DNA from: a virus
Taxonomy: Duplodnaviria > Caudoviricetes
Direction: 5' to 3' (one strand)
DNA: 37,300 nucleotides
Virus record (IMG/VR): IMGVR_UViG_3300027672_000032
Location: 1 to 37,300 of that record
Below the pieces are notes generated by a model. It ran no database searches and had not been told where the DNA came from. It saw nothing but the letters and a program-made list of their open reading frames with translations. The translations under genes and the position numbers were made by a program. Below, one piece after another: positions 1 to 37,300 of the stretch (its first letter is position 1; each line of letters starts with the position of its first letter).

Positions 1-1
1 T

Positions 2-475
2 GAGAATCAAACTAAACAATTCATGGCTAATATGCAAGCGCAGGTTAGTCAGTTTAATGCCAGTCAGGTAAATGCAAATAACCAATTCAATGCTGGTCAA
101 GAGAATGCTGTCAGTCAGTTCAATGCACAGATTGAAAACCAACGTGATCAATTCAATGCACAAAATTCCTTAGTAGTAGCACAAGCTAATGCTCAGTGGC
201 GTCAGAACCTAACGACAATTAATACCTCTGCACAGAACGAGGCCAATGCTAATGCAGCCTTAGCTGCTAATGCGTTTACACAATCCACAATGGATCAGCT
301 ATGGCAGCGTGAGAGAGACATTATGGACTATGTTTACAAGTCGTCAGAGAGTGCTAAGGATCGTGCACTAAGTGTAGTGCTTGCAGATAAAACACTTGAA
401 GAATATCAAAAGGTTCGTGACAACGACGAAGAGACTTCAAAGTGGAAAACTCTCACGCAAATAATTCTAAGCTAA
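2..475 (+). CDS. C-terminal part of a probable virion (internal/core) protein, 5'-truncated by the window
   Basis: Frame is open from base 2 (ENQTKQF-MANM...). Q/N/A-rich with 11-aa periodic QFNA repeats. Lies in the cluster of internal virion genes. Confidence 0.7.
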   Translation, partial: ENQTKQFMANMQAQVSQFNASQVNANNQFNAGQENAVSQFNAQIENQRDQFNAQNSLVVAQANAQWRQNLTTINTSAQNEANANAALAANAFTQSTMDQLWQRERDIMDYVYKSSESAKDRALSVVLADKTLEEYQKVRDNDEETSKWKTLTQIILS

Positions 476-490
476 ACTAGGATAATAGTT

Positions 491-1324
491 ATGTATACAA
501 ACTTATTACTTTCTGCAAGAGAAGCTGCAGATCAAAGATTTGCTGAAAAGGGTTTTAATACAAGCTCTCTTCAATCCTTTGCCGTAGATAAAGGTAAACT
601 TGTCTCTAAGGTTAGCACAGGTTTAATAAATAAAAGACAAGTCTCTGATACTCCTGAGGTTGAGCAAGACGACTTCATGACAAACTACTACAACCGACTC
701 TACGAACAGAACAAAGATCTAAAAGAACAGGGTTCTGTTGAGGGTGGTGAGGCTGAGTTTGTGGGGGCTTTTAATCTACCAAAAGAATTGTCTGGTAAAA
801 AAGGTGTTGAAAATGCAGAGGTTGCAAGTTTCTCTTATTTTAATTCCAGCATAGTAGATAGAAAATTTAAAGGTAACTCTCGTGCAGCGGGGGATGCTTC
901 ACCAGAAGTACAGCAAAGAGTTATCATGTCCATCATAAACGAAGGTTCCAGGGCAGGTTTAACTGACAGAGAAATTGCAATTACATTGGCAATAGGTAGG
1001 CATGAGTCAGGTTTTAATCCAGATGCATCTGCAAAATCTAGCAGTGCTACAGGTATAGGACAATTTATTGACGACACTGGGACAGCCTATGGAATTAACG
1101 ACAGTAATCGCTGGGATCTTAATGCGCAAGTAGATGCTCTAGTAAATCATGTAGCTGATAATGCTGCGGCTGCACGTAAAAAAGGGTACGGAGAAGAATA
1201 CATCTATGCCCTACATCACGATGGACCTGCACTAGATAGGACTGGGCTTAGTAAGTCAAAGAAAAATGTAATGCCCTACGTAGATAAATACTTAAAATTA
1301 ATTAAAGATTTCAGAGGAAACTAA
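491..1324 (+). CDS. Internal virion protein with C-terminal lytic transglycosylase (SLT/lysozyme-like) domain
   Basis: Motif AIGRHESGFNPDA...SATGIGQFIDDT matches the SLT catalytic E-S and G-x-x-Q motifs. AGGA RBS upstream. Confidence 0.8.
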   Translation: MYTNLLLSAREAADQRFAEKGFNTSSLQSFAVDKGKLVSKVSTGLINKRQVSDTPEVEQDDFMTNYYNRLYEQNKDLKEQGSVEGGEAEFVGAFNLPKELSGKKGVENAEVASFSYFNSSIVDRKFKGNSRAAGDASPEVQQRVIMSIINEGSRAGLTDREIAITLAIGRHESGFNPDASAKSSSATGIGQFIDDTGTAYGINDSNRWDLNAQVDALVNHVADNAAAARKKGYGEEYIYALHHDGPALDRTGLSKSKKNVMPYVDKYLKLIKDFRGN

Positions 1325-1325
1325 T

Positions 1326-1841
1326 ATGTTTAGCGCACCAATACCAGGTCAGTCTCTCACCTCTGAACCTAAGAACTCCCCTTGGGAGAACCCAGCCCAG
1401 TTTGCAGATCCAGAAGAAGCTTTAATGTTTCACATGGACAGGCTGGGAAAACCTGATAAGATTAAATCTTCACTGGGCCTTCTTGAGCTTGGTCTGGATG
1501 TCGTTACTCTGACAGAAGGCATTCTAAGAAGTGCTGTTGTAGAGGGTAGGCACAGCGTAGATGTATCATTAATCATAGCCCCAATCATCCACGAGTATAT
1601 TGTGGGTAATGCAGATATTGCAGGTATTGAATATGAAGAAGGTCTTGATAAAGGTATTGATGATGAAAAGTTTAACTACGATATAGCTGAGTCAAAGTCT
1701 CGTAAGATACTAGATCAGATTGAAGATGGCGAGACTGATTTAGACCTAGAACCTGAAGTTAAAGATGAGCCTGTTCAAGAAGAAATGCAGCCAGAGGTTA
1801 TTGAAGAAAAACCTATGGGCTTAATGGCTAGGGGAGTATAA
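1326..1841 (+). CDS. Hypothetical virion-associated protein, acidic C-terminus
   Basis: 171-aa ORF tightly packed in the late operon, starting with APIPGQSLT. Confidence 0.7.
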   Translation: MFSAPIPGQSLTSEPKNSPWENPAQFADPEEALMFHMDRLGKPDKIKSSLGLLELGLDVVTLTEGILRSAVVEGRHSVDVSLIIAPIIHEYIVGNADIAGIEYEEGLDKGIDDEKFNYDIAESKSRKILDQIEDGETDLDLEPEVKDEPVQEEMQPEVIEEKPMGLMARGV

Positions 1842-1843
1842 CT

Positions 1844-2863
1844 ATGGGCATGTGGACAGGTGTTAGTCAGGGTTTTGATGCTGCTGAAGCAAAGAAAACT
1901 GAAGACCGTAAAATAGAGTTAGCTGAAGAACAGTTTGCAGAAGGTAAAAGACAGACCCGTTTAGAAATGCTTTTGAAATACGGCGAAGATTCTAAAAAGT
2001 CTACTAAAAAAGCTACGGATAAAGCTGGGGAAATGAAAAGACTTGTGGCAATTGGCTTACCCAAAGAAGTTGCTACATTCTTATCTGCAAGTGGTGAGGG
2101 TGCAGAACTTCTTAAACAATACGATAAAGTTGCTGTAGATAAAAGATCTAAAGATTGGTTAAAGAGCCTGACTAAACGGGTAGACAGTTATTTAGGTGAT
2201 GAAGCTAATGCAGAAAATTTTGCAAAAGCTTTTAAGGCCAGTATACTTAGTGGCGAAGACCTGTCTGATCCTGTAGGGCAAGAAGCTTCCTTAATACAAA
2301 GTATCTATGCTGCGACTACAACAGAAGATTTTAAAAATCTTGATGAGCAACTACTAAACATATTAACTGCTTCGTCCGGTACTGAACCTACAATCTCCGT
2401 TGATCCAGTGGGCATTAACTATTCTGGTATGGTTGCATTACCTGCAACAAGACTGAAAGCAATTGAAGCGGAGATTATAAGAAGGATCTCACCCAGTTTT
2501 GGTGGATTTTTTAAGGGCACTGATGAACTAGGTAACCTGATCTTAAATCCAGAGATCCCTGGCGCAGAGGCAGAGTCACTTAGAAACAACATTGATCAAG
2601 CTGTAGAGAGTGTAAAGAAAGGTTTGCAGAGTGCAGACTCCAGTGTTTCTGAACAGGAACTAATTCAAAATGCGGCTGATGTTATCAAAACCTACGCCAC
2701 TCAGCCAGAGGCTGAAGTAACAGTTGGGAGCGAAGAAGAGGCCTTAGGCGGAACAGTAATTCCTACGGGCAAACCAAAAGTAAATCCTGTTAGCAATGTT
2801 AGTGAAAGTTATAGTGAAAGACTTGAAAGAGTTCAGCGTGAAAAAGTTGGGGAGGTTAGGTAG
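1844..2863 (+). CDS. Probable internal virion (ejected) protein
   Basis: 339-aa helical-looking ORF with GGAG RBS, just before the largest gene of the arm, as in podovirus ejection-protein clusters (inference from position). Confidence 0.6.
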   Translation: MGMWTGVSQGFDAAEAKKTEDRKIELAEEQFAEGKRQTRLEMLLKYGEDSKKSTKKATDKAGEMKRLVAIGLPKEVATFLSASGEGAELLKQYDKVAVDKRSKDWLKSLTKRVDSYLGDEANAENFAKAFKASILSGEDLSDPVGQEASLIQSIYAATTTEDFKNLDEQLLNILTASSGTEPTISVDPVGINYSGMVALPATRLKAIEAEIIRRISPSFGGFFKGTDELGNLILNPEIPGAEAESLRNNIDQAVESVKKGLQSADSSVSEQELIQNAADVIKTYATQPEAEVTVGSEEEALGGTVIPTGKPKVNPVSNVSESYSERLERVQREKVGEVR

Positions 2864-2868
2864 AATCT

Positions 2869-5800
2869 ATGTCCTCATACTTGGAAGAAGTTAAAGGTAA
2901 AAATATTGTAGACATTAAAGATAACCCAGAGTTTCAGGATGACTTAATTAGGTTTATGTCAAGCTCCAGAAAAGACTGGAGTTTTGATGAGCTTGCTGAC
3001 AAAGATGTTGACTGGATGGTTGACGAGTATGTTGAGCATATGAGAAGCCAAGATGCAAACGAGGCTACTGCTCTGCAAGATCTTTACTTTGCTAGGGATA
3101 ATTCTGCAAAAGAATCTGAGAAGGCTGCTTTTGGTCGCCTGATGATGGCTTGGGATAACTCCGAGGGAGTTGGCACAGGTTATGCAAAAGGTACTGGAGA
3201 TTATCTTGAAGCTTTAGTAACTTCACCAGCTACACTTGCCACAGTATTCACTGGCGGTGCCTCTAAATTTGCCGCAGTTACCGCAAGTAAGGGTGTGCAA
3301 ATTGCTGCAAGATCTGCACTAGCAAATCTTATGTCCAGAGAGGGGGGTAAGCAAGCCCTAAAAGGATTTGTATCAGGTGCTGCTATTGAAGGTGCTGCTG
3401 CAGGTGCTCAGGTAGAGATGCAGGAAGGTGCTAGAGAAGCTGTAGTAGATAACTACAAAGGCATGTCTACTATAGATAAAGCTTTGACTATCGGTGTATC
3501 GGGCGCTTTTGGTGGTGGTGTTGGCAGTCTCTCAAGAGTAATGGATGCAAGGTCGGCCAATAAAGTTGGGGAAGTTTTAGAAAAACAATCAGTAGAAATT
3601 TCTAAATCTAAGGCAGCTGCAGCTAAAAAATCCGTGCAGAAATTAAAAGGTGCAAGTAAGTCTAAGGGTGGTGCTAAAAAAGTAGGTGCTATCGTCGATA
3701 GGATGTCAGCCCTTACAGAAATCCTTGTCCAAAAAGGTGCAAAGATAAACAAAAAAGATCCGCTTGATGCTAAGAAAATTGCCGAGGGTTTGGATGTAAA
3801 GAAAAACATTCTTACAGAGGGTGCTAATATTAATATCACTGCTGGGTTGTCTCGACATACCTTACAGAATATTACTGCAGCTGCTTTAGAGCTTAGTGAA
3901 AAAATAGAGTACGATCCTACAGGTACACAAAGAATAGGAGAGGCAGTCAGTAACGCACTTCTTTCAAAGGAGGGCGCACAACCCCTAATATCCACTAAAG
4001 AAATAGATAAGATTATCAGTGAGTATGGTTTAAGTCGGGAAGAGTTCAGCTATATCTTTCTATCTGATCTGTCTGAAGCAGGACGTACACTTGGTGAAGC
4101 TGGGCAAATATCTAAAGCCATGACAAAAGATATATACAGCAACATGGAAAATCTTTCTGATCGTGGTGTGTCGTTGTTTAACGAAGGTCTCGCCAGACAA
4201 GTAGCAGATACTGTGGGTACTGAAGGAGGAATCGGAAAAAGATTAGTAGACTTAGCCAAGGGTGCTGACTCAGTTCGTATTGCCTTTATGACTTCTCAGT
4301 TAGGTACAACAGCGGCAAACACAATGTTCTCTACGGCAAGGGTTGGTATTGATGCAGTTGATGAGATTTTTAGACAGACACTGAGGGTAGGTACTGGCCT
4401 AGTTACTGGTGAAAGAGTTCCACTCAGCAGCTTCCATGCAGTTACATCCACTATACGTGGTATGAGTATGGGTAAAAATGATGCTGTTCTTTTACAGGGT
4501 ATGTTTCAGAGAGACTTACCAGAAGAGTACATAAGAATATTTAAAGATGCAAGTCGTATAGACATGTCAACTGACAGCACAACTTGGCTTGGTTATATTG
4601 GTTCAGCTGTAAACTTATTAAACAGTGCTGTTGATAGTAGATTTAAACAAGCTGCTTTTTATTCCTCCGTAGATAGGCAGCTTATTGAGCAAGGTACCTC
4701 TCTTAAAAAGTGGCTTGGAGATAACGACTCACTAATTAATTTGCCTGAAAGTATAAGGGACAAGGCTGTATACGACTCATTAGATTTTGTATTTCAAAAA
4801 GGTTATAAAAAGTCAGATGGCATTGGTCCATCTATAGCCAACACTGTAATTAAAGCCAGTAAGGAAGCGCCCTTTGTAGTTACTGGGATTTTGGGTATGC
4901 CTTTCCCAAGGTACGTAGCTAATCACATTGAGTTCATCAACGACTATACACCTATTGCACTAATAACTGGCGGTAAGAAAAACTTTGATAGTATCTACGG
5001 ATCACCTATGAAAGATCCAACTACACGATGGGCAAGGCAGCTTACAGGTATTGGTATCTTCAGTGGTGCTGTATATGCTAGGTCATCTCAAGTAGAGTTT
5101 GATGAAGACGGTAAAGCTGTTGGAATGAAAACTAGTTTTGGGGACTTGCAGGTAGGGGATGAGGGTGAAGTCTCTAGACTAGGACGTGTATCTGGTCCGG
5201 TAGCTGCACATGCTCTACTCGCTGATCTATATGTTCGTTGGAAATACGGACTCCCCACACCAAAGAAAAGTGAAGTCATCACAGACGCACTAGATGTTGG
5301 CGGTGGCTTAGGTAATATGGGTTTTGATAGTGGACTAGTCTCTGATGTTAAACGTGCGGTAGACACAGGAGAATGGGGGGCAGGGCTGGTTAATAGGTTT
5401 GCCGATGTTGCTGCCACATTTACTTACCCTGCGACAGTGTTCAGAGATCTTCAGGGCAACCTAGATCCAGAATTAAGCTACGTGCCATACACTAGAAGCT
5501 TGATGATGGGGGATGAAACTACTGATAGGGCTAATCTTTTAGACATCATGATGGCAGATAGTGAAGCCTTTAATCGTATGGTAAGGATGTTACCTGAGAC
5601 TACACTTACTCAGTACACTCAAAGTCTAAACGGTAAAACTTCTATTCCACTCTATGATCCCTTTGGTAAAGGTCCAGCTAGATCAATCAACCCAATGACT
5701 AAACAAATCTTTGGGGTCGAAAGAAAAGAAGCACCAACAGAAATAAAAAAAGCTCTTACCACACTTGGTATGAAAGAGTGGAAGCTGTATAAAAAGAGTA

Positions 5801-6249
5801 CTATTAGAAATCCTTCTATGGATTTATTAGTTAGAAAGGGTATGTCTGAATATATTCATGGAGCCTTTGATAAGTTTAGGTCAAAACCTTTGCAAATCCA
5901 AGGTAAGAATGTCATGTGGGATGATTTAAACCCTGAGCTTCAAGCAGATCAACTTAAAAAGTTTATAGCTAAGAGTGTGACTGAAGTGTCTGAAAGAGTA
6001 GAGGGATACTTCGAGGAGTTGTCAACTAGGAAACCAAAACTTGCAGCAGGGTACCTGAGAAATGCCTATGTAATACAAGAAAGAAGCTCCCTCACTAGCT
6101 ACTTTCAGACTGCTGCTAAAAGTTTAAGTAAGGGAGCTTTTGAAGATGCTGATGAGTACATTGCTGACTCAGAAACTATTGAAGAAGAGTTGAATAGGCG
6201 TAGAGAAATACTACGTGTAGTTAGTTTAATAGAAGATAGGTTAAATTAA
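2869..6249 (+). CDS. Large internal virion (ejection) protein
   Basis: 1126 aa with Ala/Gly-rich hydrophobic segments. GGAGG RBS. Last gene of the + arm. Confidence 0.65.
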   Translation: MSSYLEEVKGKNIVDIKDNPEFQDDLIRFMSSSRKDWSFDELADKDVDWMVDEYVEHMRSQDANEATALQDLYFARDNSAKESEKAAFGRLMMAWDNSEGVGTGYAKGTGDYLEALVTSPATLATVFTGGASKFAAVTASKGVQIAARSALANLMSREGGKQALKGFVSGAAIEGAAAGAQVEMQEGAREAVVDNYKGMSTIDKALTIGVSGAFGGGVGSLSRVMDARSANKVGEVLEKQSVEISKSKAAAAKKSVQKLKGASKSKGGAKKVGAIVDRMSALTEILVQKGAKINKKDPLDAKKIAEGLDVKKNILTEGANINITAGLSRHTLQNITAAALELSEKIEYDPTGTQRIGEAVSNALLSKEGAQPLISTKEIDKIISEYGLSREEFSYIFLSDLSEAGRTLGEAGQISKAMTKDIYSNMENLSDRGVSLFNEGLARQVADTVGTEGGIGKRLVDLAKGADSVRIAFMTSQLGTTAANTMFSTARVGIDAVDEIFRQTLRVGTGLVTGERVPLSSFHAVTSTIRGMSMGKNDAVLLQGMFQRDLPEEYIRIFKDASRIDMSTDSTTWLGYIGSAVNLLNSAVDSRFKQAAFYSSVDRQLIEQGTSLKKWLGDNDSLINLPESIRDKAVYDSLDFVFQKGYKKSDGIGPSIANTVIKASKEAPFVVTGILGMPFPRYVANHIEFINDYTPIALITGGKKNFDSIYGSPMKDPTTRWARQLTGIGIFSGAVYARSSQVEFDEDGKAVGMKTSFGDLQVGDEGEVSRLGRVSGPVAAHALLADLYVRWKYGLPTPKKSEVITDALDVGGGLGNMGFDSGLVSDVKRAVDTGEWGAGLVNRFADVAATFTYPATVFRDLQGNLDPELSYVPYTRSLMMGDETTDRANLLDIMMADSEAFNRMVRMLPETTLTQYTQSLNGKTSIPLYDPFGKGPARSINPMTKQIFGVERKEAPTEIKKALTTLGMKEWKLYKKSTIRNPSMDLLVRKGMSEYIHGAFDKFRSKPLQIQGKNVMWDDLNPELQADQLKKFIAKSVTEVSERVEGYFEELSTRKPKLAAGYLRNAYVIQERSSLTSYFQTAAKSLSKGAFEDADEYIADSETIEEELNRRREILRVVSLIEDRLN

Positions 6250-6479
6250 TCCTCCTCTAACATCCTGTCTGCCCACTCATAGGCTTCACGCCTAATCTCG
6301 TCCAACCTAATGAACCCCTGACTTCTAGAAAGTAATCCTGCAAGTGCTTGACCTGCGAGATATGTTCTAGCCGTCAGGGGTTTATCTTTTGGAACCTTGG
6401 TTTGTTTAAACTCCCTAGCTTCCTGTAGCAATGTGTTCTCTTTCTTTGGCCTACCTCGTGGCCTACCAGTGCTGCTCAT
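6246..6479 (-). CDS. Small protein with N-terminal AT-hook-like motif
   Basis: GRPRGRPKK at the N-terminus. C-terminal R-x-YLAGQAL-x-GLL...AY-x-x-AD-x-ML helix pair is typical of small phage proteins. ATGA overlap with phoH. Confidence 0.75.
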   Translation of the reverse strand: MSSTGRPRGRPKKENTLLQEAREFKQTKVPKDKPLTARTYLAGQALAGLLSRSQGFIRLDEIRREAYEWADRMLEED

Positions 6480-7189
6480 ATTTTCTCCTTAAGAAAGACC
6501 TTAACCCACTGTGCACAGATGTCACTTCTTATGATGTCGTCAACCCCAAACTCAATAACAGGTACAGGTAGTAGGTGTTTCTTAGCTAGGTGAATAACTT
6601 TAGACAAACCGTCACCAGCAGGTAAGTCACTCTGTTGCACATCCCCATTTAAAACAATCCGACTATCTTCACCTACCCTAGTGAGTAACATCTTTAACTC
6701 GTGAGTAGTTATGTTCTGAGTTTCATCTACAATAATAAAAGAATTATCAAAACTACGCCCACGCATGAGGGCAAGAGGTGCCATCTCAATGTTACCATTC
6801 TTAATACCCGTCTCTACTGCACCCTTACCAAGGTGCTTTATTAATACATCGAGTACAGGCAATGCCCAAGGGTAAGTCTTTTCCTCCAGAGTTCCTGGAA
6901 GATACCCGATGTCTTTACCCACTGTGACGTGGGGTCTTGTGATAACAATCCTATCAATTTCTTTTGTCGTGTATAGGTCAGCTGCATATGTGGCAGTGAC
7001 GTAAGTCTTACCTGTACCAGCTGGACCTAAAATAAAAACTTGATTACTACTAATTAAAGCAGTTATCAAATCTCTCTGAGTGTTTGTCTTCGGTACTATC
7101 CCCGATGTTTCTTTCTTAACGGCACCCTTATAGTTAGTCTTTCGACGTGATCGTGTTTGTTTCTTAGGTGGCTCAAGAGAATTGATCAT
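6476..7189 (-). CDS. phoH: PhoH-family ATPase
   Basis: GPAGTGKT Walker A, IGYLPG, MRGRSF, IIVDETQN, LTRVGE and GDVQQSD motifs. Confidence 0.95.
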   Translation of the reverse strand: MINSLEPPKKQTRSRRKTNYKGAVKKETSGIVPKTNTQRDLITALISSNQVFILGPAGTGKTYVTATYAADLYTTKEIDRIVITRPHVTVGKDIGYLPGTLEEKTYPWALPVLDVLIKHLGKGAVETGIKNGNIEMAPLALMRGRSFDNSFIIVDETQNITTHELKMLLTRVGEDSRIVLNGDVQQSDLPAGDGLSKVIHLAKKHLLPVPVIEFGVDDIIRSDICAQWVKVFLKEKI

Positions 7190-7632
7190 AGCTTAACTAG
7201 CTCTGCTTTCTTGTAAGGGATGTGAAAGAATAACTCTCCAGGTTTAATGTACCTACCTTTAGCTTCCTTAAGGCTCTCCTTCGTAAGCAAGGTATCCTTG
7301 ATACGCCATGCTTGCTTAAGGTCTTTACGGAACACATAGAAGTTCAGCACACCATCATCACCCTCGTACTTATCAAGTAACCTTTGCTTTCTTTCGGGGA
7401 TACGGATCTCATCCCAATGCTCAGGCCAATCATTCTCCCAAGCTACTTTAACTTCAGCTTCGTTTAGAAATGTAAGCCCATGTTTCTGCGACACAACATC
7501 TACAAAGTAATTCTCCTCTGTGTTTACGATCACATGGTCTTTAGATTCTAGGTGGGAAACAAGTGCATCCTTTGCCTGTTTATCATAAGCTTCGTATAGT
7601 GCACGGCTAAAGTTCTTACGTACTGCTGTCAT
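7186..7632 (-). CDS. Hypothetical protein, possible PD-(D/E)xK-fold nuclease
   Basis: VD...EAEVK pattern resembles D...E-x-K. Overlaps both neighbours. Confidence 0.55.
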   Translation of the reverse strand: MTAVRKNFSRALYEAYDKQAKDALVSHLESKDHVIVNTEENYFVDVVSQKHGLTFLNEAEVKVAWENDWPEHWDEIRIPERKQRLLDKYEGDDGVLNFYVFRKDLKQAWRIKDTLLTKESLKEAKGRYIKPGELFFHIPYKKAELVKL

Positions 7633-7852
7633 CTAAAAGTTCCTTTAGTTCTGTGTAACCACCTATGTGATCACCTTTGGGGTTAAAGATCTGAGGTACT
7701 GTTGTAATACCTCCTTGCTTAGTCAGTGTCAACAACCATCTACTACTTGGGGAGTCTAGGGCATACGATGTGAACATATGCCCCTTACCCTTAAGTAGTG
7801 CCTTAGCTGAATCACAGAAGTTACACTGTGTTCTACCTAACACTACCCACAT
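7616..7852 (-). CDS. grx: Glutaredoxin
   Basis: CNFC active site, TVPQIF and HIGGY motifs. Adjacent to RNR. Confidence 0.92.
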   Translation of the reverse strand: MWVVLGRTQCNFCDSAKALLKGKGHMFTSYALDSPSSRWLLTLTKQGGITTVPQIFNPKGDHIGGYTELKELLDDSST

Positions 7853-9747
7853 CAGACTAGATCCACAATCTCACATGAGTCACCAGAACAAGCTAGTGTC
7901 TGGCTACCTGATGTGTTGTCTTCACTCTCGTACTCTGAAAGATCAGACCAGTCAATCTTCTTAGGCATCTTATCTAACATCTCTTGATACGTTGCTTCGT
8001 CACAGTCTTGGTATGGTGCCTGTTGATACGTGTGTTCATTGAACGGCAGGAAAGATACACCTGACATCTCATCGAAGTGTTTGTACACGAAGGCACCTAC
8101 CTCTAACCATTCCTCTGACTTAACATTGATAGTCACACTTGGCTTATGCTCACACCAGTTACGTTGGTACATCAACCACATCTCTAGTTGCTCAATGGCT
8201 GTCATGTCAGCAGTACAGGTAGCCCCTACTGGAGCCTTCTGTGGGAAGCTGAACACTGTAGTCTGGTCAGGCTTAAAGGCATCAGGTTCGTTAGGAATAC
8301 CTTGGTCCTTCATGAACTGTGTTAGAGGGTCTTTGTTGTCACCTCTGACGGTACGGATATAGTAGGGGCTGTGTCTGGCATGGATTCCACTGGCGCTGTC
8401 AACCAGTTGTGAAACGGTCCCGCTAGGCTTAACACAGCTGATAGCAGCAGCAACAGGGATACCGAGAATACCAGCCCATTGTACATTGGTAGCCACAGCA
8501 ACTTCTTTAAGGTGAGCAAGGGTCTTTTCCAATCCATTATTCTTAAGTGTCATCAATGGGTTATCCATGATGCCTGTTAGTGACACACCCAACAGACGTT
8601 CTTCTGCTGTGTTGGTAGTCCACTGCTTACGCAAGTATGGGAACTTAATGAAGGTTGACTGGATCGTACCCAAGATTGTAGCTAGGCGTACCTTCTCAGA
8701 CAGTGTCTCCAATGTATCAGTAGCACGTACTACACACTCGGTTAGGTTGCAGAACTGTGATGGACGTAATATAATTTCGCTGCACGGGTTAGTCCCGAAC
8801 TCATAGTTAGGATCACGACGACCATTCTTAGCTGCCTGTTTCTTTGATGCTTCACGGTTAAAGATACCACGTTCACCTGAGCCAGACTCAACCAATGACA
8901 TCCATTCTTTCATGAAGGACAAGTTGTCAGGCTTCTCAGTGTATGAGACAGAGTTGTTAGCTAATGCACGTTGTGGGTTATTCTCCCACCATGCACCAGA
9001 CTTAGCTGAACGCATACGATCATCAGATAAATTACTCAATGAAATCATAGCTGATCGGCGTACACCACCAACTACTACTACCTCACCGATCTTACACATG
9101 ATGTCGTGACACTCAACAGAGTTAAGCTTACGGCCCGATGCCTTCTTGAATGTAGCAATGGTGAAGTTAAACAAGTCAATCAATGGCGCTGGGCCAGAAG
9201 CACGACCACCGAATGTCTTGAGTGGTGCACCAGCTGGACGTACTCGTGTCACATCCCATGTAGGAACTTCACCACTATACAGCAGTGCAATAAGTTGACG
9301 TAGAGACTTAGCCCAACCTTCCTTGCTATCCTTTACGACAATGTTAGTCTCACTCTCGAATAATTCAGGGACTTCAGGAAGCTTCGTGATAGACTGACGT
9401 TCAACACTGAAGCCTACACCAGTACCACATAGCAGGATAAACATAGCCTCATCGAAGGACTTAAGATCATCTACGGCTAGGTAGCTACAGTTGTACATAC
9501 AGGTGTTGTCACGATCAGCAGCGGCACCAGCTGTCATCAGTGACCGCATGGATGGCATAACCTCTAGGCCAAGGATGGCTTCCTCAAGCTGTCTCTTAGT
9601 AGCAGGGTCAACCATGTCACGAATGACGTTCGTAGAGAAACGTGTGACTGTATCGTCCCATGACTCACGTCCCGAACCCTCATGGTACTTAGCATACCGT
9701 GACTTGTGAATGAATGCTTGGTAGTCTGTTGGTAGGTGGTTGTTCAT
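7852..9747 (-). CDS. nrdJ: Class II (adenosylcobalamin-dependent) ribonucleotide reductase
   Basis: PSMR, NCS, GTGVGFS, GGVRRSA, TNPCSEI, VKPSGTVS and C-terminal C-x4-C (CSGDSC). No beta subunit gene nearby. Confidence 0.93.
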   Translation of the reverse strand: MNNHLPTDYQAFIHKSRYAKYHEGSGRESWDDTVTRFSTNVIRDMVDPATKRQLEEAILGLEVMPSMRSLMTAGAAADRDNTCMYNCSYLAVDDLKSFDEAMFILLCGTGVGFSVERQSITKLPEVPELFESETNIVVKDSKEGWAKSLRQLIALLYSGEVPTWDVTRVRPAGAPLKTFGGRASGPAPLIDLFNFTIATFKKASGRKLNSVECHDIMCKIGEVVVVGGVRRSAMISLSNLSDDRMRSAKSGAWWENNPQRALANNSVSYTEKPDNLSFMKEWMSLVESGSGERGIFNREASKKQAAKNGRRDPNYEFGTNPCSEIILRPSQFCNLTECVVRATDTLETLSEKVRLATILGTIQSTFIKFPYLRKQWTTNTAEERLLGVSLTGIMDNPLMTLKNNGLEKTLAHLKEVAVATNVQWAGILGIPVAAAISCVKPSGTVSQLVDSASGIHARHSPYYIRTVRGDNKDPLTQFMKDQGIPNEPDAFKPDQTTVFSFPQKAPVGATCTADMTAIEQLEMWLMYQRNWCEHKPSVTINVKSEEWLEVGAFVYKHFDEMSGVSFLPFNEHTYQQAPYQDCDEATYQEMLDKMPKKIDWSDLSEYESEDNTSGSQTLACSGDSCEIVDLV

Positions 9748-10118
9748 CGAGTGTCTCCCGAACCTTGTAGGGTTCCTTTTTGTTTACGGCTGTATAACTT
9801 CTCTAAGTTAGACTTAGCTACATCTTCCATGTCTACGTTAAGGTCACGGCAGAGTGCAGCTATATACCAGAGGCAGTCGCCTATCTCAGCAACCAGTGCA
9901 GGTTTATCTAGCTTACCGTCACGTATGATCTTCTTAACTTTATTAGCTACCTCACCTGCCTCACCTGCCAGACCTAATGCAGGGTAAGTGATGGCATGTT
10001 GTGTAGGGTATATTGCAGTACCAGAAGCTGCGTTTTGGTATGAGCTTAGCGTCATGTTCTTGTATAGGCTACTGTCTTTGTAGTAGTCCCAAGTTTCTAT
10101 GTCTTTATCTTTAGTCAT
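9744..10118 (-). CDS. mazG: MazG-like nucleotide pyrophosphohydrolase
   Basis: LGLAGEAGEVANKVKK...EIGDCLWY...NLEKL...R...GSGD motifs. Confidence 0.9.
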   Translation of the reverse strand: MTKDKDIETWDYYKDSSLYKNMTLSSYQNAASGTAIYPTQHAITYPALGLAGEAGEVANKVKKIIRDGKLDKPALVAEIGDCLWYIAALCRDLNVDMEDVAKSNLEKLYSRKQKGTLQGSGDTR

Positions 10119-10269
10119 TCATTACCTCACAATCTATTACACGTATGTCATCAATGTCATAAAGAGCATACTGTATTTGCTCTGCTATAACCTCTGCATT
10201 GTTACCAAAAGCCTCTAAAAAATTGGCAGATTCATCTACTGAAATGGTTAAGTTTATTTGAAATAACAT
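10111..10269 (-). CDS. Small acidic hypothetical protein (52 aa), not in ORF track
   Basis: Hand translation MLFQINLTISVDESANFLEAFGNNAEVIAEQIQYALYDIDDIRVIDCEVMND. AGGAG RBS. Fills the gap and overlaps the mazG start. Confidence 0.75.
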   Translation of the reverse strand: MLFQINLTISVDESANFLEAFGNNAEVIAEQIQYALYDIDDIRVIDCEVMND

Positions 10270-10280
10270 AGCAGAAACTC

Positions 10281-10523
10281 CTAGTTATACACAGGGCCAC
10301 TGCCCGTGTCAAGAAGAAGTGGCTCAGCAGTATCCTTAAAGTATTTAACCCACTCATATGCATCGTTGAAGTCTTCGAACCAGAAGTTATCTTCTTCTAA
10401 CTTACCGTCAATCTCCACCTTGCATACCATGTAATAGGTAGCTCCCTCTGGGGCATCATAATCTTCAGAGAAATCTTCTACTACTGTTGGACCTTCTAGT
10501 ATTCCCCATATTTTAACTTCCAT
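10281..10523 (-). CDS. Hypothetical acidic protein
   Basis: 80-aa ORF overlapping the upstream gene in a packed operon. Confidence 0.7.
   Translation of the reverse strand: MEVKIWGILEGPTVVEDFSEDYDAPEGATYYMVCKVEIDGKLEEDNFWFEDFNDAYEWVKYFKDTAEPLLLDTGSGPVYN
10284..10312 (-). promoter_or_regulatory. Sigma70-type promoter for the nucleotide-metabolism cluster
   Basis: Minus strand TTGACA-17 nt-TATAAC(T), embedded in the 3' end of the upstream ORF. Confidence 0.7.
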
Positions 10524-10869
10524 CTTTATCTTTCCAATTCCTTAAGAGTTCCATGTAGTGATCCATACCAACCATCACCACCCAAGGCATACGATCAGAC
10601 CTAAAGAATACTACTGGTTCACCCTTAGCATGATTACTTGCTTGTTCCAAGTACCCATACACAGTTTTTAAAGAAGATTTCCTACGCTTAACTTCTATTG
10701 TAATAGGTAGCTTCTTCCTTGCAGCAGGTGACAGCTGGATGTCTTCACCAGTGTCACCCATTGTTGTAGACTTGATGTCATCAGGCTCAAACTCAGGGAA
10801 TGTCTCAAGTAATTTATCCCTGACTTCCTGTTGACCACCTCTACCCTTTGCCTTAGCAGCCCTAGTCAT
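10513..10869 (-). CDS. PD-(D/E)xK endonuclease, Holliday junction resolvase-like
   Basis: AKAKGR...GEDI...IEVKRR...PVV pattern of Hjc-like phage resolvases. Confidence 0.75.
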   Translation of the reverse strand: MTRAAKAKGRGGQQEVRDKLLETFPEFEPDDIKSTTMGDTGEDIQLSPAARKKLPITIEVKRRKSSLKTVYGYLEQASNHAKGEPVVFFRSDRMPWVVMVGMDHYMELLRNWKDKDGS

Positions 10870-11716
10870 TTAAAATTTCCTGTACTTGAGGCACTTTCTC
10901 AACGTGAGTCAGGTACTCTACACCATAAGAGTATTGGAACATACGGACACTAGGCCAGCACTCTTTCTTATAGTCGCAGAAGGTACAAGACTTATCTAGT
11001 TTCATGTTAGGACTAGACTTACTGGCAGGTACGGGGGGTACACGTTCAACTGGTATGCTACCTGCAACCATGCTCTTTGCTGCAAGCATCTCTTGTTCTT
11101 TAGTCTTAAGTTCCTCGGTAAAGTCATAGACATCTAAACAAATCTCACCACTTACCTTATCAATAACTAGGAAAGCCCCAGTTGTTTTGTTGGTAACGAG
11201 AGGGTCGTCCTTAGCTGCATACACATAAGAAGATAGTTGAGAGATGTAACCAAAGGGATCGTTAGCCCTAAGCTCACCATTCTTAAACTTCTTAAACGAG
11301 TAAGGGCTAGCTGACTTAACATCAACTGTCATACCATCAATGACTGCATCTCTGTGACCACGGATACCGTGGACGTGCATACGTTCTTGCATACCCTCCA
11401 CTGCGTGACCTGATGCCATGACCATGTGAAGGATTAGTTCCTCGATCATGTCGCCATAGAAAAATCTTAGTAGCATACTGGCACTAAGAGGCTCACTTGT
11501 TGTTGGTTTATTTATTCTGTACCAGAGTTTACGTTTGCATGGTGTGCCAATGGACGACAAAGAAAGGTAACCTCTTGGCTCCTGAGGCTTGCTGAATCTT
11601 GTATTAGCTGAGGTAGCAATAGCCTCGCCCATCATTGTGCCAAGCGTACTGGTCCAGCCACCTCTACCATAGATAACTTCTTCTAGGTCTGGAATTAGCG
11701 TATCAATATTTTTCAT
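10862..11716 (-). CDS. Cas4/RecB-like PD-(D/E)xK exonuclease
   Basis: S-x-S-x-IG-x-PC-x-RKLWY, GHRD...VDVKS, Q-x-x-x-Y and C-terminal CTFC...C (1+3 Cys arrangement). Confidence 0.85.
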   Translation of the reverse strand: MKNIDTLIPDLEEVIYGRGGWTSTLGTMMGEAIATSANTRFSKPQEPRGYLSLSSIGTPCKRKLWYRINKPTTSEPLSASMLLRFFYGDMIEELILHMVMASGHAVEGMQERMHVHGIRGHRDAVIDGMTVDVKSASPYSFKKFKNGELRANDPFGYISQLSSYVYAAKDDPLVTNKTTGAFLVIDKVSGEICLDVYDFTEELKTKEQEMLAAKSMVAGSIPVERVPPVPASKSSPNMKLDKSCTFCDYKKECWPSVRMFQYSYGVEYLTHVEKVPQVQEILND

Positions 11717-11728
11717 ATTCTCTCCTGT

Positions 11729-11753
11729 AAAAGTAGCCCCCCGAAGGGGGCCA
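11729..11753 (-). terminator. Rho-independent terminator after the SSB gene
   Basis: Minus strand GGCCCCC-TTCG-GGGGGCT followed by ACTTTT: GC stem with a cUUCGg tetraloop and a short U tract. Confidence 0.8.
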
Positions 11754-11757
11754 TAGT

Positions 11758-12303
11758 TTAGAACATTACTTCGTCTTCTATTGTTTGTACGCTAGCGGGT
11801 GACGAAACTACCGCTGGTTTACTTGATGCCGAGAAGACTTCAATCTTCTCAACAGGTGCACTGACATGATCAATGACCATCACTGAGTCAAGTCGTGTGC
11901 CAACCTTGCCGTACTTGGGGATGTCGTAAACAGTAGCAACGATCTCTACAGTAGAGCCATTACCAATCAGTCCATCTGATTCCAGATCCCAAGGTGTACC
12001 GTCTGCGTGAGTAACAACAGGTGCACCACCAGAGAACGGCTGTCCTGTATCAAACTTACGGTCAAACTTGACGACCGATCCCCTACCTTCTGCATCCTGT
12101 TTTGCGGACTTCTGTGCGCCTGATGATTGGAGTGCCTCTAGGTTAGGGCCGTCAAGAATTAAGTTAAGGGTGCAAGCACCATTGTATTTTTCGTAGCTAC
12201 CTTCCACTGATGGTGAAGGTTTGTAGCCAGCTAGGTCACGATTGCTTGCAAATACTTTTGCCCATTCTGCAATCCCAACGAGTTGAACTTTACGTGTAGC
12301 CAT
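11758..12303 (-). CDS. Probable single-stranded DNA-binding protein (T7 gp2.5-like)
   Basis: True start likely MATRK at 12303 (AGGAG RBS). IGNGS-x-V motif and acidic tail ending in F. Lies between polymerase and exonuclease. Confidence 0.75.
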   Translation of the reverse strand: MATRKVQLVGIAEWAKVFASNRDLAGYKPSPSVEGSYEKYNGACTLNLILDGPNLEALQSSGAQKSAKQDAEGRGSVVKFDRKFDTGQPFSGGAPVVTHADGTPWDLESDGLIGNGSTVEIVATVYDIPKYGKVGTRLDSVMVIDHVSAPVEKIEVFSASSKPAVVSSPASVQTIEDEVMF

Positions 12304-12313
12304 TTTATATCTC

Positions 12314-14158
12314 CTAATGAACGTCACTATATTTTTGACCGTACTGTACATCAATACCTAGGTCAACATTTAATTTAAGATCTTGGTTAAGTTTTTCTAT
12401 TGCCCACTTTAAAACCCTTGTGTGATCATCTTCTTCTCCTTTTTTAACAACGTTAATTGATTCATCGTGAAACTGGCCAATGATATTAGGCCGCTTTAGT
12501 CTGTAGTTTGCGACCCACCTATCGAAGCAGTAAGCACCAGTCGATTGGTTGAGGGTAGAGAATATATCTTTCTCGTACCGCAGACTATACCAGAATCCAC
12601 TGACAGGGTTCTTGACCCACATCTCACCATTAATCTTGCGTACCTTCTGATCTTCTGCAAAAGACTTTACAGACCAGTTACGTTCCCAGTAAGCATCAAG
12701 CAAAGCTTGGGCCTCTGGTACGGACATGCCAGTCTCACGAGATAACTTAGGTGAACCCACGCCATATGTAGCAGAGTAGTTCACAACCTTAAAGTTCTTA
12801 CGCATAGACTGAATGTCTGGCCTTTTACCTAAATTGTAATCATCTATCTCCTTTTGTGTAACTCTTCCTGCATGCTTTGCAAGGTCAAGGTGTGGATCAA
12901 ATCCCTCCTGTGACATCTCTAACACATAGGCAGGGTCGTAGGGTTGCATGTAGTGTCTCTTGGTAGTGTCTTCAAGTGATGTCATGTCAGCACCGCACAA
13001 GGTGTAACCCTCTGGTGCTATCAGACATCCTCTAATTTCTTTACCCCAAGGTTTATCTACACCTGGCAGATTTACAAGGGGCTTACTGTGCTTGAAGCGT
13101 AGGGTATTTGTAAGACCGTTTATCTCAGCCTTAACATGACCATTAACTTCAGAGCTTATGAAGCCCTTAAAGATTGCTAGCCTGTGATTAAGGATAGTGT
13201 AGCCCTCTAGCACAGACACGATAGGGTTCTGATCTACCAGAATTTCTACCGACTTAGTAAGTAGCCCTGCCTTACGGACTTGGGGTACCTTCTTTTCTTG
13301 ACTATCTTTTTTCTTGTAGTCGAATGTACAAGGTACCCAACCTAAAGAGTACAGCCAGTTCTTAACTTGGTCAGAGGAGTCTGGGTTAGGTTCATCCCAA
13401 CCCTTTGTTACTGTAACTTCACCATCATAGTGTCGTGGTAAGCCATGCTCATCAAGAAGTTTGAACCACTTCTCTCCGTGAGAGGAGACAGTACCATCCT
13501 GCTTGAAGCAGACCTTTGGCTTTCGTTTGATAGCTGTGACCCTACGCTTGGGCATGACTGCTGCAAGTTCAAGTGCACTCTCCTCCTTCTTCTTTGTGAT
13601 GTCATCAAAACATTTATTTGCTAAGTGAACATCAAGCTTCCAAGTAAACATCTCAGCTGCCGCAGCACAACCCATCTTAAACTCAAGGTACCTAAAGAAC
13701 TTATCAAGTAACTTCTTATCGTTCTCATACACATACAAGAACCTTTTAAGTAGGTTGGTCCACAGCAGCCAGTTGATCTTAACATCTTCTACACAACGGT
13801 GTGCATACTCTTCTGGAGATAAGTTTTTCCAGTCGTCTATCTCTGGCTTAGGTATATCAAAGTCTATGCCAAAGGTTTCTAACCCATGCTTGGATCTGCC
13901 GTAGTTAAGAACCCAAGACATAGGCAAGGTATCAAACAACCTAGCTGTAACCTTGATCCCTAAGATCTTCTCAAGCAAGGGTGCATCGTACCTAGTAATG
14001 TTATGACCAATCAAACCTTTCTGAGAAAGTATAAGGTCACGCATCTCTTGGTAGTCAAAGATAGTGTGGTAGTCTTTACCATCTGATGTGTAGGAAAGAC
14101 AGTGTATCTTTGTGGCATCTTCCAAAAGATCATCAGCTTCTACATCAAACAGTATCAT
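12314..14158 (-). CDS. polA: DNA polymerase family A with 3'-5' exonuclease
   Basis: Exo motifs FDVEAD, GHNITRYD and DV. Pol motif A GADMTSLE, motif B RKNFKVVNYSATYG, motif C FHDE. Confidence 0.95.
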   Translation of the reverse strand: MILFDVEADDLLEDATKIHCLSYTSDGKDYHTIFDYQEMRDLILSQKGLIGHNITRYDAPLLEKILGIKVTARLFDTLPMSWVLNYGRSKHGLETFGIDFDIPKPEIDDWKNLSPEEYAHRCVEDVKINWLLWTNLLKRFLYVYENDKKLLDKFFRYLEFKMGCAAAAEMFTWKLDVHLANKCFDDITKKKEESALELAAVMPKRRVTAIKRKPKVCFKQDGTVSSHGEKWFKLLDEHGLPRHYDGEVTVTKGWDEPNPDSSDQVKNWLYSLGWVPCTFDYKKKDSQEKKVPQVRKAGLLTKSVEILVDQNPIVSVLEGYTILNHRLAIFKGFISSEVNGHVKAEINGLTNTLRFKHSKPLVNLPGVDKPWGKEIRGCLIAPEGYTLCGADMTSLEDTTKRHYMQPYDPAYVLEMSQEGFDPHLDLAKHAGRVTQKEIDDYNLGKRPDIQSMRKNFKVVNYSATYGVGSPKLSRETGMSVPEAQALLDAYWERNWSVKSFAEDQKVRKINGEMWVKNPVSGFWYSLRYEKDIFSTLNQSTGAYCFDRWVANYRLKRPNIIGQFHDESINVVKKGEEDDHTRVLKWAIEKLNQDLKLNVDLGIDVQYGQKYSDVH

Positions 14159-15762
14159 GCAGCTATTGAACTCCCTTGATATGGTGCATCCTCAGTAAGG
14201 ATGGTTGTTTCTGGATCGTAGTATAGTGACCCTGCATTACCTAACTTAGCGAACGGTCTGTTCTTGTCAATGAAAAATGACGTAGTGTTCTGAAGTATCT
14301 CATCCTCAGACTCAACATCACGTTCAAGCTTGATACAGATGATAGCTTCTTCCTCAAGTGATGCAGCATACTTTGTTCTGCCATCATCATTGACCTGTGA
14401 GATGAATACCACACCAATGTTTAACTCCTTGGCTAACTGAGCCATACGTGAGCCTAGTGTGGTCAGGGTACTGGTGGCACCATCAACACCACTGTTGGAC
14501 AGGTAGGCTAGACGTTGTACGTGATCAATGAAGATGAACCCTGCACCATAAACTGAGGCAGACAACCTGACATAATCTAAAAGCTTAAGGGGATCATCAT
14601 GTCCTCTCATCTCAAAGATAATAGTACGTTCACCCTGTGTTGCTGCTTGAGCAGCTTTGATCACATCAGCCTCACTGATACCCGCTTCCCTTGCATCATC
14701 CTTGGTACGAACATTAATACCTAAGTGGTATGTAGCCATAGCACGGTAGGTTGTAGACTTCATCTCCTCCATGTGCAGTAGGGCTATGCGTGTGTCCTCG
14801 TCACGTAGTAGTCCTGTCTCAAAGAAACGAACGACTTCGGTCTTACCCATACCACGAGGAGCTTTGATAAAGGTAAGACCTCCCTTAACCATACCCCTGA
14901 TCTTTTCATCAAGACCAGCGTGACCAGTGGGTACATACTCGTAAGGGTTTTCTGTAAGGATTGCCTGTTCTACATCTGTATCAGAGCAGAAGAAGTTCTC
15001 CGGTGAATATCTCTGTGGTTTTCTTGCGGCCCACATCAGTGCATCAGAGTCACCAGCCTCAAGGAACTCATTAGCATCCTTGTACTTGGACATTGGTACA
15101 TAGTAAAACTTATCAGGGAAAGCTTGATATAGTTTATCAGCAGCCCTGCGACCAGCATCATCTAGCTCACCTGCGTACACTAACTCTTTGAATGACGACA
15201 GGTAATCATGATTGTGTTTGATGAACTTCTCACCGATGGATGCGCTGGGCAGGGACTTAACTGGGAAAGTCTTACCTAGTATCTGGTACAGGCTGGCGGC
15301 ATCGAACTCACCTTCTGTAATGTAGATACGGTTACTAGAACCTGCGTTAAACTCTGGGCCGAACAGCATGTTCATACCCAAGCCACGGTCCTTGACCCAC
15401 GACTTAGACTTATCATTAAACATGCGGTACTTGGTTGTGTGTGGGTACTTGTAGGCATACCTTACTGGATTGCCATCTGCACCCAACTGTAGTTGTATCC
15501 CATACATCTGGCATACATCAGGGTCTATTCCCCTGATACCATTGTATGTCATACCTTTTACTTCTATGTCCATTGGGTTTCTCCTCTCCCGTAGTGGATA
15601 ATCGGTAGCTGCCCACTCAAAGGTTGCTGGCATCCCCTTCTCTGGGTAAGACCTGCTGCATGAATGGCAGTGACCGAAGCCATCATCATTCCAATTGAAG
15701 GCATCACTTGATCCGCAGTCTTGATACGGACAAGCTAAGTGTGGGTTGTCATTCGTCGCCAT
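14155..15762 (-). CDS. T7 gp4-like primase-helicase
   Basis: Zn ribbon CPYQDC...CHSC. TOPRIM ITEGEFDA, DDAG, KDANE. Walker A PRGMGKT. FIDH and KNR motifs. Confidence 0.93.
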   Translation of the reverse strand: MATNDNPHLACPYQDCGSSDAFNWNDDGFGHCHSCSRSYPEKGMPATFEWAATDYPLRERRNPMDIEVKGMTYNGIRGIDPDVCQMYGIQLQLGADGNPVRYAYKYPHTTKYRMFNDKSKSWVKDRGLGMNMLFGPEFNAGSSNRIYITEGEFDAASLYQILGKTFPVKSLPSASIGEKFIKHNHDYLSSFKELVYAGELDDAGRRAADKLYQAFPDKFYYVPMSKYKDANEFLEAGDSDALMWAARKPQRYSPENFFCSDTDVEQAILTENPYEYVPTGHAGLDEKIRGMVKGGLTFIKAPRGMGKTEVVRFFETGLLRDEDTRIALLHMEEMKSTTYRAMATYHLGINVRTKDDAREAGISEADVIKAAQAATQGERTIIFEMRGHDDPLKLLDYVRLSASVYGAGFIFIDHVQRLAYLSNSGVDGATSTLTTLGSRMAQLAKELNIGVVFISQVNDDGRTKYAASLEEEAIICIKLERDVESEDEILQNTTSFFIDKNRPFAKLGNAGSLYYDPETTILTEDAPYQGSSIAA

Positions 15763-15931
15763 AATAAAAATCCATAAGCATTGCCCAGATGTACATGACA
15801 GAAACTACAGGCCATGTCAAGGCTATTTTAATAGGTGCATTCTCGTGCTCATCATCAAGAGGTTCTACTAAACCTAAGACCAGCATAACACCTAGGAGGT
15901 ACATCAGTACCCCGACCCAAAGAGCTATCAA
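15749..15931 (-). CDS. Small membrane protein
   Basis: Two hydrophobic segments. Overlaps both neighbours. Confidence 0.7.
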   Translation of the reverse strand: MIALWVGVLMYLLGVMLVLGLVEPLDDEHENAPIKIALTWPVVSVMYIWAMLMDFYYGDE

Positions 15932-16167
15932 AAATCACCCCCTAACCTTAACTTGTACATACCTTCTGTACTGTTCATGGACGCTACTATATCCAACAGC
16001 TGTTGTTGACTTAACATAATCATATCAGAACTCCCCGACTCCTCGTCATGCTGGGCTATAAAAACAGAACCATTGTCAGTTAGTGTAATCTCAACATCAC
16101 CGAACTCACCTCGTTCATCTAAGGTTATGATAGTTATTAGGTCGTGGTCAAACTCAACCGTATACAT
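15928..16167 (-). CDS. Hypothetical protein
   Basis: Likely start MYTVEF at 16167, just after the upstream stop. Confidence 0.7.
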   Translation of the reverse strand: MYTVEFDHDLITIITLDERGEFGDVEITLTDNGSVFIAQHDEESGSSDMIMLSQQQLLDIVASMNSTEGMYKLRLGGDF

Positions 16168-16169
16168 AA

Positions 16170-16421
16170 CTAAAGCTTTTCCTCTCCATTTAATTGGTTG
16201 ATACGCATCTGACAATACCGTTGAACTTTCTCTAAGTCTATGATCTCTGACTCAATGGTTGTCTTGTCGTCATACATTTTAAAACCTGCACGACTAGCAT
16301 ACTTAATGATGTTACCCCGCCAGAACTCAAAGCCATTGCGCATGATGTAGGTGATAGGTTCTATCTTCCACCTTGCGTAGTGGTCTGGTTCATTGACTAT
16401 CTCTTGATTAAACTTCAGCAT
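16170..16421 (-). CDS. DUF3310-family protein (T7 gp1.7 nucleotide-kinase-like)
   Basis: VN-x-P-x-HY...IE-x-I...GNIIKYA-x-RAG-x-K...DLEK...Y signature. Confidence 0.8.
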   Translation of the reverse strand: MLKFNQEIVNEPDHYARWKIEPITYIMRNGFEFWRGNIIKYASRAGFKMYDDKTTIESEIIDLEKVQRYCQMRINQLNGEEKL

Positions 16422-16660
16422 TATATACCCCTGTTAATTAGTGCCCTGACCTTAGCTCGACTACGTTCATCTGTAGTCAAAGGTCTTATGTCTGTTTGCT
16501 CTACTACATATGCGTTGTTGTACCTAAGAAGATGGGCTTCAGCCTCCCCTTTTGTTTCAAAGATCAAAGGTTTTGATTCGTAAGTAAAGGGGTTCTCTGC
16601 AGAGGCATACGCCCACTCATCTTCATCCACCTCAAACTTAACTAAGTATTGACTACTCAT
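16421..16660 (-). CDS. Hypothetical protein
   Basis: 79-aa ORF with TAATG coupling to the downstream gene. Confidence 0.7.
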   Translation of the reverse strand: MSSQYLVKFEVDEDEWAYASAENPFTYESKPLIFETKGEAEAHLLRYNNAYVVEQTDIRPLTTDERSRAKVRALINRGI

Positions 16661-16811
16661 GGCTTAGACCTCGCTCAACTAAGGTGACAAAACCTACGTT
16701 AAAGATAGCTTCAAATGTCTCAGGGTCACACTCAACCTGTAAGGTAGCACTGCCATCTTCATGTTCTTCTATCTCTGTTACCTTGATAGGTTTGCTAATA
16801 TCTTTAGTCAT
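16653..16811 (-). CDS. Small hypothetical protein (52 aa), not in ORF track
   Basis: MTKDISKPIKVTEIEEHEDGSATLQVECDPETFEAIFNVGFVTLVERGLSHE. AAGGAG RBS. Confidence 0.8.
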   Translation of the reverse strand: MTKDISKPIKVTEIEEHEDGSATLQVECDPETFEAIFNVGFVTLVERGLSHE

Positions 16812-16829
16812 CTGTATTCTCCTTTTTAG

Positions 16830-17117
16830 CTAGTAGTTTTCTAGTTCGTTATAGTCAGTCACTTCTACTAGTTGTCCTTTTAACTCTTCAACTTCAACCC
16901 ACCAAGTTATACGATCAGGGTAGCCACCAGTACGTTCAGCTACACTTGAAACAACATTCATCATGTCTCTTACTTGAGGAGCAGACATGTGGTACTGAGG
17001 TGAGTTTGGTACCCTGTAGTAGTCTTTGTTTTCAGGCCTCAGCATTTCTTGAGCGTTATCAAGGTTATCCATGTCCATGAGGTAGAAACTACGTATCTTA
17101 GCCTTACGATAATACAT
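16830..17117 (-). CDS. Hypothetical protein
   Basis: 95 aa with AAGGAG RBS. Confidence 0.75.
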   Translation of the reverse strand: MYYRKAKIRSFYLMDMDNLDNAQEMLRPENKDYYRVPNSPQYHMSAPQVRDMMNVVSSVAERTGGYPDRITWWVEVEELKGQLVEVTDYNELENY

Positions 17118-17266
17118 TACTTGTTCTCCTTTGTATGCTTACGGAATCGTTTATTGTACGCACGTTTGATCTTCTTTAGCTGACCACGTTTCCACATGTA
17201 AAACTTACGTGCTTTAGTGAGGCCGTCATACTCATCACCACCCTTCATGGGGATACGTTTGGTCAC
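17117..17266 (-). CDS. Small basic protein (49 aa), not in ORF track
   Basis: GTG start. MTKRIPMKGGDEYDGLTKARKFYMWKRGQLKKIKRAYNKRFRKHTKENK. AGGAG RBS. TAATG coupling to the next gene. Confidence 0.75.
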   Translation of the reverse strand: MTKRIPMKGGDEYDGLTKARKFYMWKRGQLKKIKRAYNKRFRKHTKENK

Positions 17267-17363
17267 TCATCATCTCCTACTACTGGGGTATTAGTAATGG
17301 CAAGTATTGCCTCTTAACTAATACTCTGGTGTCATTAGTATATCTTCTAGTTTAGTCAAAGGA

Positions 17364-18023
17364 TTAATCCATTAGTGCATCCCATGCTACAGGGAATAGC
17401 TCAATCATCTTACGATCAATCTGATTAGCCACCTGTCGTGTCTCTTCTTGTGTGTCAGGCTTACACCGTAGGTTACACATATCAGCAAGGGCATCAAGGC
17501 TACCTGACCAGTACCACTCAGTCATAGTGTTCTGAGGCAGTACCATACGTGCCTGTTCCTCACACACATTCTCTTCTAGGAGGTGATCATATAACATAGC
17601 TACAAGACGTTGTGTTGTCTTGATGTTAATGCCCTGTACTTCACCTGCACTACCCTGCTTCTTATCCTTAGCCTGTCCACGCCATACATCAGGGTGGTAG
17701 AACTCAGGTGCATCACTGACATACCTACGACTGATCTCATTCCAACGTAAGAACTTATGCTTCACTAGCTGTCGGGCTACGAAGATGGGAGCCTTGACGT
17801 GGAAGGATGCAAAGGCATGGCCGAAGGGTGACAGGTGTTTATGCTTGGCTAGGTACTTGATTAGCTTGGTGTCACGATCACTTAGAATCTTTAGTTGAGG
17901 ATGCATGGTACTGTGACGCCAATCAAGATAAGCCCACTCACTTTTCTTACCGAAGCTAACCCGTGCTGCGTTTACTACTGACAGGTCACTGCCCATGTGG
18001 TCTACATATGTTGCTTCAATCAT
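17364..18023 (-). CDS. thyX: Flavin-dependent thymidylate synthase
   Basis: AARVS, H-x-SPF-x-H, ARQLVKH...NEISRRY, EQARMVLP and TQEETR motifs. Confidence 0.95.
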   Translation of the reverse strand: MIEATYVDHMGSDLSVVNAARVSFGKKSEWAYLDWRHSTMHPQLKILSDRDTKLIKYLAKHKHLSPFGHAFASFHVKAPIFVARQLVKHKFLRWNEISRRYVSDAPEFYHPDVWRGQAKDKKQGSAGEVQGINIKTTQRLVAMLYDHLLEENVCEEQARMVLPQNTMTEWYWSGSLDALADMCNLRCKPDTQEETRQVANQIDRKMIELFPVAWDALMD

Positions 18024-18195
18024 CGACGGTCACTCCAATACAATCTATTGTTTCGTTGTCACTGTTCACCATAACGGCAGCACCCTTGAGGTTAGCCCTA
18101 CACAGTGTCTCATTATCGTAATTACCTAAGTCATAGTACCGAACCCCTTGGTCTGGTACAAAGACAAACCACATCAGTACCCATACAGTGTTCAT
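18016..18195 (-). CDS. Small protein with hydrophobic N-terminus and two Cys (59 aa), not in ORF track
   Basis: MNTVWVLMWFVFVPDQGVRYYDLGNYDNETLCRANLKGAAVMVNSDNETIDCIGVTVDD. AAGGAG RBS. Overlaps the thyX start. Confidence 0.78.
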   Translation of the reverse strand: MNTVWVLMWFVFVPDQGVRYYDLGNYDNETLCRANLKGAAVMVNSDNETIDCIGVTVDD

Positions 18196-18209
18196 ACTTC
18201 ATCTCCTTA

Positions 18210-19094
18210 TCATTGTCTCTGCCGCCTGTCCAATGCAGACTTAGCAGTTTTCAAACTGAATTTATTATAGGGGTTAAGACTTGCCACACTCTTATGACCT
18301 GATACAGATTGAATTGCAAGCTGGTCTACACCACTCTCAATCATCTGCACTATCGCAGTCTTACGTAGGTCACCCACCCTTAGGTCATCAGGAAGCCCTG
18401 CAGTGGCCTTAACCTCCGCCAGCAGGGCTGTCATGTTATGGACGGTTAGTGGCCTGTAAGACCTGTCTGCTGCCTTGTGGTAGGGTACCACCCACTGTTG
18501 GAAGTCCCAGTCTCCCTTCTGTTCAGATAGCATGTCAAATATATTATCTGGTATAGGTAACTCAACCACTGCACCACGTTTACTTTGGGTGATGGTTACA
18601 GACTTCTCATCAAGGTCCACATCATCCCACTTAAGGTTTCTTATATCAACAGGACGTTGACCCCACTCATAACACATAAGTACAATCATACCTATGTTCC
18701 TCCACTCAAACTTTGTGAAGGCAACGTCAAGAAACTTCATCACCTGATCGTGAGTCCAGATAACTGAACGAGGTGTGCTGGTTCTCTTGCGTACCCTAGC
18801 CATAGGGTTGAGGTTTAAGAGATCCAACGACACCAAGTAGTTCATGAGAACAGAGAACACCCTAGCATTGTGGTTTGCATTTGATGTAGATGTCTCCGAT
18901 TCCCATGTGTCGTACATCTCAGTACAGATTAGAACATTAATACTGTTGATATTAATCTTACTAATCCTCTTGCCCATCACAGACATACGACCAAAGGATG
19001 TGAGACAAGCTTCGTAACCTCTCTGAGAGGAGGCAGAGAGTGAAGCAAAGTGCCTCGTTCTAAAGTAGCTGTCTACTGCATCCTTGTATTTCAT
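18210..19094 (-). CDS. int: Tyrosine recombinase / integrase
   Basis: GQRPVDI (R), QSKRG (K), GDLRKTA (D in place of H in HxxR), SGHKS and NPY (Y). Likely start MKYKD at 19094. Confidence 0.88.
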   Translation of the reverse strand: MKYKDAVDSYFRTRHFASLSASSQRGYEACLTSFGRMSVMGKRISKININSINVLICTEMYDTWESETSTSNANHNARVFSVLMNYLVSLDLLNLNPMARVRKRTSTPRSVIWTHDQVMKFLDVAFTKFEWRNIGMIVLMCYEWGQRPVDIRNLKWDDVDLDEKSVTITQSKRGAVVELPIPDNIFDMLSEQKGDWDFQQWVVPYHKAADRSYRPLTVHNMTALLAEVKATAGLPDDLRVGDLRKTAIVQMIESGVDQLAIQSVSGHKSVASLNPYNKFSLKTAKSALDRRQRQ

Positions 19095-19138
19095 ATCTTT
19101 CCTAACCAATGTGTACAGTCGTCATGAGGATCATCCAT
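19091..19138 (-). CDS. 15-aa upstream micro-ORF coupled to the integrase
   Basis: AAGGAG-6 nt-ATG, MDDPHDDCTHWLGKI. Stop overlaps the integrase start (ATGA). Confidence 0.55.
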   Translation of the reverse strand: MDDPHDDCTHWLGKI

Positions 19139-19149
19139 GCTGATCTCCT

Positions 19150-19226
19150 TGGCCCACCCTGTAGGATTCGAACCTACGGCCTACTCATTAGAAGTGAGTT
19201 GCTCTATCCAGCTGAGCTAAGGGTGG
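19150..19226 (-). tRNA. tRNA-Arg(UCU)
   Basis: 77-nt cloverleaf: acceptor CCACCCT/AGGGTGG, D arm GCTC/GAGC, anticodon stem ACTCA/TGAGT with loop CT-TCT-AA, T arm GTAGG-TTCGAAT-CCTAC, encoded CCA. Confidence 0.96.
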
Positions 19227-19228
19227 GT

Positions 19229-19311
19229 ACTATAGTAGTACTTAAGTATATATATTTATAAGATATATTATAAAGTATATTCTTTAAGTAATACTTAAGT
19301 ATATTATATAG
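19229..19311. repeat. AT-rich cassette with TACTTAAGTA palindromes (copy 1)
   Basis: Almost purely A/T. Repeated (TAC)TTAAGTA. Shares 21 bp (inverted) and 18 bp (direct) with 25056-25163. Confidence 0.8.
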
Positions 19312-19333
19312 GTGAGCTTGACGATCTTGTCAA
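19305..19333 (-). promoter_or_regulatory. Sigma70-type promoter for tRNA/int/replication genes
   Basis: Minus strand TTGACA-17 nt-TATATA(AT). Confidence 0.7.
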
Positions 19334-19351
19334 GTGCGACATTCTGTCTCA

Positions 19352-20299
19352 TCAATAATAATACTTATTCCGGTTAACAGACTCATAGTAATAACGACTG
19401 TCATCTACACACGCTTCCTCTGCAAGTGAGTAGTAGTTGATACCCCAGTCATCCAGTAACTCTGCTATTTTTTGAGGGTGATCTTGTATTAGATCTTTCA
19501 TTGCCTGTATGTTAGATTCGTCAGGCTTACTGAAACCTCTGTAACTAAAGTCATCCCAGATATCTTCTCTTGAAGCTGGGTCACGTTCAAAGACTAGCTG
19601 AGTCCAGTCAGCACACACAAGTGCTGTAGCAAGTAGCTCTGCATACTTTAGATCTTGTGTTTCATTGACGCCATGCTGACCATAGTAACCTACACTAATG
19701 TTAGTACACTCTTGCACAACACCGATGTATTCGTTACTGTCTGTGTAAGAGCCACCATCATCAGCCACTAACTCAGGCATACCCAGTGCCTTGGAGAAAG
19801 ACTTAGCGAAAGCCTCTGATGCAGTACGTATACCCATCTGGTGTGTTACTACAGACGTATCACCAAGCCTATCAAAGGAGATCACAGCATCAACACTACT
19901 GATCCACGCAGGGTTATCCTCTACCAAAGCCCGACTGCCCTTACATCCAGACTCCTCTGCTGCATGGACTACATACACACCAGCTACACCAGCCTCAATC
20001 ATGTTGAGCATGAGCCATATACCAGTCGTACAATCAGCACCTAGGCAATTAGATTTTGTACTGTCTGCGATAGATACTACATCGTTTGCGACAATCAATT
20101 GCTGCATGCCCTCAGTACGATGTACTGTGTCGTGATGTGCAGTGAAGCACAGGTTAGGCTTGTCACCCACACTCAGTGTGTAGTTACCATGTCTGTCAGG
20201 TAAACCAAACATAGGTTCGAGAAACCTGTTACAGAAATCTCTTTGCGTCTCACTACCCTCAGGTCGCTTGTAACGCAGCATTTCAATTAAGCTATACAT
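19352..20299 (-). CDS. M28/M20-like zinc metallopeptidase
   Basis: TAHHDTVH, LGADC-x-x-G, AEESGCKGS, FDR, YTDS and NISVGYY-x-x-H motifs. Confidence 0.8.
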   Translation of the reverse strand: MYSLIEMLRYKRPEGSETQRDFCNRFLEPMFGLPDRHGNYTLSVGDKPNLCFTAHHDTVHRTEGMQQLIVANDVVSIADSTKSNCLGADCTTGIWLMLNMIEAGVAGVYVVHAAEESGCKGSRALVEDNPAWISSVDAVISFDRLGDTSVVTHQMGIRTASEAFAKSFSKALGMPELVADDGGSYTDSNEYIGVVQECTNISVGYYGQHGVNETQDLKYAELLATALVCADWTQLVFERDPASREDIWDDFSYRGFSKPDESNIQAMKDLIQDHPQKIAELLDDWGINYYSLAEEACVDDSRYYYESVNRNKYYY

Positions 20300-21933
20300 T
20301 ATTTTTCTTCCTCTTGTTTATACCAATAATTGTTTGGGTTCTGTATCCACTGATCGCCTGAGTCCTTCAACTCTTGGTAAGATACTAACTCATCATCTGT
20401 TGTAGTACATAGCCTACCGTTGGGGTACAAATCACCATCCCAATCAGAGAAGAAGTAGTCATCCATAGACTGCGGTGAGACCCAAGAATTTTCTTCTTCA
20501 CACCAACATACATCATCAATGCTCCAATTCTTATCGTCATTACAAAGCACAAAGCCGTCACCCTCTTCCAGTGCCCATGTAGAGACAGTCAACTCTAGTC
20601 TACGACCGTTCTGAGCCATGCAGTAGGCTATGTTAGCCTGAGAATCATGGAAGTGCTCTTCAGCATACTCACACCAGAAATGGTTCTCGTTAAAGCAGTA
20701 GTCACATGAGTTACCCTCCCAATGGTCAGACCACATAGAGTCCCCTTCGTTCATAGGATCACCGCAGTTGACACAGGGCTCACCAGTGTCACCCAAGATA
20801 CCTTGGTACTGACTGGCATCTACATCACCATCATATTCTTGGATAAGATACTTACCACACTCAGAGAGACCTAGGGTACGTGGTTCAATGTCTAAGTAAG
20901 GTCCAATGAATTGACCTCCTTGATGATCATAAGCAGGAATGGCGAGTAGCTTTGAGCCAGACCATTCGGGGTCTTCTATCTCTGCACCTATCTCTAACAG
21001 GTGTGCCTCTAGCATGTCAAGTGCTTGCTCTGATACACCATACATAGGACCAGCTTGAGGTATACCACTCTTGTGCTTTGTGTACACTACACACCTACCA
21101 GCTATGCGCCCATCAGTGTCAGCTACCTTGACTACAATAAAGTCTCCACTGGCATACGCCTCTACGGGGTGACACTCAAGGTTACTGAAGTCATATCTCA
21201 TGCAGCTGGATGCAGATGACTTGCGTTGACAGGTGGTATCTATGTTCTCCACCTCCGCTTGAGAACCAGCATAAGCTTCTTTGAAATCACTCCTGTCAGA
21301 ACCTGTAGACAACTTTAAGTCTCTGATACGAAACTTATTTAGATAGTCGTTGCCCAACAGGATGACCTGCTTGTGATCAAGCTCAGGGAACATCATAGAT
21401 ATAGCACGGCCAGGTTTCATAACTGTTTGCCTGTCTTGCAATCGCATATCAAGGTCTTTATAGATACTGATCTTACCTGCACTAATCTTAGATCGTATAG
21501 GTACGAAGCAATGAAGCCTACTACGCCAGTTGAATCTTTCTATGACATTAGTGCCGATACCAGACAGTCCGTGATTGGCCACAAAGTAGTTTACAAACCA
21601 ATTAAACAGAGGTATATCTACTTCAGCATTAAGGTATCCCTTGGACCTCTTGACCATGTACTTCTCGTATGGCCCCCACTGTTTGATCACTGGGTCAATC
21701 TCGTCCTCGTCAGGTACCACCTCACGCTTTACCATGAACCCATGAGCTGAGCTGATGTGTACCCAGTACCTGTGCCCGTCATCTAGTGTGACAAACCCAC
21801 CCACAAGTTCCTCTGCATCACCTATTACAGCACGATCCTCCTCGACTGCATATGTTTTATACTGTGTCACAACCTCAGAGTATAGTATTGGAAACCGTTC
21901 TGGTTGATTCACAGCCACTAAAGTATACTTCAT
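20299..21933 (-). CDS. Large early protein with SSCM/PYLD core and Cys/acidic C-terminal repeats
   Basis: Start MKYTL at 21933 (GGAGG RBS). KPGR, SSCMRY, GRCVV, PYLD, then CVNCG, CDYC, WCEY, CWCEE. TAATG-coupled to the peptidase. Confidence 0.8.
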   Translation of the reverse strand: MKYTLVAVNQPERFPILYSEVVTQYKTYAVEEDRAVIGDAEELVGGFVTLDDGHRYWVHISSAHGFMVKREVVPDEDEIDPVIKQWGPYEKYMVKRSKGYLNAEVDIPLFNWFVNYFVANHGLSGIGTNVIERFNWRSRLHCFVPIRSKISAGKISIYKDLDMRLQDRQTVMKPGRAISMMFPELDHKQVILLGNDYLNKFRIRDLKLSTGSDRSDFKEAYAGSQAEVENIDTTCQRKSSASSCMRYDFSNLECHPVEAYASGDFIVVKVADTDGRIAGRCVVYTKHKSGIPQAGPMYGVSEQALDMLEAHLLEIGAEIEDPEWSGSKLLAIPAYDHQGGQFIGPYLDIEPRTLGLSECGKYLIQEYDGDVDASQYQGILGDTGEPCVNCGDPMNEGDSMWSDHWEGNSCDYCFNENHFWCEYAEEHFHDSQANIAYCMAQNGRRLELTVSTWALEEGDGFVLCNDDKNWSIDDVCWCEEENSWVSPQSMDDYFFSDWDGDLYPNGRLCTTTDDELVSYQELKDSGDQWIQNPNNYWYKQEEEK

Positions 21934-21984
21934 TTTACATCCTCCAAAAATAATGCCCCACACAATTAAGCATGGGGCTATGAA

Positions 21985-22377
21985 TTAGGCATCCATGATA
22001 CCTACTTTATGTTCGGTAACAGTGACCACCTTGAATGTATCACCTACCTTTAGCTTACTGCGTAGCTTACCAAACTCAGTAGCAGACATCACCCTACCAT
22101 TCATGATGTACCCACCACGTTTGATTACAGTGTTCATCCTACCCTTAGGCAAAGTCTTAGGCGCAGCGGTACGTGCTGGATCAGGGTTACGTGCAGCAGA
22201 CTTAGGCAGGAACCCAAGACGCTTATAGTGATACGACAAAGTAAACGTGGACAGTTGTAGATCAAAGTGAGCCAGAGTTGCAGGTGCAGTATGGTTGCTG
22301 TAATACTGGCAAATCTCCATCCACTTTGCATCAGAAAAGTTATAGCGAATCGCACATTTTGCTGTAGTATTAGTCAT
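21985..22377 (-). CDS. Hypothetical early protein (basic)
   Basis: 130 aa with GAGGAG RBS. Confidence 0.75.
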   Translation of the reverse strand: MTNTTAKCAIRYNFSDAKWMEICQYYSNHTAPATLAHFDLQLSTFTLSYHYKRLGFLPKSAARNPDPARTAAPKTLPKGRMNTVIKRGGYIMNGRVMSATEFGKLRSKLKVGDTFKVVTVTEHKVGIMDA

Positions 22378-22453
22378 GATTTATCTCCTCAGATAATTAT
22401 AAGATACCTCAATGGTATCACACCACGCACCAGTTAAGGTGCGCAGACTGATA

Positions 22454-22576
22454 CTATCGTACTGTTACGTTCGTGATGCCCTTACTTCTAAGCGTCACAA
22501 GCATACCTTCTATACGCACCTCAGGCATTGTCATATAGAATATGTCATCAATATATACCCTTACAGTTTTACCCAT
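22454..22576 (-). CDS. Small early protein (40 aa), not in ORF track
   Basis: MGKTVRVYIDDIFYMTMPEVRIEGMLVTLRSKGITNVTVR. TGATG coupling to the upstream ORF. Confidence 0.6.
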   Translation of the reverse strand: MGKTVRVYIDDIFYMTMPEVRIEGMLVTLRSKGITNVTVR

Positions 22577-22833
22577 CACATCCACCCCGATTTTCTAGCT
22601 TCACTGACGCCTATCTGTATAGCTTGAAGCAAGGCATCACTGGTCACATCATAGTCAGGCACTAGGTATCCACCCATAAGCTCGGCCTCAGTGTGCCCAA
22701 AGTCACTGTCGTACTGCACAAGTTTCTGCACACAGTCAGTTAAGTCCCTGCCCCTGACAAACACAGGCTCAGCACCTGATTCCACCTCGTACCACCCAGA
22801 CAAAACATACCTACCTTTTTCTGTATTAGTCAT
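22576..22833 (-). CDS. Hypothetical early protein
   Basis: Likely start MTNTEK at 22833 after AAGGA. Confidence 0.7.
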   Translation of the reverse strand: MTNTEKGRYVLSGWYEVESGAEPVFVRGRDLTDCVQKLVQYDSDFGHTEAELMGGYLVPDYDVTSDALLQAIQIGVSEARKSGWM

Positions 22834-22907
22834 ATCAATTCCTTTCATGAGAGAACACCCCACGCTTTCACATAGGGTGCTGCATTACTTTATATTTAGG
22901 GTGGGAT

Positions 22908-23423
22908 TTATGCTGCAACTTTGAGACCTGAACGCTGTGCCTGTAGTGCTGCAATCATTGCCTCAAGTTTATCAGGGTTAGCTTTTACGCTACGTTCAGC
23001 CCAAGAAAATGCGTCAAATTCTTTTGCAGGTTTCTCGGGTTTAGGGAAAGAGTTATCAAACGCAGTTGACTTCACTGCACACTTAGACGCTGCAAGCATT
23101 GCGACAGACTGTAAACCTTCAAGGTTCAAGCCACCACCTTTACCCACGACAACACCAGCTTTACCATCCTTGAAAGTAAACTTCACATCCCACAATGCTA
23201 CAGCCAAGATACGCTTGAGAGGCGCAGAGAATTGTTTTAGGCTGTACCCATCCTCAATTTTATAAGTACCGTATTTTTTACCATTCGTGAAAGCAATCAG
23301 CGCATACAGCGGTAGATTATTTTTCTCATCAAATTGTTCCAGTGCATATTGCACAGCCTTAAAGAAACCATATTCCGCACCACGGGCGTTTGATACCCAG
23401 CTTTTTACATAATCAGTAGACAT
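22908..23423 (-). CDS. First gene of the minus arm, hypothetical early protein
   Basis: Likely start MSTDYV at 23423 after AGGAG. The ORF-track N-terminal extension lacks an RBS. Confidence 0.8.
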   Translation of the reverse strand: MSTDYVKSWVSNARGAEYGFFKAVQYALEQFDEKNNLPLYALIAFTNGKKYGTYKIEDGYSLKQFSAPLKRILAVALWDVKFTFKDGKAGVVVGKGGGLNLEGLQSVAMLAASKCAVKSTAFDNSFPKPEKPAKEFDAFSWAERSVKANPDKLEAMIAALQAQRSGLKVAA

Positions 23424-23429
23424 AGCATT

Positions 23430-23880
23430 TCTCCTATATTGCCATTCAACAAAACACACCACACCATGCGATATGCTTTGTATGCTGGCACATACTGACC
23501 CTAACTGGTACAGTCCACCATCGAGATACTCTGATAGCGGCCAGTTTACACAGGTCAAAGCAGTCCATGCGCTAGCGTATCACACAGTAGACCCTCCGAT
23601 ATATTCGGGGGCGTACAGGCTAGGTTCTAGCGGCTAATTTGTAGGGATTACTTGCGTTTTTCTGCGCCCATTTATCATGAGCCTTTTATTTACTGCCCAA
23701 AACACTAGGGCAACATAACTATTTATAACCCCGAATATCGTCATGAAATACAGATTGTCAGTCTGGGATTATCGGCGTGAGCCTACCATTCGGGGATATT
23801 TACAATGTCAAATAACGTGGGTCACTGCCCTAGGCTGAAAAGGATTTCTAAGGTAACCGAAGCGCCGTTGAAATCCGATA
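23430..23880 (-). ncRNA. Candidate structured RNA / long 5' leader
   Basis: Multiple nested helices found by eye, for example 23705-23712/23826-23833, 23729-23736/23788-23795, 23842-23848/23870-23876, 23496-23500/23553-23557 and 23503-23508/23541-23546. Confidence 0.5.
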
Positions 23881-23988
23881 ACCAATATCTGACAGGAGTG
23901 GACAATCAACGCAACCCCATTGAAAACATTGGATAATTTCCGAATCAGTAAATAAATATCTAATTAAATCAGTGGGTTGAGTGATTCG

Positions 23989-24520
23989 TTGCGAATGGTT
24001 CGCAAGTAAATTATCTAATAAATAATTGAGATTATCTGCTAAGTCATTGATTTTAAACGAAAACAAATTGTTGTTGCGAATGATTATCAAGTAGAATGAG
24101 AACAAAAGGAGAACACATTTTTTATATTATATAGTATAAGGGGGAAATCTAGGAAAACTGTTTAATATCAATAGGTTACAAGGACTACAGAAAAAAGTGT
24201 TAGTTATCAATAAGTTAGCCGCAAAGGTTGTCTAGGATACTTGAGGTGCTGAAATTGTCTAACGGTACTGTATGAGGCTAAAATCGGGGTCTACGTCGTG
24301 TTCTGCTTTTGTTCACGGCAGTAAAAGAACAAAGAGAGAACGGAATAGACTGGGCAATAGGTAAGTAGTGGTGACCTATTACTGGAATAGAACAAAGAGA
24401 GAACATGAGATATGTCAGGACTATTGACGTAGAACAAAAGAGGAACAGGGGGTAGGTCATGTATACTGACTCATTGGGGTAGTGCTTGGGTTCTACTTGC
24501 TAGTTGCGAGTGAGTCGCAG
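23989..24520. promoter_or_regulatory. Three Fur-family-like palindromes
   Basis: TTGCGAATGGTTCGCAA (23989), TTGCGAATGATTATCAA (24074) and TTGCGAGTGAGTCGCAG (24504). Confidence 0.55.
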
Positions 24521-24548
24521 TTGCAATACTCCGGAACAAATCGAGAAC
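24100..24548. promoter_or_regulatory. Array of six alphaproteobacterial LexA (SOS) boxes
   Basis: GAAC-N7-GAAC at 24100, 24327, 24390, 24432 and 24534. GTTC-N7-GTTC at 24300. Confidence 0.85.
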
Positions 24549-25034
24549 ACTTGCCCTCATATAATACTCTATTGTATAAATTATGTAGCAATATCAATGG
24601 GTTAGCTGTAGAAACCTGCTGTTTACTGGGGTAGGTCAGGAGTATTGACCTATTATACCCCCCGTATGGGCCACCCCACCCCTGTACGTATACGTATATA
24701 CCCAATGACAGCGGGGAGTATTTTACAATCTGTTAACTACTTTAGTAATACAGCCCAATATCAGTACTACTGCAGTAGAAACCCCATTTTATAGCAGTAA
24801 TCCACTATTTATTAGTGTTATAATGTTACATTTACTATAAGCCCCGTAGAATCACGCTAGTATCCCCCAGGTATGTCTGCTTACCAGACCCCTTTAGCTG
24901 CAATGAGAGAGCTTCTCCGTGGCTCTCAGGGTATACTGGGGTAGAATCGGGGGTGTTACTAGGGATACGACAGATATGTTGTCCTCTTGGTCAATACAAA
25001 GTAATAATTATTACTATTTATTCTTAGCTGCTAC

Positions 25035-25064
25035 TTGACAGCCGGGCAGAAGGTACTATATAAT
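25035..25064 (+). promoter_or_regulatory. Sigma70-type promoter at the start of the late arm
   Basis: TTGACA-18 nt-TATAAT. Confidence 0.7.
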
Positions 25065-25163
25065 ATACTTAAGTATATACTAGAGTAAGGTTACTTAAGT
25101 ATTACCTAATTAATTATACTTAATATATATATATAAATATATTACTTAAGTAATACTTAAGTA
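25056..25163. repeat. AT-rich cassette with TACTTAAGTA palindromes (copy 2)
   Basis: Four TACTTAAGTA copies plus TA runs. Confidence 0.8.
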
Positions 25164-25215
25164 CCCCCAAGCCTAAGTCTAGATGTACAAATTTTTTTGT
25201 CGTAGTCTTTTAGAC

Positions 25216-25244
25216 TTGACGTCAGGAATTTTAAAGGTATAACT
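25216..25244 (+). promoter_or_regulatory. Sigma70-type promoter, probably producing a leaderless mRNA
   Basis: TTGACG-16 nt-TATAACT. The ATG at 25249 follows within 5 nt and has no RBS. Confidence 0.5.
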
Positions 25245-25248
25245 ACTA

Positions 25249-25500
25249 ATGTCAAAACCAAAACTATTTGCCTCTGAATCTGTGCTAGAAGAATTTTATC
25301 TTGCTCTAGCAGGTAGAGATGCAGCTAGACTCCGTAGAGTTCACATACCAAGATCAGATGTATTCTACGTAAGAGAAAAAATCTATCAGGATACAGGAAC
25401 TAAGTATACTCTCGATCATGTAGAGAGAGCTATGTACTTAGAGGGTATGCTAGATCGTAAAGATGTACTAGATCCTGGACGAGAAAGAGAATACGGATGA
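25249..25500 (+). CDS. Hypothetical protein
   Basis: 83 aa with ATGA overlap with the next gene. Confidence 0.75.
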   Translation: MSKPKLFASESVLEEFYLALAGRDAARLRRVHIPRSDVFYVREKIYQDTGTKYTLDHVERAMYLEGMLDRKDVLDPGREREYG

Positions 25501-25817
25501 CTTCCTTCGAAGAAGCAGACAAGAATGGGAATGGTTCCATCGAAAAGTCTGAGTGGAATAAAATCTTATTAGATGATAAGCGGAGACGTTTAGAAGATGA
25601 GGACGCCCACAGAGACCAAACTAGAAAGATGGCTTGGTTTGCTTTGTGGGGAATGCTCCTTTATCCTTTTGGTGTGGTACTCACAAGTGCTCTCGGTTTG
25701 GACAGTGCTTCAACGATTATCGGCAGCATGGCCAGCATTTACTTTGTGTCTGTTGCTGGTGTGGTATCTGTTTTTATGGGTGTAACTAACTTAGCTAAGA
25801 AAGTTCCAAGCAAATGA
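25497..25817 (+). CDS. EF-hand-containing membrane protein (holin/antiholin-like)
   Basis: DKNGNGSIEKSE canonical EF-hand loop, then two hydrophobic helices. Directly upstream of holin and endolysin. Confidence 0.7.
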   Translation: MTSFEEADKNGNGSIEKSEWNKILLDDKRRRLEDEDAHRDQTRKMAWFALWGMLLYPFGVVLTSALGLDSASTIIGSMASIYFVSVAGVVSVFMGVTNLAKKVPSK

Positions 25818-26170
25818 TAGGTCAAATCCTAGGTGCTGTAGGTAATCTAGCTTCAACATACCTTGACGGTAAGGTTGCAGTTCAGAAAGCTAATGCAGAG
25901 ATTAGAGTTAAACAAGCTACTGGTGAGATTGACTGGGACATTGAAGCAATCAAAGCTACACAGAATAGCTGGAAGGATGAGTGGATTACTCTACTGTTTA
26001 GTATCCCTCTTATCCTCGCATTCTGTGGTGACTGGGGTAATGCTATAGTCCAAGCTGGGTTCACAGCACTTGAGACTATGCCTACATGGTACCAGTACTC
26101 ACTAGGTGGCATTGTAAGTGCTAGCATCGGTATGAGATCAGTATCTAAATTCTTTACAGGAAAGAAATAA
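25814..26170 (+). CDS. Holin (GTA 3TM-holin-like)
   Basis: SWKDEW followed by hydrophobic helices, P-x-WY and basic C-terminus. Precedes the endolysin. Confidence 0.7.
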   Translation: MIGQILGAVGNLASTYLDGKVAVQKANAEIRVKQATGEIDWDIEAIKATQNSWKDEWITLLFSIPLILAFCGDWGNAIVQAGFTALETMPTWYQYSLGGIVSASIGMRSVSKFFTGKK

Positions 26171-26172
26171 TA

Positions 26173-26625
26173 ATGGCATTTAAACTATCTAACCGTAGCC
26201 TAGGTAAACTCGAAGGCGTAGATGAGAATCTAGTAGCTGTAGTTAAACGAGCTATTGAACTCACCAAGATAGACTTCGGTGTTACATTCGGTATGCGTAC
26301 CTTAGAGGAGCAAGAGAAGTTGTTTGCTGCTGGTAGGTCACAGACCATGAAGAGTAAGCACCTAGAAGGCCGTGCAGTAGACCTTATGGCCTATGTGGAT
26401 GGTAAGGGTTGCTGGGAGTTGAATGTGTATGATGACCTTTGTGATGCAATGAAAGAAGCTGCTGAAGAACTTGGTGTTGCAGTCAAGTGGGGTGCAGCTT
26501 GGTCAGAAGGTGACATCTGTACGTACCCAGGTACAGCAGAAGAAGCCATGATGACATACATTGACTTACGCCGTAGCCAAGGTAGAAGACCCTTCATTGA
26601 TGGTCCTCACTTTGAATTGATGTAA
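26173..26625 (+). CDS. Endolysin, peptidase M15 (L-Ala-D-Glu peptidase-like)
   Basis: G-x-RT-x-x-EQ, SKHLEGRAVD, WG and DGPHFEL zinc-ligand motifs. Confidence 0.9.
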   Translation: MAFKLSNRSLGKLEGVDENLVAVVKRAIELTKIDFGVTFGMRTLEEQEKLFAAGRSQTMKSKHLEGRAVDLMAYVDGKGCWELNVYDDLCDAMKEAAEELGVAVKWGAAWSEGDICTYPGTAEEAMMTYIDLRRSQGRRPFIDGPHFELM

Positions 26626-26634
26626 GGATACACC

Positions 26635-26913
26635 ATGTCAGTAGACTATAGAGGTGAAAAATTTTCAGGTTACAACAAACCTAAGCGTACACCTGACCAC
26701 CCTAAGAAATCTCATGTAGTGCTAGCTAAAGAAGATAGTACTATTAAGATGATCCGCTTTGGGGAACAGGGTGCGTCTACTGCAGGTAAACCCAAGTCTG
26801 GTGAGTCTGACAAAATGAAAAAGAAACGTGCTAGCTTTAAAGCCCGTCACGGTAAGAATATTAAAAAAGGTAAGATGTCCGCAGCTTACTGGGCAGATAA
26901 GGTAAAGTGGTAA
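26635..26913 (+). CDS. Small basic phage protein
   Basis: IRFGEQG...RASFKARH...SAAYWA motif typical of marine phage late regions. AAGGA RBS. Confidence 0.8.
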   Translation: MSVDYRGEKFSGYNKPKRTPDHPKKSHVVLAKEDSTIKMIRFGEQGASTAGKPKSGESDKMKKKRASFKARHGKNIKKGKMSAAYWADKVKW

Positions 26914-27101
26914 TGTGGGTAGCTATCGTAGTGGCCTGTAGTACTTCACTAGCTACCTCGTGCCACGTTCTTGCCAATCAGGATAGAGTATTCTATAGTG
27001 AGTCTGCCTGTAAGGATGATTCATATAAAATGGCTAGTTACTTACTTTCTCAGGGTATCTTTGCTAAAGATAGTTGTTTAAAGATAGGGGAATCCGCATA
27101 A
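26913..27101 (+). CDS. Small Cys-containing secreted/membrane protein
   Basis: Start MWVAIVVAC via TAATG overlap. Hydrophobic N-terminus and four Cys. Confidence 0.65.
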   Translation: MWVAIVVACSTSLATSCHVLANQDRVFYSESACKDDSYKMASYLLSQGIFAKDSCLKIGESA

Positions 27102-27283
27102 TGACCACACCCAAGAAGTCTACAGTTAATGCAGCTAATAACTACACAAAACCTGGCATGCGTAAGAAGATTGTGGCACAAGCCAAGGCAGGTTCCAAAG
27201 GTGGTAAGCCTGGACAATGGTCTGCGAGAAAAGCCCAGATGGTTGCTAAGCAGTACAAAGCAAAAGGTGGAGGCTACAAATAA
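27101..27283 (+). CDS. Small basic protein (GGKPGQWSARKAQ motif, DUF5872-like N part)
   Basis: Start MTTPKK at 27101. TAATG coupling on both sides. Confidence 0.75.
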   Translation: MTTPKKSTVNAANNYTKPGMRKKIVAQAKAGSKGGKPGQWSARKAQMVAKQYKAKGGGYK

Positions 27284-27702
27284 TGAAGGCTTCTCAAAAA
27301 TCGCTTAAGGACTGGACGAAAGAAAAATGGGGTACCAAGTCAGGTAAGCCCAGCGCAAAGACTGGTGAGAGGTACCTACCTAAGAAGGCTAGGGAAGCTT
27401 TGTCGTCGTCTGAGTATGCAGCTACAACCGCAGCTAAGCGTAAAGGCTCAGCAGCAGGTAAACAATTTGTTAAACAACCAAAGAAAATTGCAGAGAAGAC
27501 TGCAAAATTTAGAGCTTCAGAAGGCGGACTAACTATGAAAAAAGGTATGCACAAGATGCCAGACGGTAGCATGATGAAAGACTCAGACCATAAGTCTGGT
27601 TACATGAAGGGGGGCATGACAAAGAAGACTGGGTATGCCCACGGTGGTGTAGTTAAAGCAAACTGTGGGGCTTCTATGAAGCCTACTCAAAAAGGAAAAT
27701 AA
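27283..27702 (+). CDS. Basic protein (DUF5872-like) with HKMPDG and GG-motif tail
   Basis: SLKDWTKEKW...ERYLPK...KQFVKQP, then HKMPDGSMM, YMKGG and YAHGG. Confidence 0.75.
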   Translation: MKASQKSLKDWTKEKWGTKSGKPSAKTGERYLPKKAREALSSSEYAATTAAKRKGSAAGKQFVKQPKKIAEKTAKFRASEGGLTMKKGMHKMPDGSMMKDSDHKSGYMKGGMTKKTGYAHGGVVKANCGASMKPTQKGK

Positions 27703-27705
27703 GTA

Positions 27706-28296
27706 ATGGCTAAGATGTCACTAAAAGAGTGGATTAACTCTAACCAAAAAGCTAAGGGTCTTTCAACCTCAGAAGCTAAAAAAGGCGCAGGTAAGTACAA
27801 GAGTATTTCTGCAGCTAAAAAGGCTGGTAGTCTTTATTACACAAATAAAGATGGTAAGACAATGATCGCTGCTACTGCTTCAGATCTGTCAGCCCCAGCT
27901 AAAAAGAGTGGGGGTGTTAAGACATCACTTCGTCCTAAGCTTAGACCTAAGTCTGACGTTACAACAGGCATCACTATTCCAAGAGTGACAACGACCAAAC
28001 TCTCTAACACTAAGGGTGGAAGAGGTGATGGTGTCATCGAGATGGCTACCAGAGCTTTAGATAAAAATAAAGCTAGCAGAGGACAAGTGCCCCCTTCTAC
28101 TGGCACACCAAAGTTTAATGGAGTTACCTTTAAAGAGTACCTAAGTATTGTTAATAACAACGCCATTAAGAGACTTGCTTTTGGCCTTCCTTCTGGTCTG
28201 TCTCAAGCAGAGTTTAATAAGAAAGCTAAAAAGCAAATGGATAAAGCTAATATCCTAGACAAAACTGACAATGCAAAAGCTAGACGTAAAAGATAA
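27706..28296 (+). CDS. Lys-rich hypothetical protein
   Basis: 196 aa, highly basic, contains SLRPKLRP. Confidence 0.75.
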   Translation: MAKMSLKEWINSNQKAKGLSTSEAKKGAGKYKSISAAKKAGSLYYTNKDGKTMIAATASDLSAPAKKSGGVKTSLRPKLRPKSDVTTGITIPRVTTTKLSNTKGGRGDGVIEMATRALDKNKASRGQVPPSTGTPKFNGVTFKEYLSIVNNNAIKRLAFGLPSGLSQAEFNKKAKKQMDKANILDKTDNAKARRKR

Positions 28297-28323
28297 CTCT
28301 ACTCTGGATAAAGGCTAAAAGTA

Positions 28324-28686
28324 ATGTCACTAAACAATCAAGGCAAGCCCTCACGTATACGTTCAGTATATGGACACAACACAGGTACAGCTACTGAAAA
28401 CGTGTATACTTGCCCTGCTAACTGTATAGCAGAGGTTACTTTTATTCATATAGTCAATGGTGCAACTAGTGGAACCAACACGGTCGATGTAAATTGGTAT
28501 GTAGCTGCTGATACCTACACCTCTAAGTTCCTAAATAACAAAAGCATTGCACACGATACGTCAGTTACTCATAGTAATATAGATCTAGTTCTCCAATCTG
28601 GAGATAAGATACAGGTGACTCCCGCTAATTCTGGTCACATTGATACTATTATTACTGTAACAGAGACCTTTATCCCAGTAGGGTAA
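28324..28686 (+). CDS. Hypothetical beta-rich, probably structural protein
   Basis: 120 aa, Thr/Val-rich, VYTCP...LVLQSGDKI pattern. Confidence 0.7.
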   Translation: MSLNNQGKPSRIRSVYGHNTGTATENVYTCPANCIAEVTFIHIVNGATSGTNTVDVNWYVAADTYTSKFLNNKSIAHDTSVTHSNIDLVLQSGDKIQVTPANSGHIDTIITVTETFIPVG

Positions 28687-28694
28687 TGACGGGG

Positions 28695-28724
28695 TTGCAT
28701 TATTAGCATTGGTATGTTATAACT
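28695..28724 (+). promoter_or_regulatory. Sigma70-type promoter upstream of DUF1127/terminase
   Basis: TTGCAT-17 nt-TATAAC(T) with extended -10 TG. Confidence 0.65.
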
Positions 28725-28780
28725 GTTTATGTAAAACTATCCTAACCCAAGTAAGGGTTTACTTAAATTAGGATAGAAGA

Positions 28781-28954
28781 ATGATTAAACATATTAAAGC
28801 TTTTGCTAACCGTGCATGGGACCGTCATGTAAAACGTATGCAACGCAGAGCAGACTACTGGGTACTAAACAATATGTCAGCAAAAGACTTGCATGATATA
28901 GGTGTTACACGCACTGAAATAAGGCAGAAAATATATGGGCCGAAACCTCACTGA
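28781..28954 (+). CDS. DUF1127 (YjiS-like) small protein (57 aa), not in ORF track
   Basis: MIKHIKAFANRAWDRHVKRMQRRADYWVLNNMSAKDLHDIGVTRTEIRQKIYGPKPH carries the L-x-x-MS-x-x-x-L-x-DIG-x-x-R-x-EI signature. AGGA RBS. Confidence 0.8.
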   Translation: MIKHIKAFANRAWDRHVKRMQRRADYWVLNNMSAKDLHDIGVTRTEIRQKIYGPKPH

Positions 28955-29300
28955 GAAACAACAAGCATTCTTGGATGCATTGTTTGAAGAAGCCGAAGGC
29001 AACCCTGTTAAAGCTCTTAAGCTTGCAGGGTATGCCGAAGGTACGTCCTCTACTACTGTTATGTCTGTGCTAAAAGGCGAAGTAGCTGAGAGAACTAAAG
29101 ACTTTATCGCAACTCGTGGTCCAGCGGCAGCTTGGGCTATGATGCAAGTAATGAGATCACCCACAGATTTGGGCAACAAAGAGAAGATGGCAGCTGCAAA
29201 AGACTTTATGGATCGTGCAGGTTTTGTTAAGACTGACAAAATTGAAGTGAAGACTGAAAGTCCTTTGTTTATATTGCCTCCAAAAGAAAATGAAAACTAA
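28935..29300 (+). CDS. terS: Probable terminase small subunit
   Basis: LTEKQQAF...A-x-x-x-AGY HTH start. Located upstream of TerL. Confidence 0.75.
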   Translation: MGRNLTEKQQAFLDALFEEAEGNPVKALKLAGYAEGTSSTTVMSVLKGEVAERTKDFIATRGPAAAWAMMQVMRSPTDLGNKEKMAAAKDFMDRAGFVKTDKIEVKTESPLFILPPKENEN

Positions 29301-29706
29301 AACTTGGAAACTACCTAAACCGGAAAAGATCGGTGGTGAGTGGGAGTGGGTACCGTTAGTTAGGGTGGGGAGATTTCTTCCTTTTGGGTATAGACAAGAC
29401 CCCACTGACCCTGATATACTATTACCAATCCCAGAAGAGCTAGAGCTTTTTGAGCAAGCTAAGAAACACTTAAATCAGTACAGTTATCGTGAGGTATCTG
29501 CATGGTTAAGTGAAACTTCTGGTAGATATATATCTCATGTAGGTTTGTTTAAGAGGGTTAAGATTGAGCAAAAACGTAAGGCAGCAGCTTCAATCCAACG
29601 CTTCTACGCCGAAAGGTACAAAGAGGCAGCAGAAAAAGCGGAAAAGCTCGAAAGCAATCGACTTGGTAGAAGACGCCCCGTCGAAGAAAGTTCCAGCACA
29701 GGTTAA
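29290..29706 (+). CDS. Hypothetical DNA-binding protein
   Basis: PFGY...SYREVSAWL...GRYISHVGL resembles the DNA-binding ('recombinase') domain of serine recombinases, without a catalytic domain. Confidence 0.65.
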   Translation: MKTKTWKLPKPEKIGGEWEWVPLVRVGRFLPFGYRQDPTDPDILLPIPEELELFEQAKKHLNQYSYREVSAWLSETSGRYISHVGLFKRVKIEQKRKAAASIQRFYAERYKEAAEKAEKLESNRLGRRRPVEESSSTG

Positions 29707-31126
29707 GCCTGCGCCTATAGATGTAGTTGCAGCACAGCGGGAGATTCTCTTTGAACCCAATCCAGGGCCACAGACAGAATTTCTAGCGTCTACAGAGCAG
29801 GAAGTTCTATACGGTGGCTCAGCTGGAGGCGGTAAATCATACGCAATGATTGCTGACCCAGTGAGGTACTTGAACAATCCTAACGCCCAGATGCTCCTAG
29901 TTCGTCGTAGTACTGAGGAACTCAGAGAGCTTATCTCGGTATCCAAACAACTTTACCCACGGGCTATCCCAGGGATTAAGTTTATGGAACGAGATAAGAC
30001 TTGGGTAGCACCTAGCGGTGCGACTCTGTGGATGTCTTACCTTGACCGTGACGATGATGTCATGAGATACCAAGGACAGGCCTTTAACTGGATTGGCTTT
30101 GACGAGCTTACTCAGTGGTCTTCACCTTACCCGTGGAACTATATGCGTTCACGCTTACGTACTACTTCAGCTAGTGGGCTACCTCTCTACATGAGAGCTA
30201 CTACTAACCCTGGAGGTCCAGGACATCAGTGGGTTAAGAAGACTTTTATTGACCCAGAGACACCTAGAAAAGCTTTCTGGGCTACTGATGTAGAAACTGG
30301 AGAAACTATTACTTGGCCTAAGGGTCATACAAGAGAGGGACAACCTCTATTTAAGAGAAGGTTTATTCCTGCGACTCTTTTTGATAATCCCTATCTTTCT
30401 GATGATGGGATGTACGAAGCCAACCTACTCTCTTTGCCTGAGCACCAGCGAAAACAATTGTTGGAAGGGGATTGGGACATTAACGAGGGAGCAGCTTTTC
30501 CTGAGTTTAACCGTAAGCTACACGTTGTAGAACCATTTGATATTCCTCACAGCTGGGCAAAGTTTAGAGCAGCTGACTATGGTTATGGATCTTACAGTGG
30601 AATTGTTTGGATTGCAGTGGCTCCTGATGAGCAACTGATTATCTATCGTGAGATGTACGTTAAGAAAGTCTTAGCTACAGATCTTGCAGATATGATATTA
30701 GATGTTGAGTCCGAAGAGAAAATACGTTATGGTGTACTTGATAGTTCTCTGTGGCATAAGCGTGGAGACACTGGGCCTTCCTTAGCAGAACAAATGATTG
30801 TTAAGGGTTGCCGATGGAGACCTGCAGATAGATCTAAAGGTTCTCGTGTCTCAGGTAAAAACGAAATACACAGACGACTGCAGGTAGATGAGTTTACAGA
30901 ACAACCACGTATGGTTATCTTCAATACTTGTAAGAACTTAATCTCACAGTTACCTGCTATCCCACTGGATAAGAACAATCCCGAAGATGTAGATACCCAC
31001 TCAGAAGATCACCTTTATGATGCACTGCGTTATGGTGTAATGACAAGACCAAGAAGTAGTTTATTTGATTATAACCCAGCTTCGAATACAGGGTTTCAAG
31101 TAAGCGACCCCACCTTTGGCTATTAG
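29564..31126 (+). CDS. terL: Terminase large subunit
   Basis: YGGSAGGGKS Walker A, FDELTQW Walker B, TTNPGGPGH, ADYG and DHLYDALRYG nuclease motif. TTG start is uncertain. Confidence 0.95.
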   Translation: MSKNVRQQLQSNASTPKGTKRQQKKRKSSKAIDLVEDAPSKKVPAQVKPAPIDVVAAQREILFEPNPGPQTEFLASTEQEVLYGGSAGGGKSYAMIADPVRYLNNPNAQMLLVRRSTEELRELISVSKQLYPRAIPGIKFMERDKTWVAPSGATLWMSYLDRDDDVMRYQGQAFNWIGFDELTQWSSPYPWNYMRSRLRTTSASGLPLYMRATTNPGGPGHQWVKKTFIDPETPRKAFWATDVETGETITWPKGHTREGQPLFKRRFIPATLFDNPYLSDDGMYEANLLSLPEHQRKQLLEGDWDINEGAAFPEFNRKLHVVEPFDIPHSWAKFRAADYGYGSYSGIVWIAVAPDEQLIIYREMYVKKVLATDLADMILDVESEEKIRYGVLDSSLWHKRGDTGPSLAEQMIVKGCRWRPADRSKGSRVSGKNEIHRRLQVDEFTEQPRMVIFNTCKNLISQLPAIPLDKNNPEDVDTHSEDHLYDALRYGVMTRPRSSLFDYNPASNTGFQVSDPTFGY

Positions 31127-31134
31127 GAAGTAAT

Positions 31135-33240
31135 ATGGAAGAAGACGAAATCTTTGAAAATGAAATGGCTATGGACTCTGTTGAATCTAGGGCTGTCGAG
31201 GACATGGATGAAGGTGGGTACTCTGATCCAGTAGTAGGGAGCATTATCTCTCTAGTTACTGAGAGATACTCAAAAGCGTCTACTTCGAGAGAAACTGAGG
31301 AACAACGGTGGGTTAAAGCCTACCGTAACTACCGTGGACTATATGGATCTGATGTACAGTTTACTTCTACTGAGAAGTCACAAGTCTTTGTAAAAGTAAC
31401 TAAGACAAAAGTACTAGCTGCATATGGTCAGATTGTAGAAGTTCTATTTGGCAATAATAAGTTTCCTATTTCTATTGACCCCACTACCTTACCAGAGGGT
31501 GTTGCAGAGTCAGTAAACTTTGAAACTAATACTGACATGCAAAAAGCTAAGTCAGATTTTTCACCAGAAGATATGAAACTTCTTCCAGGAGAAACATCTA
31601 CAGACCTTCGTGAAAGACTTGCAGGACTAGAGAAAAAACTTTCTCCAGTTATTGCAGAGCTGAAAGAAGGTACTGGTGGTACAGCTACAGAAGTTACTAT
31701 ACACCCAGCTATGATCTCTGCTAAGAAAATGGAAAAGAAAATCCATGACCAGCTAGAAGAATCTAATGCGAACAAGCAGTTACGTGTAGCAGCTTTTGAA
31801 TGCGCACTGTTTGGCACAGGGGTTATGAAAGGCCCGTTTGCTGTAGATAAAGAATACCCTAACTGGTCTGAAGAGGGTGAATACGAACCAATTTATAAAA
31901 CAGTCCCACAGACATCTTCTGTATCTGTCTGGAACTTCTACCCTGATCCAGATGCAGCTAATATGGATGAAGCTGAGTATGTTGTTGAGCGTCACAAGAT
32001 GTCTCGCACACAGCTACGCAGTCTCAAGAACAGACCTTTCTTCCGTAAAAACTCAATTGACACAGCTATTAATATGGGTGAGTCCTACACTAAAGAGTGG
32101 TGGGAACAGGTCATGGAAGATGACTCCCAAGAATCTAATGCTGAGCGTTTTGAAGTCCTAGAGTTCTGGGGTAATGTGGATACAGAAGTGCTCGAAGGGC
32201 ATGATGTAGACATTCCAAAAGAACTAAAAGATATGGATCAGGTCTCTGTAAATATCTGGGTTTGTAATGGACAAGTACTACGTCTTGTAATGAATCCGTT
32301 TACTCCATCTATTATTCCTTACTACTCAGTACCTTACGAAGTAAATCCCTATTCAATGTTTGGCGTAGGTCTTGCAGAGAACATGGATGACACTCAGACA
32401 TTGATGAACGGCTTTATGAGAATGGCCGTTGATAATGCTGCACTGTCAGGCAATATGCTAATTGAAGTAGATGAGACTAACCTAGTTCCTGGACAAGACC
32501 TTAGTGTCTATCCTGGAAAAGTCTTTCGTCGTCAAGGTGGTGCTCCTGGCCAAGCTATCTTCGGTACTAAGTTCCCTAACGTGTCTAACGAGAACATGCA
32601 GATGTTTGATAAGGCCCGTGTGCTTGCCGATGAATCTACTGGCTTTCCTTCGTTTGCTCACGGGCAGACAGGTGTATCTGGTGTAGGACGTACAGCTTCA
32701 GGCATCTCTATGCTTATGTCTGCAGCCAACGGTAGTATCAGAAACGTCATTAAGAACGTAGATGATTACTTACTAGGCCCACTTGCAAAAGCATTCTTTC
32801 ACTTCAACATGCAGTTTGACTACGACCCAGAGATTAAGGGTGACCTTGATGTAAAGGCTCGTGGTACAGAAAGCTTGATGGCTAACGAAGTACGTAGCCA
32901 AAGACTGATGCAGTTCCTTCAAGTTGTACAGAATCCTGTACTAGCTCCTTTTGCTAAGATGGACTATATTATTCGTGAGATTGCTAAGTCAATGGATCTT
33001 GATCCTGATAAGCTAGTAAACTCTATGGGTGATGCAGCTGTCCAAGCGGAGATCCTTAAAAAGTTTAGAGAAGCTAACCCACCACCAGCACCACCAGCAG
33101 GACAAGCCCCTGAGGGCGCTGGAGGCCCACCAGGAGTGACTGACACTGCAGGTGGAGGGGGTGGTAACATAGGTATCGGTACAGCCCCTCAGCCAGGAGA
33201 ACAGGGCTTCTCAGCTAATACTAATCAAAGCCCAGGATAA
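31135..33240 (+). CDS. Portal protein
   Basis: 701 aa directly after TerL. FGTG, FYPDP and RTASGISML motifs typical of podovirus portals. Confidence 0.88.
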   Translation: MEEDEIFENEMAMDSVESRAVEDMDEGGYSDPVVGSIISLVTERYSKASTSRETEEQRWVKAYRNYRGLYGSDVQFTSTEKSQVFVKVTKTKVLAAYGQIVEVLFGNNKFPISIDPTTLPEGVAESVNFETNTDMQKAKSDFSPEDMKLLPGETSTDLRERLAGLEKKLSPVIAELKEGTGGTATEVTIHPAMISAKKMEKKIHDQLEESNANKQLRVAAFECALFGTGVMKGPFAVDKEYPNWSEEGEYEPIYKTVPQTSSVSVWNFYPDPDAANMDEAEYVVERHKMSRTQLRSLKNRPFFRKNSIDTAINMGESYTKEWWEQVMEDDSQESNAERFEVLEFWGNVDTEVLEGHDVDIPKELKDMDQVSVNIWVCNGQVLRLVMNPFTPSIIPYYSVPYEVNPYSMFGVGLAENMDDTQTLMNGFMRMAVDNAALSGNMLIEVDETNLVPGQDLSVYPGKVFRRQGGAPGQAIFGTKFPNVSNENMQMFDKARVLADESTGFPSFAHGQTGVSGVGRTASGISMLMSAANGSIRNVIKNVDDYLLGPLAKAFFHFNMQFDYDPEIKGDLDVKARGTESLMANEVRSQRLMQFLQVVQNPVLAPFAKMDYIIREIAKSMDLDPDKLVNSMGDAAVQAEILKKFREANPPPAPPAGQAPEGAGGPPGVTDTAGGGGGNIGIGTAPQPGEQGFSANTNQSPG

Positions 33241-33242
33241 TA

Positions 33243-33434
33243 ATGAATAACCTTAAACCCTTGGTAAATGACAAAGCTCTGTGGGAATCTTTTCTTGCAG
33301 AGCTAGAAAACCGTCTTAATGACGTACATAAATCTATGGAGCAAGCTACTAGGGCTGAGGATTTGTTTCGTTTGCAAGGCCAAGCAGCCTGTTTAAATAA
33401 ATTTAAATACTTACGGGATAAAGTTAATGGCTGA
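33243..33434 (+). CDS. Small post-portal protein
   Basis: 63 aa helical with RLQG motif, packed between portal and the next gene. Confidence 0.75.
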   Translation: MNNLKPLVNDKALWESFLAELENRLNDVHKSMEQATRAEDLFRLQGQAACLNKFKYLRDKVNG

Positions 33435-36400
33435 AGTGGGTAAGTCTACAGGTAAAACAACTCAAGCTGGCCGTGAGGTGTATGAAACACCTAGTGGTGA
33501 GATGGTCTCTGAAAAATCTACTACCTTTAAATACAAAGGTCAGTGGATTAATGTACCTACTATTCATAAGGGATATGCTTATGATGAAGACATACTCCGT
33601 ATGATGCTTGATGCAGAAGTTATAGAACCTACAAGTGCCCATAAGAGTAAGACTGACGCCGTTAAAGCTGCTAAGGAAAGAAGTGAAACTTTAAAGTTTA
33701 ATGAAGGTGGTGATGTATCCACACAAACTGAAGAAGCACTGGGCTGGACTGCAGAGGGCAAGAAGTTTGCAGATGCAAATCCTGTAGAAGTGCCTGAAGA
33801 AGAACAGACTTCTGCAATGTCTATTGCTAATGTGCCATTCTTTAACCGACCTATAGATGCAAGTGAGTCAGATAGGTGGACTGGTGTTGTCGATGAAGCT
33901 GGCAATAAAGAATTTAGAACTGTGTTTGGTGGAACTTACTTTGTAAAACCTGACCCTGACCAACGCACAGGCAGAGAAAAAATTGAACAGGATATAGTAC
34001 CTGTAGTTAAAGACTACTTAGCTAACCCTACTGCACCTTCCAAAGAACAAATTATTAATTTCCTCAAGGAGTCTTTAGGAGATGCTTGGGAAACTTTCAG
34101 TATCCCTGGAAATCTTTTATCTGGTAAAAAGGATTTAGGGGAAGTTACTTTTGGGGATGTCTTTAGTTTAACTGGAGGTACTGCTACGGCATCTACTCTA
34201 GGTAAAGTCCCTGGTGGAAACACTTCTAATACCATGAGAATATTTGGTGGCGTAGGAATGAAAGACGCTGGCACTGGCGGGGGATTTAAGAAAGCTCAGA
34301 AACTTTTAAAGCAGTCCTCAAAAATAGATTCGGATACTCTTAAAGAAGGTGGAATAGATTTTAACACCAATAAAAAAATCTGGGAAAAGACTAACTGGTA
34401 CGTAGATCCTAATGATGGTCAGTGGAGATTCTACATAGACGATTCTAAATCTACAGTTAAGTCTTTCGAAGATATTTTCAAGCAAAATAAAGAATTAGGT
34501 AGGCTTCAGGTAACTCTAGATGAATTTAAAGAAGTTACAAGTGAATACACTGAGGGTACACGTACAAAGTTAGGGGAATTTTTTGAGCATAAAGAGTTAT
34601 TTAAAAGGTACCCAACATTAAAAAATCTAAATGTTGAATTTTATAACGACCCCACTGGCAGAGAAAGCGGCTCAGCAACAAAGGAGCTTGGATTAGTAAG
34701 TATTAACTTGGCAAATACAAAAACTACAGAAGCTTTCCGCTCTGTTCTTCTTCATGAGATACAACACATAGTTCAAGCTAGGGAAGATTTTGTACCAGGA
34801 TCTAACAGAAAAAATATACCAAAAGCTTTACTAGATAAAAAAGAAATAGAGTTAGACAAAAAAAGAAAACCTCTTGAAGATGTAAAGATGCGTCTAGAAA
34901 ACGATTTAAATAGTACCGAAAGAAGTCTTAGTAGAAGGTTAGAAGAGATAGAGACTCCAATTAAGGGTCTTACAAAAAAACAAGAGATTGAAATATTTAG
35001 AAGAAGAACTCAGGTATCAGGGTCGAGTGGACTAACTGGACCGTCTTGGGCTTCTATTGGAAGAGACTATGGAGTTTCCTCGGGCCAGGTCCAAAAAGCT
35101 TGGGCTAGACAAAATGGGGTATCTAACTTTACCAAAGAAATAGCTGAGCTAAATAAAGAGATTTTAAAAACTACCCGTCGGATGCTGGAAATAGATAAAG
35201 AAACCTTAGGAGCAGATCTGGAATTTTATTTTGGCGCAGGGGGAGAAATTGAATCCCGTGTAGTGCAGTCTATGGCAGAAGTTGGTGCTAGGAAATTCCC
35301 TATTGAGGCTAGGGCCGAGATGCTACAAGGAGAAAAGACTAACTATCAGTATCGAGGCAGAGACGGAGTAGACCCTTTTGTGTATCAGAACCAACCAAGA
35401 AAAGAACCAGATAAAGTTCCCTTTTTAAATAGGCTTAGGGGGTACGTTACTGGTAAGCAGGATTTTACCCAAGAATTTGCCCAAGGAGGCGTAGTAAACG
35501 AAATGGATAAACAGATGAACCTATTCGCAAGAGGTGGCCTTGGTGACGACGGTATGACTCGTGACCCAGTGTCGGGCAATGAAATTCCTCCTGGATCAAT
35601 GGCAGAAGAGGTTCGTGACGATATTCCAGCGCAACTGTCTGAAGGTGAGTATGTCGTACCTGCTGATGTTGTACGTTTCTTTGGTGTAAAATACTTTGAA
35701 GATTTACGTTCTGAAGCTAAAATGGGCTTGTCAAACATGGAAGCTAATGGTAGAATAGGTGGTGAACCTGTTGAACCACAGATGGCTCAAGCTGGTGACC
35801 CCTCTGAAATTACTGATGAAGACCTAGCTCAACTAGAACAGATGCTATCTACTGGTGTAGCCAATGGTGGCCTCATGGACAAGCTAGTCTTTGCTGCTAA
35901 GAATGACCAAGTGATTAACCAGAGACTTAATGCTGGTGGTGTAGTTGTAGGTTATGCTGGGGGTGGACAAGTCTCTGCTCCAACTGCTTCTTATGCTGAC
36001 CCTAATAGAGTTGATGCAGTTATTAATCAAGTAATGGCAGCTATCCAACAGAAGCCAGAGCTACTACAAGAACTTTCTAAGCGTGGTATCCAAGTTAGCA
36101 GAACTAACCCTAACATGCAACCACAGCAAATGGACCAAGCTAACCCTCCACAAGAAGCTACTAGTTCTTTTGCGGAAGGTGGATACTCCAGTTCTGCTCC
36201 AGGACTTCCTTCATGGGCTACTACACTTGGTGGCTCTTATATGCAACCAGCTGGTTCTGTTCTACCACCAGTCCCTGCAGTGGCTCCTGTAGTAGGTACA
36301 GCACCACCCGCAGCTTCAACTGGACCTAGCTCCGTTGCTGAATCTTGTGCTGCTATGGGCATGGACTTTGACCCAATTACAGGTACTTGTGTACTAAAAA

Positions 36401-37185
36401 GTACAGACAACAATACTAGTGGAGAGGGGGGTATGGCTCCTCCAGAGCCAGTAGAGTTTGAATTTAAAGAACCCGACACAAACTATTTTGAAATGTCCAA
36501 AGAACAGCTTCTCGCAATCGGCACAGGTAGTGAGGTAGACCCTTTTGTAAATAAAGGTATTGCTGCTTTAGGGGTAGTGTCTCCTCCACTAGGTGCAATC
36601 TTTGGTGCATTTAATAGTATAAAACAAGGTCAGACAATTGCTGAAATAAGAACAGCTGCATTGGTTGCCAAATCAAAAGGTTTTAAAGATGAAGCCGAAG
36701 CACTCAACAAACAAGCAGATAAATTAATAGGCAATGCAAACTTCCTTGTTCAAGGAGCTAACTCCTTTGGTGGCTTATCAGGCCATAACGACTTTGCACA
36801 ACAGCTTGCATCTTTCTCAGGAAAAGATGTGGAGGTAACGCCTGAAATGTTTGGGGACAATAAGAAATCCTACGAACGTGCTTTAGAAGCCCTTGAGGCT
36901 CGTAAGGAAGTTGCACTAAAAGAAGCTGTCGCCACCGTATCACAACCAACAGTACTTCGACCTGTGAGTGTCCAACGTACTGGTTCACGTTCCGCTGCAC
37001 AAGATGATGAATACAATCGCTCAGTGCAGGCAGCATCAGTAGCTCGTTCAGAGGCAAATCAGGGTATAGGGCCATCAACACCTGGAGGCAACACTACATC
37101 TAGTGGGTCTGAGACATACTCCTCTAAAGTAAAACGTGGTGGCGGCTTCGCTAAGGGTGGCCTAATGAAGAAGCGTAAAAAATAA
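33427..37185 (+). CDS. Multi-domain polyvalent protein with LPD23-like zincin metallopeptidase module
   Basis: TNWY...DGQWRFYIDD, H-x-ELF-x-x-YP-x-L, LLHEIQHIVQ-x-x-E-x-F-x-x-G, GEIESR. Later DDIPAQLSEGEYVVPADVV domain. Eight Phi-x-x-GG motifs. Confidence 0.8.
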   Translation: MAEVGKSTGKTTQAGREVYETPSGEMVSEKSTTFKYKGQWINVPTIHKGYAYDEDILRMMLDAEVIEPTSAHKSKTDAVKAAKERSETLKFNEGGDVSTQTEEALGWTAEGKKFADANPVEVPEEEQTSAMSIANVPFFNRPIDASESDRWTGVVDEAGNKEFRTVFGGTYFVKPDPDQRTGREKIEQDIVPVVKDYLANPTAPSKEQIINFLKESLGDAWETFSIPGNLLSGKKDLGEVTFGDVFSLTGGTATASTLGKVPGGNTSNTMRIFGGVGMKDAGTGGGFKKAQKLLKQSSKIDSDTLKEGGIDFNTNKKIWEKTNWYVDPNDGQWRFYIDDSKSTVKSFEDIFKQNKELGRLQVTLDEFKEVTSEYTEGTRTKLGEFFEHKELFKRYPTLKNLNVEFYNDPTGRESGSATKELGLVSINLANTKTTEAFRSVLLHEIQHIVQAREDFVPGSNRKNIPKALLDKKEIELDKKRKPLEDVKMRLENDLNSTERSLSRRLEEIETPIKGLTKKQEIEIFRRRTQVSGSSGLTGPSWASIGRDYGVSSGQVQKAWARQNGVSNFTKEIAELNKEILKTTRRMLEIDKETLGADLEFYFGAGGEIESRVVQSMAEVGARKFPIEARAEMLQGEKTNYQYRGRDGVDPFVYQNQPRKEPDKVPFLNRLRGYVTGKQDFTQEFAQGGVVNEMDKQMNLFARGGLGDDGMTRDPVSGNEIPPGSMAEEVRDDIPAQLSEGEYVVPADVVRFFGVKYFEDLRSEAKMGLSNMEANGRIGGEPVEPQMAQAGDPSEITDEDLAQLEQMLSTGVANGGLMDKLVFAAKNDQVINQRLNAGGVVVGYAGGGQVSAPTASYADPNRVDAVINQVMAAIQQKPELLQELSKRGIQVSRTNPNMQPQQMDQANPPQEATSSFAEGGYSSSAPGLPSWATTLGGSYMQPAGSVLPPVPAVAPVVGTAPPAASTGPSSVAESCAAMGMDFDPITGTCVLKSTDNNTSGEGGMAPPEPVEFEFKEPDTNYFEMSKEQLLAIGTGSEVDPFVNKGIAALGVVSPPLGAIFGAFNSIKQGQTIAEIRTAALVAKSKGFKDEAEALNKQADKLIGNANFLVQGANSFGGLSGHNDFAQQLASFSGKDVEVTPEMFGDNKKSYERALEALEARKEVALKEAVATVSQPTVLRPVSVQRTGSRSAAQDDEYNRSVQAASVARSEANQGIGPSTPGGNTTSSGSETYSSKVKRGGGFAKGGLMKKRKK

Positions 37186-37250
37186 TAACTAATTACTACA
37201 ACGATAAGGCGACCTAGCAATAATGCTAGCCCCAACATAAGGAAGTAAAG

Positions 37251-37300
37251 ATGCCAGAAGCAGATACAATTGAATCACCAAAGTCAGCAGGTTTTGTAGA
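37251..37300 (+). CDS. Start of next gene (possibly capsid scaffold), 3'-truncated
   Basis: AAGGA RBS, MPEADTIESPKSAGFV..., preceded by hairpin CTAGCA-ATAA-TGCTAG (37214-37229). Product inferred from position only. Confidence 0.6.
   Translation, partial: MPEADTIESPKSAGFV

Follow-up and report, generated by a model that had tools for sequence, protein, structure and literature searches.

Introduction

The cosB site of phage lambda has an IHF site, and the pac site of P1 needs IHF or HU, architectural proteins that build the terminase complex. The leading ~850 bp of T7 and the injection-stop region of T5 are gene-free and repeat-rich, are tied to an entry step, and lie ahead of promoters for host RNA polymerase; T7 has fixed terminal repeats, and we know of no mixed host-operator array in that phage. 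Coliphage 186 and CTXphi are controlled by LexA, through one or two operators over a promoter. GIL01 is also under host LexA control, according to the part of PMC9437464 available to us. The same source describes clusters of CtrA sites in the direct terminal repeats or gaps of the alphaproteobacterial phages vB_BsubS-Delta, phiCbk-like and Pasto and reads them as regulatory; in vB_BsubS-Delta, the structural module begins with the terminase genes (Mascolo et al. 2022, PMC9437464).

Here we describe a strip of mixed look-alikes of host-regulator sites in a phage fragment of 37.3 kb, the whole of which was analyzed and is called the window below. As at lambda cosB and P1 pac, an IHF site stands beside a probable terminase signal, but sites for LexA, Mur, and AkgR, over 700 bp, set these strips apart from both. 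The strip shares with T7 and T5 its gene-free DNA ahead of host-polymerase promoters, although the window phage, unlike T7, probably packages by the headful. Like 186, CTXphi, and GIL01, the phage carries host LexA boxes on a genome with an integrase; however, its six boxes are interspersed with other sites, and many relatives lack them. Similar to the CtrA clusters as presented in the available text of PMC9437464, the strip is a dense set of high-scoring host-regulator sites in the gap between divergent arms. The differences are that those clusters serve one regulator and are linked to transcriptional control and lytic deferment, whereas the strip has four classes, with at least eight freely swapped across the lineage, and its sites occupy a single flank of a conserved element that resembles pac.

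Among described roseophages, the CRP-9- and HMO-2011-type phages are close in their HMO-2011-type packaging, cobavirus-like primase, and HMO-type integrase (PMC8528129, as far as available); what we could access of that paper contains no mention of termini, terminal repeats, or non-coding features, and the accessible part of PMC9503643 has nothing on the HMO-2011-type family. A literature search (full text, with few subscription papers) returned no relevant report of such a strip or of these termini. The lineage-wide, mixed form of the strip is apparently undescribed. The original prediction, which knew of no named system of this kind, therefore holds for the multi-protein form, but a single-regulator form has been published for CtrA (PMC9437464, in the part available).

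A non-coding strip with four classes of sites

The strip (23967..24650) was delimited by pattern scan, shuffles, and frame comparison and holds 18 non-overlapping sites that cover 284 of its 684 bases: six of LexA type, five of IHF type, three Mur boxes of the Fur family, and four GGTCA-N7-TGAC palindromes. This is larger than the original prediction of at least 14 sites of three classes within about 650 bp. Its LexA, IHF, and Fur-like classes are all present, the palindrome had been missed, and the Fur-like class is better called Mur from its sequence.

GAAC-N7-GAAC, which equals the direct repeat GTTC-N7-GTTC of the alphaproteobacterial SOS box and which we take to be the alphaproteobacterial LexA consensus, has six exact matches in the window, all inside the strip. 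The first (24100..24114, + strand) was recognized from this consensus and the others by pattern scan (24300..24314, inverted on the - strand; 24327..24341, 24390..24404, 24432..24446, and 24534..24548, all +). The pattern WATCARNNNNTTR, presumably the IHF consensus, has nine exact matches in the window, of which five are in the strip: 23967..23979 (+), recognized from this consensus, and 24040..24052 (-), 24166..24178 (+), 24205..24217 (+), and 24592..24604 (+), found by pattern scan, the last being proximal to the conserved element described below. Both patterns had been fixed beforehand as prior consensus. In 2000 dinucleotide shuffles, no class ever attained its observed number (shuffle means of 0.018 for LexA and 0.12 for IHF), a comparison that is circular for the Fur-like and GGTCA classes because both patterns were drawn from the strip itself after its sequence had been seen. 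The GGTCA comparison also used each of the four palindromes twice (count 8).

In Mur box 1 (23988..24006), positions 23988-24004 are identical to the first 17 of the 19 letters of the Oceanicola sitABCD Mur box, and Mur boxes 2 (24073..24091) and 3 (24503..24521), both also identified in the relatives' alignment, are near the consensus of the 19-bp Rhodobacteraceae palindrome (Table S4, PMC1698941). The GGTCA-N7-TGAC palindromes (24359..24376, 24412..24429, 24454..24471, and 24633..24650, the last directly before the conserved element) were identified by pattern scan and the relatives' alignment. We rejected their assignment as Iron-Rhodo boxes because the half-sites are reversed, GTCA-N7-TGAC in the window versus TGAC-N7-GTCA in Table S2 of PMC1698941, as far as that table was available.

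A pattern scan found no E. coli-type LexA, E. coli Fur 19-mer, DnaA, or CtrA sites in the strip. The CtrA-type box TTAA-N7-TTAA occurs twice in the window (19284 and 25146) and not in the strip, and membership of the CtrA-cluster (LPEG) group was rejected on this ground. Two further AT-rich blocks in the strip, 24120-24140 and 24556-24583 (TATTATATAGTATA; CTATTGTATA), are kept in close relatives and are possibly a fifth and a sixth site class.

A coding role for the strip was also rejected. Three frames of 60-85 aa overlap it, with no PHROG or Pfam match; compared with six relatives, two are broken by stops and the third is alignable only in short pieces, in line with the original view that no credible open reading frame lies here. 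A search for structured RNA gave a single weak match, to mir-968 (E 0.32), outside the strip. We consider it very probable that they are occupied in vivo.

Genome arms and affiliation of the phage

A PHROG scan of 47 ORFs separated a leftward replication arm from a rightward lysis-packaging-structure arm, diverging at the gap that holds the strip; the ORF list agrees, as originally noted. The record is a linear IMG/VR fragment, ~67% complete, and no phage RNA polymerase was annotated among the 47 ORFs scanned. The first gene of the early arm (22908..23423, -) has no family match in PHROG or Pfam. Between it and the strip lies a candidate leftward early promoter region (23785..23914, -) with -35-like hexamers at 23914-23909 and 23811-23806, placed by eye and by a conserved block in relatives; a consensus promoter scan of the window gave no match there. 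The same scan found a perfect sigma-70 promoter for the late arm at 25035..25064 (+), outside the strip. The small (28935-29300) and large (29564-31126) terminase subunits, at 28935..31126 (+), are of HMO-2011 type by PHROG and homology.

The first late-arm gene (25249..25500, +), identified by ORF and IMG/VR comparison, encodes 83 aa and is conserved beside the element described below, being found next to it in ~770 IMG/VR stretches. The protein had no Pfam match and no Atlas structure match, and is a candidate anchor-binding or regulatory protein.

The packaging module is of HMO-2011 type, with TerL and TerS homologous to those of HMO-2011 and CRP phages; TerL is 81.6% identical to that of roseophage CRP-13, 65.4% to HMO-2011, and 55.8% to Sinorhizobium phage phiM6. 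The primase is nearest to CRP-9 and CRP-13 (cobavirus-like), the polymerase to CRP-6, and the integrase to HMO-2011-type phages. We infer that the host is a roseobacter. This gene mix is consistent with the recombinant roseophage groups of PMC8528129, in which HMO-2011-type phages are placed among the dominant marine groups, according to the portion available. Positions 23300-25400 had no nucleotide match among cultured phages.

Two other features of the window were recorded. An M28 peptidase gene and a 554-aa gene of no stated function are inserted between the integrase and the early genes (19352-21963). Two AT-rich palindromic blocks of ACTTAAGT repeats, 85% identical, lie at 19225-19301, upstream of the integrase, and at 25089-25166, downstream of the perfect late promoter; each holds one of the two perfect TTAA-N7-TTAA boxes (19284 and 25146), and they are likely an operator of a phage regulator or of CtrA.

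A conserved element beside the strip and the probable genome end

Adjoining the right border of the strip, ~4.2 kb upstream of terS, is a conserved element of ~90 bp that we call the anchor (24656..24745, +). It consists of a G/C run, GGGCCA at 24668, a TACG/TATA core, TGACAG, a T run, and GTTAAC, and was defined by pattern, profile, and relatives. The anchor occurs in both CRP-9 and CRP-13 and gave 38 pattern matches in IMG/VR, one of which (L094) was spurious. Its profile matched 146 of 214 sequences, duplicates included, and a second-round profile reached HMO-2011 at E 1.3e-7 and also matched CRP-603 and CRP-3. In phiM6, the profile gave only E 7.7. A two-block model, built from 42 anchors of IMG/VR type, gave the GGGCCA element the top rank among 10,976 positions in RHph_N3_13 and rank three in N3_19; it missed the phiM6 element, which is identical to that of RHph_N3_13 in 53 of 66 columns.

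The more distant TerL relatives of the window phage are, we assume, headful packagers. In phiM6, pac cleavage was placed by PhageTerm at record position 1 (PMC6256558), 59 bp before the GGGCCA element, and three Rhizobium phage records start 30-32 bp after theirs. The phiM6 end projects to ~24609 in the window, and the cut would fall between about 24609 and 24700. Given a comparable element 59 bp inward from the phiM6 pac end, the anchor is likely a packaging start, and we consider it probable that it acts as a packaging-initiation (pac) or terminase signal. Headful packaging appears more likely than a short terminal repeat. We infer that packaging runs from the anchor toward terS and terL. 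With pac/headful packaging, the first-packaged end would exclude the strip by a small margin, and the last-packaged end would include it at some distance from the terminus. Since the ejected end would vary, the tip need not coincide with the strip. The original placement of the strip at a genome end thus stands in that an end is probably at its right border, and falls short in that this would not be an exactly fixed virion end.

A short direct terminal repeat as in cobaviruses was considered and rejected. The end of cobavirus ICBM2 was mapped by PacBio (PMC6775973, seen in part). This end resembles the anchor by eye (spacing of 40 versus 38-41), but homology was rejected by the profile and by the two-block model, in which it fell outside the top 6 of 81,372 positions. 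Eight of 24 runs were aligned; depth over the strip doubled in one (X6, 50 versus 21 over 24033-24717), rose mildly in X9 (about 8 to 13) and X16 (6 to 9), and was flat in the other five, all from assembled contigs, for which neither depth nor holes count as evidence.

Some distant phages have similar features near their gaps or ends. Anchor-like cores of the type GGGACACCCC occur in the gaps of CHOED (L222:8616), MQM1 (L127:5316), and HTVC033P (L223), phages of Vibrio, Aeromonas, and Pelagibacter, respectively, with related TerL. In the cobaviruses ICBM1 and ICBM2, a Zur-type box together with IHF-like sites lies <450 bp from the mapped left ends (L219:160-440 and L224:1-300), and in phiEco32 visual inspection picked out a Fur-box-like sequence within the non-coding terminal region on the early side (L229:3700-3800).

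Contents of the strip across relatives

From 129 anchors, 81 with 1 kb on both sides were retained and dereplicated to 53 loci, the window and 52 relatives. Across these, sites on the early versus the late side of the anchor numbered 47:1 for LexA, 32:0 for IHF, 18:0 for Mur, 24:1 for GTTTAA-N2-TTAAAC, and 62:7 for TATCC-N4-GGATA; one-sidedness was weaker for GTGATCAC (AkgR, 26:16) and Zur-type boxes (17:11). The Zur and RutR labels of boxes in relatives are our assumption. ChIP has defined GTGATCAC as the site for AkgR in Rhodobacterales (PMC4323418, as far as available). In equal 420-bp stretches on each side, the four classes of the window occurred 90:1, early to late. The commonest IHF position was the last 100 bp before the anchor. 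Every class exceeded all 30 approximate shuffles among the 52 relatives, although the counts are not independent events because the loci are related.

Composition varied among these loci. At least three sites were found in 31 of the 52 relatives and at least two classes in 33, with 34 different non-empty class sets; eight had no motif of the set. CRP-9 and CRP-13 infect the same host strain, FZCC0023, and differ in their class sets, with LexA, IHF, and GTTTAA boxes in CRP-9 and AkgR and GTTTAA boxes in CRP-13. The window and CRP-13 share the anchor and a TerS with 62% identity and have no site class in common. A TerS site is an unlikely reading of the strip, because the classes differ between two phages that conserve both TerS and the anchor. 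The slot is lineage-wide, and what fills it varies. The original proposal to look for persisting motif classes in relatives is supported across the anchored loci, where classes recur in altered order and membership.

In six close relatives, motif cores were 81-85% identical versus 62-65% for spacers. Among the strain differences listed, 7 of 19 fell in sites, which is no depletion given that sites make up 42% of bases; none was in a LexA box, and several were toward consensus. With the alphaproteobacterial motif set, at most one site was found in non-roseobacter relatives and in each of CRP-3, HMO-2011, phiM6, RHph_N3_19, CHOED, and MQM1, and the same set gave no site arrays in the distant phages LUZ24, phiEco32, CHOED, MQM1, CRP-901, and CRP-3.

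Other repeats were seen in some gaps. In L091, about eight tandem ~25-bp repeats occupy the slot ~200-450 bp upstream of the anchor, replacing mixed sites. A GTGACA-N4/5-GCAAC motif has many copies in the CRP-6 gap (L221:2330-2928), occurs in L101 and L118, and has several copies inside or near the terminal repeat of ICBM1 (L224:50-300).

Possible roles of the strip

What is conserved is the position of the strip, not the identity of the regulators; this suggests that being occupied counts for more than any signal conveyed. We propose that the strip serves as an interchangeable coat of host proteins at DNA entry, a reading that appears to fit better than regulation, a sponge, or a packaging aid and to which we give a probability of about 0.4. 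LexA, IHF, Mur, and others, already in the cell, would coat the incoming strip, and the coat would keep the leading DNA in place and protected until transcription by host RNA polymerase begins at the early promoter that follows. By the last-in, first-out rule, last-packaged DNA is ejected first. If packaging runs rightward from the anchor, the strip would be packaged late within a genome length and be among the first 1-3 kb ejected, with entry in the order redundancy, anchor, strip, early promoter, and early genes. The least supported step is how the coat might act, as a Brownian ratchet against back-sliding and/or as a speed bump for AddAB-type resection and end-sensing defenses. RecBCD-type motors are able to evict bound proteins, which counts against shielding. 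So do, for the coat as a whole, the eight relatives with no motif, the AkgR and Zur-type boxes also present on the late side, the weak profile link of the anchor to phiM6, and the seven of eight runs in which depth did not double. In its favor, the proteins are present before infection and would not be exhausted by one genome.

This reading bears on two open questions: how podoviruses lacking their own polymerase complete entry, and by what means free ends of phage DNA persist through the first seconds, ahead of the synthesis of any phage protein. It is testable in cultured phages of one host, CRP-9 and CRP-13, and predicts that foreign operator arrays would act as substitutes. The strips also list host regulators, which could aid host assignment of uncultured phages and reveal new roseobacter motifs.

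The coat could instead act late, as a packaging aid that protects the unpackaged end after the first pac cut, sets direction, or slows the motor before the next anchor. The phiM6-type cut projected above puts the strip on the unpackaged side, where it would be exactly at that end; the peak of IHF sites within 100 bp of the anchor resembles IHF in lambda cosB; and tandem LexA boxes lie upstream of terS or terL at 19 IMG/VR loci, out of 60 after dereplication and in three terminase families. However, a reversed-pattern control was also terminase-adjacent (3 of 20 loci; Fisher p 0.12), late genome copies would exceed low-copy regulators such as Mur and AkgR, and by then the phage could make its own protein. 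We regard this role as unlikely.

A regulatory role, in which host status (SOS, Mn, Zn, and TCA flux) tunes the early promoter or the lysis-lysogeny choice, has been proposed for CtrA clusters, and the use of host LexA, Spo0A, and CtrA by phages is established (PMC9437464, in the part available). The window phage has an HMO-2011-type integrase, the strip is directly upstream of the early arm, and IHF sites near a promoter could activate it. Integrase and LexA boxes are nevertheless uncoupled in relatives, as CRP-9 has two LexA boxes and no integrase match, and CRP-603 has an integrase with only IHF and four AkgR sites and no LexA box. Repressors and the activator AkgR swap places, which no fixed logic predicts, and the sites, which reach 700 bp from the candidate promoter, are not enriched over promoter-like sequence. 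Overlap with a loosely defined leftward promoter pattern was seen for only 4 of 211 non-IHF sites, which equals the chance rate; this test is weak because the early promoter was not located by scan, and the pattern also missed the window's own promoter. An integrator role seems improbable, and the original suggestion that the strip integrates host DNA-damage and metal status is weakened by the unrelated regulators in the same slot of relatives.

Alternatively, hundreds of post-replication copies could titrate LexA, Mur, and Zur, derepressing genes for recombination, repair, and metal uptake. The multi-copy, near-consensus sites fit such a sponge, as do runs of up to 15 overlapping LexA-type boxes on other marine phage contigs. 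A sponge would not need a fixed one-sided position, though, IHF is too abundant to be titrated, and titration of the activator AkgR would have the opposite sign, so that we hold it for less probable than a role in packaging or regulation. It is very improbable that the sites are non-functional or phage-protein repeats (TerS boxes or origin iterons) merely resembling host operators: repeats rich in A and G often lie near pac sites, as the reversed-pattern control indicates, and GGTCA-N7-TGAC, plus GTTTAA-N2-TTAAAC and TATCC-N4-GGATA in relatives, have no assigned host protein, but several independently published host motifs (Mur and AkgR) are matched, class turnover goes together with conservation of TerS and the anchor, and the real tandem LexA pattern far outnumbers its reversed form.

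LexA-type arrays in other marine phages

The tandem LexA pattern was found in ~140 IMG/VR stretches versus 20 for the reversed pattern, and 8 of 120 tandem stretches carried an anchor of the window type. The 60 loci used above were dereplicated from 80 with flanks; 95 of 166 listed ORFs were scanned, and five loci came from a hand-picked set. In the 19 terminase-adjacent loci, terS or terL starts within 1.8 kb. Their difference from the reversed-pattern control is not significant alone; adding seven anchor loci gave 26 of 60 (p 0.019). Two tandem-LexA loci that were tested resemble HTVC023P/CRP-901-like and HTVC035P-like phages, and several such loci also hold Mur, AkgR, or IHF sites.

A wider form of the coat reading is that many marine phages, of at least three terminase families, borrow tight-binding host proteins as a generic coat for first-entering DNA. 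Interchangeable operators would then form an entry and end-protection device that needs no phage protein, of which CtrA clusters and the T5 injection-stop palindromes would be special cases. We consider this generalization possible but doubtful.

Six marine phage contigs (L230, L254, L273, L282, L292, and L307) carry 8-15 overlapping LexA-type boxes with an 11-bp period, and some contigs with such runs have Mur, AkgR, or IHF sites as well, between divergent arms.

Follow-up and report, generated by a model that had tools for sequence, protein, structure and literature searches.

The stretch of DNA analyzed here, referred to below as the window, is a whole virus contig of 37.3 kb with an estimated genome completeness of 67%. 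Early and replication genes were found on the minus strand (6246–23423) and lysis and virion genes on the plus strand from 25249 onwards, and the two arms are separated by a divergent region (23424–25248) that is gene-free according to the ORF map and annotation, apart from short ORFs. The first early gene (22908–23423, minus strand) encodes a protein of 171 aa and the first gene of the lysis/virion arm (25249–25500, plus strand) one of 83 aa, both without a family match; the latter gene served as anchor for finding relatives. The lysis genes are headed by a gene for a small membrane protein with an EF-hand-like loop (25497–25817).

The virus was found to be roseophage-like, with virion genes of the HMO-2011 type and a polymerase like that of CRP-6. 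The nearest match of the terminase was Roseobacter phage CRP-13 (81.6%) and that of the polymerase CRP-6 (53.9%), and the tyrosine integrase (18210–19109, minus strand) was 35–39% identical to those of eight HMO-2011-type records. In this combination of an HMO-2011-type terminase, a CRP-6-like polymerase and an integrase related to the HMO-2011 type, the window resembles the group II metagenome-assembled phages as they are described in PMC8528129. Since the nearest isolates infect Rhodobacteraceae, the host is likely a marine member of this family, in line with the alphaproteobacterial host on which the LexA reading of the first-pass annotation depended. A search of GTDB genomes for prophages of this virus group gave no confirmed match by integrase alignment and six matches to the 83-aa gene, all in metagenome bins of unrelated taxa, which were taken as misbinned phage contigs and not as host prophages; the host assignment thus rests on the related isolates. 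As had been remarked earlier, no CI-like repressor was seen in the window: LexA- and CI-like families were not found, several early proteins being without a family and the genome 67% complete. A Pfam search of the unannotated early proteins gave no family at the cut-off, and an Atlas search for phage repressor candidates gave matches below the lead level or none.

LexA-type boxes in the divergent region

The six GAAC-N7-GAAC boxes reported for this region in the first-pass annotation were all found in place, namely box 1 (24100–24114), box 3 (24327–24341), box 4 (24390–24404), box 5 (24432–24446) and box 6 (24534–24548) on the plus strand and the inverted box 2 (24300–24314) on the minus strand. 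A scan against shuffled controls showed that these are all the GAAC-N7-GAAC words in 37.3 kb (shuffle mean 0.93; six reached in 0 of 100 shuffles). For the 1.8-kb intergenic zone alone, shuffling gave a mean of 0.026 and a maximum of 1 (500 shuffles), and other spacings (N3–N12) gave 10 matches in the window and none inside the zone. The stretch was covered by assemblies from eight runs of eight studies, and no variant inside a box was present among the substitutions listed for these runs (in one listing the best 40 of 43), so the boxes are not an assembly artefact; the approximately nine variable positions in 24060–24600 are too few for the population data to show selection.

By sequence, the word was found to be that of the alphaproteobacterial LexA operator. 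Eighty relatives of Rhodobacterales LexA were taken from metagenomes, 79 of them with sufficient upstream DNA, and the exact GAAC-N7-GAAC word was present at most 150 nt from the start in 67 of these 79 alphaproteobacterial-type lexA upstream regions, in which the N7 spacing occurred 82 times vs. five times for all other spacings. At the positions not fixed by the search, the six boxes agree with the host matrix (p = 9e-5, compared to random 19-mers from the same zone). The boxes as a whole score 17.3–19.1 for a maximum of 19.1, and extended RGAACA half-sites are common to the window boxes and 66 distinct host lexA-upstream sites. The window spacers are more A-rich than the lexA-promoter spacers; A-rich spacers were also found on the S. 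meliloti chromosome, at six of its 10 sites; the one site examined for its neighbors is flanked by genes of the VOC and Lrp families and by no repair gene. The alphaproteobacterial SOS box has been published as GTTC-N7-GTTC (PMC8565304), and GTTC/GAAC sites are given for D. shibae (PMC6473078). The window boxes appear to share with this SOS box the direct repeat, the 7-nt spacer and the RGAACA half-sites, but differ from host SOS boxes, of which there are one or two per repair gene, in that six copies lie within 450 bp of phage DNA.

The relatives comprised 80 viral loci anchored on the 83-aa gene. In these loci the 7-nt spacing was kept, as the operator reading had predicted: the 1.6-kb stretches that precede the first late gene, 96.7 kb altogether, contained 45 N7 boxes vs. 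0–3 for each other spacing (10 for nine other spacings together), and there was no N7 excess in the 508 kb outside this upstream zone. The six closest loci covering the zone contained four to six boxes each. Four positions were common to the window and six relatives: those of box 1 (kept in all six relatives covering it), box 2 (exact in four of six, with one or two mismatches in the other two), box 5 (kept in all six) and box 6 (exact in six of the seven relatives compared, with one mismatch in the seventh). At these positions 189 of 192 half-site bases (98%) were identical in the six relatives, compared to 125 of 168 spacer bases and 285 of 420 flanking bases (68%), the six relatives being close to each other and therefore not independent. 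In addition, one or two boxes are located near 24150 in relatives and none there in the window. Together, the conserved shared positions and the boxes gained or absent between relatives point to both selection on the boxes and turnover of them.

The turnover is most apparent for boxes 3–5. Boxes 3 and 4 are identical, the segment 24388–24428 (box 4 forms the first half of a 42-bp repeat unit of box and MarR-linked palindrome) is repeated at 24430–24470 with 71% identity, and in six close relatives, which do not contain boxes 3 and 4, gaps were found at the places of the box 3/4 repeats; boxes 3–5 thus look like a lineage-specific local duplication. The earlier argument that variable spacers of constant length and one inverted copy speak for selection and not for simple duplication was therefore only partly sustained. 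The spacers are 7 nt throughout, the half-sites are conserved and the N7 spacing is strict, but the spacers do not vary freely, since all six boxes read GAACAAA-NNNN-GAAC, and duplication was seen beside selection.

Outside the closest cluster, box-bearing relatives mostly contained only one to three boxes. Among nine isolate genomes in which the region is complete enough, CRP-9 alone has boxes there (CRP-3, CRP-212, CRP-235 and CRP-738 were excluded from this count, as their records stop less than 300 nt after the last gene). CRP-9 contains two boxes in the corresponding region and none in the rest of its 56 kb; it has no integrase. CRP-9 (locus L004) and locus L033 each have a pair of boxes spaced by 29 bp and lying about equally far from the G+C-rich element described below, and an integrase is present only in the L033 genome.

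Neighboring operator-like words and the G+C-rich element

Besides the boxes, Fur/Mur-like, IHF-consensus and MarR-linked words were found to alternate with them, which had been overlooked in the first-pass annotation. Four matches to WATCAANNNNTTR, which we take to be the IHF consensus, are located in the zone (shuffle mean 0.16), at 24040–24052 on the minus strand and at 24166–24178, 24205–24217 and 24592–24604 on the plus strand, the last at a position kept in relatives. Three palindromes of the Fur/Mur-like type TGCGA-N5-T(C/A)(G/T)CA are present, at 23990–24004 (TGCGA-N5-TCGCA), 24075–24089 and 24505–24519; the third, kept in position in seven of seven relatives, lies 14 nt before box 6. 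Their shuffle mean was 0.008, an enrichment that is partly circular as the pattern was drawn from the phage sequences after the fact. The pattern gave only two matches in bacterial DNA, both in one of two rhizobial chromosomes, and the population variants at these sites were changes among TCGCA and TCTCA as well as TATCA to TCTCA. For Caulobacter Fur sites a 'conserved TGCGA motif' is reported (PMC2724300), and the TGCGA-core palindrome fits the 19-bp 9-1-9 layout of the Fur-alpha/Mur box (PMC1698941, PMC2724300). Fur of Rhodobacteraceae is reported to act as the manganese sensor Mur, which leaves the metal uncertain.

Four palindromes of the type AGGTCA-RYA-N-TRY-TGACCT were found between and after the boxes (shuffle mean for GGTCA-N7-TGACC-type copies 0.034 at up to three mismatches). 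Those at 24359–24377, 24412–24430 and 24633–24651 are within two mismatches of the consensus, the last directly preceding the G+C-rich element, and the one at 24454–24472, which follows box 5, shows more than four mismatches and is closer to the consensus in relatives. A variant in the second copy (T24413G, in five of eight runs) gives the GGTCA form. Among the relatives, eight of the 13 loci in the box-rich group contained the palindrome, compared to none of the 15 in the other group.

A scan of viral contigs with the outer 14 bases of the palindrome gave 119 loci, or 91 distinct ones after removal of eight of the window's family and of duplicates (viral palindrome loci are L276–L394 and L398–L478, host loci L397, L479–L484 and L491–L493). 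All six spacer positions that were not searched for fit in 25 of the 91, with 0.4 expected at even base composition. An alphaproteobacterial LexA box was also present in 12 of the 91 loci vs. one to five for other spacings, and in a second scan with a refined word a box lay within 500 nt in 10 of 58 distinct loci vs. 0–5, the two sets overlapping, several box-rich loci being inter-related and some loci possibly being kin of the window's family. A bare count of TAGGTCA-N7-TGACCTA in viral contigs (approximately 130) was discarded because it had no chance control. Pfam matches were obtained for 10 of 109 ORFs beside the palindrome in the viral loci, none of them a regulator. AGGTCA-RYA-N-TRY-TGACCT was observed in unrelated phages of 31–68% G+C, sometimes in rows of three to six. 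One separate phage group (L304, L341, L409, L422, L435 and L438) carries seven to eight alphaproteobacterial LexA boxes, several at an 11-bp step, with the palindrome 38–40 nt from one box.

In three host replicons (S. meliloti, Shinella and Methylobacterium) 10 palindrome sites were found at up to two mismatches, compared to none for the reversed control. In each of the three, the palindrome immediately precedes an orthologous marR gene, with a divergent ilvE gene in Shinella and Methylobacterium, and it also lies before a PLP aminotransferase gene in S. meliloti and Shinella; further sites precede genes for a YitT transporter and a glutamate dehydrogenase, and two of the 10 lie in unrelated or coding sequence (neighbors of nine of the 10 sites were looked at). 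The prediction that the palindrome also precedes the same marR gene in further hosts held in three of three (Tistrella, Azospirillum and Rhizobium; two to three mismatches vs. five to six for the reversed control). The palindrome thus precedes one MarR-family gene in six of six alphaproteobacterial genera, none of which belongs to the Rhodobacteraceae. The simplest reading is that it would be the autoregulated operator of an ilvE-linked MarR regulator of amino-acid metabolism, presumably the one named PetP. A scan of viral sequences using the MarR protein gave no match. An Iron-Rhodo/IscR box was provisionally set aside, the half-sites of that box facing the opposite way. The operators of the WYL regulators DriD and DdaA were also rejected, these being CGAC-N7-GTCG or CGWCA-N5-TGWCG (PMC12392091) and the word in the window GGTCA-N7-TGACC. 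Literature on this word was not found in a search that left subscription journals and regulon databases mostly outside, where it may be on record.

The G+C-rich element (24660–24745) was shown to be family-wide, with 69 occurrences among the 70 loci whose sequence extends 500 nt upstream, and contains a TGACAG ... TGTTAAC dyad. It is a candidate genome-end or packaging signal. Assemblies break at this element because relatives share it, and for the same reason a rise in contig depth seen in one deep run (from 388 to 476–508 across 24608–24732) was set aside as an end signal. A common contig start marking genome ends was not found in the assembled contigs, on which the end mapping rested, the starts being scattered. 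The element was also considered as a structured non-coding RNA and rejected, as none of six pairs covaried and an Rfam search gave one chance match far below the threshold. According to PMC6775973, cobaviruses have their terminal repeats between the two arms, where there are no ORFs, and these repeats begin with a G+C-rich patch, of which the element in the window is reminiscent. In other lineages of the HMO-2011 type the corresponding region is occupied by repeated GTGATCAC and GTTTAA-N2-TTAAAC words, and in CRP-207 by many GATTCG words (a GANTC site); the isolate genome ends with such alternative repeated words are L001, L085, L086, L088, L089, L090 and L091.

Promoters, integrase and distribution of the boxes

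The only perfect sigma-70-type site (TTGACA-N18-TATAAT, 25035–25064, plus strand) points into the lysis/virion arm and is 487 nt from the nearest LexA box. A −10-like element, TATACTATATAAT, at 24126–24138 on the minus strand is a candidate early promoter; it is conserved in six of six relatives and has the same TACTATATAAT context as the late-arm site. The consensus promoter scan did not list this element, which has no good −35 and is nearly symmetric, so that its direction is inferred, and it lies approximately 700 nt from the start of the first early gene. Box 1 is located 11 nt downstream of it on the minus strand. In three relatives (L005, L006 and L011) an extra box, missing in the window, ends approximately 20 nt upstream of the −10-like element, where it covers the corresponding −35 position. 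Among the relatives further off, only some loci showed −10-like words near their boxes, and boxes 2–6 of the window overlap no promoter detected by the scan. The first-pass annotation had concluded that the boxes are not on a promoter and hence favored a decoy or structural use; that conclusion is insecure, since a conserved −10-like element that seems to point to the early genes lies so close to box 1 and the −35 position is boxed in relatives. The placement of relatives' boxes around the −10-like element and −35 position resembles the recA promoter of Caulobacter, at which LexA straddles the −35 (PMC9186387). AT-rich TACTTAAGTA repeats were observed after the late promoter (25061–25166) and after the tRNA/integrase promoter (19230–19335); they may bind a phage protein or belong to an origin.

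A tRNA-Arg(TCT) gene (19150–19226), kept in 27 of 74 integrase loci, lies directly upstream of the integrase gene. It could be an attachment site; no host junction was seen at it. The integrase was present in 30 of 46 records searched, including all six near-complete ones. Boxes were found in 21 of the 31 integrase-anchored loci spanning the control region, and among loci with this region covered they accompanied the closest integrase type in 10 of 13 and other integrase types in none of 15 (L053 and L068 were left out, their upstream cover being too short). It thus seems that the boxes move together with the early arm. A tree of the 83-aa late gene, from a short alignment and with 10 of 35 branches well supported, calls for five changes in box status, at least three of them forced.

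A link between the boxes and integration, as suggested by the presence of an integrase in a genome with LexA boxes, proved weak. CRP-9 is boxed and contains no integrase, the 15 loci with other integrase types are unboxed, and the integrase/tRNA promoter of the window contains no LexA box. The boxes thus go with the early arm and possibly also with the host, rather than with integration as such, which argues against LexA replacing CI across the group. They do not accompany the temperate machinery as they would in a LexA-run lysogeny switch of the GIL01 type.

Possible roles and comparison with known systems

We favor, with a probability of about one half, a reading in which host repressors act as a brake on early transcription and are released when host DNA is damaged or the nutrient state changes. 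Host LexA on the predicted boxes would damp transcription from the −10-like element at 24126–24138, taken as the early promoter, and Fur/Mur and the MarR protein would act with it. Cleavage of LexA is triggered by RecA, and after damage such cleavage would lift the brake and may thereby speed up or trigger lytic growth. The Fur/Mur sites would add a metal input and the MarR sites an amino-acid input, the sign of the effect being left unspecified. Because the boxes and the integrase are independent of each other, we would see the brake as an additional layer rather than as the lysogeny switch of the family. It counts against this reading that six boxes exceed the needs of repression and that two look recently duplicated.

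Alternatively, abundant host proteins (LexA, IHF, Fur/Mur and MarR) might bind the region, taken as the likely genome terminus, as a structural coat with little effect on transcription, where they would shield the DNA that enters first or is packaged last from exonucleases, pace its entry or shape packaging. The position of the sites beside the family-wide G+C-rich element, the four IHF-consensus sites, the G+C-rich start of the cobavirus terminal repeats, which occupy a comparable place (PMC6775973), and the different repeated words of other lineages in the same stretch are all consistent with such a coat. We nevertheless consider it unlikely: no termini were located among the scattered starts of the assembled contigs, and a coat would explain neither the choice of damage, metal and amino-acid sensors nor the boxes flanking the −10-like element in relatives.

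We regard as distinctly unlikely the decoy proposed in the first-pass annotation, in which the replicated boxes would draw off the host's LexA, with Fur/Mur and MarR perhaps likewise titrated, so that host recombination, repair, metal-uptake and aminotransferase genes would be derepressed. The one to three boxes of most box-bearing relatives outside the closest cluster are few for a sponge, and a sponge would not need conserved positions beside a −10-like element and other operators. However, box number has increased by duplication in the window's lineage, all six boxes are near the matrix maximum, the scan found no promoter under boxes 2–6, rows of seven to eight boxes lie beside the same palindrome in unrelated phages, and CRP-9 is boxed although it has no integrase.

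DNA-binding proteins made by the phage itself might also use these words, their likeness to host operators being due to convergence. Several early proteins are without a family, approximately one third of the genome is missing, and a 130-aa early protein has weak look-alikes in helix-turn-helix families (0.76–0.77, below the lead level of the tool; its single-sequence fold, at pLDDT 41.7, gave no usable model). This explanation is highly improbable in our view, since it would require three separate words each to match a host word, the palindrome occurs both in unrelated phages of 31–68% G+C and before host marR genes, and the gene for the 130-aa protein has only two related loci, whereas the boxes are widespread. 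Neutral repeats from slippage in an A-rich region, for which the duplication of boxes 3–5 and the AAA at the start of every spacer might speak, are hardly credible given the strict N7 spacing across relatives, the inverted copy and half-sites that are far more conserved than spacers and flanks. The first three readings (brake, coat and decoy) are not mutually exclusive, and the last two fit worse.

More widely, many unrelated alphaproteobacterial phages may share a multi-input switch composed of host repressors only (LexA, Fur/Mur and the ilvE-linked MarR), a suggestion that we make tentatively and at less than even odds; if true, an abundant marine phage group would time lysis to host physiology without a repressor of its own. 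As a predicted set of operators for host damage, metal and amino-acid sensors, the region bears on the choice between waiting and lysing in HMO-2011-type phages, which together with related roseophages are reported to be dominant marine viruses (PMC9038755). The cultured CRP-9, with its two LexA boxes at the same place, makes a direct test possible. Besides, the MarR-linked word points to an alphaproteobacterial regulon for which our searches gave no description; unrelated phages appear to make use of it.

Phages that use host LexA, Spo0A or CtrA have already been published (PMC9437464), and with phage use of LexA well known the original finding is less surprising. No paper on LexA boxes in the roseophage group of the window was found, and the main texts of PMC8528129 and PMC9038755 contain neither 'LexA' nor 'repressor'. 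In GIL01, SOS boxes in promoter P1 act together with the phage protein gp7 (PMC4551915), and CTXphi, 186 and SPC32H are cited as LexA-controlled phages in PMC9437464. As far as these phages are described there, the window resembles them in that words for the host's LexA are placed in a control region; a CI-like repressor was not found in the window, at the 67% completeness of its genome. It differs from them in its LexA word and host group and in the independence of its boxes from the integrase. No antirepressor or co-repressor was identified in the window, and, unlike gp7 of GIL01, the partner suggested by the neighboring palindrome appears to be the host's MarR.

The sites for host master regulators in the 'lytic deferment' by CtrA and in Spo0A control of phi29 (PMC9437464) are a further parallel, as host transcription-factor words there too lie in control regions, even of lytic phages, and are read as sensing of host state. 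The window differs from these cases in that it combines words for three candidate sensors with IHF-consensus sites, and the portion of PMC9437464 consulted describes no MarR input. To judge by the literature searched, what is new is the putative operator panel in this phage group together with the MarR-linked word.
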